From NCBI GenBank assembly GCA_965240325.2, contig OZ251230.1, positions 1,116,001 through 1,180,000 on the forward strand: a stretch of DNA of 64,000 nucleotides, written 5' to 3'. The position numbers were made by a program, and so were the translations under genes. The stretch's first letter is position 1; each line of letters begins with the position of its first letter. Under the pieces are notes generated by a model. The model did no database searches. It saw only the letters and a program-made list of their open reading frames with translations, and was not told where the DNA came from. This document shows positions 1 through 64,000 of the stretch, piece after piece. This DNA comes from Rebecca billardiae RCC1528. Lineage: Eukaryota; Protista; Haptophyta.

Positions 1-840
1 CCGCCGCGCAGGCATGCTCTCGTAGGAGGAGACGGCGGAGCTGCGCGCACAGATGGCCGCGCGCGGCTCTCGGTCGGACGGTCGGCGATCACGGGCGCGC
101 TGCCGGCCCGGCGCGCCGCTGAACGACGAGTAGGCCGCGCTGGAGGAGTACGTCCGCCGCCGCGCTCCGCCTGCGCGAGCAGCGCTCCGTCGCGCCCGAC
201 CCGCTGGCCGAGCAGCTGCGCAGCGACCGCGCCATCGCAGAGCAGCTGCAGCGCGAGGAGATGGCGGCACGCGCGGGCGGCGCGCCCGTGACGCTGCACT
301 CGGCCGAGGTCGACGAGGACGCGCAGATGGCGCTGGCGCTGCTGCTCGTGTGCGAGGCGTGCGACCAGGACACACGCGCGCTGCGCAACGCTGAGCGCCG
401 GATCCGTTTTCGGCGCCGTAAGGTACGCAAAGCGCTGGCAGCGGAGCGCACCGGGGCGGCGGCGCATGCGCGCACGCGGCGCGCTCGCGGTCGATGCGCG
501 GCAACTCCAACCGCCTCGGCAAGCGCAAGCAGCGGGACGAGGGCGGCGCCGCGGCGGCGGGTGCGATGAACAAATCGGACGAGCGCGCCAAGTCCCGACG
601 CCTCGCCAACGCCGCCAAGCTGTTCGAGGACATGGACGGCGACGAGATCGCGGCCGCGGCGCACGCGGCGGGCAAGCTGGACTGCCAACTTGCGACGCGT
701 CTCGCAGACTGCCACTGCCACTGGGCCTGGCGGCCCATTATAAATCTTCATACGACATTGAGCAGCCGAGCAGCCGACGGAGGGTGCACCGCGGGCCCCT
801 AACTGCGTTGGTTCTACGGAAGGACCGCGGAACGCGGTCA
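1..840 (+). mobile_element. Helitron2/Helentron-like non-autonomous element, 3' part (5' end outside window)
   Basis: Ends in TGCACCGCGGGCC (subterminal inverted repeat) followed by terminal hairpin GACCGCG-GAA-CGCGGTC-A; near-identical to the reverse complement of ~36602-37450. Confidence 0.8.
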
Positions 841-1020
841 TAATATTACTATTAACTGTAGGGGGATGATCCGACTAATAAGTAACTGACTCAGTAATTG
901 ATCGAACATAAAAGAGTAAGTAAGTAGCTAATATAGTATAACTCTTGGGCTATTAATGGGCAGGTCCGACACTACTGTGACAGGCTGTCTACAGTCCGAG
1001 TACCGCGGGACGGCGCGGTC

Positions 1021-2712
1021 GACAGGTTGCACAGGAAACTGTCCTTGGTGTTACATTTCTGAGAGACGGCGCCTCTGAAGGATGGCGCCCGCCCACTCGC
1101 CGCTCGTGGGTGGCGCGCGCCTCCGTGTCGATGCAGCCCCGCATCATGACTAGCTGAATGCGCGTGTCGTCAGGACTTGTCCGCGTGCGCTACATCCCTT
1201 GAGCTAGCACAGCCGGGACCCCCTCGCCGTCGGCAGTGACTGTCATCATCCCATCACACGTCGCGTGAGACGGCAAACAGCCACAGCAGCATCACCCTCT
1301 CGTCCAGGATCATCAGGCAGCTGGAGACAGTCCTCCCTTCGACGCGTCTCGGAGCGAGCGCACACGCCCAGCTCTATCTGCGTCACACCGCCCGCGCCAT
1401 CCGTCTCGAGCCCAACGCCCGTCACCACGCGCAGTATGGCAAACCGTCATGATCGGACCGAGCTCGTCGCCCGAGTGCAGCCTTCGCCCGCAATGCCGCG
1501 CGCGAGCATTCGTCGAGTTCGACAATAAGTCGTCAGCGACTTGTGGGCCGGCGGGGAGATCCACGCGTGGCATAGATACCATGTAGGTCGTCAGCTCCTG
1601 CTCGGTGTACGCACGCGCTCTGCATCTGAACACTTGATAGAAGCTCTCGATCATCACCATCGAGCTGTCTACGTGAGCCTGTGCGACCGTCTGCGCAACA
1701 CCTCACGCCTCACCCTTGATGCTGAGCTCACGCGAGACAAAGAAGGCTATGTAGGGCTCAACGGCATTTATACAGTGAGAGCGTCCTTGCCGCAGCGAGC
1801 GACAGCTTCCTTCGCCCGCTTCTTAGCACTCGCCCTGCTGTTCTTGGGCGTGAGTGAGGCGTGGTGCCTCGTCAGCCTGCTGAGCGGTTCTTGTCGATGC
1901 GTGTCACAGCGCGGAAGCAGGTGTGCGTTCGCGAGGCGTCGTGCGTGGATGCCGTTCTTCATGCTGACGACATAGATAGACTGCGTAGCGGCCGTCTCCT
2001 CATCCAAGAGCCTCGAGCATGCCACGACTCTGACACTTCAGCGCTCCGGCCGGCGCGCATGCGCACCATCAAGTGCAACCGAGCGGTTGAGAGGTAGCCG
2101 CCGCCAGCTTTTCGACCCTCACCAACACGCGCTGGATGAACATTGCAAGGTTGTCGCATACTATGAGTGTCGCGTGTCTCTTCCCGCGACTGTTGCTGCG
2201 CAACGTGATGTGCAAGACCAGTCGCGCGCGCGCTCCATCCAATACACGCACGGCTGATGAATGGACGTGGCCGAGCGCAAGCACGCACGCGCGAGTCGTA
2301 GGCTGCGAACGTCGTGTGCGGCCAGACTGCGACGTGCACGGCACGTATCCACCTTGCATTGCTACGCCTCTTCACACCGGGCCTGGGACTCTTCCAGGCT
2401 GAGACGGCCTGCTCTGCTGCCCTCTGTGACTCAGATGCCGCGCGAACGTGCCGCGCGGCTGCGCGATGTCGCGATTGGAGCTCAAGGGTGGTTGACTTTC
2501 GGTACATGCTACTCAAGCAGGAAGAGGCCGATCGAGGCGCGGAGTGGCGCGCTGCACCCGCAACAGCGGGCATCGTGCAGCGCGCGAGAGCGCGCGCCGC
2601 TTCCGGGCGCACGGCGACGGCGCCATGTACCGAAAGACGGGTGGACAGGTCGCGTCCACTGGGAATGTAACATCTGTCAGTCGCGGGCGGTCATTTTTCC
2701 GTGCAACCTGTC
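1021..2712. mobile_element. Non-autonomous TIR DNA transposon, copy 1 (1692 bp), 4-bp TSD
   Basis: Termini GACAGGTTGCAC...GTGCAACCTGTC (12-bp perfect TIR); flanked by GGTC/GGTC (1017-1020, 2713-2716); near-identical copy at 62052-63739; only broken ORFs inside. Confidence 0.92.
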
Positions 2713-3164
2713 GGTCCGAGTACCATGCTACCAGGCTAGGCATACCACTAGAGGCTCGGTCTGGTCCGAGCACTGCGGCGGCGACGCTCAGTACTCAGTA
2801 CCGTAGTCCCACTCCCCAGGGCGGCCCGCCGCAAGTCCAGGTCCGGCCTCCGGGGCCACGGTGGCCGCTTGCAGTGATCTGTGATTGATCGGACTCGTTA
2901 CTCGTAACGAAATAACGGTGCCGACGGCTGCCGCCGGGTGGCGGGTCGTCCGACGGCCGGCTCTGCAGCTGGGCTCTGGCCCCGCACTCCGCAGCCCAGG
3001 CCGTGGCAGACTGCAGAGTGCAGTCCGGAGACCGGACGGACTTCTCACTCTCAGACTGATGCCACAATTTGGGGCTCACTGGGACCTCCCGGCGGCGGCG
3101 CCGCCTAGCAGCATGCGCGCAGGCTGAGCTGCGCGGTGCTGCACTACGACTACCACTGACGCGC

Positions 3165-4976
3165 TCAGGTGCGGAGCGCCTTTTGCTGCTTGCGCCACGC
3201 TTGCACCGACATGTCGCCGATGGGTGCCAGGGGGGGCGGGTTGGCGCGCACCCATGCCGCGCGACTGCCCTCGTCCTGCCACATGAACGAGGACCCACCG
3301 GCCGACGGCCCTTCGGGCGGGCCGTGGCCATACAGCTCCCAGAGGGCCAGGTCGCACTTGGCAAAGGCGCGCTCGATTCGCGCGAGGCCGTCGCCGCTGG
3401 CCGCGGACGCAGGCCAGCGCCCATCGGCCGAGCAGAGCAGAGCGCCGACGTAGCTCTGGCCGACGCGCGAGGCGGCCCCCGAGTAGTGCAGCACACACCA
3501 GCTCAGGTCGTCGGCCGCGTCGACCGTCGTCCAGCTCTCGAGCGAGACGACGCCGTTGTCGAGGGTGGTGAGCGTCCACGCGCCCGCTGACGTGCCGTCC
3601 TCGCCGCTCACGTCGCTCTCGACGGCGCGCGGCGAGCAGCGGTAGTGCCGCTTGCACCAAACCAGCCGGCCGTCGACTGTCTCCACGAGGAAGACCGGGT
3701 CGTACCACAGCGCCGATGCGGACGACTCGGACGGGTAGAAGAGTTGGTGCTGCGGCGCCGCAGCCGGCCAGCAGGAGGCCACGCAGCGCCATTGGACGGC
3801 ATCAGCCCGCGCGCGCGCGCGCACACAAAGCACGGCGGGTGTGAGGCTGCCTGAGCACGCGCGCGCGCGCACGCGCGCGTTGCCGCCGGCGCGGCCGCGC
3901 GCGCGCACCTGGCAGGGGAACGCGTCGTACGCTGGATTCGCGCCGCACACGATGCGCCAAGACCACGGCTTCCGCTGGCTCGCCTCCACTTGCGCCTCGA
4001 GATGGTCGAGGTGGCCGATCAGGATCTGTCGCGCCGTCCGATCCGTGAGCTTCTCGCCGCGCCACCGGCGCATGAGCGGCACGCGCGGCCGCTCGAGGAT
4101 TTTGGAGTCGCAGTTGAAGCAGTTGTTCTGCTGCAGGATGCACAGCGAGAACTCCTCGATCAGATCGGTCTCGTACGAGACGATCACGCGGTACGAGCCC
4201 ACCTGGTCGCGGGAGTCGACGTCGTTGAGCGCGTCGATCGCGGCCTTGCTCACCGGGTCGGAGAGCGCGGCGAAGATCTGCGGCCCGCAGCACTTGACCA
4301 TCGAGGCGAACTCGCGCGCGTTGCGCAGCGCGCCCTTCTCCCAGGTCGGGTTGATCGAGTGCCGCACCAGATCGAGCTCGAGCACGTACGCGTGCAGCAC
4401 GAAGAAGAGGGCGTACAAGTAGTCCTCCGAGGATGCGCGCGAGAGCAGCCCGCGCGCTTGCTCGGCGAGGCGCGCGGCGCGCGCGTATCGGCCCCAGGGG
4501 ATCAGCTTGCGCCGGGTCGCGGCGAGCGTGCCGTCAGCGGCGCGCGTAGTCCACGTGTCCACGAAGGAGAGGGCTGCGACGTCCTCCGCGCACGCGTGGC
4601 ACAGCAGAGCGCGCGGCGGCGCACGCTCGACGATGCTGGCCACGCCACGCGCATCCGTCGAGCCGAGAGCGAGCACCACGTCGGCAGAGGGCGCTCCTTC
4701 GAGCTGGCCGTCGAATGCCACCCGCGCGTCCAGGCGCGCGTCGAAGTTGGGCATGCGCTCGGCCAGGTGCTCGGCGACACTGCGCCATGACGGCATCGGC
4801 CGCGGCGACGTGCGCCCAAAGTCTGAGCGCACATCTTCGTCTGGTGGCACGACGAAGAGCACGTGCGCGTCGGATGCGACGGGGCGGCGAGCGACTGCCG
4901 TGGCCCTCGGCACGCGCGCGAGCAGCTGGGGCCGGTGCAGTGCGAGGGTCCACGCGATGATGGCGCCGCCGACCAT
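3165..4976 (-). CDS. VDR: Violaxanthin de-epoxidase-related protein (Cys-rich + lipocalin-like), 2 exons (4976-3909, 3749-3165), ~550 aa
   Basis: Motifs DQVGSYRVIVSYE, FSLCILQQNNC, GANPAYDAFPCQ|HQLFY, WYDPVFLVETVDG, LDNGVVSLESW, YSGAASRVGQSYVGA; GT-AG intron 3908-3750; hydrophobic N-terminus from ATG 4976. Confidence 0.85.
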   Translation of the reverse strand: MVGGAIIAWTLALHRPQLLARVPRATAVARRPVASDAHVLFVVPPDEDVRSDFGRTSPRPMPSWRSVAEHLAERMPNFDARLDARVAFDGQLEGAPSADVVLALGSTDARGVASIVERAPPRALLCHACAEDVAALSFVDTWTTRAADGTLAATRRKLIPWGRYARAARLAEQARGLLSRASSEDYLYALFFVLHAYVLELDLVRHSINPTWEKGALRNAREFASMVKCCGPQIFAALSDPVSKAAIDALNDVDSRDQVGSYRVIVSYETDLIEEFSLCILQQNNCFNCDSKILERPRVPLMRRWRGEKLTDRTARQILIGHLDHLEAQVEASQRKPWSWRIVCGANPAYDAFPCQVRARGRAGGNARVRARACSGSLTPAVLCVRARARADAVQWRCVASCWPAAAPQHQLFYPSESSASALWYDPVFLVETVDGRLVWCKRHYRCSPRAVESDVSGEDGTSAGAWTLTTLDNGVVSLESWTTVDAADDLSWCVLHYSGAASRVGQSYVGALLCSADGRWPASAASGDGLARIERAFAKCDLALWELYGHGPPEGPSAGGSSFMWQDEGSRAAWVRANPPPLAPIGDMSVQAWRKQQKALRT

Positions 4977-5860
4977 CTCCGCAGCGGGCGGCTGTCGGCC
5001 GGGTTCTTTGGTCCGTCGGTCCCGGACCGTAGAGCTACCGCCCCGGCCGGGCCCGCGAATCACGCATGGAGACTCGCCTTCGGCCTCGCCGTCGCGGGCG
5101 ATGACTTGGACGACGAGGAGGAGCCGCAGCAGCGGGTGAAGCGCTCCCTGGACGCCGCAGCACCGCATGCTGCCACCGGCCCGCCGCTGGATCGAGCGGC
5201 AAGTGCGCACGCCGCGGCCGCCGCGGGGGGGGGCACGGCAGGTTCGGACCGGTTGTCGGTTGAGGAAGTGGACTCATAGCTAGAACAGACTATGGACTGA
5301 TGGTCTGACAATGCCATGATCATGCTTATACCGGGGGTATGACGATGAAATGATGTGAGAAAGTCACTACTCTATAGCAGTCTATGTAGTCGTCAGACAT
5401 GAGACAAGCAGCTCTGAGCGACGACTGTTAACCAGCAGGGCCCGGCAGTGTAATTGAGTCGAGCGTTGAGTCAACTCAACAGGAAAGAAGGAATCAGCCC
5501 GATCAGGATCACATTCACATTCGGCGTGAATCGCGGCCGCACCCTGTCCCTGACGCAGCTATGCCGCATACTGAAATTACTGTAGTGATGATGAGCGAGT
5601 CGTATGCAGCTTGAGCTATGTCCGACGATGCTCATGCTGCCGTGACCGTGACAGACATTCAGTATTAATAATTAGACTTAGTGCAGCAGCGGGACGGGCG
5701 GCCGAGACTGAGTCTGAGACAGACTGAGAGGCGACGGAGTGCCTGTCACTGTCAGTGCCCACCTCACTCGAGCGGCCAGGCAGAGGCAGGCACGACTACT
5801 GTATTATCACATTCACTCAGCAGCAAGCTGACTCTCAGATGACATGCAGAATATCATTCA

Positions 5861-8329
5861 TCAGAGCGCAGCCTGAGCCATGCCGCGAATCGCGATGCGT
5901 GCTGCCGTACTGGGGAGCACTCGCGCATGGTCTTGCGCGCTCACGCCACCCACGTCCGCAAACAAGTATGCAGAGTCTGACGACGCCGTCGCTGACCATA
6001 GGCGCCCACTGCCACTGGCCGACGAGCCGTTCCGGCTCTGCTTGCGACGTGGGCGGCGCCCACCGTCGTCTGCGTGGCTGTCAGAGTCTGGCCCCTGCGA
6101 GGCCTGCTGCCGCCGCTGCCGCCGCGCGCCGCCGATAGGGGTGCGTGCCCGCGCCGCGCTGCCCGTCGGAGCCACCGTGGCAGCCTCGAGCCGTGGTGAA
6201 CTGCCGTGGCGAGCGGGCGTGCTGAAGAGGCCACGCTCCGCCGGCTGCTGCTCGCTGCGGTGCCTGGAGCGATCGCGCCCACTGCGGCGCCCGCGCGCAG
6301 CACGCGGGCTGTCGCTGCCGTCGCCTCCCGACGGACTGTGAGAGCCGTCGCCCGTCGCTCCCGGGACGGGAGTGGCGTGCGGCCAGGGGTGCGACGCGAT
6401 GCGCGCCTCGCGTCGCCGCGCCGCGGCGCCACGCGCGCCCGCCCACGCCCCGAACGCCGCGCGCAGCAGCCGAGCCCACGCCCGCAGCAGCAGGGCCACT
6501 GCCGAGCGCGAGCGCGCCACAAGCCGCAGCCACGCGTCGAAGTGCCGGGCACGGACGCGCGCCGCGTGCCGTCGCGCAGCCGCGGCCGTGGCGTGCGCGT
6601 GGGCGCGCGCCGTGGCCGGGCGAGAGACCAAGCGAGTGAGCGCTGCGCGCGCTCGGCGCCGGAGCCGACGCAACGCCGCTCGCAGCACAGGCACCGCGCA
6701 CGCACGTCGCCAGCGCGCGAGGGCGCGCGAGCGCCGCCGCGCCGCCAGCGCAGCTTGCGCCCGCAGCAGCCGCAGCGCAGCGATCGCCGCCCGCGCGAGT
6801 GAGCGCAGCCCGCGAGAGAGGCCTGCACGCGCGTGTGCGACCGCAGCGAGGCGCGAGGACGCCGGTCCAGCCGTGTGCGGCACGCTGGCGCGGCTGAGCG
6901 CGCGCGCGACCCGCCGCCGCCAGCGCCGCAGCGCGCCCGCGCGCCGGCCGCCGGCGCGCGCGGTGAGCGCGTGACGCGTGTCCCACGCTGCCGCGCGCCG
7001 CGCCCACTTCCGTGCGCCGCGGCGCAGGAGGAAGCGACGTCGCGCGAGGTGCGCCATGCGCGCGCTCGCGCTCGCGGCCGCTTCGCCGATCAGCCGATTG
7101 AGCGCTCGGCGCATGCGCGCGCGCGCGATTGTGCATGCGGCCGCCTCCGTGACAGCTGTCACGTCCGCGCGCGCCGCGGCCGCAGTTCGGCGCCAGGCAC
7201 GCAGGGGCCCGGCGGCCGTGTGCCGCAGCGCGGCTGCGCGCGAGGCCGCTGCGGCTTGCGCGGCGTGAGCCACGCGCATCTCCCCCGCGCCGGCGGCCTC
7301 CGCCCAGAGGAGCGCCGCCGCCGCGAACGCACCGCCGCGCGCCGAGCCCACGGCAGTTGAGATCACCAGCCAGGCGGTGCGCCGGCGCCGTGCGGCGCGG
7401 TGCGCACGCAAGCGCGAGAGCGCGCGATGCAGCGCGCTGCGCGTGCGCTGCGCGTCGGCGGCCACGTCCGCAGCCGCCGCCTCGTGCCGCAGCACGCTGC
7501 CGTGCGCACGCCTCCACGCGCGCCACCGCGCAGCCGCCCGAGCCCACGCGAGCGCGCGAGCGTGCCGCGCCGCGCGTGCCGCGCCGAGCCATGCGCGCGT
7601 GTGCCGGCGGAGCTTGGACTGCAGCCACAGGGAGCGCGCCGCCGTAGCGATCAGGGCGTCCCCCGCGCGGCACGCCTCCTCCTCCGCGGCCGTGCCCTCC
7701 GCCTCGAGCGCGGCTCGTCGCGCGCGCGCCTCCGCCTCCGCAGCGCTCTGACGCGCCGCGACGCGCGCTGGTGCGTGCGACTGCCTGCGCTGCAGCGCGC
7801 TCGTGCGAGCCAGGGCGGGCGAGGAGCGGGGCGTCGCGGCGGGCGGGGCCTTCTCAGGCCGTACGCGGGATGGCGACTCGCCGCCGAGCGAGAACCGCCG
7901 GCGCTGGTGCTCCGCCGACGCCCTGCCGACGTGCACGGTCTGCGTGCGCGCGGTGCTCGGCGCGAACGGACGGCTAGGCTCGCTGCCGAGCACGCCGCCG
8001 ATGCACGACCAGACAATCCGCGAGGGCACGGCGGCCACCATCTCCGCGTGTGAGCATGCCACTGCACGTGGCTTCGGCTCCGCCCGGCCGCTCACGGGCG
8101 GCAGCTCGCGCCAGGTGTCGCGGCTCCACTGCCGAAGCACAGCCGCATACAGCTGGCCGTCGTCGTGCCCACCGTCCTCACGGCGCGACGCATCGAGGGC
8201 GGCGAGCACGTCGCCCAGAGTTACGCGTTCTGGCTCACCGCCACGCTGTCTTACAGCGCGCGCGTACACGTCGGCCACCAGCGCCGACGTGTTTGAGTGG
8301 CGCAGCCAGTTCACCTCGGCTGTCGTCAT
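5861..8329 (-). CDS. Ala/Arg-rich helical protein with Sfi1-like Trp repeats (putative centrin-binding)
   Basis: Long ORF with recurring LxxW/FxxW motifs (LRAWRR, LRRWRR, LARWRR, HFDAWL, AFGAWA); first plausible ATG at 8329; 3' end and possible introns uncertain. Confidence 0.5.
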   Translation of the reverse strand: MTTAEVNWLRHSNTSALVADVYARAVRQRGGEPERVTLGDVLAALDASRREDGGHDDGQLYAAVLRQWSRDTWRELPPVSGRAEPKPRAVACSHAEMVAAVPSRIVWSCIGGVLGSEPSRPFAPSTARTQTVHVGRASAEHQRRRFSLGGESPSRVRPEKAPPAATPRSSPALARTSALQRRQSHAPARVAARQSAAEAEARARRAALEAEGTAAEEEACRAGDALIATAARSLWLQSKLRRHTRAWLGAARAARHARALAWARAAARWRAWRRAHGSVLRHEAAAADVAADAQRTRSALHRALSRLRAHRAARRRRTAWLVISTAVGSARGGAFAAAALLWAEAAGAGEMRVAHAAQAAAASRAAALRHTAAGPLRAWRRTAAAARADVTAVTEAAACTIARARMRRALNRLIGEAAASASARMAHLARRRFLLRRGARKWARRAAAWDTRHALTARAGGRRAGALRRWRRRVARALSRASVPHTAGPASSRLAAVAHARAGLSRGLRSLARAAIAALRLLRAQAALAARRRSRALARWRRACAVPVLRAALRRLRRRARAALTRLVSRPATARAHAHATAAAARRHAARVRARHFDAWLRLVARSRSAVALLLRAWARLLRAAFGAWAGARGAAARRREARIASHPWPHATPVPGATGDGSHSPSGGDGSDSPRAARGRRSGRDRSRHRSEQQPAERGLFSTPARHGSSPRLEAATVAPTGSAARARTPIGGARRQRRQQASQGPDSDSHADDGGRRPRRKQSRNGSSASGSGRLWSATASSDSAYLFADVGGVSAQDHARVLPSTAARIAIRGMAQAAL

Positions 8330-8473
8330 GTTGACGCTACCGCCCTTGACGCCATCTTGAAATCGCAAGCCACCGTTTGAGCCTTGACAGTGAGGCTTGG
8401 AGCCCTCGGCCTCAGTCCGGTAGACCTCTCGATCGCCGGTCAGCTTCCAGGAATCGGAAGTTGGAAAGTGCCA

Positions 8474-9841
8474 ATGGCGGCGCCCGAAGTCGCGTCATCG
8501 CGATTGCGAGCGCTCAGCGTGGTGCTCGCCGTGGTGGGCGTGGCAGGACAGGCCCTCCCGGAGGGGGCCAAGCCGGCACGCACGTTCGAGCAGGTCGCGC
8601 CCACCCGCCTCGGCGCGGAGGAGTGCTGGACGAAGCGGCAGTTTGAAAAGGAAGCTTACGAGAATCTGCGCATGGAGCTCGTCGGCTGCGAGACGGCTCG
8701 CAAGGCGGCGACGGAGTCCATCGGCTCGGGGCCGTGCGTGCGGGCGCCGTCGCCTTCTCCGCCACCGACCACGCCTGCGCCGAGCGGCGGCGGTGGCTTC
8801 TGCTCCTTCATCGGCTGCGCGTCGAGGCAAGACGTCGCAGGTTCGTCGCCGGCCGCGCAGGCCGCGCCGGGCGGGGCGGCGGGCGGCTCGGGGAACCCGT
8901 CGGTCGCGCGCGCGGGGAATGACGTGCGCCCGTCCACAACGAACGCGCCGGTGCGCGACAAGCGCACCGGCCTGTGCACGTGGCAGGCCCTCTCGAACGT
9001 GCCGACCGGGCGCTGGGTCTCAGCGGCGGAGGCGCGGCAGTACATGGGCGACAGCGCGCCGCACGAGACGTACCCGCCTTACGAGAGCAAGCACGGCGCG
9101 TGCGTGCAGAAGAAGAACTGGTACCGCTGCCCCAACTTCGACCACACGAAGCAGTGGCTGCCCGACCTCGTGCGCGAGCGCCGCTGCGCGATGACCTACC
9201 TGACGCCGCCGTCGCTGCTCAACATCACGCGCCGGCCGCTGCGCGTGCTGCTGCACGGCGACTCGCTCTTCAAGGGGCTGTACAAGGCGTTCGTGTGCCA
9301 GTGGTCGCGGTACGTGGAGTCGGAGTTCCACCGCGACTTCCGCTCGAAGGGCAACGCGGAGGGCTGGATCTCGCGCTACCACGGCGGGCTCGAGCTGCAG
9401 TACGTGTACCGGGACGGCGGGTTTGGCCACCTGGGCGAGATCCTCGAGAAGGAGCCCAACATCAAGTTCAGGGACATGGACGAGTTCGACGTGCTCGTGA
9501 CCAACTTCGGCAACCTGAGCCTGTACCACGAGATGGCGCAGCTGCGCGGGTACAACGGCATGATCGTGCACGCGAGCCACGGCTGCGCGAGGTGCAACAA
9601 GGGCTCGACCGACCGGTGCCACTATGGCACGCTCACCTCGCAGGCCGCGCGCCGCACCCTCGGCTACATCACGCTCGACCTGTGCGCGCTCACGCTGCCG
9701 CAGCACAACTACAACGCCATGTGGGCGCCGGGCGGGAAGCCGATGAACAAGGGGGATCCGCACCTATGCTCCCCCGGGCCGGACAACCAGTTGATGAACA
9801 TCCTGGTGCACATGCTCGCGTCTTATTTCCGGTACACATGA
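8474..9841 (+). CDS. Secretory-pathway SGNH / PC-esterase (TBL-like) O-acyltransferase/esterase, ~455 aa
   Basis: N-terminal hydrophobic segment, Pro/Ala linker, VLLHGDS and C-terminal GDPHLCSPGP (His + CxPG as in the TBL catalytic motif); strong GC3 bias. Confidence 0.7.
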   Translation: MAAPEVASSRLRALSVVLAVVGVAGQALPEGAKPARTFEQVAPTRLGAEECWTKRQFEKEAYENLRMELVGCETARKAATESIGSGPCVRAPSPSPPPTTPAPSGGGGFCSFIGCASRQDVAGSSPAAQAAPGGAAGGSGNPSVARAGNDVRPSTTNAPVRDKRTGLCTWQALSNVPTGRWVSAAEARQYMGDSAPHETYPPYESKHGACVQKKNWYRCPNFDHTKQWLPDLVRERRCAMTYLTPPSLLNITRRPLRVLLHGDSLFKGLYKAFVCQWSRYVESEFHRDFRSKGNAEGWISRYHGGLELQYVYRDGGFGHLGEILEKEPNIKFRDMDEFDVLVTNFGNLSLYHEMAQLRGYNGMIVHASHGCARCNKGSTDRCHYGTLTSQAARRTLGYITLDLCALTLPQHNYNAMWAPGGKPMNKGDPHLCSPGPDNQLMNILVHMLASYFRYT

Positions 9842-9968
9842 GTCACTCACTTCACACCGTTGATGAGTGATGTCGATGATCACTAGACTGATGACCTGAT
9901 CCTGCTGGGCCGCCTGGGGGTGCGGCCGTGATCAGAGATTATTCAGAGTCGTCGTTGATTGTTGCCGT

Positions 9969-10026
9969 TGGCCCGCGGTGCAGGTCGCGGAGCGCGCAGC
10001 GTGAAGCCCGCACTGCGGGCTCCGAG
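9969..10026 (+). mobile_element. Diverged orphan 5' terminus of the Helitron2-like family
   Basis: TGGCCCGCGGTGCAGGtcGCGGAGCGCGCAGCGTGaAGCCCGCAC matches the family 5' end at 49316 and 60165; no partner 3' end recognised. Confidence 0.6.
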
Positions 10027-10236
10027 ACGGTTAGGGCCCGCAGCGTACAGACAGTACCGTCGCCTGCTCGGTTTCCGTCTTCCGTGGGAGACCCCGGGAA
10101 GGCATGACGTCAACGAGGGGGGTGCGTGGTGAAGTCGGAGACTCGGAATCGGCAGCCCGATGCCGGCGCTCGCTCGAACGAAAGCTCGTCGTGATGGCCG
10201 CCGGGAGATCATCACGATGAGCCACGCTTCACGGCT

Positions 10237-12200
10237 TCATCGGCCTGCAGCGTCGCGGGCCGGGACCCTCCTGGCCATCACCACAGGTATGGCCTGTGGT
10301 TGCTGCCGTCGTGCTGCCCCCGCCGCCATCGATGGTCGTCCTGGCACAGCGGTAGTGTTGATGCTTGCCGGTACTCCATGGTCGTAGTTGCCAGGGGCAG
10401 CCCGGATTGCATCACCTGCATTGCCACGCTGATGCCGCTCGTCCAGGGCAAGCGCACCATCCTCGACCACCCCGTCATCGACCGAGTAGATCGTGCCATC
10501 TGGCAAGCGCCAGCGGACGATGGTGACTGCGACGAGCGGCGGCGGTGCGGGCAGCTGCGGAGCGGCGTCCGAGACAGCCGCAATGCGGCCGGTGTGTTTG
10601 TGCCGTCGCTTTGCGGCGCGTGTGCTCTGGTCGCCGGTGCCATGCTCCAGCCTGCGCTTGGGGACAGCGAGCCGACTGAACACCATGCCAGCCAGCTTGT
10701 GCTCAGCGCACCGGCTGGCGCGCGCGTCGCCAGGCATGCCAAAGCAAGGCCGCGTGGTGCAGCCCGCGTGACCACACTTGGGGCTGCTCACGTCGACCAT
10801 GCCGGCCAGCTTGTGCGTAGCGCACCGGCTGGGGCGCGCGTCGCCAGGCATGCCAAAGCAAGGCCGCGTGGTGCAGCCCGCGTGACCACACTTGGGGCTC
10901 CTCACGTCGACCATGCCGGCCAGCTTGTGCGTAGCGCACCGGCTGGGGCGCGCGTCGCCAGGCATGCCAAAGCAAGGCCGCGTGGTGCAGCCCGCGTGAC
11001 CACACTTGAGGCTCCTCACGTCGACCATGCCGGCCAGCTTGTGCGTAGCGCACCGGCTGGCGCGCGCGTCGCCAGGCATGCCGAACGAAGGCTGACTGGT
11101 GCAGCCCGCGTGACCACACTTGGGGTTTCTCACGTCGACCATGCCGGCCAGCTTGTGCGTAGCGCACCGGCTGGCGCGCGCGTCGCCCGGGATGCCGAAT
11201 GAAGGCCCCTTGGTGCAGCCTGCGTGACCACAGTTGGGGCTCCTCACGCCGACCATGCCGGCCAGCTTGTGCGTAGCGCACCGGCTGGCGCGCGCGTCGC
11301 CAGGCATGCCAAAGCAAGGCCGCGTGGTGCAGCCCGCGTGACCACACTTGAGGCTCCTCACGTCGACCATGCCGGCCAGCTTGTGCGTAGCGCACCGGCT
11401 GGCGCGCGCGTCGCCAGGCATGCCGAACGAAGGCTGACTGGTGCAGCCCGCGTGACCACACTTGGGGTTTCTCACGTCGACCATGCCGGCCAGCTTGTGC
11501 ACAGCGCACCGGCTGGCGCGTGTGTTGCCCGGCATGCCGAACGAAGGCACCTTGTTGCAGCCCGCGTGATCACACTTGGGGCTCCTCACGCCGACCATGC
11601 CGGCCAGCTTGTGCGTAGCGCACCGGCTGGCGCGCGCGTCGCCAGGCATGCCGAACGAAGGCTGACTGGTGCAGCCCGCGTGATCACACGTGGGGTGCTT
11701 CACGTCGACCATGCCGGCCAGCTTGTGCGTAGCGCACCGGCTGGCGCGCGCGTCGCCCGGCATGCCGAAGTGAGGCCGCGTGGTGCAGCCCGCGTGACCA
11801 CACTTGCGGCTGCTCACGTCGACCATGCCGGCCAGCTTGTGCTCAGCGCACCGACTGGCGCGCGCGTCGCCCGGCATGCCGAATGAAGGCCCCTTGGTGC
11901 AGCCTGCGTGACCACACTTGGGCCTCCTCACGCCGACCATGCCGGCCAGCTTGTGCGTAGCGCACCGGCTGGCGCGCGCGTCGCCAGGCATGCCGAACGA
12001 AGGCTGACTGGTGCAGCCCGCGTGACCACACTTGGGGTTTCTCACGTCGACCATGCCGGCCAGGTTGTGTGCAGCGCACCGGCTGGCGCGCGCGTCGCCC
12101 GGTATGCCGAACGAAGGCTGCTTGGTGCAGCCCGCGTGATCACATGTGGGGTGCTTCACGTCGACCATGCCGGCCAGCTTGTGCGTAGCGCACCGGCTGG
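10237..12200 (-). CDS. EsV-1-7-type cysteine-rich repeat protein (13 x 38-aa CCCH repeats, C-terminal basic NLS-like segment); true start uncertain
   Basis: Repeat V-x4-C-x-HAGC-x3-P-x-FGMPGDARASRC-x2-HKLAGMVD; frame is open through all repeats; KRR...KRRHK follows the array. Confidence 0.8.
10678..12159 (-). repeat. Coding tandem repeat, 13 x 114 bp
   Basis: 1482 bp = 13 exact-length units, plus a partial unit extending to ~12200. Confidence 0.95.
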
Positions 12201-12294
12201 CGTTGTGCGTCGCCGAGCCAAGGGTGTCCAGACCTAGGGTCCCCAACTCGCACTGCGCAGCGCGGCAAGCTCGGCAGCTTGCCAGCTTCGCCGG

Positions 12295-13969
12295 CGGCTT
12301 GGGGAGCAAACCCTCAGGATCGGGCGAGCGAGGTGCGCCGCGACCCCCCCCCCCCGGCCCCGGCCGTCGCGGCGCACCCCTGCCTGCCTCGGCGAGTCCG
12401 TTGGACTTCGGCCCTCGCGTGGTTGTGGCCGCCGCTGCCCTGCGGCGCTGACGGCGGGAGGTACGCTGCTCGAAGCTGCCGCGCGGATGAGCGCGCAGCC
12501 TGACGAGGGCCAGGCGAGCGCCGCGCTGCCATCTCTGCCCCAGATCGACCTCCTCCTCGAAGACGGCGACCCTGGACAGTGGGACGCTGCGCTCGTCGTC
12601 ATCGGCTCGGCCGGCGGCCTCGACGTGTACGCGCTCGCGCTCACGGCGGACAACGAGGCCACACTGCCGAGCGCGTGGCATGCGCAGGCGCCTGACCGCC
12701 TACTCTTTGCCATCTTCGCGCCGCAGTGGCTCCCGCACAACTTCACCAGCCGCGTGTGCTTTGTGGACGGCCGGTTCCTGCAAGGCGTGCGCCTCGGCGC
12801 TGCTGAACTGACGGCGCCGACTCACTACCTGCTGCTCAAAACCCAGACGCACCGCAGGCAGCTGGCCGAGGCTCAGCGTGCGGCCAGGCATATGTCCGGT
12901 CGCCAGCATCTGTCGCAGGTGCCATGGATGACCGCCGACGCCGTGCTCACCGTCGTGCAGCACCTGCTCGCGCACGGCAAGATGGTCGGCCAAGCTGCGC
13001 CTGCGCTGCGCGCCGAGCGCGCCCGGAGCTCGCCGCGATCGCCGCAGCCTTGTAAGGCATGGGCGCGAGCTTCCCGGCCAAGGCGCATGAGCTCGAGCAG
13101 CGCGCGCAGGCGCGCGCAGCCGCCGCCTCGCTTTGGCCGGCGGCGGCGGCGCGTCGGTTGGGCACGCATGTCGCCCGAACCTGTAGCAAGGCTTGCAGCC
13201 AGTCGATCCTCACGCACGTCGGCACGAAGTGCACGCTCGCCGAAGCTGCAGGCCACGACGAGCCTCGCGCACAAGCGCCCGCCCCGTCGCCGTCGACGAC
13301 TGCCATCAGCTCCTGAGCGAACGCACGACCACGCTCGCCCGGTCGGCGGCCGCCTCTAACTCCGGTTGTCGTGCCCGGCGCCGCCCGGGCGGCCGCGGCG
13401 CACCGACCGGCGCCTCAGCTCAGGCTACCGCACGCACGCTCGCGATCGACGCCGCCTACTATATGATCGTAGCAGCATCTATAGGCTGTAATCTGCCCAC
13501 CTCGACGCGCCGACGTGACCGTAAGTGGGCGCGCACGCAACCCTACACGTGGCAGCTGTCGACGGCTGAGTTGCGACACTGCACGACCCTCAGTAGATCG
13601 CCCAGCGCCGGCGACTCGCCGCGCGCACAGGCGAGCGCGCTTGCAGCAGTTGCCCATGTATATGCCCCGACGTGCCAAGCTCGAGAGCGCCTCGAAACTC
13701 GCCCTGGATGGGCCACGCGCGCAGCCTCAAGGGCGCGCGGCCGCAGCCCGGGCTGGGCCCGGCGGAATGCAACAGGTCCTGCGCGGCGGAGAGAGGCGAG
13801 AGTGCGGGGCGAGAAGGGACGGGGATGATCCTCCATGTCTCCCGGTGCCATCCGCCCAGCGCGCGCGAGCGTGCGCGCCGCGAGGGCCGCGCATCAGCCT
13901 GCGCAGCGCGCGTGGTGCGTGCCAGATTGGTCGCCATCGCCCGATCCCGAGGGTTTGCTCCCCAAGCCG
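12295..13969. repeat. 33-bp inverted repeat pair (12295-12327 and 13937-13969)
   Basis: CGGCTTGGGGAGCAAACCCTC(A/G)GGATCGGGCGA, one mismatch between the arms. Confidence 0.85.
12487..13359 (+). pseudogene. Coding-like fragment of unknown family
   Basis: First ~170 codons have protein-like composition and GC3 bias, then degrade to shadow-like sequence (probable frameshift). Confidence 0.3.
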
Positions 13970-14020
13970 GCCCGCCAGCAAGGATGGCTGCCGTCCCGCA
14001 ACAAAGACGGTGATGGAGCG

Positions 14021-14953
14021 ATGATGGGGCGCGACGACGAGGCCGCAGCCGTGGAGTACGTGTGCGGCGACGGCGGGCTCTTTCCGCGCGAGTGTGCGGA
14101 GGACTTTGCCGACTTTGCGCGCAAGCTCGAGGGCGTGCGCGCCGCTCGTGAGCGTGCCAGCGCAGCCGCAGCGACGGCCGCGCCGGGGCCGGGGCCGGCG
14201 GCGCGTCCGGCGGCGCCGGCGCCGGCCGCGCCGGCGCGCGCGGGCACCGGCCCCGCGCCCGCCAGCGCGAGCATCGCCGAACGAGTCGCCGCACTCGGCC
14301 TTCGCGCGACGTACGCGCCGCGCTACCGCGTCAACTTTGCGCTCGCGCCCGAGCCGAGTGGCCGGCGGCCGCGCAGTCTGAGCGAGGCGGCGGCCGCGGC
14401 CGCGGCCGCGCGCGAGACGGCGCTGTTGTACGAGGCCTTTGCGCGGCGCGCGGGCCTTGAGTCGCTGCGCGCGCTGCGCGCCTCGCGCCTCGCCCTGGCC
14501 GTCTCCGCCGCCGAGCCCGCCATCCTCTCCGCGGTGCGCGACCACCAAATGGTTATCGTGCAGGCGGAGACGGGCTCTGGAAAATCGACGCAGGTGCCGT
14601 AGATGCTGCTGCGGGCGGGGTACCGCCACGTGGTGGTGACGCAGCTGCGCCGGCTCGCGGCGATCTCGCTCGCGCGGCGCGTCGGCGCCGAGGCGCTCCG
14701 CGAGCCGCGCAGCTCCGTCGGCCACGTCGTCCGCTTCGACTCGACCGCCGGGCCGCGCGCCGCCCTGTGCTTCGTCACTGAGGGGATCCTCCTGCGCGAG
14801 GCGGTGGCGGACCCGGCGCTGCGGCGGCCCGAGGTGTTGGTGCTCGACGAGGTGCGCGAGCGGCACGTCGCGACCGACCTGCTCCTCGCGGTCTGCCGCC
14901 AGATGCTCGCCCACGCCGTCGGGTGGAGCCGTGCTGCGACTGAACTAAAGTAG
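14021..14953 (+). pseudogene. DHX34: Truncated DEAH-box RNA helicase pseudogene, DHX34-like 5' fragment
   Basis: TYAPRYRVNF, ETGSGKSTQVP then in-frame TAG (14600-14602), TQLRR (for TQPRR), TEGILLR, VLDEVRER (for DEVH); homology ends just after motif II. Confidence 0.8.
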
Positions 14954-16285
14954 CTTACCACAGCACGATGCGGGTGGCCCCTGACCGACGATCGTCAACA
15001 CGACGTTAAGCTAGAACAAATCAATAACGCGTCCGACGGCGTGATGAACCGCCGTGAACGCGTCGTCACTGCCTCGGGTTGCAGTCTGCAGAGGTGCCCA
15101 CTGTCAGAGCGCGCCGCCGACCGGCGAGTCGCCGTCGGTACTCGGTCCGCGTCACTGGCCACCGGGCCGCCGCCGGCTGCCCGGCCGCGGCCCGTACGGG
15201 CGTACGGCCGGCCAGGCAGACCGTTAGGCGTTACTGATCATCAGAATATCAGACCACGCGTATACTTCATCATCACGGGACTTCAATGCCATCATCACGG
15301 AGTTGGAGCGGGCGGCGACGACGACTCCGCGGTCCGTCGCCGTCGCGGTCCGACTCCGGAGTCGGCCAGTTGCGGATGAGAGCACTGACGACCATATCTA
15401 CGTACCGGAAACGGTAGTAGACTCTAGTCACAGTAGAGTTCGTCACTCTGAGAGTCTAGAGCCTGGCCAGACCGGCAGACGGTCCGGATACGGACGCCCA
15501 CACGGTGGACTGTCTCAGTGCGAGACCGAGCCACTTCGGAGTCAATATCGTCAGTGAGTGACAGTGTCAGTGACACTCACTACTAATGTCAGACGAATTG
15601 TTAGACAGTCAGTCCGCCGGTCTCATTGACTCATACTCGTCAGTCGTCAGTCGTCAGTCTGGTCACCCTCATGTAACCCGTCCCGATCCGCGGGCTCGGC
15701 TCGCGGCTGTCCGGGTCGCCGGTCTCGCCGGCCGGCGGCCGCGCCCGATCGCATTCACTTCGATTTCGGCCCCGATGGCGATGACGGTCGACGACCGATC
15801 GGCGTAAATTGGGCGCGCCATTATTGATGGCGGCGCATGCCGCCCGCGGCCGCAGCACGCGCGCGCGCAAGTGGCCGATGCATTCAATGGCATCAATATA
15901 TTGGATCAGCCCGTCGTCTGACGACTCTATACGCCTCCTATCTAGATCTGCGCGCTGATCAACACATGTGCGCTGTCCTGACTCATGCCCATCACGGACG
16001 CACGCCGCCTCGTGGCTCGTCGTCGTCCGTCGACGTCGTCAGAGTCTGACGTCGTCAGCGCATGTCTTTCTTTCTCAGCGCGCCGCGTCGTGACACTGAC
16101 AGCGCACGCACAGCTCGCAGATTCTGATTCTGCGAGTGGCAGCCGCCATCCCCTGATCCGCCGCCGAGCCTGGGCGCCAAGCTTCGTAACATGCAGTCGC
16201 CGCTGCCAGCAGCTCGTCGATCGCGTGTAACCCCCGCGTGGGGTGTGTGCGCGCGCCTCATGGCGCGCGCGCCGCCGCCGCGCGC

Positions 16286-18518
16286 TCACTGCTGCGCGCA
16301 CTGCACGCCTCCGCCGCCCGCCTCGCGCTCCTCCTCCTGCGTCGCGTCGCCCGACATGTCGTACACGTTGGTCTTGTACGAATGCACCGGGTCGATGGGC
16401 TCGAGCGTGACGACGTCGTACTCGGCGTCGTCGTCCTTGACGGAGCTCTGCATCAGCGCCGGCGGCAGCGCGGTCTTGAGGATTGCGGCCGCCTTCTCGT
16501 CGATCGTGGCAGGGAACTCGATGTCGAGCATCACAAAGAGATTCCCCGCCTCCATCGGGCTCTTGAAGACGGGCATGCCCTCGCCCTTGACCGCGAACAT
16601 CATTCGCTTGCCCTGAGGGGTGTCCGCGCGCGCGCGCGCGCGCACGGCCACGGCGCGGCGAGCCGCGTCAGCCCGTGCCCGCGTCCACGCGCGCGCGCGC
16701 GGCCGGCGCGCAGTGCGTGCGCGCTGGGCGCATGGCGCGCGCGGCGCGGTCGCTGCGCGCACCGCAGCCTTCGCCGGGTCCGCGAGCGTGTACAGCACCG
16801 AGCCTTTCGACGGCTTGAGCGACTTGTGCACCTCCTCGGCCGACGCGCGGTAGAACTGCGACTTGCCGTCCATCACGCGGAACGCGCCGACGCCCTTGCC
16901 GCGCAGCTGCCCCTTGGCGATCACGTGCTTGAGCTTCTCGACGTCGTCCGTGTCCGCCTTGGCAATCGTCTCGAGCTCGGGGCAGTCCATGTTGAGGTGC
17001 GACTCCCACTCCACCTCCTCGTCGTCCTTGAACGGATCGAACGCGACGGGCGAGACCACCTGCCCGGGCGCCGTCTTAATCAGCAGCTTGCGCCCGTCCA
17101 GGTGCGTGAGCTCCATCCGGAATCCGCACAGCGCCTCCACCAGCGAGATCTTTCGCTTCACGTACAAGTCGGCGCCCTGCGCCCGCACGCGCACGCGCAC
17201 GCGCACGGAGGAGCGGGGTGGGCGTGCACGCGTGAGCACGCGCGTGCGCGCCGCACGCGCGTGCGACACCGGGCCGAGCCGCGTGCGCGCAGCAGAGGTG
17301 GAGCCCGGCAGCCCGGCACAGCGGCAGGGCCGCACCGGCACAGACGGCGGGCGGCAGGCGGGCGGCAGGCGGGCGGCACACGAGCCGCCACGGCCGAGGC
17401 CGCCGCTGCCGCGCGCTGCTGCTCCCACGCGCACGCGCACGCGCACGCGCACGCGCCCGCCTCGATCGCTCACCGCCCGCCTCGCCCGTCCCCCGTCCTC
17501 CCGCCCGCCCCGCCCCCGCCCGCCCCGCGCGCCCCCGCCTCCGCACCTTGCGCCTGAAGTCGGTGTGCGGCTGCTCCTGCAACACAAAGATCACATCGCC
17601 CGGGATCCCGTTCGGGATCTCGTCCGCCTTCTCGTGGAAGGTGAGCTTGTAGCCGTCGGGCGCGCCCTTGGGCACGACGACCTCCATCACCTCCTGAATC
17701 TGCGACGAGCGGTACTGGCTGCCCTGCCCCTCGCACGCGCGGCACCCCTCCTGCACCTGCTGGATCATCGGCCCCATCCTCACGACGCGGATGTTCATGC
17801 CCTTGCCGCCGCACTCGGAGCACGTCTGCATCGAGCCCTGCTCGATGACCTCGCGGCGCATGCGCAGCTTGCGCGTCTTGCCCATGTAGATCTCCTCCAG
17901 CGTCACCGACAGCTGGTGCACCACGTTCTGCCCCTTCTTCATCCCCTGCTGCCGCTGGCGGCCGCCGCGTCCGGCCAGGATGTCAAACAGGTCTGCGCCG
18001 CCGCCACCCATCCCGCCGCCCTGCTCGAGGCCCTCCTCGCCGAAGCGGTCGTACGTCTGGCGCTTCTCGGGGTCGGAGAGCACCTCGTACGCCTTCTGGA
18101 TCTCCTTGAACTTCTCGGGGTCGCCGCCCTTGTCCGGGTGGTGCTTGGCAGCCATCTTGCGGTACGCCTTCTTGATGTCGGCCGCGCCCGCGTTCTTGTC
18201 CACCTCGAGCGCTGCGTAGAACTTGGTTGTGTCCACGTCACCACGCGCGCCGCGCCGGGCGCCGGGCATGTCGTCGTCGAAGCCGGGGAAGCCCCCGCCG
18301 AAGAACCTGCCACGCGCCGCACCACCCGCGCGCGGTGCGCCGGGCGTGTCGGCAACACCGCACATGCGCGCGCGCGCGCGCCGCGCGCGCGCGCGCGTGC
18401 GGCCTCGCTGGCCGGCGGCGCGTGCCGCGCTGCCCAGCGATGAACGGTCCACAGGACGTTCGGACGGGCGCTCCGAGCGCGCCCGCGGCCCACGCGAGCG
18501 CCGACGCCGCGCTCACAT
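16286..18518 (-). CDS. Cytosolic DnaJ/Hsp40 of DNAJA type, 4 exons (18518-18517, 18306-17547, 17176-16763, 16612-16286), ~500 aa
   Basis: J domain with HPD, G/F region, two CxxCxGxG motifs, PGDVIFV, LVEALCGF, GEGMP, C-terminal CAAX (CAQQ); three GT-AG introns give a continuous 1503-nt frame. Confidence 0.93.
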
Positions 18519-18758
18519 TGTGGCGGTTGGAGGGAGATTAGCAGTCAACCTCCACGCTCCCCGAGGCCTTGTGCAAGCGCATCTGGGCTGCGCTGGGCGC
18601 GTCTCGACCGCTGAGCCGGACTTCCGCTCGTCTTGTCCTGGTCCGGTGCAAGCAAGCGAAGCCGGTAAAAGTGTCCACCTTCGACACCGGACCCCCGCCC
18701 CGGATCTACAGATCAGTCTCGCCAGGCGGCCACGCCAGCCGCCGCGGTGCTCCGCGAG

Positions 18759-20591
18759 ATGCTGGAGGCGCCGCTCCTGGAGGCGTCACCGCTGCGCATC
18801 GGCAAGAGGCAGACGAAGGATGCTCCGGCGGCCCTCGCGTACATCGCCTGCTTCACGCTGACCATCGCCCTCGGCTTGCCCGCGTACCTAAATGTCGGTC
18901 GGCTGGGCCCGGCGCCGCAACCCTGCGTTCGGCCGGCGCCTACGGCAGACGACGCGGGCGCATCCACAGACGACGCCTCATCCGTGGCCCCACCGGGCTG
19001 GACCGGAGGGCTCATGCGGCGCCTGCCCCTCTTCGCGTGCGCGTGCGCCGGCATAGCTCTCGCGGCGACCGCCTGGCTGCATGTCCTGCGAGCACACGCA
19101 CGCACCGTCGTACTGGGCACAGCGTCGCTGGTACCCGTCGGTTACATGTGCATGTCCGTCGCGCTCCTCGCCGCCGGCGCCAGCCTCGGCGCGCTCGGTG
19201 CCGTCGCAGCCGCCCTCGCGAGCGCACTTCTCCTGTGGCTGTTCCGCGCGCGGCTGCAGCTGACCGTCGCGCTCATCGAGCGCGCGGCGGCGGCGCTCGC
19301 GGCGAGCCCGGCGCTCATCGGCGCGGCGATCGGCGTGCTGGGCGCGTGGCTCGCGCTCCTCGCCCTGCACGCCACCGCCATCGCGGCGCACGTGATGGGA
19401 GGCGCGTGGGCGGCGGGCGTGGCGGACGGCGCCGACGACGCGCCCGGCGCGTGCGAGTGGCGGCTGGGGCGCGGCGCTCACGCAGCCATCGTGCTCACGG
19501 CCATCTCGGCGGTGTGGACGACGGCCATGGCGCATCAGCTGCGAGCCTTCCTCGCCGCGTTCGTCATGGCGTGCTGGTACTTCACCTCCGCCGACGAGCA
19601 GTCCCTCGAGGCCGCCGTCGCCAGTGCGCTCGCAGACCCTGCCCGCTCGCGCGCGCGCCGCGCACCCGTGCGCACGGCGCTGGCACTTGGCGTCACGACG
19701 TCCTTCGGCTCAGTGTGCGCTGCGGGCGCGGCGGAGGTGGTGGCGGTGGCTCTCCGCGCTCTCGCGCGCGCGCTCCACGCCCGCGCCGTGCGGGGGCGCT
19801 CCGTCGCCGACGCGTGCGTCGCGTGCGCCGCGCAAGCGCTCGGCAGCGCGGCGGCCCTGCTCAATCGCTACTCGATCGCACACGTGGCTGTGGTGGGCGA
19901 GAGCTACTGCGCGAGCTCGCGGCTCGTGAGCGCACTGCTCGCGCGGCGTGCTCTCTCGGCGGTGGTTGTGGACCGGCTGAGTGCCGCTGTGCTGCACGCC
20001 ACCGCGCTCACCGTCGCCGCCGCCGCCGGCACTGTCACCTGGCTCTGCGCGGGCGGCGCACGCGCGAGTGCCGCCGCTGTGCAGCCGCCGCCAGCGCATG
20101 GCGCGTCGGCCGCGCAGCTGGGCTGGGCGGTGTTTGCGCTGTGCGCGCTCACGCTGGGCTTCTGCGTCGCGCTCGTGCTCAACATGATCGACGCGGCCTT
20201 CGTGTGCTACGCGCTCGAGCTCGACACGGGGCTCGACCATCGGCCGGCGCTGCGCAACGCGCTCGTCGCCGTCTGCTCGCCGACGGGCGCACGCGCGCCA
20301 CCGCCTGCGCACGCGGCGGGCAGCCCGTCACCGGCAGCAGCGGCGAGCGCGTCGGCGGTGTGGTGGGACGGAGACGAGCGCGCTGCAGGCAGCCACGCTG
20401 CTCGGGGCGCAGGAGGCGCCAGCCTCGGGTTTCCCGACTTGCCGGGCCACACCAGGGACCCACCCACCACCACCGCTCATTACATCGGAACCTGGGAGCA
20501 GGCTCCGCCGCTGGGACAGTCGCCAGCACCGGCGCCCATCGGAGGCGGGATAGTCAATGTTACGCAGAGCCACGACCAGCCTCGATTGTGA
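18759..20591 (+). CDS. Choline transporter-like (CTL/SLC44/Pns1 family) membrane protein, ~610 aa
   Basis: About 10 hydrophobic segments; TTSFGSVCAAG, LNRYSIAHVAVVGESYCASS, IDAAFVCYALE. Confidence 0.8.
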   Translation: MLEAPLLEASPLRIGKRQTKDAPAALAYIACFTLTIALGLPAYLNVGRLGPAPQPCVRPAPTADDAGASTDDASSVAPPGWTGGLMRRLPLFACACAGIALAATAWLHVLRAHARTVVLGTASLVPVGYMCMSVALLAAGASLGALGAVAAALASALLLWLFRARLQLTVALIERAAAALAASPALIGAAIGVLGAWLALLALHATAIAAHVMGGAWAAGVADGADDAPGACEWRLGRGAHAAIVLTAISAVWTTAMAHQLRAFLAAFVMACWYFTSADEQSLEAAVASALADPARSRARRAPVRTALALGVTTSFGSVCAAGAAEVVAVALRALARALHARAVRGRSVADACVACAAQALGSAAALLNRYSIAHVAVVGESYCASSRLVSALLARRALSAVVVDRLSAAVLHATALTVAAAAGTVTWLCAGGARASAAAVQPPPAHGASAAQLGWAVFALCALTLGFCVALVLNMIDAAFVCYALELDTGLDHRPALRNALVAVCSPTGARAPPPAHAAGSPSPAAAASASAVWWDGDERAAGSHAARGAGGASLGFPDLPGHTRDPPTTTAHYIGTWEQAPPLGQSPAPAPIGGGIVNVTQSHDQPRL

Positions 20592-21476
20592 GACTGCGAG
20601 CTGCGACTGATTAGCGTCGGAGTCCATAGGCATATGGCAGCGGCAGATGCGGGGCCCGGAGCCGCGAGTCGGCGGGCCCCGCCTGCCGCGGCGCCCGCCA
20701 CCGGCGGCCGCAGCCCGCGGAAGCCGGTGGCGGTGAACGTCACGCACACGGGCATGGCCGCCAGCCCGTCGTCGGCAGCCATCGGGCGGCACAATGGCTT
20801 CAGGAGCGTCGACCTGAGCGCATGCCGTCCAAGCTGCGCGCAAAGCACGTAGACTTCTCACTCGCCCAGCCACCTGATGCGGCCTCGGGCGACGCATCAC
20901 GGCAGCACGGTGCCGCCGTAGAAGCCACAGGAGCGCCACAAATCCGGCTTCACGGCGCTCGCGATCCAATCTCGAAGCACGTGCTCTGCTGCGTGTTGCG
21001 CAGCCATCAGCCGCGGCCACACTACCAGGGGTACTTGCTGCTGCAATCGGAACTAGCCGTCATTTTGGCACAACGAATGCCATGGCGACGAGACCAGGCG
21101 GTTGCCTCATTGGCCGACAAATGGAGCGTTTGATTGTATTGAATACTCATTCAATAGCATTCATTGACTAAATGGGGAATTTGTCACTCTGAATCTCTGA
21201 TCACCCTGAGCCCATTATTATGAAGGGCGGGAATTTACACTATCTGATCTATAGTCATCACCCGGCCCCTCGAATAGAGCATTTCGAATCACGTCAGCTT
21301 AATTAGCCGCGGAAGCCGCCAATCGTAATTGAGACAGCCTACTGAACGCCGAAGCGACAGACCGCAGATGATGCAATCCATATTCATGGATTCACGCGAT
21401 CAGCTGTGCGCGCCATCAAGATTCTGTCATCATCAGGGGCACGGGGGCGCCACGGCCGCCACGCCGCTTCCCCGCC

Positions 21477-32119: not shown

Positions 32120-34747
32120 TCAGACATTATTGTCATCTGCTGGCTCTGGCATCGTTTCCACTCTGCTGCGATCGGCAGTATCGCCGCCCTCTCTTGTAGC
32201 CGCTTGGAGCCGCAGTGCGGCGGGCGCGACAGTGCTTCGCTCGCGATCGATGAATGCTTGGAGCGCCGCCACCGATCGCTCGCCGCCCATGTACTGCCGC
32301 GGCGGCACCGCCCAACCTGCCCCGGTAGGGTCGCCGCCCGCCCGGTCCGCGCGCGGGCCCTGGTCCGCGCCGCCCGGACTTGGCCGCTGCGCCGGGAAGA
32401 TGTACACGGCCGGGAACGTGTGCACCGTCACGCCCTCCGCCTCGTTCACGCTCATGTCCAGCTCCGCCACCACCAGCCCGGTGTCGCCCGCGGCGTCGTG
32501 CGTGTTGGCCAGCTCAGCCCACAGCGGCAGCAGCGCGCGCGAATGCGCGCACCACGGCGTGTGGAAGAGCACCGCAAGGTCGGTGTGCGCGTCGTGCGCG
32601 GCGCGCGCAAACGTGCGCCCCACGAGCTTCTTCAGCGGCGAGGCCGGACCGTCTGCCGCACCCGTCGGCTCTGGCTCGGGCTCGGAGCGCACTCGTGCGC
32701 GCAGCCGGCCCGAGCGCGCGGCGCGCACGTACCGCACGAGCTCGTCTGTGCTCGGCAGCCGCGCGGGCTCGGACAGGGCGGGTGGCGACCCCACGCGCGC
32801 GCCTCCGCCTTCGGGGCTCGCCGTCGCCTCGAGTGCCGCCGGCGTCGCGCCCAGCGCGCCGTGCTCGGCCAACGTGGGATTCGAGACGGGCTCGGCGCGA
32901 GTGCTGCCGTTGGCGCCGGCCGCGGCCGCGGCCGCGCTGCGCGCGCGCGTCGGTTCAAGCTCGGCCGCGGCCTTCACGGCGGTGGTGGCGTTGTTGCCCG
33001 CGCCGCTCGGCCGGTGGACGTACGCGTGGAACGCCTTGGTGCGGTTGGTGTCGAGCAGCACGACGGCGGGCAGCGAGCTCGCGTTGAGCGCGAGGAAGGT
33101 GAGGACTCCCTGTGTCCCCTCGGTGGTCTCGAGCAGCACAGCGGTGGCCTCGCCCTCCAGGGCAGCCGCTGCCTCAGGCAGCAGCTGCGAGCGAATTTGC
33201 GCGGTGGCGGCGGCGCGCTGCGCACGGCGCCGCGCCCTGGCGCTCGCGGCGGCCGCCGGGGGCGTGGCGGCGACACGCCCGTCGGACAGCACCTGCGCTG
33301 CCACCACGTCGTCGCCACCGCCGCCGCCGGCCGCCGCCGCTGGTTCCGCGACCGTTGGCTCGGCGGCGCCCTCATCGGCCTCCGCCTCGTCCGCGCTGTC
33401 GGCTGCCGCCGCGCTCTCCGGCTGGAGCGCGGGGAGCAGGGCGATCAGATGGAAGCGCGTCGAGTTGTCGCGCGGGTCGAAGAGCCAGCGCTGGCTGACG
33501 GGCGTGTACGGCGAGACCAGAGGCCTGCTCTTGAGGCGCACAAACTGACCGAGCCGCCGACCGCACTCGGATGGGGCGGGCCGCGCGCGGGCGTTGACAC
33601 TTGTGCCGCCGCCATCGCTCCTCCGCTCGTCCTCGGCGTCGTGCGCGCCGACGGAGGCGAGCAGCGAGGTGCAAGGCGCGGCGCGCGAGGCCACCTCCGC
33701 CTCCGCATCGCCGCCGCCCGCGCCGCCCGCCGCCCCCGCCGCCCACGCACGCAGCGAGCTGAAGGCCGCTGAGCCGTTCGGTGCGCCGTATCTCACGAGC
33801 AGCACGTCGGGTGCGCGCCTCTCCGCACGGCCCGTGCCGGGGTGGGTCGGGGCGTCGTGGGGCGCGAGGAGCTGGGCGCATGCGTGCTCGCACGACGCAT
33901 CATCCGCGCCCTCCCCACCCGAGGCCGCGCCCGCCTCGCCATCCACCGCGCCCGGCGCGTCGCGCGCGTCGCCGCCCTCTGCGGCCGCGCAGTCGACAAA
34001 GCGCGCGGGGATGTTGCGGTGCAGCCGCTCGTACGCCTCAGCCACCTCGCGCAGCGCGGAGACCAGCGCGCCGGGCGCGTCGCACCCGCTGCCGATCGCA
34101 GGCGCGTCCTCGACGCCTTCGCCGCGCGGCTCCGAGCGCAGCGCGCAGCCAACGACGGCCACGGAAGGGTGCGCCTTGCTCGCTGCTGCAGCGGCCGTGG
34201 CCAGCTCTGCGCGGAGTGCTGTGGCACTGCGCGCCTCGAGCAAGACGCCCTCCACACGCCGGCGCACCCACTGCTCGATGTCGTCCGCGCTCGCCAGCCC
34301 GCCCGTGTACTTCTCGCGCACGCCTCCCGCGTACCACACCAGCTTGGGGTACTTTGCAACCTCGTGGGCGGCGCTGAGCACCTTGTGCTGCGTCGCGTCG
34401 ACCGTGGCAAAGGCCAGATCGGGGGAGGACGGAGCGCCGCCGGGCCGGGTCGTCGCATCGTCGTCGCCGCCCTCGACGGCGGCGTGTGAGCTCGCGAGCC
34501 GTCTCGCAGCCTCGCGGAAGTGGGGCAGCACGCGCCGCGAGTGCCCGCACCACGGCGCAAAGAAGATGACGAGCGCGTGCTCGCGCGCAGCCACGCGGCT
34601 CGCAAATTCCGCTTCGTCGTCCACTTCGATCGTTGCATGCTGCGCGCCCGCGGAGTCGGTGGCCGGCACGTCAGCGGCGGCCGCACAGGCGATGAAGAGG
34701 AGGGAGATCAGAATAGCCGGCAACGCGGTGGAGCGGGCGGCCGCCAT
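32120..34747 (-). CDS. Protein disulfide-isomerase-like protein with two CXXS thioredoxin domains, ~875 aa
   Basis: Signal peptide after ATG 34747; FFAPWCGHS, VDAT, KYPKL; FHTPWCAHS, LDMSVNE, HTFPAV; long Ala/Gly-rich inserts. Confidence 0.85.
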   Translation of the reverse strand: MAAARSTALPAILISLLFIACAAAADVPATDSAGAQHATIEVDDEAEFASRVAAREHALVIFFAPWCGHSRRVLPHFREAARRLASSHAAVEGGDDDATTRPGGAPSSPDLAFATVDATQHKVLSAAHEVAKYPKLVWYAGGVREKYTGGLASADDIEQWVRRRVEGVLLEARSATALRAELATAAAAASKAHPSVAVVGCALRSEPRGEGVEDAPAIGSGCDAPGALVSALREVAEAYERLHRNIPARFVDCAAAEGGDARDAPGAVDGEAGAASGGEGADDASCEHACAQLLAPHDAPTHPGTGRAERRAPDVLLVRYGAPNGSAAFSSLRAWAAGAAGGAGGGDAEAEVASRAAPCTSLLASVGAHDAEDERRSDGGGTSVNARARPAPSECGRRLGQFVRLKSRPLVSPYTPVSQRWLFDPRDNSTRFHLIALLPALQPESAAAADSADEAEADEGAAEPTVAEPAAAAGGGGGDDVVAAQVLSDGRVAATPPAAAASARARRRAQRAAATAQIRSQLLPEAAAALEGEATAVLLETTEGTQGVLTFLALNASSLPAVVLLDTNRTKAFHAYVHRPSGAGNNATTAVKAAAELEPTRARSAAAAAAGANGSTRAEPVSNPTLAEHGALGATPAALEATASPEGGGARVGSPPALSEPARLPSTDELVRYVRAARSGRLRARVRSEPEPEPTGAADGPASPLKKLVGRTFARAAHDAHTDLAVLFHTPWCAHSRALLPLWAELANTHDAAGDTGLVVAELDMSVNEAEGVTVHTFPAVYIFPAQRPSPGGADQGPRADRAGGDPTGAGWAVPPRQYMGGERSVAALQAFIDRERSTVAPAALRLQAATREGGDTADRSRVETMPEPADDNNV

Positions 34748-34871
34748 CGTTGCTGGGCGGGCAAAAGGCCCTCTCCGGAGAAGACGCTGCTGCGGCGCCT
34801 TTTCCGGCTGAAACGGCCAGGCTGAAAACGGATTCAACCCCACCAGCGAGAAGCGTCCAGCACCCGACACG

Positions 34872-35882
34872 ATGATCGGCGCACACGCCTCCGGCCTCAT
34901 GGGCCTCGAGCAGGCCTCCGAGCAGCGAGCGCCGCCCCCACTTGCGCGCAACCCCATCCTCGAGCCTGACGAGCAGCACAAGTCCATGCGACGCGCCTTC
35001 GCGCCCATTCAGAGCGGCCACGCCGACCTGCTGGACGGGCACCACAAGGCGCGCGGGACCAAGGGCGTCGAGGGCGGGGCCGGCCTCGGGTCGGTGCGGC
35101 ACGGCGAGCTGCTCTTCCCCGAGGCACCGCCTCGCCGGGGCCACGCAAGCCACGGCGAGGGTGCCGCCGGGCTGCAGTCCACCGAGCCGTTCGAGACAAC
35201 GCGTGGCAAGGCGCGGCCCCCGTCGGCCTCGGCCGAAGCCCGCAACCCGGTGCTGCTCGAAGGGTATGCCGAGGGACAGCTCGTCGACTACACGCGCTTC
35301 ACGCCGCGTGAGACATCTGGCTCGCAGATGGCGAGCGCTCTCGGCCCCGGCCTCCTCCCCGTCCACGACGAGCCGGTGCGCGCGCTCCGGCGGCCGGGCA
35401 CGGCCAATGCCCACGGCGTGGCCACCGATGCGCTGAGCGGCTTCGCCGGGGCCTCGTCGAGCCAGCTGCACCGGCGTGAGTTCGAGGAGAACACCCGCGC
35501 GCATCCGCACCCGACCACCGAGGCCGCCCTCGCCGCGCTCCAAGGCGACAACATGTCCAAGCTACTCAACTACCAATTCTCAAACGGGATTTCAGACTCG
35601 CAGCCGTTTGGCGGCGCGCGCGCCGCGGAGCAGGCGGAGTACCTCGAGCAGCTCAAGGCGCTGCATGACGAGCGCGCGGCGAACGAAAAGCTGTACGAGC
35701 AGATCAAGGCGCGTGTGTCCGCCCCGAGTCTCGCCGCAGACGGGCCGCAGCCATCGCAGCCATCGGCGCCGGCGCCAGGCGGCGACGCAGCGGCAAGCGG
35801 CCCTGAGCCGGCGACCGAGCCGCCCGCAGCCCCGGGCCCGCAGGATGCTGCCGCGCAGCCCCTCCCTGCGGGCTCGTCGTAG
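34872..35882 (+). CDS. Hypothetical protein, 336 aa, short coiled coil and Pro/Ala tail
   Basis: ATG-initiated ORF with GC3 bias and balanced composition, divergent from the PDI gene. Confidence 0.7.
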   Translation: MIGAHASGLMGLEQASEQRAPPPLARNPILEPDEQHKSMRRAFAPIQSGHADLLDGHHKARGTKGVEGGAGLGSVRHGELLFPEAPPRRGHASHGEGAAGLQSTEPFETTRGKARPPSASAEARNPVLLEGYAEGQLVDYTRFTPRETSGSQMASALGPGLLPVHDEPVRALRRPGTANAHGVATDALSGFAGASSSQLHRREFEENTRAHPHPTTEAALAALQGDNMSKLLNYQFSNGISDSQPFGGARAAEQAEYLEQLKALHDERAANEKLYEQIKARVSAPSLAADGPQPSQPSAPAPGGDAAASGPEPATEPPAAPGPQDAAAQPLPAGSS

Positions 35883-36601
35883 CTCAACAAGATGGGCTTG
35901 TGCCCAATCGATTACATGCGCACCGGTGACGGGACCGGTGCATACGCACCATATCACCACGGGTCGTCGTGATGATAACTCGTCTAACGGCAACGCCGTA
36001 AAGTCTACTATAAATAATAAAACTAACGCCGTCACGCTGAATTCCTGAAATTTCGGCTGTAATGAAATGGCCGCATCAGGATTGACAGGCCCAGGCGGCC
36101 AGGGGCGGCGACGTTACTAACTAGTTCTCGCACGAACAGACAATCACAACAGTCGGTCGGAACTGTAGGGGGTACAAGCCAGCAGCCCACTGATTTGTGA
36201 TATTTGACAACCATGCCATGTAGGCGTCTGCTGAGCGTGGCGCTTGCGGAGTCACCCTCAAATATGTCCCACAGCCCAGCCCAGCCGTCAGAAGCACTAA
36301 AAACCGACTCCGCGTGTCGTCGCGCGGTCGTGCGCGCGCGCAGCGGCGCCCGCTGTGTCACATAGAGATTCAGCCGAATGTTACCTACTTGTCATTGCAG
36401 CTAGATGACGATACGCGGTCGGACTTACCTATTGACAAGCGCTGCCCCCTATCCGAAGGATTTTATGGTGAAAATACCGAAAAAGTGGGGCACTATGCTG
36501 TGCGCGTAGACGTCCATGAAAAACTACTCCAAGATCGAGCACATTACCCATTTAATTATAGTAATTTACCCGCATATAAGAGCATGTCTACCCACTTTAT
36601 A

Positions 36602-38745
36602 TGACCGCGTTCCGCGGTCCTTCCGTAGAACCAACGCAGTTAGGGGCCCGCGGTGCACCCTCCGTCGGCTGCTCGGCTGCTCAATGTCGTAGCTGCTCAA
36701 TGTCGTATGAAGATTTATAATGGGCCAGGCCCAGTGGCAGTGGCAGTCTGCGAGACGCGTCGCAAGTTGGCAGTCCAGCTTGCCCGCCGCGTGCGCCGCG
36801 GCCGCGATCTCGTCGCCGTCCATGTCCTCGAACAGCTTGGCGGCGTTGGCGATGCGTCGGGACTTGGCGCGCTCGTCCGATTTGTTCATCGCACCCGCCG
36901 CCGCGGCGCCGCCATCGTCCCGCTGCTTGCGCTTGCCGAGGCGGTTGGAGTTGCCGCGCATCGACCGCGAGCGCGCCGCGTGCGCGCATGCGCCGCCGCC
37001 CCGGTGCGCTCCGCTGCCAGCGCCTTGCGTACCTTACGGCGCCGAAAACGGATCCGGCGCTCAGCGTTGCGCAGCGCGCGTGTGTCCTGGTCGCACGCCT
37101 CGCACACGAGCAGCAGCGCCAGCGCCATCTGCGCGTCCTCGTCGACCTCGGCCGAGTGCAGCGTCACGGGCGCGCCGCCCGCGCGTGCCGCCATCTCCTC
37201 GCGCTGCAGCTGCTCTGCGATGGCGCGGTCGCTGCGCAGCTGCTCGGCCAGCGGGTCGGGCGCGGCGGAGCGCTGCTCGCGCAGGCGGAGCGCGGCGGCG
37301 GACGTACTCCTCCAGCGCGGCCTACTCGTCGTTCAGCGGCGCGCCGGGCCGGCAGCGCGCCCGTGATCGCCGACCGTCCGACCGAGAGCCGCGCACGGCC
37401 ATGTGTGCGCGCAGCTCCGCCGTCTCCTCCTACGAGAGCATGCCTGCGCGGCGGCGGCGGCGGCGCGGCCGGGGTAGCGCATGCGCGAGGTGCGTCAACA
37501 GTCAGCGCCGTACGGCTGGTCGGCGCGCCACGTGCCCGTCGCGCGCGCACGCGCGCGCGCGCGCCGCGCACAGAGCAGCGACGCCGGCAGCTGCAGGTTG
37601 TGAGGGGCCGCCACGCTCATCGTCGCGACGCGGAAGACGATCTTGAGCACGTGGGAGAACGGGCCCGACGCGTCCTTGCGCTGCACGAAGATCAGCTTCA
37701 TCGGTGGCACCACCGCCGCCATCAGCTGGCCCCTTGTGCACCAGCTTGGCCAGGCGCGGCGAGCGACCACCTCCAGCGGCCAGGCGGAGTTGACCGCCTT
37801 GGCGACAGGGTCCACGCGCCACACCGTCTTGGTGCGCGAGTCCCACGCGCCCGGAAGCGACGCCTGCGTGGTCTGCGCGTCGGGCAGGTCGAGAAGATGC
37901 GCCTCACCATGATCAGGCTCAGCGCCTCGATCACCACCTGCTTCGCCGTGTCGATCATCTTGGCACGCCTTGCTCGCGTGCACACGGTCGCGTAGTGTCT
38001 TGCGCACGCAACTTGCCCACCACCTTGGTTAGCACGTGGCAGCGGCGGTCCTGGATGCGCTGATGCACCTGGCCCGAGAGCAGCGGGATGTTGCAGCTCG
38101 GGCAGAACGCCCGCACCGCCATCTGCGGCGCCAGCACCTGCTCCTTCGCGTCGCGCAGTGTCGCAGTCGTCACGCCGCGGCCTGCGGTCCGCCGGTCCGC
38201 GCGTGCACGCGGTAGAGTTTCGCCCGGTGTCGTTTCAGAACGGCCCGATGTCGTGCGTGCCCAAGCGCATCAACGCGTTCCGCATGCTGAGCCGGTTCGC
38301 GTGCGCGTCCAGGAAGCAGGATTTCTGATCTTCTTGCGCGCCCGCGCCGCGTCGCCGGCGTTTCAGACTGCGGGTCGAGAGGTCCACTGGTCATCGACTC
38401 ATCGCGGGGAGCGATCGCCGGACCGCCCAGTCCGGAGTGGATCACTGTTGTCTGGTGCTTGGGCGGAGTCCGGCCCCGGGCATTACCACAATGGCGCAGA
38501 TTCGTTTACTGACAATGTGACGGCCGTCCAACGACATACGCGAAATTGACCCGGGCGCGGCCTTTTATTAAGCTTGGGATGGACAGCATTGTACCGTACC
38601 CCTGAAAAAATCGAAAACTCACCCTCCAACAACCCTAAAAATCGTCCCCCGTCCCCTTTTCTTTGATCAAAAGATCTTTTTGACAACGTAGTGAGGGCCC
38701 CCGGTGGGGCTCCACGCTACGCGCTCCGCCCTGCACCGCGGGCCA
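36602..38745 (-). mobile_element. Helitron2/Helentron-like element, complete (2144 bp); sister of 1-840
   Basis: Family 5' end at 38745, hairpin 3' end at 36602; flanks read A|element|T with no TSD; frameshifted coding-like cargo. Confidence 0.85.
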
Positions 38746-40466
38746 TCAAATATGGTTACTTTTATAATATGTATTCAAGTACGTGCCTATACATGGGTAC
38801 CTTGCTCACTATTTGCTGGGTCATCCGAATACGGAATACGGCGGCGCCGAGACGGCTCATGCTGCCTCTGGACTCACCTCAGTGAGCGCCGGCCCGCGAA
38901 CGCGGGCCTGATGCCGGTGGCGGGCTGCACGTGCTGCGGCACACGGCCAACTCCGCCACTGAACATGCCACCATCCCCGTATGAGAGGCCTCTCCGCCGT
39001 CGAGGCTGGCGTGCGCAGACTAGCTCGCCATGTGTCATTGTGTGGCGGCTTCCTTGCCGGTCTCAGGTGTCACCGGCACCGTCGCCGTTCGTCGTACACC
39101 AGCCCACGCGAGGCCGCCACCGGTCCACCTCTGCTGCGGCTACAGCGCTTGCTGTCGAGGGTGCTCCAGCTTACCTCTGACTCGGCGAGCTGCTCGGTGG
39201 CGAGCGTTGAGCTCTCTGCCTCCGCTGCCGCGCCCAGCGCGCACGCCTGCCCCGAGCACCATGCAGTCTGCACGCTGCTCCAAGACGGCCGCCAACGGTG
39301 GCGGCGGCACTCCCGAGACGAAGACACGGTGTACAGATGTGGCAGCGGCCATAGCGGCGCTTGGCGGCGCGCGTCTGCTCCGCAGCAAGCTTGACGTTCG
39401 TGACAAGGTGCACGCTCTTCGCCTCAGGGCAGCTCGGCTGCTGCATGCAGCCAAGCGGCACGCCAAGTGGCACAACAAACAAGCCGACGCGTGCCGGCTG
39501 GAGCTTCTAGCGGTACTACTGTGGGCTGGAAGACAGGCCCCGCACGTACACAGGGTCGCCGAGCTTGCTTACCACCCACGACTGCCGCGCGCTCCCGTTT
39601 GCGCACGAGCGGCCAGCGATCGCGCGAGTGCATGCGCAGCGCGTGGGGAGGTGAGCACTGCACGCACCGGGCCAAGCGCCGGGGGCTGACTCATTCTCCT
39701 CATGAACTGATAGAACCAGTAGGGAACCAGGGCGCAGTGTGCACGGTTCACCGGGAACCGGGGCTGCGTTGTCCGCGCTCATCCGGATGAGAGTTCGAAC
39801 GGCGCGCAGAGCGGGGCTGTGAGGTTCAAGATGTCCGGTGAGAGCGAGCTGCCAGCGATCATTTGGCCGAACGCTGCCATGGTGGCCACCCTGACTCGCC
39901 CGCCCGCGCGCCTCTGACGCCAGAGCGCGCTCCGCCGCGCCGACGCGACGATGAAGTCCACCGCCCAGGCGTGCTGCTCGCCCGATCTCGGGCTCGACCG
40001 TGCTCTGAACGGCCACGGCCCGTGCTGCCGCAATTCGAGGCCAAAATGTTCGGAAATGCTCAGCGCGAAATCGGTCAGTCGATTTTCGATTTTAAATTCC
40101 GCGGCTTGGACCCCCTATGACGGAAGTCATCAGAACTGTGGCAAGGAACTGAACTTGTCACTTGATTGATGATTCGGAGTGAACTTCTTTCTCGGTCTCG
40201 TCGGATGACGATGTCGATGTGAGCTCAATTATTTATTACTGAGTGTAGTTACGGAATATATATATGCCGATATTGACATGGCAGCTGAGACTCAATTATA
40301 GTCCGGCGGTCACCCGCGGACGGCGGTCGGCCGCCGGTCCGCCCGTCTAAGACTAAGTACAATAAGTGAGTACGTCGGCCCGCCCCGGCCCCGGCCCGGC
40401 CGGCAGATAACCCGCCAGGCGCCAGCGGCGCCCGCGGTCGCGGAGTTAAACTCAGTTATATATCTC

Positions 40467-40473
<7 letters not shown>

Positions 40474-40498
<25 letters not shown>
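40474..40498. repeat. (AG)n microsatellite
   Basis: Direct reading. Confidence 0.9.
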
Positions 40499-41224
40499 TA
40501 TCCCCGATACTAATTTAACCTACTGTCTGTGGCTGTTACCTGGCCCGGAGTCCGAGAGGCGAGACCAAGTCGGGCAAGTGCCAGCAGTGGGCGGGCCCGC
40601 GGGCCGAGAGTCAGAGTCGGGGACTCCCGGCGGTAGGCTACGGGCGGCCGGTCCAGGCTGCTGACACTCAGCCCATGTATGTATGGGTGTCAGGGTGTGG
40701 AAGCGAGTTATACTTCAGTACCCAGGTGTGTTTGCTATAGAAGCCTTTCTATGGGAAGATTTAGATTGAGGGGGTGGCGAATACAGCCTAGCTATAGATA
40801 GGGTAGTTGGCACCTAACCATCATGCCCCAACCATGATGATACCGTAGTATACTACATGACACTGTGAGCCATTATGAGCATGGCTGCCCGCTCTCGCCC
40901 TCGCCCTCGGGCTCGGCCCGAGCTGACGTCTGCTGACGAGGGGCCGGCCGGGTTACTCATACTAGTCTGCTAAATACTCAGACTTCTGCGGGCGGGTACC
41001 ACGCCCGGGCTGATGAGCGACACAGGTCCATACTGCCATCATCTAGATCGACCTGCCAGATGGCATCGGCATACCTGAATCTAGTGAATCGTCCGTGATT
41101 TCAGAATTCAGTGCAGCCCGTGCGTCATGCGTGACGCGACGGTCGTGCCGTCCCCCGGCCCCGTCACTCGGCCATCAGGACCCAGGGCCGGGGCCTGCCG
41201 ATGGGCGAGCCAGCATAGAGAGAC

Positions 41225-42106
41225 TTACCGCTGCTCGGCGCTCGGCTTGGCCGCTCGCGCGAGTGCGGTGCATACGGCCACGAGAGACTCTGCCTGCAGC
41301 CCCGCGCGCCCGACCACGAAGCCGTCCACATCCGGGAGGGCGGCGTACTCGTGCGCGTTCTGCGCAGACACCGAGCCTGTGTATACGAGGCGGCACGCTG
41401 CTGCGGCCGCGTCGCCCGCGTGCTGCCGCACGCACTGGCGCATGTGCGCGTGCACTCTTTGCGCCTCCTCGGGACTGCAGGGCTGCGCGCCCTCGCCAAT
41501 CGCCCAGACGGGCTCGTATGCGATCACCACGCGCGACCACGCCGTCGCAGGCACGCTCGCGGCCGCCGCCGCGAGCTGCCTCGCGATGACGGCGAGCGCG
41601 TCGCCGGCCTCGCGCTGCGCGCGCGTCTCGCCGACCGTGAGGTTGACGTTGAGCCCGTCCACACCGATGACCTGAGCCACCTTCTCTCCGATGAGCGCAT
41701 CTGTCTCGCCGAAGGTGTTCCGCCTGTCCGAGTGGCCCAAAACAACCCAAGAGCACCCAACCGTCCGAAGGAGCGCGGGTGTGAGCACGCCGGTGCCCTT
41801 GCTCGCGGGTGGGACAGCCTCGAGCACGTTCTGCGCACCGACGCTGATTGTGCCGTCGAGCTTGGAGCGTACGCGGTCGAGGAGCACCGCGGGCGGGCAG
41901 ACGCACAGCTCGATGCTCGCTGCGAGGCCCGACGCGCCCCACGCCTTGTTGATGTCCGCCACCAGCTTCTCAGCCTCGTCTGCGGCCTCGATGCCGCACT
42001 TCCAGTTCGCGCCAACGAAGAGACGCCGCTGGGGCTGCGACGAAGCGGCTGCGTCCGTGCTGCCCTGCACACTCGCGGATGAAGGTGTGGACGCGCCGCA
42101 CCCCAT
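41225..42106 (-). CDS. TPI: Triosephosphate isomerase-like protein with MGCGAS N-terminal extension, 293 aa
   Basis: FVGANWK, GAQN, VVLGHSDRR, VGET, VIAYEPVWAIG, YTGSV, DVDGFVVG. Confidence 0.92.
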   Translation of the reverse strand: MGCGASTPSSASVQGSTDAAASSQPQRRLFVGANWKCGIEAADEAEKLVADINKAWGASGLAASIELCVCPPAVLLDRVRSKLDGTISVGAQNVLEAVPPASKGTGVLTPALLRTVGCSWVVLGHSDRRNTFGETDALIGEKVAQVIGVDGLNVNLTVGETRAQREAGDALAVIARQLAAAAASVPATAWSRVVIAYEPVWAIGEGAQPCSPEEAQRVHAHMRQCVRQHAGDAAAAACRLVYTGSVSAQNAHEYAALPDVDGFVVGRAGLQAESLVAVCTALARAAKPSAEQR

Positions 42107-42195
42107 GGCGGCAAACGACGATCGGAGGGTGGTGATTGGCTGAAACAGAACGACCGGAAGAAGTACGTTCGCGACTGTATACTTGTAACGGCGTA

Positions 42196-43036
42196 CAGTT
42201 TACTAAGAATAAGAGACGCACACAGTTAAATTCCCCTTTATAACGGGCTCCGGGTGATCAGACTGGCGGCCGAAGCCTCCAGCCCTACCCTGGCCAGCCC
42301 CCAACCAACCACCACCCTCACCCAACCTCAAACCACTGACCGATACACCAAGTGCCTTGACACCACTCCGCTGTGGACAGCCCGCCTCCAGAGGGGGCGG
42401 GGGTATGCCATTGCTGACAGCATACAAGCCCAACACTGTGGGGTGGTCCCAGGTACCAGCAGTGCACTGCCTTGCAATTCGAGATCATCGAGTTTGAGCC
42501 GCGAGTCGGCAGACTGGGCACCCCTTAGGGTGCCCCAGTGTGGGCAGAGGGCCAGCCACTAGCCGATCCCTGCGCGGGGGAGGGGACGGAGGGGGCTGTC
42601 AGCGAGCCCAGTAGCTGGGCCGGGCCCGGGGTCTGGGCCACTGGTCCTGGCAGTGAGGCGCCTGTATTTCACTCGTGCTGCTATATGGAGGCAGATGGTG
42701 TCATGTCAGACATGTGTGCGATATCGGGCATCAAGTCAGGGCGTGGGCCGCTGTAGGAGGCAAGCAGAGTGGTGGCGATGGCTAATACGCCTGGGGAGGA
42801 GTCGTTTGCGCGCCTCTTTCTGCTGCTCTTTGCAGGGGGTTGCATACTTCGCTGTGCAGGCTGAGCCTGCCTGCCAGTTGGTGTTAGGACAGGCACATTT
42901 GCCTGGCGGGGTGGGCAGTGTCGTTTGGGCGGGGGGCTGTCTTGCTGAGCTTGACTAGGAGGAGGCAGCCTGCGCCTGGGGGCTGCCAGTGTCTTGGCAG
43001 AGCCAGCAGGTGGCTACACAGCTCAGGCAGGCGAGA
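42196..43036 (+). mobile_element. Tc1/mariner-type MITE terminal repeat, split by an insertion
   Basis: TA|CAGTTTACTAAGAATAAGAGACGCACACAG (42196-42225) resumes as CTCAGGCAGGCGAGA (43022-43036); intact versions at 47881-47925 and ~51625-51670. Confidence 0.8.
42226..43015 (-). mobile_element. 790-bp insertion with 6-bp TSD, probably a 5'-truncated, decayed non-LTR retrotransposon (RTE-like 3' end)
   Basis: ACACAG duplicated (42220-42225, 43016-43021); no TIR; visibly CpG-poor; minus-strand remnants GHPKGCP (GRPxGRP after CpG decay) and PLWRRAVHSG resemble RTE ORF ends. Confidence 0.55.
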
Positions 43037-43124
43037 TTGACGCCCGCAACAAGTAATCACTTGCTCGGCGACAGAGTCGGCGCTGCGGCGCAGCTTGCTG
43101 GCGCCGGAGAACGGCTCGATCAGG

Positions 43125-44945
43125 ATGGACGTCACGGCGGCGACCTTTGCGATCCTCGCGGCCGCGGCGGGGGCGCACGCCGGGCATGCCGGGCAGTGGG
43201 CTGACGCCGACCGCGTGCACACCATGCCCTCGTACGGGCCGCCCCCGACGCCCACGTTCTCGGGCTTCCTCAACGCCGACGCGGCCGAGCCGGGCACGCG
43301 TCTCCACTACCATTTCGCCGTGAGCAGCCGCGCGCGCGCGGGCGAGCTGGTGGACAAGGCGGGCGAGACGATCCCGGTGGTGCTCTGGCTGAACGGCGGC
43401 CCTGGCAGCTCGTCGTACCTCGGCCTGTTCCAGGAGCTCGGCCCCCTCCTGATCAACGGCACCGGCGGGCTCTTTGAGAACCCGTACGCGTGGACGACGC
43501 GCGCGCACCTGCTCGTGCTCGAGTCGCCGGCGGGCGTGGGGTACTCGTACTGCAAGGCGCAGCTCGCGGGCGGCGGGTGCGTCAACACGGACAAGTCCAC
43601 CGCCGCCGCCGCGCGCGCCGCCGTCGCCGACTTCTACACGGCCAAGTTCCCCGAGCTCCGACACGCGCCTCTCTACCTGACGGGTGAGTCGTACGCTGGC
43701 GTGTACGTGCCCACGCTGGCGCTGGAGCTGCTCGAGCACGCGCACGGCGTGGTGCCGCTCGCGGGGCTGGCGGTGGGCGACCCGTGCACCGACAACAAGC
43801 TGCAGCACGACTCGATGGACATGGTCTGGTACGCGCACAAGTACGGGCTGCTGCCAGACGCTGACTTCCAAACCCTCTGGCACAGCTGCGAGTACCGCCA
43901 GCCGAGCGCGCTGGCCGCCGGCCGGTGGCACGCGGCGGCGGACGGCTCGGGGCTCCGCGCGGCGCGCGCGCCGTCGTCGCCGCCCTCGGCGGCGCCGCCC
44001 TCGGCGGCGTGCACCCTCGCTCGGCGCAAGTTCCTCGCCACCACCTCGCGCGGCTTCAGCCAGACGTGGGCGCGCGCGTACCTGAACGATCTGACGCTCT
44101 ACGGCCCGTCCGCCACGGCCACGTTCGACGTGCCGCGCTCGCTCGACGCTCTGACCGCAGCGTACCTCTCGCGCGCGGACGTGCGCGCCGCGCTGCACGT
44201 CGAGCGCGCGCCCGCCGCCGCGTGGCCCGGCCCCGCCGCCAACTGGAGCTACACCTCCGACTACGCCGCGTGCAACGAGGCGTCCCGGCCGGGCGTTCCC
44301 TCGATGATTGCCTTCCACCGCAAGCTCGCGCCGTCGCTCAAGCGCACGCTCGTGTTCAACGGCGACACGGACCCGTGCGTCTCGTACGAGGGCACGCGCG
44401 AGGCGGTGCGCCAGGTCGGCTTCCCCGAGGTCAAGGGCGGCTCGTACCGCCCGTGGTTCTTCAACGCGAGCGCCGCGGCGGAGTCGGTGCTGCGCGCCAA
44501 GCCGCTGCTCTTTGGGCCGTCGCTCGCGCTGCAGCCGGGCGGCGCGCAGATGGGCGGCTCGGTCGTGGACTACGCGCACGGGCTGTCGTTTCTCACCGTG
44601 CACGGCTCCGGGCACATGTGTGCGCTGCGCCGCTTGCTCCGCGCCCCGAGCGCCGTGCGTGGCGCTCGCTCGCGCTGCGGGACGCCGCCAGCGAACACCA
44701 CCGGTGGCCCTCGACGCACCGAGCACGCGCCCGCCCCGCCCTCCCCGCCCGCGTGCCGCAGGGTCCCGCAGTTCCGCCCGCGCGCGGCACTGCACCTGCT
44801 GGACAAGCTGCTGTCCGGCGAGCCGTTCTCGCCGCCCCTGCCGTCCGACGACGAGCTGCGCGCCATCTCCGAGGACGACTTCGACGCAGCGGTCGACAGC
44901 TGGACGGACGCCGCGAGGGCGGCGCCGTACGTCACGCCGTGCTGA
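43125..44945 (+). CDS. Serine carboxypeptidase (peptidase S10), 2 exons (43125-44617, 44762-44945), ~558 aa
   Basis: Signal peptide; WLNGGPGSSS, LESPAGVGYSY, GESYAG, FNGDTD, TVHGSGHM|VPQFRP across a GT-AG intron. Confidence 0.93.
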   Translation: MDVTAATFAILAAAAGAHAGHAGQWADADRVHTMPSYGPPPTPTFSGFLNADAAEPGTRLHYHFAVSSRARAGELVDKAGETIPVVLWLNGGPGSSSYLGLFQELGPLLINGTGGLFENPYAWTTRAHLLVLESPAGVGYSYCKAQLAGGGCVNTDKSTAAAARAAVADFYTAKFPELRHAPLYLTGESYAGVYVPTLALELLEHAHGVVPLAGLAVGDPCTDNKLQHDSMDMVWYAHKYGLLPDADFQTLWHSCEYRQPSALAAGRWHAAADGSGLRAARAPSSPPSAAPPSAACTLARRKFLATTSRGFSQTWARAYLNDLTLYGPSATATFDVPRSLDALTAAYLSRADVRAALHVERAPAAAWPGPAANWSYTSDYAACNEASRPGVPSMIAFHRKLAPSLKRTLVFNGDTDPCVSYEGTREAVRQVGFPEVKGGSYRPWFFNASAAAESVLRAKPLLFGPSLALQPGGAQMGGSVVDYAHGLSFLTVHGSGHMCALRRLLRAPSAVRGARSRCGTPPANTTGGPRRTEHAPAPPSPPACRRVPQFRPRAALHLLDKLLSGEPFSPPLPSDDELRAISEDDFDAAVDSWTDAARAAPYVTPC

Positions 44946-45055
44946 TGCCTGATGTGAAAGCGGACGAGTTTCATCCGAGTTTCCAAAAACAACTCCCCAA
45001 TATGCTAAACGCGCGCTCGATGCATGTTACTTGAATCATTTTCAAAACGTCGTGG

Positions 45056-46400
45056 CACTCAGTGGGGTGAAAATCCCATTTTCTGGCCTGTCCGGGCGGA
45101 AAATCCGGCTGCTCAGATCTGACCGGACCGGGACCCGGACAGCACAGTATCTAGGGACCAGACACTTTTACATCTTCGTTCTCTTCGGATTTGAGCATGG
45201 GGCGGCGCCCCATTTGCACAGTCAAAAGATCGCGGGTGTAAAAGCAACCGTTGTCGAGTTCGATGTAGCGGCTGGGCGAATTAGTGAATTAAAAAACAAT
45301 TCACGAGACACTTGCGCCCACGGCCGCGATGGCGTGCGCCGTCCACCCACGACGGAGTCGTGGACGGACATCGCTACACAGCCTACGCGACAGGCGTTGT
45401 CGTGATCGAGGTGCCCGTGCCCGTTGTCGATAGCCAAGCAATTGGCACGACGACCTGGCACCACATCCGCGTCAAGCGCGGCGAGGCCGTGGTCCAGCGC
45501 GTGTGCGGCAAGCTGGCCGATGTGCGGACGGCGGCGGGTGGCGCAGGGGCCCCTGCCGATGCTATCTGGCGGCTACTGCGGGGCCTGCTGCCGTGGTCGA
45601 GCCTGAGGCAGACGGTGAGTCAACCGCGGAGCAGCTCAACGCTTCCGAGATCGAGCTGCGCGCGGTCGGACCAGATGACGGCCCGCGGCCGTCCAAGCGC
45701 ACACGCAAGGACGCCCGAGCAGACGCGTTCAGTCCGAGCAAAGCCTGGTCGGCGTACGAGCGCGAGCCAGCTCAGACACGGCACGAGCGCACGCGTGACG
45801 GCTCGTACGATGAGCTCGTCGGCTTGGTCACCGGGCTGCCGTCGCTCGTCGCATCGCTTGTCACGTCACACTCAGCTGAGCAGAGACATCACTCCCGCCG
45901 TTCAGCTGATCGACGAGGACGAGGCGGCCAAGGCGGCGGCGGCCCAAACGCCTGGAGGAGGAGCGCAGAAGGAGGAGGAGCTCACAGCGCTGAGCCTGTG
46001 GGGCCGCGCCGAGGCCAGGCACCGCGGCCAGCGGCTGCAGTCGCGGGTGGCTGCCGGACAGCACGGCTCGGCGGCACACGCTCACTCATACGTCGATCCT
46101 CTTGCTCGAGAGTCGAGGCGGCGGGCAAGGTGCAGGCCACACGCGAGCTTGCTAAGCGTGCGTAGGCCGAGCCGCAGCTGAGCCCCGAGGGTGCTCGGGA
46201 CGCCGCGTGCGCAAGCAGGCCGCCTCGCAGCAGATCGGGTGCTTCGCACAATAACTACGCGGATACACCCGGAAAAATTTCTTCGCACTGCGTGCGCTTT
46301 ATTCCCTTATTTATTGTTTATTCCTTATTCGCGTATTAAATGACGCTTTTCCGCCTCCCCAGTGCGGAAGTGCGCCAGAAAATGGGAATTCCACCCAGTG
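45056..46400. mobile_element. Decayed TIR element with CACT...AGTG termini
   Basis: Left CACT(cagt)GGGGTGAAAATCCCATTTTCTGGC vs right GCCAGAAAATGGGAATTCCACCCAGTG; no TSD recovered; broken internal ORFs. Confidence 0.6.
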
Positions 46401-47838
46401 CAACGGGCACGGGCGTCAGCCAGACTAGTAGCAGCCAGTCGCCTGTATAGTGCCATTAGTGGCTGTATTCGGCTCTAAGCTGTAAGCTGTAAGCTAGTTA
46501 TATATACTACTTACGTGCTATATATATATATATATTTATTTAACGACGTGGCAGCATCGGACAAGCGTCAGGCTCAGAGTGCAACAGACACATAGAATGC
46601 GTCCGCGCCTTCCGTCCAGGTCAGACAGTGCGCCACCCGCAGCCCTGCCCCCCTACGGGAGCGGGGCCGGGATGGAGCACCGCCTCGGCCTGGGGCACGC
46701 GGCGGCGACGGCAGATGCCGCCGCGGCCGAGCGCCTTCCAGAGCACTTGGATGAGGGTGAGGTCGTAGTCGATGTCGCCGCCCGCCGACCTAGCGGCGAG
46801 CAGCTCCGGCAAGCGGCAGCCGCGGCTGTCGCCCCCGTGCGCCCGCGTGGGCGCCTGGATGAGGATGAGGTCGTAGTACGCGTCGCCGCGCGCCGGCCAA
46901 GCGGCGCGCAGCTGCAGAAGAGGGGCTTGGAGAGTGAGCGCGCCGCCTAGCGCGCTCTGGGCGATGAAGCAGATGAGGTGGTAGTCGATGTCGCAGCCCA
47001 GCCCGCCGGCGGGCTGCTGCAGATGCAGTGCTTGATGCTGGGGAACCTGGCCCCTGGGCGCGTCACACCCCGCACCCCCTGCCCCACCTAGCCCTCCTAG
47101 GGTGGAGCGAAGGGCACGGAGGAGGCCAGCGCCAAGGGCCAGATGGGTGCAGCATATCCGTACAGCGCCGAGATTACGCGGGCTCTGCGATCCATGGCGA
47201 GCTTGTGACTTGGGGCGGCGACTCGCGCAGCAGTTTGGCCGCTCGATGTACGAGTTCGCGTCCGGACGAGTACGCGCGGCATGCAGGCTGCCGCCAGTGG
47301 GTACTGGCTACGAGTCCAAGCCCGCATGACCCTCACATCTCGAGTCTGCACCCTGCCGTTCGCTGTGTCAAAGCAGTCGCAACGCACAAGCGTCGTTGAG
47401 TGTCGATCGGCTGCGCGAGCGCGGTCTCGCCCCGCCCAACCCAAGTGTGTGCGAGTGAGCATGTGTCTTGAGCATGTGGCGTGCGTTGACGCCATCCGCG
47501 ACGGCCGACATGGCCATGGAGCGCCCGCATCACTCGCCTGCACCGTGCCCTTCATAGCCTACGGGAAGCTCCGCAAATCTGTTGATTTTGCTCTTTTTTG
47601 CCCGTTGGAGTCATGTTCTTCGCTTGGTTCTTCGTGCACTGAAAACCCTATTTTAAAGAATGAATTTTAGCGCGCGCGGGCGGCAGCGGAGCGCAACCAA
47701 CCCGCGGAGTGTCCGAAGGAGATCTCCGAGACGCTAAATGTGAGCCAATTCTTGTCGCCTGCGCACCAACCTTGCGCCCGGGACCGACCATTAAAGTTGA
47801 GTGAGTCTCCCGTGAGTCTCCCGGCGCTGTACGGATAT

Positions 47839-49273
47839 GGGTCGATTTTTTTGGCTTCGGCGCACGGGACCAGGGCTGGTTCTCGCCTGCCTGAGCTGTG
47901 TGCGTCTCTTATTCTTAGTAAACTGTAGCGCCGATGGGCGCCCATGGCGCCCGTCCGCCCCAGTGGCGCTCCACTGTGTCGAACGCGAGCTCCTGCGCTG
48001 CCCTACGCGGGTGCCGTTGGTCGCGCGCTGGTCGAGCGACCTTGGGCACATGACTGCTCCTCGTGGCGCGCGTCTTGACCGTCGACTGAGCGCGCACTCC
48101 TGCCCACGAGCACGCCGCACCGACCTCGTCGCATCATTCGAACCAGTGGGCCGCGCAAACATGCGCGTGGGTAGGCATGAGTGAGGTGAGCGCGCTCAAA
48201 CGCTCGCTTGCCTGGAGGGGAGCTCCGTATCGATGAGTCTCGCACGCGTTTGCCTCGCGTCGAGCCCATCTGGGAGCAGTCACCGCACGCGCAGACACGC
48301 GTTGCGAAAGGATGATCAGCCGGCCACGCGTGCAGAGCAAAGCAGATGACTGCCCGTGCGTCAAACCGCATCAGACTGGTATCCGCCGCTGCGTAGCATG
48401 CGAGCCGTACCCAGGCGCGACTGCACAGCCAGCAGACGCCGCGCCCAACGCCTTCAAACAGCGCACGCACCGCCTGTTGTCATCCTCGTGGATTGCTCGG
48501 AGCCGACGATCGCAGCACGCGGATAGCAAACAAGCTCTGGCCGACGTTTGAAGCCCGTAACGATGCCGAGCTGCGCTGTGCGTGTGTAGTATGGGTCGAT
48601 CGCGTGCGCGCCACAGCCACGGCACGCACCCCAACTCCACTGTGGGCCCATGATGCGTGCGTACCAACCAGCAGTCAAAAACACACCGCCGAGCACCGTC
48701 GACGTGTCAACCGTGCACACACTCAAGGCGAGTGCGAGCACAGCCGGATGCAGGTGGCTGGCCGTGGCAGCTGGGGAGAGCGCTGCGGCATGCTAGCCGC
48801 CGCTCGCCTCGATGGCCTCGCAGAGGAGCAGCAGCTTCAAATTTTCAAGCTCACCTGCGCGGAGAGCACGTGATGCGTGTAGCGCGCGCAGGAAGGGCGT
48901 CATGCGGTTAGGTCTTCCAGTTCCTGTCACAACATCATCTGAACCATCTCAAACTGCCAAACCTAACCGCATGACGCTTTTTCTCGTCCCGCAACGTGGC
49001 GCGCAAGCATGCGCAAGAATGCAACATCCAATTCCAAATGCAATCGCTGCGTGTGCGCGAGGCAGACGCGGAGAGGGGCGTGGCGGCACGCGAGATGGCG
49101 CACCTGGGTGTCCTCGTCACCGCCGACCAGCGCGAGGGGCCGCGCGCCCTTCGCCCGCGTCGCACGACCCCGGCAGGCGCGAGCCCCCGCAAACGCAACT
49201 TTCGCGCGCTTTCACGATGGCCGCTCGTTGACGAGATCGGCGCTCCGTGCGCCGAAGCCAAAACAATCGACCC
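47839..49273 (-). mobile_element. Decayed PHIS-superfamily (Harbinger/ISL2EU-like) DNA transposon, 1435 bp
   Basis: 29-bp TIRs GGGTCGATT(T/G)TTTTGGCTTCGGCGCACGG; AT on both flanks; frameshifted minus-strand remnants resembling DDE_Tnp_4 (DPYYTR, ACCDRRLR, GD, RAF..H, GVLVGR). Confidence 0.7.
47881..47925 (-). mobile_element. Solo Tc1/mariner-type MITE terminal repeat nested in the PHIS element
   Basis: TCTCGCCTGCCTGAGCTGTGTGCGTCTCTTATTCTTAGTAAACTG|TA. Confidence 0.8.
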
Positions 49274-49305
<32 letters not shown>

Positions 49306-49315
49306 CAGTTATTTA

Positions 49316-51007
<1,692 letters not shown>

Positions 51008-51434
51008 CGGATCAGTCTGCAGGGACGAACACGACCAGGATTATCGTCAGCGCTCCTCGCAGTCGCCCCCCCCATCACTCATCACCCATCGACATCATGA
51101 TCAGGCATCACTCGGACACTCCGCATTTGTAGCCGCGTAAACGTCATGCATCAGACTGCCGAATAACGAAGCCCGACGCACCGTGACCGTCTTATGGAGT
51201 TATGGGCTCTGGCGTTGACGCGTGCCGCTGACTACGCATCGTCACTGGCAGCCGTCGTCTCGAAGTAGTCCTCGTGTGCAGCGCCCCCGTGTGCAGCGCC
51301 CCCGTTAGCGCACGTGAGCCTCAGCCATGCGTGCGCGGGTGATGAGCATCTTGGCCTGGCCACGCAGGCAGCAATGCCCAGCTCGCGCCGCATGGCGGTG
51401 CCATTCATCGACATTCGACGTCAAAACTCAAATA

Positions 51435-51670
51435 CAGTTTAAGTAAGTAGTAAGACACACACAGCTCAGGCCCCCAGGCGAGATACAGTTTACTATGTTT
51501 TAACGTGCGCACACGGCGTGCTGATTGACGCCAGCATCCAACAGACCAACACTGCACAAAGACACCGCCACAAAACAGACCGGCGCAGGCCCCTTTACGT
51601 ACGCACGTTAAAACAAATAAACTGTATCTCGCCTGCCTGAGCTGTGTGCGTCTCTTATTCTTAGTAAACT
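51435..51670. mobile_element. Tc1/mariner-type MITE (~236 bp) with ~70-bp imperfect TIRs
   Basis: TA|CAGTTTA...CACACAGCTCAGG..CAGGCGAGATACAGTTTA..TTTTAACGTGCG mirrored at the right end. Confidence 0.75.
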
Positions 51671-51994
51671 AGAGAGTGAGTTGCAGCCTGCCGCTGCACG
51701 CCGGCGGCAGCTTCACGAATCACGACCACCTTCAGACGTTGATAGCCGGGTGCGGACAGCGCGCTGCAGACTCGGCACTCGCTGATGCAGACGACGCCGC
51801 AGTGCGCACGTGCCAGCCCTGAGGACTTCTTAATAAATGAACTGCATGCTCAGATTGATGATGGTTAGCTGGCAGCCGCAGCGTCATACTAAGACAGCTG
51901 GCGGTCACGTCACATTCGTCAAGTTAGCTGCTGCCGCCACGGTCCCGAGTGCTGCGGACGCTGGGGCGGGTGGCGGGTGCAGCCTGCGTTGACA

Positions 51995-52720
51995 ACTGCG
52001 CAGGGCACGCATCAAGCGCGCGCCCCTACTGTCTACTGAGCCTCGCACCGTGTATGTAGGGCTGGTGGACGGCCGTACTGAACACTTGCAGGCGACGCCC
52101 GGTGCGCAGTAATCCAGTCGCGCAACACTGATTCGGCGCACCGCCGTCGAGAGTTCGGCAGCAGCAGGGCCAGGCAGCCAGGTGCCAACCGCGCAGGGCA
52201 CGGCACGCATCAAGCGCGCGCGCCGACTGAGCCTCGGACCGTAGGGCTGGTGGACGGCCGTAAACACTTGCAGGCGAGGCCCGGTGCGCACATCCAGTCG
52301 AGCAACACTGATCGGCGCGCCGCCGTCGAGAGTTGCAGCAGCAGGGGCAGGCAGCCAGGTGCCAACCGCGCAGGGCATGGCACGCATCAAAACAGTTGCA
52401 GGCGAGGCCCGGTGCGCAGATCCAGTCGAGCAACGCGGACGGCGGCGCGCCACTCCGTCGAGAGATGTAGAGAGTTGCAACCGCCGGGGCAGGTCGTTAG
52501 GTGACAACCGCGCAGGACACGCATCAAGCGTGCGCCTCCTGAGCGCCGGGCAGGAGAGCGGCCGTGATCAGTTGCAAGCGACGCCCGTCGTGCGGATCAC
52601 TCGATCACTCGTCGAGCCGTCGGGATCACTCGTCGAGCGTTACAGATCGGTCATCCGGGCACCCGGTCGTGAGGTGCAGGCGAGGTGCAGGTGGAGGACG
52701 GCCGTCGACAGTTGCAGGTG
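51995..52720. repeat. Degenerate tandem repeat, ~140-200-bp units, about 4 copies
   Basis: Recurring CACGCATCAA, TTGCAGGCGAxGCCCGGTGCGCA and CCGTCGAGAG blocks. Confidence 0.75.
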
Positions 52721-53107
52721 ACAGGGCGTGAACATCTTGCTCACACATCACCCCGACGGTCCACACCCTCGGTCGCAGCCCCGCGGCGCCCGCGGTGGCA
52801 TCTCGACCTCCCGTCACGGCGGTCAGCCTGGCCCGAGCGCCCCCTCTATTTCTTTGGAGCGGGCCCCTCTTGACGAGCGAGTATCATCGCGGTTGCTGTT
52901 CAAATAGTGAGCCGCCTATTAACTTGAGTCGCGTCGGCTGTAATCGATCGACGGACCCTGATTGGCCCTCTATGTTTCGTCGAGAAGATTTTTCCCTCGA
53001 ACGATCAACATGTTAAAATCATCGCGAAGCCAACAAACGCGTACTCCGATTCTTGTTTGTCGAGACCAATACGTGCGAGGACTGTCCCAACCGCAAGCAC
53101 CTTGGGT

Positions 53108-53242
53108 AAAAAATGCCGAACCGATGGTTTGACGAGTAAAGCCCGTCGAACCGATGGTGTTTCGGAGTAAAAGCCGTCGAACCGTTGGTTTGACGAGTAA
53201 AAAAAGCCGAACCGGTGGTTTGTCATAGGGAAAACACCGAAT
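53108..53242. repeat. Minisatellite, ~30-bp unit x4
   Basis: AAAAGCC(GTC)GAACCGxTGGTTTGACGAGT-like units. Confidence 0.8.
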
Positions 53243-53380
53243 TGTGGGCAATTTCGTATTCCGGGCACACCTCTTCCGTACTCGTATTTTACACGATTAA
53301 GTAGAGTAGACTGTACCGGGTTGCAGACGGACGGTCTCTGCTGGAGACCGTCCGGCTGGCTGCCAGCTCAATCAAGGACG

Positions 53381-55084
53381 ATGGAGGCGAACGCTTCCGC
53401 GGCGGTTGCGCTCCTCTGGCGCAAGTCGGGGCGTGGGGACGCGCGTGCGACGTTCCTTCTGGCGCGGCGGGCTGAGGATGGCGACGGCATCGCGCGGGAC
53501 GAGCGCGAAGCATTTCGCCTGTACACCCTCGCCGCTGAGCGCGGCTTTGCCGATGCGCAGGTGAGAATGGGCGATATCTGCGCGCAGGGCGAGCTCGGTC
53601 AGCACGTGGACCTCGAGGCAGCGCCGCGCTGGTACCGGCTGGCGGTCGAGCAGGGCCAGGCCTGGTGCTACGGGCAAGGCGAGGGTGTGCAGCCAGATTG
53701 GGGTGAGGCAGTGCGCTGGTACCGGCTGGCGGCCGAGCAGGGCTTTGCTCATGGGCAGTACAGTCTAGGCGTGCACTACGCGCAAGGCGAGGGTGTGCAG
53801 CAGGAGTTAGGTGAGGCAGTGCGCTGGTACCGGCTGGCGGCCGAGCAGGGGCATGCGCTCGCGCAGTACAATCTGGGCGTGTGCTACTTGCAAGGCACTG
53901 GTGTGCAGCAGGATATGGGCGAGGCAGTGCGCTGGTTCCGGCTGGCAGCCGAGCAGGGCTATGCTGAGGCGCAGTACAACCTGGCCATGTGCTACGAGCA
54001 AGGCGGAGGTGTGCAGCAGGATATGGGCGAGGCAGTGCGCTGGTACCGGCTGGCGGCCGATCAGAGCCATGCGTACGCGCAGTACAGTCTGGGCTTGTGC
54101 TACGCGCAAGGCAAGGGGGGTGTGCAGCAGGATATGGGCGAGGCAGTGCGCTGGTTCCGGCTGGCGGCCGAGCAGGGCTTTGCTCAAGCGCAGTTCAATC
54201 TGGGCGTGTGCTACGAGCAAGGCAAGGGTGTGGCGCAGGATTGGGGCGAGGCGGTGCGCTATTACCGGCTGGCCGCCGAGCAGGGCTATGCTGAGGCGCA
54301 GTACAACATGGGCGTATGCTACGTGGCCGGCAGGGGTGTGCAGCAGGACCTGGGCGAGGCAGTGCGCTGGTACCGTCTGGCGGCCGAGCAGGGCGATGCG
54401 GAAGCGCAGCTCACCATGGGCGTGTGCTATGAGAAAGGCAAGGGTGTGGCGCAGGATTGGGGCGAGGCGGTGCGCTGGTACCGGCTGGCCGCCGAGCAGG
54501 GCTATGCGCAAGCGCAGTACAACATGGGCGTATGCTACGTGGCAGGCAGGGGTGTGCAGCAGGACCTGGGCGAGGCAGTGCGCTGGTACCGGCTTGCAGC
54601 CGAGCAGGGCCAAGCTGAAGCACAGTACAATCTGGCCATGTGCTACATGCAAGGAGAGGGTGTGCAGCAGGATCGGGGCGAGGCGGCGCGCTGGTACCGC
54701 CTGGCTGCTGATGGCGGGATTGCATCTGCCCACAGCATGCTGGGACAGCTGACGCTGGCGGGTGAGGGAGTGGAGCGTGACGTGGAGGAGGGCGCGCGGC
54801 TGCTGCGCCGTGGGCAAGAGCTCGATCCAGACCTCAGAGATATGGTGTGCGATGTGCTGGCTGCGTCAGCTGGAGTGCGAGAGGTGGCCTCCCAATGCTG
54901 CCTCGCCTGCTGGCGCACGGGTCGTGGTCTGAAGAAGTGCGAGCGGTGCCATGTGGCGGTCTTCTGCTCGCGTGAGCACCTGCGCAGCTCGTGGAGGGTG
55001 CACAAGCCCCACTGCATTGAGTGGTGCGCAGAGGCAGCAGGTGAAGCCTCTGCCAGTGCCGCAGCTGCACCCGCTGTCGTGTAG
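53381..55084 (+). CDS. Sel1-like repeat protein (13 repeats) with C-terminal MYND zinc finger, paralog 1, ~567 aa
   Basis: 36-aa AQYNLGxCYxxGxGVxQDxxEAVRWYRLAAEQG repeats; CxxC...CERCHVAVFCSREHLRSSWRVHKPHC; ATG 53381 matches the paralog 2 start; in-frame deletion in repeat 3. Confidence 0.92.
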   Translation: MEANASAAVALLWRKSGRGDARATFLLARRAEDGDGIARDEREAFRLYTLAAERGFADAQVRMGDICAQGELGQHVDLEAAPRWYRLAVEQGQAWCYGQGEGVQPDWGEAVRWYRLAAEQGFAHGQYSLGVHYAQGEGVQQELGEAVRWYRLAAEQGHALAQYNLGVCYLQGTGVQQDMGEAVRWFRLAAEQGYAEAQYNLAMCYEQGGGVQQDMGEAVRWYRLAADQSHAYAQYSLGLCYAQGKGGVQQDMGEAVRWFRLAAEQGFAQAQFNLGVCYEQGKGVAQDWGEAVRYYRLAAEQGYAEAQYNMGVCYVAGRGVQQDLGEAVRWYRLAAEQGDAEAQLTMGVCYEKGKGVAQDWGEAVRWYRLAAEQGYAQAQYNMGVCYVAGRGVQQDLGEAVRWYRLAAEQGQAEAQYNLAMCYMQGEGVQQDRGEAARWYRLAADGGIASAHSMLGQLTLAGEGVERDVEEGARLLRRGQELDPDLRDMVCDVLAASAGVREVASQCCLACWRTGRGLKKCERCHVAVFCSREHLRSSWRVHKPHCIEWCAEAAGEASASAAAAPAVV

Positions 55085-55470
55085 TTAAGTGCTGCTATCA
55101 GTAGTAGTGCTATCATCCTAAGCAGATCGTAATTATCTGCTTGAAGCAGTGGCTTATAGTCATCATCATCTTAGTCCGTTATTAGGGCCCCTATCGTTAT
55201 CGGCTGCAAAGTGCAATGCATGCATCGTCATCACGCGGGCCATCCGGGCGGCAGGGCTGCATTCGATGGCTGCTGGGCCGAGTGGGCGTGCGCGGCCAGG
55301 CTCACAGCTGACGATGACGCCTGGCTGGTCACCACTGGCTGGCGGTAGGCTTCGTAGACTCGTATAGTCGCCTGCACGTACCCCCATACTATACTACTAG
55401 ACTATACTGTACCGAGTAGTAGATGCATGACGATTGCTGCGCAGCAATCAGCATGTTGGCTAATATGTAA

Positions 55471-55886
55471 CAGTTTACTATCGGAATAATAAGCCGTATC
55501 TACGCACACAGCATAGGCAGGCGAGACAGTATTGCTGCATGCCACGTCGTCGGAGAAGGGTGTCCCGAAGCTGGCTCAAGGCCCTGCTCGGCCGTCAGCC
55601 GTAACCAGCGCCTCAGCTTGTGCCAGTGATGGGGGGTGCCACAAGCCCCACTGCATCGCGGAGTGGTGCGCAGAGGCAGCAGGTGAAGCCTAGCTGCAGC
55701 AGCTGCACCCGCTGTTGTGTAGTGCTGCTATCATCCTGAAGCAGATCGTACATACTTCTTCTCGCAGTCATCATCATCATCTCATTGCTGCACTTCGGCA
55801 GCGTTCGATGGCTGGCCGCTGCCAGGCGCGCGCTGCCCTGCTCCGAAGTTGGATGACGCGCCTGGTCGCCTGCCTGCACCCCCATA
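55471..55886 (+). pseudogene. Collapsed third Sel1-MYND unit: decayed MITE TIR, 5' flank, inverted Sel1 scrap, gene 3' end and 3' flank
   Basis: CACAAGCCCCACTGCAT...GAGGCAGCAGGTGAAGCC...GCTGCACCCGCTGTTGTGTAG at ~55640-55722; flanks resemble 56335-56395 and 55085-55390. Confidence 0.75.
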
Positions 55887-56331
55887 CAGTTTACTAAGAA
55901 AGAATTATAAAAGACGACGCACACAGCAGCTCAGGCAGGCGACGGCCCCTGCCAACTGTCACCGCCCATGAAGCCGTCGCGGATGGTAGCGCCGTCGGAA
56001 AATTCGTTCAGCCGTCCGCCTGCGAGGCCTGGATGAGGGCTGCGGCCGCCTCGCGGCGCGCCAGCGCCCGTCATCCTCGCCCCACCGTCGTCCACAAAAC
56101 GTCGTGGTCCGATTCCGAACTCTCCGACTGGGCGCCGATGCAACAGCGCGCCGATCGACAGGATGAGGACAGTGTTGATCACCCGGAGCCCGTTATAAAG
56201 GGGAATTTATTGCAAGTGTACCGATTAGTATATGCTGGAAAGTTGCATACAGTTTACTATGATTTATTAACGTGCACACTTGGTTAAGGCGTGATTAACG
56301 CCATCCAACACTGCACAAAGACACCGCCACA
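55887..56331 (+). mobile_element. Left part of the Tc1/mariner-type MITE, interrupted by a ~300-bp insertion (55943-~56246)
   Basis: TIR to 55942, resumes ATACAGTTTACTATG...CACTGCACAAAGACACCGCCACA as in 51482-51571. Confidence 0.7.
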
Positions 56332-56395
56332 GTATGATTGCTGCATGTAGTTGCATGCCACGTCGTTAGACGTGTCACCGCCAGCTGGCTGAAGG

Positions 56396-58009
56396 ATGGA
56401 GGCGAACGCTTCCGCGGCGGTTGCGCTCCTCTGGCGCAAGTCGGGCCGTGGGGACGCGCGTGCGACGTTCCTTCTGGCGCGGCGGGCTGAGGATGGCGAC
56501 GGCATCGCGCGAGACGAGCGCGAAGCATTTCGCCTTTACACGCTCGCCGCTGAGCGCGGCTTTGCCGATGCGCAGGCGAGAATGGGCAATATCTGCGAGA
56601 AAGGCGAGCTCGGTCAGCACGTGGACCTCGAGGCAGCGCCGCGCTGGTACCGGCTGGCGGTCGAGCAGGGCCATGCGCAAGCACAGTGCAACCTGGGCTG
56701 GTGCTACGCGCAAGGCAAGGGTGTGCAGCAAGATTGGGGCGAGGCCGTGCGCCGGTACCGGCTGGCGGCCGAGCAGGGCTTTGCGCAAGCGCAGTACAGT
56801 CTAGGCGTGCACTACGATCAAGGCGAGGGTGTGCAGCAGGAGTTTGGTGAGGCAGTGCGCTGGTACCGGCTGGCGGCCGATCAGAGCCATGCGTACGCGC
56901 AGTACAATCTGGGCTTGTGCTACTTGCAAGGCAAGGGTGTGCAGCAGGATATGGGCGAGGCAGTGCGCTGGTTCCGGCTGGCAGCCGAGCAGGGCTTTGC
57001 GCCAGCGCAGTGCAACCTGGGCTGTTGCTACGAGCAAGGCAAGGGTGTGCAGCACGATTGGGGCGAGGCAGTGCGCTGGTACCGGCTGGCGGCCGAGCAG
57101 GGCGATACACAATCGCAGTTCAATCTGGCCATGTGCTACGATGAAGGCAAGGGTGTGCAGCAGGATATGGGCGAGGCAGTGCGCTGGTACCGGCTGGCGG
57201 CCGAGCAGGGCTTTGCTCAAGCGCAGTTCAGCATGGGCACGTGCTACGAGCAAGGCAAGGGGGTGGCTCGTGATTTAGGCGAGGCGGTGCGCTGGTACCG
57301 GCTGGCCACCGAGCAGGGCTTCGCGCCAGCGCAGTGCAACCTGGGCACGTGCTTCGAGCAAGGCAAGGGGTTGGCTCGTGATTTAGGCGAGGCGGTGCGC
57401 TGGTACCGGCTGGCCGCCGAGCAGGGCCACGCAGGTGCTCAGGGCAATCTGGGCTTATGCTACGCGGACGGCAGGGGTGTGCAGCAGGACCTGGGCGAGG
57501 CAGTGCGCTGGTACCGGCTTGCAGCCGAGCAGGGCCAAGCTGAAGCACAGTACAATCTGGCCATGTGCTATACACAAGGAGAGGGTGTGCAGCAGGATCC
57601 GGGCGAGGCGGCGCGCTGGTACCGCCTGGCTGCTGATGGCGGGGTTGCATCTGCCCACAGCATGCTGGGGTCGATGACGCTGGCGGGTGTGGGAGTGGAG
57701 CGTGACGTGGAGGAGGGCGCGCGGCTGGTGCGCCGTGCACAAGAGCTCGATCCCAACCTCAGAGATGCAGCGTGCGCTGGGCTGGCGGCGGCAGCTGCCA
57801 TTCGAGAGGTGGCCTCCCAATGCTGCACCACCTGCGGACGGACAGGCCCTGGTCTGAAGAAGTGCGAGCGGTGCCACGTGGCGGTCTTCTGCTCGCGTGA
57901 GCACCTGCGCAGCTCGTGGAGGGTGCACAAGCCCCACTGCATCGAGTGGTGCGCAGAGGCAGCAGGTGAAGCCTCTGCCAGTGCCGCAGCTGCACCCGCT
58001 GTCGTGTAG
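56396..58009 (+). CDS. Sel1-like repeat protein (12 repeats) with C-terminal MYND zinc finger, paralog 2, 537 aa
   Basis: Same architecture as 53381-55084 with near-identical N- and C-termini. Confidence 0.93.
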   Translation: MEANASAAVALLWRKSGRGDARATFLLARRAEDGDGIARDEREAFRLYTLAAERGFADAQARMGNICEKGELGQHVDLEAAPRWYRLAVEQGHAQAQCNLGWCYAQGKGVQQDWGEAVRRYRLAAEQGFAQAQYSLGVHYDQGEGVQQEFGEAVRWYRLAADQSHAYAQYNLGLCYLQGKGVQQDMGEAVRWFRLAAEQGFAPAQCNLGCCYEQGKGVQHDWGEAVRWYRLAAEQGDTQSQFNLAMCYDEGKGVQQDMGEAVRWYRLAAEQGFAQAQFSMGTCYEQGKGVARDLGEAVRWYRLATEQGFAPAQCNLGTCFEQGKGLARDLGEAVRWYRLAAEQGHAGAQGNLGLCYADGRGVQQDLGEAVRWYRLAAEQGQAEAQYNLAMCYTQGEGVQQDPGEAARWYRLAADGGVASAHSMLGSMTLAGVGVERDVEEGARLVRRAQELDPNLRDAACAGLAAAAAIREVASQCCTTCGRTGPGLKKCERCHVAVFCSREHLRSSWRVHKPHCIEWCAEAAGEASASAAAAPAVV

Positions 58010-60164
58010 TATAGTAGTCCCACACTATCCACAGTGATCATCCATCCGCCTTTGAAGCAGCAGATATAGCTATACCGTCTCATCGGTAGCTACTAGCTAG
58101 TAGCTAGCTGATATATGCTACTGCTATCGCGACTACTGCTCTGACCGAGTAGGAGTCCATCGTCATCCGTTCGATCAACTACTAGCAGTGAGGGGTACAT
58201 TGGCCCATTCGGCTCTCCATTAGCAAGACGCGATTGACGAAATAAGCGCGCCCGCTCCAATTCCGTATATCTACGGACGGACGTGAGCCTGTCAGGACGT
58301 GCATTTGTCAGTATATCTGGGTAGTCAGAACGAATATGACCGCGTTCCGCGGTCCTTCCGTAGAACCAACGTAGTTAGGGGCCCGCGGTGCACCCTCCGT
58401 CGGCATATGCTGTCCGTCCAACGCGCGGCCGTAGCGGCAGCAGCAGCGCGGAGCGCCGTCGAGCACGCGCGGCAAACGAATAATGGAATATTATGCAGCG
58501 CGGGCGAGTCGACGGTCTGGAAAATGCGCGATCACGCCACAGCAGGCTGGCAGAGCCCGCCCCGAGCTGCAGCATGCGCCGTAGGTGCTGCCCCAAGCTC
58601 TCGACTGCCCGTAAGCGGCGGCATGTGCGGCGGCGCCGGCGGCGGCCATGCTGCCCCGCCGTTGCGCGCCGCGGGGCGCTGCCAGCACCTCCGTGGTGAA
58701 GCGCACAGCGCTCGAGCCCACAGGGGCTGGCGACCGTCAAACCGACACCCCATGACACGGGCCGGGGCTGCGTGTGCCAGCTGCACGCACCCCCTGGGCC
58801 CACCTGGCCCGCTCGAGCAGCTCGCGCCTTGGGTGCGCACAGCGGCTCGAGTATACTGGTATGGGACGCCTGCTGCGGTGCCGCCGAGCGAGCACGTGCG
58901 GCCGAGGGTCACGCAGCACGGGCGACTCGACGGCGGCGAGCAGGCGCGACGGCCTCGCCGCGCCGCGGTAGAGCCTGCCCGGGCTGCAGCACGCCGTAGG
59001 AGCAGCCCAGCGCCCTCCTCCGCCCTCCAGCTTCGGCGCGCGCAGCAGGCCCGGCGGCGGACATGCTGGCGTGCCCAAGCAAGCAGGCAGATGGGCGCTG
59101 CCGGCCGCGCCGTCGCAAAGCGCGCAGAACTCGAGCTCGGGGGGCGGACGGCCGCCAAACTGGCGCCGCAGGACGTGGCACTGCGTGCGCCAGCTGCGCG
59201 CACCCGCTGCGCCCGCGTAGCCCGTGCGAGCGCCGCGCCTCGAGCACACGCCGCAGCAGCTCGACACAGCCACTGCAGCGCGCACGCAGCCTGCACGGAG
59301 TGCACGCCGTGGCCCGTCGGCATCTTGGAAGCCGCCGAGAGCGTGTGCTTTCCCCGCACGACGGCGGTAGCTGCCGCGATGTATACGAGCGTGCTGCCGC
59401 GCCGGCCGCCGCTGCCCGGCCGCTGCGCCGGCTTCCACTCCGCGCCCGCTGCGCGTCCGCAGCTGGCAGCTGCGCCCGCCGTCAGCCGGCCCGGTGGCCA
59501 GCTGCCGCGCTCGCTGGGCGACCACTCGATGATGCGCGCAGCGTAAAGTGCGCGCTGGGCACCTCCTCGTCGCGTGCAATTTCGAGGTAGTCCTGCATCT
59601 GCTCCTGCATCAGCCCCTCCCACCCTGCGCGCGGGCGCGGACGGAGTCGCACGCACGCGGTCCGATGACCGATCGACGATCGATCGAGGCGCGGGCCGCG
59701 GCGGGACGGGCGTCGACGCGCAGGTTAGGTAGGTATGGTGCCGGCGCTTCCCGCAGGCGTTGCGCGCTTGGGGCGAGTGGGGCGCGTGGGCGAGACCAGC
59801 GGCCAGCCAGCCCACGCCACCGGCGCGAGGGCACCGGCGCGGCGCGCACACACACTTTGGGCCGCGGACCTGGTCGCGGGGCCGCCGCGCGGCTGCGTGA
59901 CCGGCAGCTGTGAGTGAGCTGATCGAGTGAGCAAGCCGAATGCGCGTCTGGAGGTACCTGCAGGCGCGCTCGGGGAGGGCCGAGGGCGATAGGTCGAGAC
60001 CAGCGGCCGGCCGGCACCCGTCGCGCACGCACTCGGTGCGCGCCTTTGAAGGCGGCATCCTCGCTCGGGCCGATGTCGTCGCGCCGCTCGCGAGCACGAG
60101 ACAGCTGACAGGCGGGTAACTTGGTTGTGACAAGCGCTATTCAAAAGAATATATCTTTCAATAT

Positions 60165-61992
60165 TGGCCCGCGGTGCAGGGCGGAGCGCGCAGCGTGGAG
60201 CCCGCACCAGCGGGCCCGAACCACGTTTCAAAAAGATCTTTGATCAAAGAAAAAAGGGACGGGGGACGATTTTCAGGGCTGGAGGAGACCGAGTTTCGAA
60301 TTTTGAGACTCCCTTACAGGTGCATCCTCGTCGAAAAAGGGCGCGTCCGCCGTCTTGAATAGTGAACAGAGGAATCAACGAAACCCACGCCCAAGTGTGC
60401 CAGGCAGGGTAATTGTGCGGGTAGACTCTCCTTAATGTAGTGTGACCATAGTAAAATAATATGGCCTCGCCGCTGCAAGATGCCAAGAACGACCGTTGAC
60501 ATAATCGTCCAACCAACTCCAATAGTGCGAGAGATTGAAAATACCCGCCGCAGCTATCCGTATAGTCGAAGCCGGAGGGGGCGCGGCGCGCGGCGTGTGC
60601 GGCGGCCCGCCCCTTTCGAGGCTATTTTCGTCTTCGTTACGAGCGCGATTTTAAGCAGTATGAGATTGCCGCCAACCGCCAACCGATAAAAACGGCATTC
60701 AAGGAGCGACGACGTTTGATGATCGATCAAATGTTGATCGCGCAACCACAACGCAATCTTCATACTATCTCGTCCCTTGATGAATACTGGATACGGCCTT
60801 CTGACTCTGAGCTCTGGAGTCGTCGCCTCGCCGCCTCGGCCACTGCCAGCACAGCCGAACGAACTAGCGAACGGAGGCCGAGCGGCGGCCCGCTGCGGCA
60901 GCGCACGATCGTTCAATCCGACGGACTCAGCGCAGGTGCGCGCTGCTGCGGCGGGTATCCCGACGGTCGTCAGCGTCGCTTTCGTGCCCGCTCACCCCGC
61001 GCGCCCCGCCCTGCCGATCCCTCTTCGGCCCAGTCAGTGCGGTTTCCAACCGAGCACCGGACCGCGGACACGAATCGATGTCGACGCTCGCGCGCGGAGA
61101 GCAGTCGGCGACGGTACGAGGAGGAGACCGCGGGGCATCCTAACGCGTGAATCCATGCGCGCGCCCGCGCGCGCCACGCCGCACGCCGCGCAGCTGAACT
61201 CTCGGCATGTTCAAGCGCGGGCGGTCGCGAGGACGTCGCGGTTCAGCCGCGTCTCGCCGAGCCTGATCTGCAGTGCGGAGCCTTCGCCTGATCCAGTCGG
61301 CGTGGTGCGAGCGGGTAGTCTTGGACGTTTTGTCGGGATGTGGAGCAGCCACCACGGCCATCTCGCTCGCCCAAGCCCTCGCTCGCGCCGTCCATGGCCG
61401 AGCTGTGATGGCTCATCCGCGTGCGGCGTGCTGACTGACTGGAGCCTATGGCTGCACATGATGCAGCGGCGCGGCAAGCAGCGCGCGCAGATCTGCGGGC
61501 GACGAGACTGGGCGAGTCCGAGTCGCAGCACGAGCTGGACCACGCGCACATCCTTTTTGCTCTCGTCCGCCGCATCCGAGCTGTCTCGAGTCTCGACGGC
61601 TTGACTGGCGCATGGGCGGGCGTTTCGCGCGCGAGCTCGGAGCTCGGACTGCGCGCTGACCGTGAGCGGCGGCTCTCACTCACTCAGTGACTGAGAGCCA
61701 GCTCTGGCGCTGATGGGCACGGCGGATGCCTGACTGCCTGACACGAGAGCCACAGGCTGATCTGCGAGCGGCGAGTCCGCGCGACGATGGCGAGGTTAGT
61801 GGCCGATATGCGACTCCGGGGCGACGCCGCGGCTGTGTCTAAGTGTGAGTGTCCGTGGTGGTCGGACGGAGCGGGTGGCACACCGCACAGACTGTCAGAC
61901 GGCCGGCACAGACCGGCCGGCACAGACAGACTCTGCACCGCGGGCCCCCAACTACGTTGGTTCTGACGGAAGAGGACCGCGGAACGCGGTCA
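60165..61992 (+). mobile_element. Helitron2/Helentron-like element, complete (1828 bp)
   Basis: Both family termini present; flanks T|element|T; interior related to 49316-50842 with block indels. Confidence 0.85.
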
Positions 61993-62051
61993 TATCAAGG
62001 CGGTTCATCCATCGAGGCAAGCGGGTAACTGGCTTTAAATAGCGCTATTCA

Positions 62052-63739
62052 GACAGGTTGCACAGGAAACTGTCCTTGGTGTTACATTTCTGAGAGACGG
62101 CGCCTCTGAAGGATGGCGCCCGCCCACTCGCCGCTCGTGGGTGGCGCGCGCCTCGCGTGTCGATGCAGCCCCGCATCATGACTAGCTGAATGCGCGTGTC
62201 GTCAGGACTTGTCCGCGTGCGCTACATCCCTTGAGCTAGCACAGCCGGGACCCCCTCGCCGTCGGCAGTGACTGTCATCATCCCATCACACGTCGCGTGA
62301 GACGGCAAACAGCCACGGCAGCATCACCCTCTCGTCCAGGATCATCAGGCAGCTGGAGACAGTCCTCCCTTCGACGCGTCTCGGAGCGAGCGCACACGCC
62401 CAGCTCTATCTGCGTCACACCGCCCGCGCCATCCGTCTCGAGCCCAACGCCCGTCACCACGCGCAGTATGGCAAACCGTCATGATCGGACCGAGCTCGTC
62501 GCCCGAGTGCAGCCTTCGCCCGCAATGCCGCGCGCGAGCATTCGAGTTCGACAATAAGTCGTCAGCGACTTGTGGGCCGGCGGGGAGATCCACGCGTGGC
62601 ATAGATACCATGTAGGTCGTCAGCTCCTGCTCGGTGTACGCACGCGCTCTGCATCTGAACACTTGATAGAAGCTCTCGATCATCACCATCGAGCTGTCTA
62701 CGTGAGCCTGTGCGACCGTCTGCGCAACACCTCGCGCCTCACCCTTGATGCTGAGCTCACGCGAGACAAAGAAGGCTATGTAGGGCTCAATGACATTCAT
62801 ACAGTGAGAGCGTCCTTGCCGCAGCGAGCGACAGCTTCCTTCGCCCGCTTCTTAGCACTCGCCCTGCTGTTCTTGGGCGTGAGTGAGGCGTGGTGCCTCG
62901 TCAGCCTGCTGAGCGGTTCTTGTCGATGCGTGTCACAGCGCGGAAGCAGGTGTGCGTTCGCGAGGCGTCGTGCGTGGATGCCGTTCTTCATGCTGACGAC
63001 ATAGATAGACTGCGTAGCGGCCGTCTCCTCATCCAAGAGCCTCGAGCATGCCACGACTCTGACACTTCAGCGCTCCGGCCGGCGCGCATGCACCATCAAG
63101 TGCAACCGAGCGGTTGAGAGGTAGCCGCCGCCAGCTTTTCGAACCTCACCAACACGCGCTGGATGAACATTGCAAAGTTGTCGCATACTATGAGTGTCGC
63201 GTGTCTCTTCCCGCGACTGTTGCTGCGCGACGTGATGTGCAAGACCAGTCGCGCGCGCGCTCCATCCAATACACGCACGGCTGATGAATGGACGTGGCCG
63301 AGCGCAAGCACGCACGCGCGAGTCGTAGGCTGCGAACGTCGTGTGCAGCCAGACTGCGACGTGCACGGCACGTATCCACCTTGCATTGCTACGTCTCTTC
63401 ACACCGGGCCTGGGACTCTTCCAGGCTGAGACGGCCTGCTCTGCTGCCCTCTGTGACTCAGATGCCGCGCGAACGTGCCGCGCGGCTGCGCGATGTCGCG
63501 ATTGGAGCTCAAGGGTGGTTGACTTTCGGTACATGCTACTCAAGCAGGAAGAGGCCGATCGAGGCGCGGAGTGGCGCGCTGCACCCGCAACAGCGGGCAT
63601 CGTGCAGCGCGCGAGAGCGCGCGCCGCTTCCGGGCGCACGGCGACGGCGCCATGTACCGAAAGACGGGTGGACAGGTCGCGTCCACTGGGAATGTAACAT
63701 CTGTCAGTCGCGGGCGGTCATTTTTCCGTGCAACCTGTC
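62052..63739. mobile_element. Non-autonomous TIR DNA transposon, copy 2 (1688 bp), 4-bp TSD
   Basis: Same 12-bp TIR; TTCA/TTCA (62048-62051, 63740-63743); neighbouring repeat units show the empty site GCGCTATTCAAAAGAAT. Confidence 0.95.
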
Positions 63740-64000
63740 TTCAAAAGAATCTCTTCAATATGATGAGGAGGTTCATCCAACGAGACAGGTGGGTAACTTG
63801 GTTTAAAAGCGCTATTCAAAAGAATCTCTTTCAATACCATGAGGCGGTTCATCCATCGAGACAGGCGGGTAACTTCTTTTCGCAAGCGCTATTCAAAAGA
63901 ATCTGGCCTCATAGCTGTTTTCGACCCAAAACAATCAAACGTCGCTCGGCAAACTCGTACTCCAGCATACAAGAAGGACAAAAATACTCACTTGCTTCAC

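What the first reader, a model, noticed from the sequence alone, without database searches (positions are those of the whole stretch)
10678..12159. EsV-1-7-type zinc-repeat array with repeat-variable residues and NLS: candidate modular nucleic-acid reader
Seen: 13 repeats of 38 aa with an almost invariant scaffold. Variation is concentrated at (i) the residues after Val (KH, RN, RR, SS, RS), (ii) the residues after the second Cys (KQ-P-S, SQ-P-S, KG-P-S, TR-P-H, TR-P-C, KV-P-S) and (iii) the residue before His (T/A/E/V). The same few variants recur in shuffled order (units 2, 7 and 10 alike; 7-8 approximately 10-11), and KRR...KRRHK follows the array. Established: EsV-1-7 repeats occur in giant viruses and patchily in algae, and to my knowledge their ligand is unresolved. 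Inference: a limited alphabet of basic/polar residues on a fixed CCCH scaffold, reassorted by recombination, resembles TALE RVDs or PRDM9 fingers and could be a programmable DNA/RNA-binding code.
Basis: partly seen in the sequence, partly recalled or inferred. Interest (0 to 1): 0.8.

Follow-up and report, generated by a model that had tools for sequence, protein, structure and literature searches.

The report
Thirteen-unit EsV-1-7 zinc-finger array gene
An alga's nuclear gene encodes 13 near-identical copies of a little-studied zinc-binding motif, and they differ mainly at the positions that also vary in related proteins, many of which are joined to a likely DNA-cutting domain, so it is probably a modular DNA-binding protein, though nobody has tested this.

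Summary
Window 10663-12144 (-) encodes 13 complete 38-aa C-x4-C-x16-C-x2-H units (Pfam PF19114, E=3e-187). Variation is concentrated at unit positions 8, 9, 11, 25 and 33-38. A KRR-x13-KRRHK patch follows the array.

It lies in a GC-rich, apparently intron-poor algal nuclear genome, among cellular genes. It is an array-only member of a known family of unknown function.

- In 70 other arrays, 43 of them a hold-out set, positions 9, 11, 35 and 36 are again the most variable.
- About 74% of the 246 best-scoring relatives, which include giant-virus proteins, carry a conserved C-terminal RPD...ExDExQH domain. It gives repeated but sub-threshold hits to PD-(D/E)xK nucleases. The window's gene lacks this domain.
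- Array-only relatives from algae have low-complexity tails, and several have a basic patch after the array.

DNA binding is therefore the best-supported reading, but it rests on domain fusions alone.

A TALE-like code is not shown. ω at the variable codons is about 1.6 (P=0.26), the residue alphabet is large, and the "shuffled order" is explained by block tandem duplication. No transcript was found.

Verdict: a new member of a known kind, with a testable functional lead.

The parts
10237..12168 (-). Proposed coding sequence: Met172 of the long ORF to the stop, 643 aa. It comprises 13 units, a basic patch and a tail.
   Evidence: Met172 is the only in-frame ATG between 12681 and the array. The closest named relative, Effrenium P0035, also starts at the linker Met with 'MVDIKHPRC'. 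Neighbouring genes look intron-free. The start codon is an inference, and no transcript was found.
10663..12144 (-). 13 complete 38-aa EsV-1-7 units (C-x4-C-x16-C-x2-H), with all 52 metal ligands intact.
   Evidence: AlphaFold2 gives pLDDT 80.5 for four units and 87.9 for a single unit.
11347..11460 (-). Unit 7, identical at all 114 nt to unit 10 (11005-11118). It marks a recent two-unit block duplication (units 7-8 giving 10-11).
   Evidence: Nucleotide difference matrix.
12145..12214 (-). Remnant of a 14th unit at the 5' edge. Only unit nt 45-114 remain, with a 1-nt insertion, and Cys1 and Cys6 are missing. It contains the proposed start Met172 (12166-12168).
   Evidence: TRF extent, local alignment to units 2 and 12.
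10597..10659 (-). Basic, bipartite-NLS-like patch KRR-x13-KRRHK directly after the array.
   Evidence: Similar basic patches follow the array in array-only relatives such as P0360, P0044, P0046, P0003, P0094 and P0099. Nuclear import has not been tested.
10240..10596 (-). C-terminal tail rich in Ala, Pro and Gly, with no recognisable domain and no match to the nuclease-like domain of relatives.
   Evidence: No Pfam or NCBIfam hit. hmmsearch with the relatives' tail profile against all six frames of the window matched only the Cys-rich array. GC3 falls from 0.77 to 0.51 along the tail, so whether it is coding is uncertain.
12169..12681 (-). Upstream in-frame extension of the mechanical ORF. It is probably not coding.
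   Evidence: It has GC2 up to 0.90 and a G12 run at 12344-12355. It overlaps a plus-strand ORF (12487-13359) whose first ~150 codons have coding-like composition.

Best explanation
**Shown**
- This is a nuclear gene of a GC-rich alga. The alga's nearest named TIM relatives are pavlovophyte haptophytes, at only 58-60% identity.
- It encodes an array-only EsV-1-7 (PF19114) protein with 13 tandem CCCH units.
- The array grew by recent tandem duplication of one- and two-unit blocks.
- Each unit is predicted to be a self-contained small domain: a Cys1-x4-Cys6 knuckle, a short beta-hairpin (positions 12-13 and 22), Cys23-x2-His26 on a helical turn, and a last strand (32-33). The units are joined flexibly.
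- The units are strongly basic.
- They differ mainly at residues that flank the knuckle (35-38 of one unit, then 8, 9 and 11 of the next), plus position 25.

**Inferred**
- The array is a modular, sequence-reading DNA-binding domain. Each unit would add a few base contacts through the variable Q/R/S/N/H/K-rich positions, more like a C2H2 finger array than a one-residue TALE code.
- The reason is domain context. In most close relatives, which include giant-virus proteins, the same kind of array sits N-terminal to a conserved PD-(D/E)xK-like nuclease domain. In Ectocarpus an EsV-1-7 domain sits N-terminal on a transposase. In both cases that is where a targeting domain is expected.
- The window's copy has no nuclease. 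Instead it has an NLS-like patch and a low-complexity tail, like other algal members. It would therefore act as a nuclear DNA-binding regulator, translated most likely from Met172.
For: **Family and anatomy**
-.

**Cellular context**
- Neighbours include VDE-lipocalin, thioredoxin, TIM, S10 peptidase and Sel1+MYND genes.
- GC3 of the array is 0.79-0.90, against 0.75-0.95 for host genes.
- TIM relatives are listed.

**Duplication history**
-.

**Fold**
-.
- The model matches the predicted structure of EsV-1-7 itself (Q8QNQ2, E=1.3e-15) and giant-virus proteins named 'Endonuclease' in the library of predicted viral structures (BFVD).

**Constraint**
- Scaffold ω is about 0.35-0.38, against about 1.6 at the variable codons.

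**Variable positions across the family**
- Positions 9, 11, 35 and 36 exceed the rest in 27 of 27 arrays and in 43 of 43 hold-out arrays. They are the four most variable positions in both sets.
- Position 9 is 30% Q and 26% R, against backgrounds of 3% and 5%. Position 36 is S, N or H in 83% of units.
- Position 36 of a unit covaries with position 9 of the next unit (z=5.6), but not with position 9 of its own unit (z=-0.5).

**Fusions**
- 92 of 120 and 89 of 126 relatives carry RPD...ExDExQH. R, P, D, E, D, E, Q, H and N-P are invariant across 48 sequences.
- There are repeated sub-threshold hits to Hjc (7 members), DUF2726 and HSDR_N_2. They align to Hjc profile positions 24-88.
- P0027 has a 'FHGDFWHG' tail that I read as Vsr-like from memory, backed only by a weak Vsr model hit (E=0.11) and its JGI name.
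- The closest fused relative is P0260, at 61% identity, on a GC-66% contig beside a ribonucleotide reductase small-subunit gene.
- P0018 lies on a 309-kb contig beside a D5-type primase.
- A transposase fusion is reported in PMC12477816.

**Charge**
- Net +44 over the 13 units, pI 9.6.

**Paralogue**
- P0360 (63% identity: 4 units, then NPKRQRRQ, then a low-complexity tail) comes from the same sequencing run that holds the window's exact TIM.
Against: - There are no binding data for any family member in the papers searched.
- No solved structure is related by sequence or by fold. The best PDB E-values are 1.7 and 4.2, to nsp13 ZBD, LIM, GATA and PHD-type fingers.
- ω at the variable codons is not significantly above 1 (P=0.26). 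Four of the 10 synonymous events also fall in those codons.
- The residue alphabet is large.
- Every nuclease assignment is below Pfam's cut-offs, and the canonical Lys of (D/E)xK is not conserved at the aligned position.
- The relatives examined were selected by score and length, so the 74% figure may not hold across the whole family of 5,979 representatives.
- Paralogue P0360 does not vary at positions 9 and 11.
- No transcript or protein record exists for this gene or its tail.
- The start codon and the coding status of the tail are inferred.
- The NLS spacer is 13 residues, not 10-12.
Confidence: 0.5

Rival explanations
1. The array is a zinc-stabilised scaffold that binds protein or RNA rather than DNA. 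The variable residues tune partner recognition, as in LIM or PHD fingers or in CCCH RNA-binding fingers.
For: The only weak structural resemblances are to protein-binding treble-clef-type fingers (nsp13 ZBD, LIM, PHD, FYVE) as well as GATA. A CCCH ligand set is common in RNA-binding fingers (my own knowledge). A high positive charge would suit RNA as well as DNA. No DNA-binding data exist.
Against: The array is repeatedly fused to nuclease-like domains, and in Ectocarpus to a DNA transposase, in the position where a DNA-targeting module is expected. The ligand spacing differs from C-x8-C-x5-C-x3-H, and no zf-CCCH Pfam hit was found. The fold-search E-values are far from significant.
Confidence: 0.2
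2. The protein binds DNA or chromatin only as a non-specific polycation. The 'repeat-variable' pattern then reflects tolerant surface loops combined with concerted evolution of the rest of the unit, and no recognition code exists.
For: ω at the variable codons is compatible with neutrality (1.6, P=0.26). There are 321 distinct triplets among 665 units. Units 7 and 10, and 11 and 12, are recent copies, so much of the scaffold identity is simply youth. Within arrays of other proteins, many positions have entropy near 1 bit.
Against: The same four positions rank highest in 70 of 70 other arrays, from 50%-identity cluster representatives. They are enriched for Q, R, N, H and S, residue types I know to be common base contacts. 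Position 36 of one unit covaries with position 9 of the next. A targeting role is the simplest reason for arrays of different composition on one conserved nuclease-like domain.
Confidence: 0.2
3. The locus is a decaying relic of a viral or mobile array-nuclease gene that lost its nuclease and is no longer expressed.
For: The 5' edge is a truncated, frameshifted unit. No canonical start lies upstream of the array. GC3 decays along the tail. There is no nuclease domain and no transcript or protein record. The closest fused relative sits on a dense, virus-like contig.
Against: All 13 units and all 52 ligands are intact in one open frame of 643 codons. Scaffold ω is about 0.35-0.38. Codon composition resembles the host's. 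The surrounding genes are cellular. No close viral relative was found in IMG/VR. Array-only proteins with a basic patch and a low-complexity tail are the usual form in named algae, and one occurs in the same organism's data.
Confidence: 0.1

Closest known systems
EsV-1-7 domain family (Pfam PF19114): EsV-1-7 of Ectocarpus siliculosus virus 1, Ectocarpus IMMEDIATE UPRIGHT (IMM), and the expanded brown-algal family
   Same: Same motif and ligand spacing, the same 38-aa period, and tandem arrays with no other Pfam domain. The predicted fold matches that of EsV-1-7 itself. [quoted passage not shown]
   Different: It has 13 units, more than the 4-11 found in the fetched relatives that lack the RPD nuclease motif. 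The host is a GC-rich alga whose named TIM relatives are haptophytes rather than brown algae. Identity to any database protein is at most 63%. IMM's unique N-terminal domain was not compared.
EsV-1-7 array plus C-terminal RPD...ExDExQH nuclease-like proteins, some on giant-virus contigs (e.g. P0018, P0260; predicted viral structures named 'Endonuclease' from Faunusvirus, cedratvirus and pithoviruses)
   Same: The array is of the same type, at up to 61% identity, and has the same variable positions.
   Different: The window's gene lacks the nuclease-like domain in all six frames. It ends instead in a basic patch and a low-complexity tail.
C2H2 zinc-finger arrays with hypervariable contact residues (PRDM9, KRAB-ZNF)
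   Same: Both are tandem Zn-binding units that are near-identical in scaffold, even at many synonymous sites. Differences fall at a few fixed positions per unit, and the arrays evolve by unit duplication. This is an analogy of behaviour.
   Different: The ligand set and spacing differ (CCCH, x4/x16/x2), as does the unit length (38 aa) and the predicted fold. No zf-C2H2 hit and no PDB fold match were found. ω>1 is not demonstrated here.
TALE repeats with repeat-variable di-residues
   Same: Both are long arrays of near-identical units in which a few positions vary, followed by nuclear-localisation-like motifs.
   Different: There is no sequence or fold relation. These are Zn-dependent, beta-rich units rather than helical hairpins. 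At least four variable positions straddle the unit boundary, and there is no small alphabet.

Membership tests
EsV-1-7 cysteine-rich repeat family (PF19114) | Match to the Pfam HMM above its gathering score | tested here: met
   606.5 bits against a cut-off of 25, E=3.1e-187, 14 stretches.
EsV-1-7 cysteine-rich repeat family (PF19114) | C-x4-C-x16-C-x2-H ligand pattern in tandem units | tested here: met
   13 of 13 units match exactly. The 38-aa period is the commonest spacing in the relatives.
EsV-1-7 cysteine-rich repeat family (PF19114) | Predicted fold like that of EsV-1-7 itself | tested here: met
   Foldseek against the predicted viral structures (BFVD): Q8QNQ2 (EsV-1-7) E=1.3e-15, and EsV-1-115 E=4e-10.
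EsV-1-7 cysteine-rich repeat family (PF19114) | Zinc coordination by the four ligands | not testable with these tools
   This needs metal analysis of recombinant protein. AlphaFold2 models carry no metal.
EsV-1-7 array-nuclease fusion subfamily | C-terminal domain with invariant RPD...ExDExQH...NPD | tested here: not met
   A profile of 114 relatives' tails, run against the six-frame translation of the whole window, matched only the Cys-rich array and never the nuclease part. Pfam and NCBIfam found nothing in the tail.
C2H2 zinc-finger arrays | C-x2-4-C-x12-H-x3-5-H beta-beta-alpha units | tested here: not met
   The ligand spacing differs. There is no zf-C2H2 Pfam hit and no significant PDB fold match.
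C2H2 zinc-finger arrays | Positive selection (ω>1) at contact positions within arrays | tested here: inconclusive
   ω is about 1.6 at the nine variable codons (23 nonsynonymous, 4 synonymous events; P=0.26) and about 0.38 in the scaffold. Pooled NG86 values are 1.55 and 0.35. The codon set was chosen after seeing the data.
TALE repeat proteins | 33-35-aa two-helix repeats with a variable di-residue at positions 12/13 | tested here: not met
   The period is 38 aa. The units are predicted to be beta-rich and ligand-bearing. Variable positions lie at 8, 9, 11, 25 and 35-38.
TALE repeat proteins | One repeat reads one base through a small residue alphabet | tested here: inconclusive
   The alphabet is not small: 321 triplets and 129 (35,36) pairs among 665 units. 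The binding code itself cannot be tested here.
Tandem CCCH RNA-binding fingers (C-x8-C-x5-C-x3-H) | Characteristic ligand spacing and a zf-CCCH profile match | tested here: not met
   The spacing is x4/x16/x2, and no such Pfam hit was found.

The most novel reading that the evidence does not exclude
EsV-1-7 arrays are a further natural class of modular, repeat-encoded DNA-recognition domain. Giant-virus nucleases, and at least one transposase, would use them to choose their targets. Algae would have domesticated them, without the nuclease, as nuclear regulators such as IMM and this 13-unit protein. Specificity would be set by positions 35/36 of one unit together with 8/9/11 of the next.
Probability: 0.35. 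Interest if true: 0.85.

Novelty: new member of a known kind. Interest (0 to 1): 0.6.

Why it matters
The EsV-1-7 domain defines one of the largest gene families in brown algae. It includes the developmental regulator IMM, and its biochemical function is still described as unknown.

- The same four positions are the most variable within arrays across the family.
- Most of the high-scoring relatives join the array to a nuclease-like domain.

Together they turn 'possible new zinc finger' into a concrete hypothesis that can be tested at the bench. If it holds, the hypothesis would explain what these proteins do in algal development and in giant-virus genomes. It would also add a new type of modular DNA-reading domain. 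The window's own gene is an ordinary, though unusually long, member of the family.

Tried and rejected
- **Solved structures.** A profile search of PDB sequences found nothing relevant. Foldseek against PDB gave no hit below E=1.7 with the 4-unit model or E=4.2 with the 1-unit model.
- **Other Pfam hits on the arrays.** Inv-AAD, Gallidermin, IL8, Imm12, CoV_NSP13_ZBD and Zf_WRKY19 have no, or only partial, individual stretches. I treat them as score accumulating over Cys-rich repeats.
- **Nuclease domain in the window.** None in any frame.
- **Naming the relatives' C-terminal domain.** NCBIfam, PHROGs, PADLOC, a PDB profile search and tblastn against phages gave only weak hits: Vsr 0.11, methyl-directed REase 0.0056, intron/homing endonuclease 0.002. 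Its likeness to DUF559/Vsr-type 'EVDGxxH' motifs comes from my memory only and was not confirmed.
- **Transcript or orthologue evidence.** Exact-protein look-ups for three gene models, and for the neighbouring ORF, found nothing. One search used Val173 as its first residue by my mistake, and one search repeated it from Met172. A homology search with unit 13 plus the tail found nothing.
- **Close viral relative.** None in IMG/VR.
- **Organism name.** TIM's best named relatives reach only 58-60% identity, so the organism is unresolved.
- **RNA genes.** No Rfam family or tRNA in the window.
- **One-face test.** Not possible, because model coordinates are not returned.
- **TALE or C2H2 membership.** Rejected (see the membership test).
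Full report

Yes.
- Tandem Repeats Finder reports a single array at 10682-12214: period 114 nt, 13.4 copies, 90% matches and no indels.
- It lies in a minus-strand ORF, 10237-12681, of 814 codons.
- The translation holds 13 exact C-x4-C-x16-C-x2-H units at aa 180-673, which is window 10663-12144.
- A degenerate DNA pattern for the first knuckle matches 13 times, all in this gene, where 0.42 matches are expected.
- Pfam EsV_1_7_cys (PF19114) scores 606.5 bits, E=3.1e-187, in 14 stretches.
The highest per-position entropies are at 36, 9, 8, 25, 37, 11, 38, 33 and 35.
- The basic patch KRRLEHGTGDQSTRAAKRRHK follows the array at aa 675-695.

**2. Context and gene model**

The window is 57-80% GC and carries cellular eukaryotic genes.
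- These include a VDE-lipocalin protein, a thioredoxin-domain protein, triosephosphate isomerase (TIM), an S10 carboxypeptidase, and two tandem Sel1-repeat + MYND proteins.
- TIM's best named relatives are Pavlovales haptophytes, at only 58-60% identity. The organism is therefore an unnamed GC-rich alga.
- The exact TIM protein occurs only on two Logan contigs, from runs ERR14847151 and ERR14847148.
- Those contigs are 100% colinear with the window over 1.45 kb. They share the same start and end within 2 nt of each other. That looks like a transcript and shows no intron in this gene.

The long ORF is probably not all coding.
- Its first 171 codons have GC2 up to 0.90 and a G12 run. They overlap a plus-strand ORF with coding-like composition.
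- The array's 5' edge is a remnant of a 14th unit. It is homologous only from unit nt 45 onward, carries a 1-nt insertion, and lacks Cys1 and Cys6.
- The only in-frame ATG before the array is Met172, in the linker motif GMVDV of that remnant.
- A named relative from Effrenium voratum (P0035, 54% identity) also begins 'MVDIKHPRC'.

I therefore propose a CDS of 10237-12168 (643 aa). This is an inference.
- No protein or transcript record supports any of the three models tried.
- A homology search with unit 13 plus the tail found nothing.

**3. How the array evolved**

- Units 7 and 10 are identical at all 114 nt. Units 8 and 11 differ at 3 nt, units 11 and 12 at 1 nt, and units 2, 5, 7 and 10 differ from one another at 3 nt or fewer.
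- Unit types carry linked synonymous markers: TTT at codon 12 with the TR-C type, and GCA at codon 4 plus TCA at codon 11 with the KG-S type.
- The 'shuffled order' is therefore what tandem duplication of one- and two-unit blocks produces. Nothing more elaborate is needed.
- Counting minimal codon changes among units 1-12 gives 30 nonsynonymous and 10 synonymous events (ω about 0.95).
  - Nine variable codons hold 23 nonsynonymous and 4 synonymous events (ω about 1.6, P=0.26 against neutrality).
  - The 29 scaffold codons hold 7 and 6 (ω about 0.38).
  - The clustering of nonsynonymous events is significant (P=0.006).
- Pooled pairwise NG86 values agree: 1.55 against 0.35.
- In short, the scaffold is constrained and the variable sites are at least unconstrained. 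Diversifying selection is not demonstrated.

**4. Is the variable pattern special to this array?**

No, and this is the more interesting result.
- I took units in exact 38-aa register from relatives found and computed within-array entropy for the 27 arrays with five or more such units.
  - Positions 9, 11, 35 and 36 had the highest means.
  - They exceeded the other non-ligand positions in 27 of 27 arrays.
- That set was chosen partly from the same data, so I repeated the test on a hold-out set: 43 arrays from 50%-identity cluster representatives.
  - Positions 35, 9, 36 and 11 were again the top four.
- Position 9 is Q (30%) or R (26%), against backgrounds of 3% and 5%. Position 36 is S, N or H in 83% of units.
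- Position 36 of one unit covaries with position 9 of the next (z=5.6 against within-protein shuffles), but not with position 9 of its own unit (z=-0.5).
  - This suggests the working module straddles the Pfam unit boundary, around the Cys1-x4-Cys6 knuckle.
  - Linkage through duplication could contribute, because the two sites are only 11 residues apart.
- The alphabet is not small: 321 distinct (8,9,11) triplets among 665 units.
- A four-unit paralogue, P0360, does not vary at positions 9 and 11 at all.

**5. Structure**

- AlphaFold2 with family alignments gives pLDDT 80.5 and pTM 0.45 for four units. It gives pLDDT 87.9 and pTM 0.62 for one unit with its linkers.
- This is consistent with well-defined units that are flexibly joined.
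- Short strands fall at unit positions 12-13, 22 and 32-33, and a helical turn at 24-26 carries Cys23 and His26.
- No solved structure is related by sequence or by fold. The best PDB matches have E of 1.7 or more and are Zn fingers of the nsp13-ZBD, LIM, GATA and PHD kind.
- Against predicted viral structures, the model matches EsV-1-7 itself (E=1.3e-15), EsV-1-115 and many giant-virus proteins. Four of these are named 'Endonuclease' and one 'DNA primase'.
- The tool returns no coordinates, so I could not test whether the variable residues share one face.

**6. The domain-fusion lead**

- Aligning the 120 relatives exposed a conserved C-terminal domain.
- The strict motif RPD...ExDExQH occurs in 92 of 120 relatives and in 89 of 126 hold-out proteins.
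- In a 48-sequence alignment, R, P, D, E, D, E, Q, H, R, N and P are invariant.
- Its members give repeated but sub-threshold hits to PD-(D/E)xK families:
  - Hjc in 7 members (best E=0.0015), always aligning to Hjc profile positions 24-88;
  - DUF2726 (3e-4);
  - HSDR_N_2 (0.012).
- Other libraries gave only weak restriction- or homing-endonuclease hits.
- The Lys of the canonical (D/E)xK is not conserved at the aligned position, so catalytic competence is unproven.
- One relative, P0027, has a different tail ('FHGDFWHG'). I read it as Vsr-like from memory, and the support is only a weak Vsr model hit (E=0.11) and its JGI name.
- P0018 sits as a free-standing gene on a 309-kb contig beside a D5-type primase-helicase, which marks it as a giant-virus contig.
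- The closest fused relative, P0260 (61% identity), is on a GC-66% contig beside a ribonucleotide reductase small-subunit gene.
- Arrays placed N-terminal to DNA-cutting or DNA-moving enzymes are most simply read as the targeting part. That is the main reason I favour DNA binding.
- The window's gene has no such domain in any frame.

**7. The cellular, array-only form**

- The relatives that come from named eukaryotes (Botryococcus, Coccomyxa, Effrenium, Nannochloropsis, Sphacelaria, Pylaiella) all lack the strict nuclease motif.
- Most of them have low-complexity tails, and several array-only relatives have a short basic patch soon after the array.
- The best example is P0360: 63% identity, four units, then 'NPKRQRRQ', then a Pro/Met/Gly-rich tail.
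  - It comes from ERR14847148, the same run that holds the window's exact TIM, on a 2.1-kb contig with host-like GC3.
  - The same organism therefore almost certainly has at least one paralogue.
- The window's protein fits this form: 13 units with net charge +44 and pI 9.6, a KRR-x13-KRRHK patch, and an Ala/Pro/Gly-rich tail.
- The patch resembles a bipartite NLS, but its spacer is one residue longer than the classical 10-12. Nuclear import is untested.

**8. Comparison with known systems and verdict**

- The gene is a member of the EsV-1-7 family by every sequence criterion tested.
- It is not a member of the fusion-nuclease subfamily, nor of the C2H2, TALE or tandem-CCCH families.
- Its behaviour resembles a PRDM9- or KZFP-type finger array more than a TALE. 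It has a constrained, partly homogenised scaffold, a handful of variable positions per unit, and growth by unit duplication.
- The papers searched call the domain a possible new zinc finger of unknown function. None links it to nucleases or reports repeat-variable positions. Macaisne et al. 2017 could not be read.
- The family is large: 5,979 cluster representatives at E of 0.001 or better.
- **Verdict.** This is a new member of a known kind. The hypothesis that EsV-1-7 arrays are modular DNA readers is strengthened but unproven. I put it at about 0.5 for DNA binding with some specificity, and about 0.35 for a true modular code.

Noticed in passing
window 53321-55084 (+) and 56396-58009 (+): Two tandem paralogous genes. 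Each has 10-11 Sel1 repeats followed by a C-terminal MYND zinc finger.
   Followed up: no
window 40768-42218 (-), loci L001 and L002: The TIM gene (41225-42106) is matched at 100% by two Logan contigs from ERR14847151 and ERR14847148. They share the same start and end within 2 nt of each other. This looks like an unspliced 1.45-kb transcript and identifies public runs from the same organism.
   Followed up: partly
locus L005 763-1716 (protein P0360): A four-unit EsV-1-7 paralogue (63% identity) from the same run, with an NPKRQRRQ patch and a Pro/Met/Gly-rich tail. Its units do not vary at positions 9 and 11.
   Followed up: partly
alignment A4 (C-terminal domains of P0001-P0077); loci L003 and L006: A conserved domain, RPD...ExDExQH...CxCE...R...NPDxY, preceded by a CxxC...CxxC zinc-ribbon-like linker. 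It follows EsV-1-7 arrays in about 74% of the relatives and reaches no Pfam family's threshold. It may be an undescribed PD-(D/E)xK-like family found in giant viruses.
   Followed up: partly
window 12487-13359 (+): An ATG-started ORF whose first ~150 codons have coding-like composition and a non-repetitive sequence. It diverges from the EsV-1-7 gene and overlaps the spurious 5' extension of the long minus-strand ORF. It has no Pfam hit and no exact record.
   Followed up: partly
window 12344-12355 (-): A run of 12 G (on the minus strand) about 180 nt upstream of the proposed start codon.
   Followed up: no
window 6001-8000: A stretch of 80% GC, the highest in the window, under a mechanical 835-codon ORF with no Pfam hit.
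   Followed up: no
window 3165-5210 (-), 32120-35008 (-), 43095-44945 (+): ORFs with a VDE-lipocalin domain (E=1.9e-6), a thioredoxin domain (E=1.6e-22) and an S10 serine carboxypeptidase domain (E=2.9e-70). The carboxypeptidase match is continuous, so that gene looks intron-free.
   Followed up: no
proteins P0035, P0332, P0113: Effrenium voratum (P0035, P0332) and an unnamed 682-kb ENA contig (P0113) carry a variant unit with different ligand spacing (C-x-C ... C-C-x2-C, e.g. 'CNCGRARPCFGMPEDARASCCAKCKLEGMVDI'). It is otherwise very like the window's units, at 50-54% identity.
   Followed up: no
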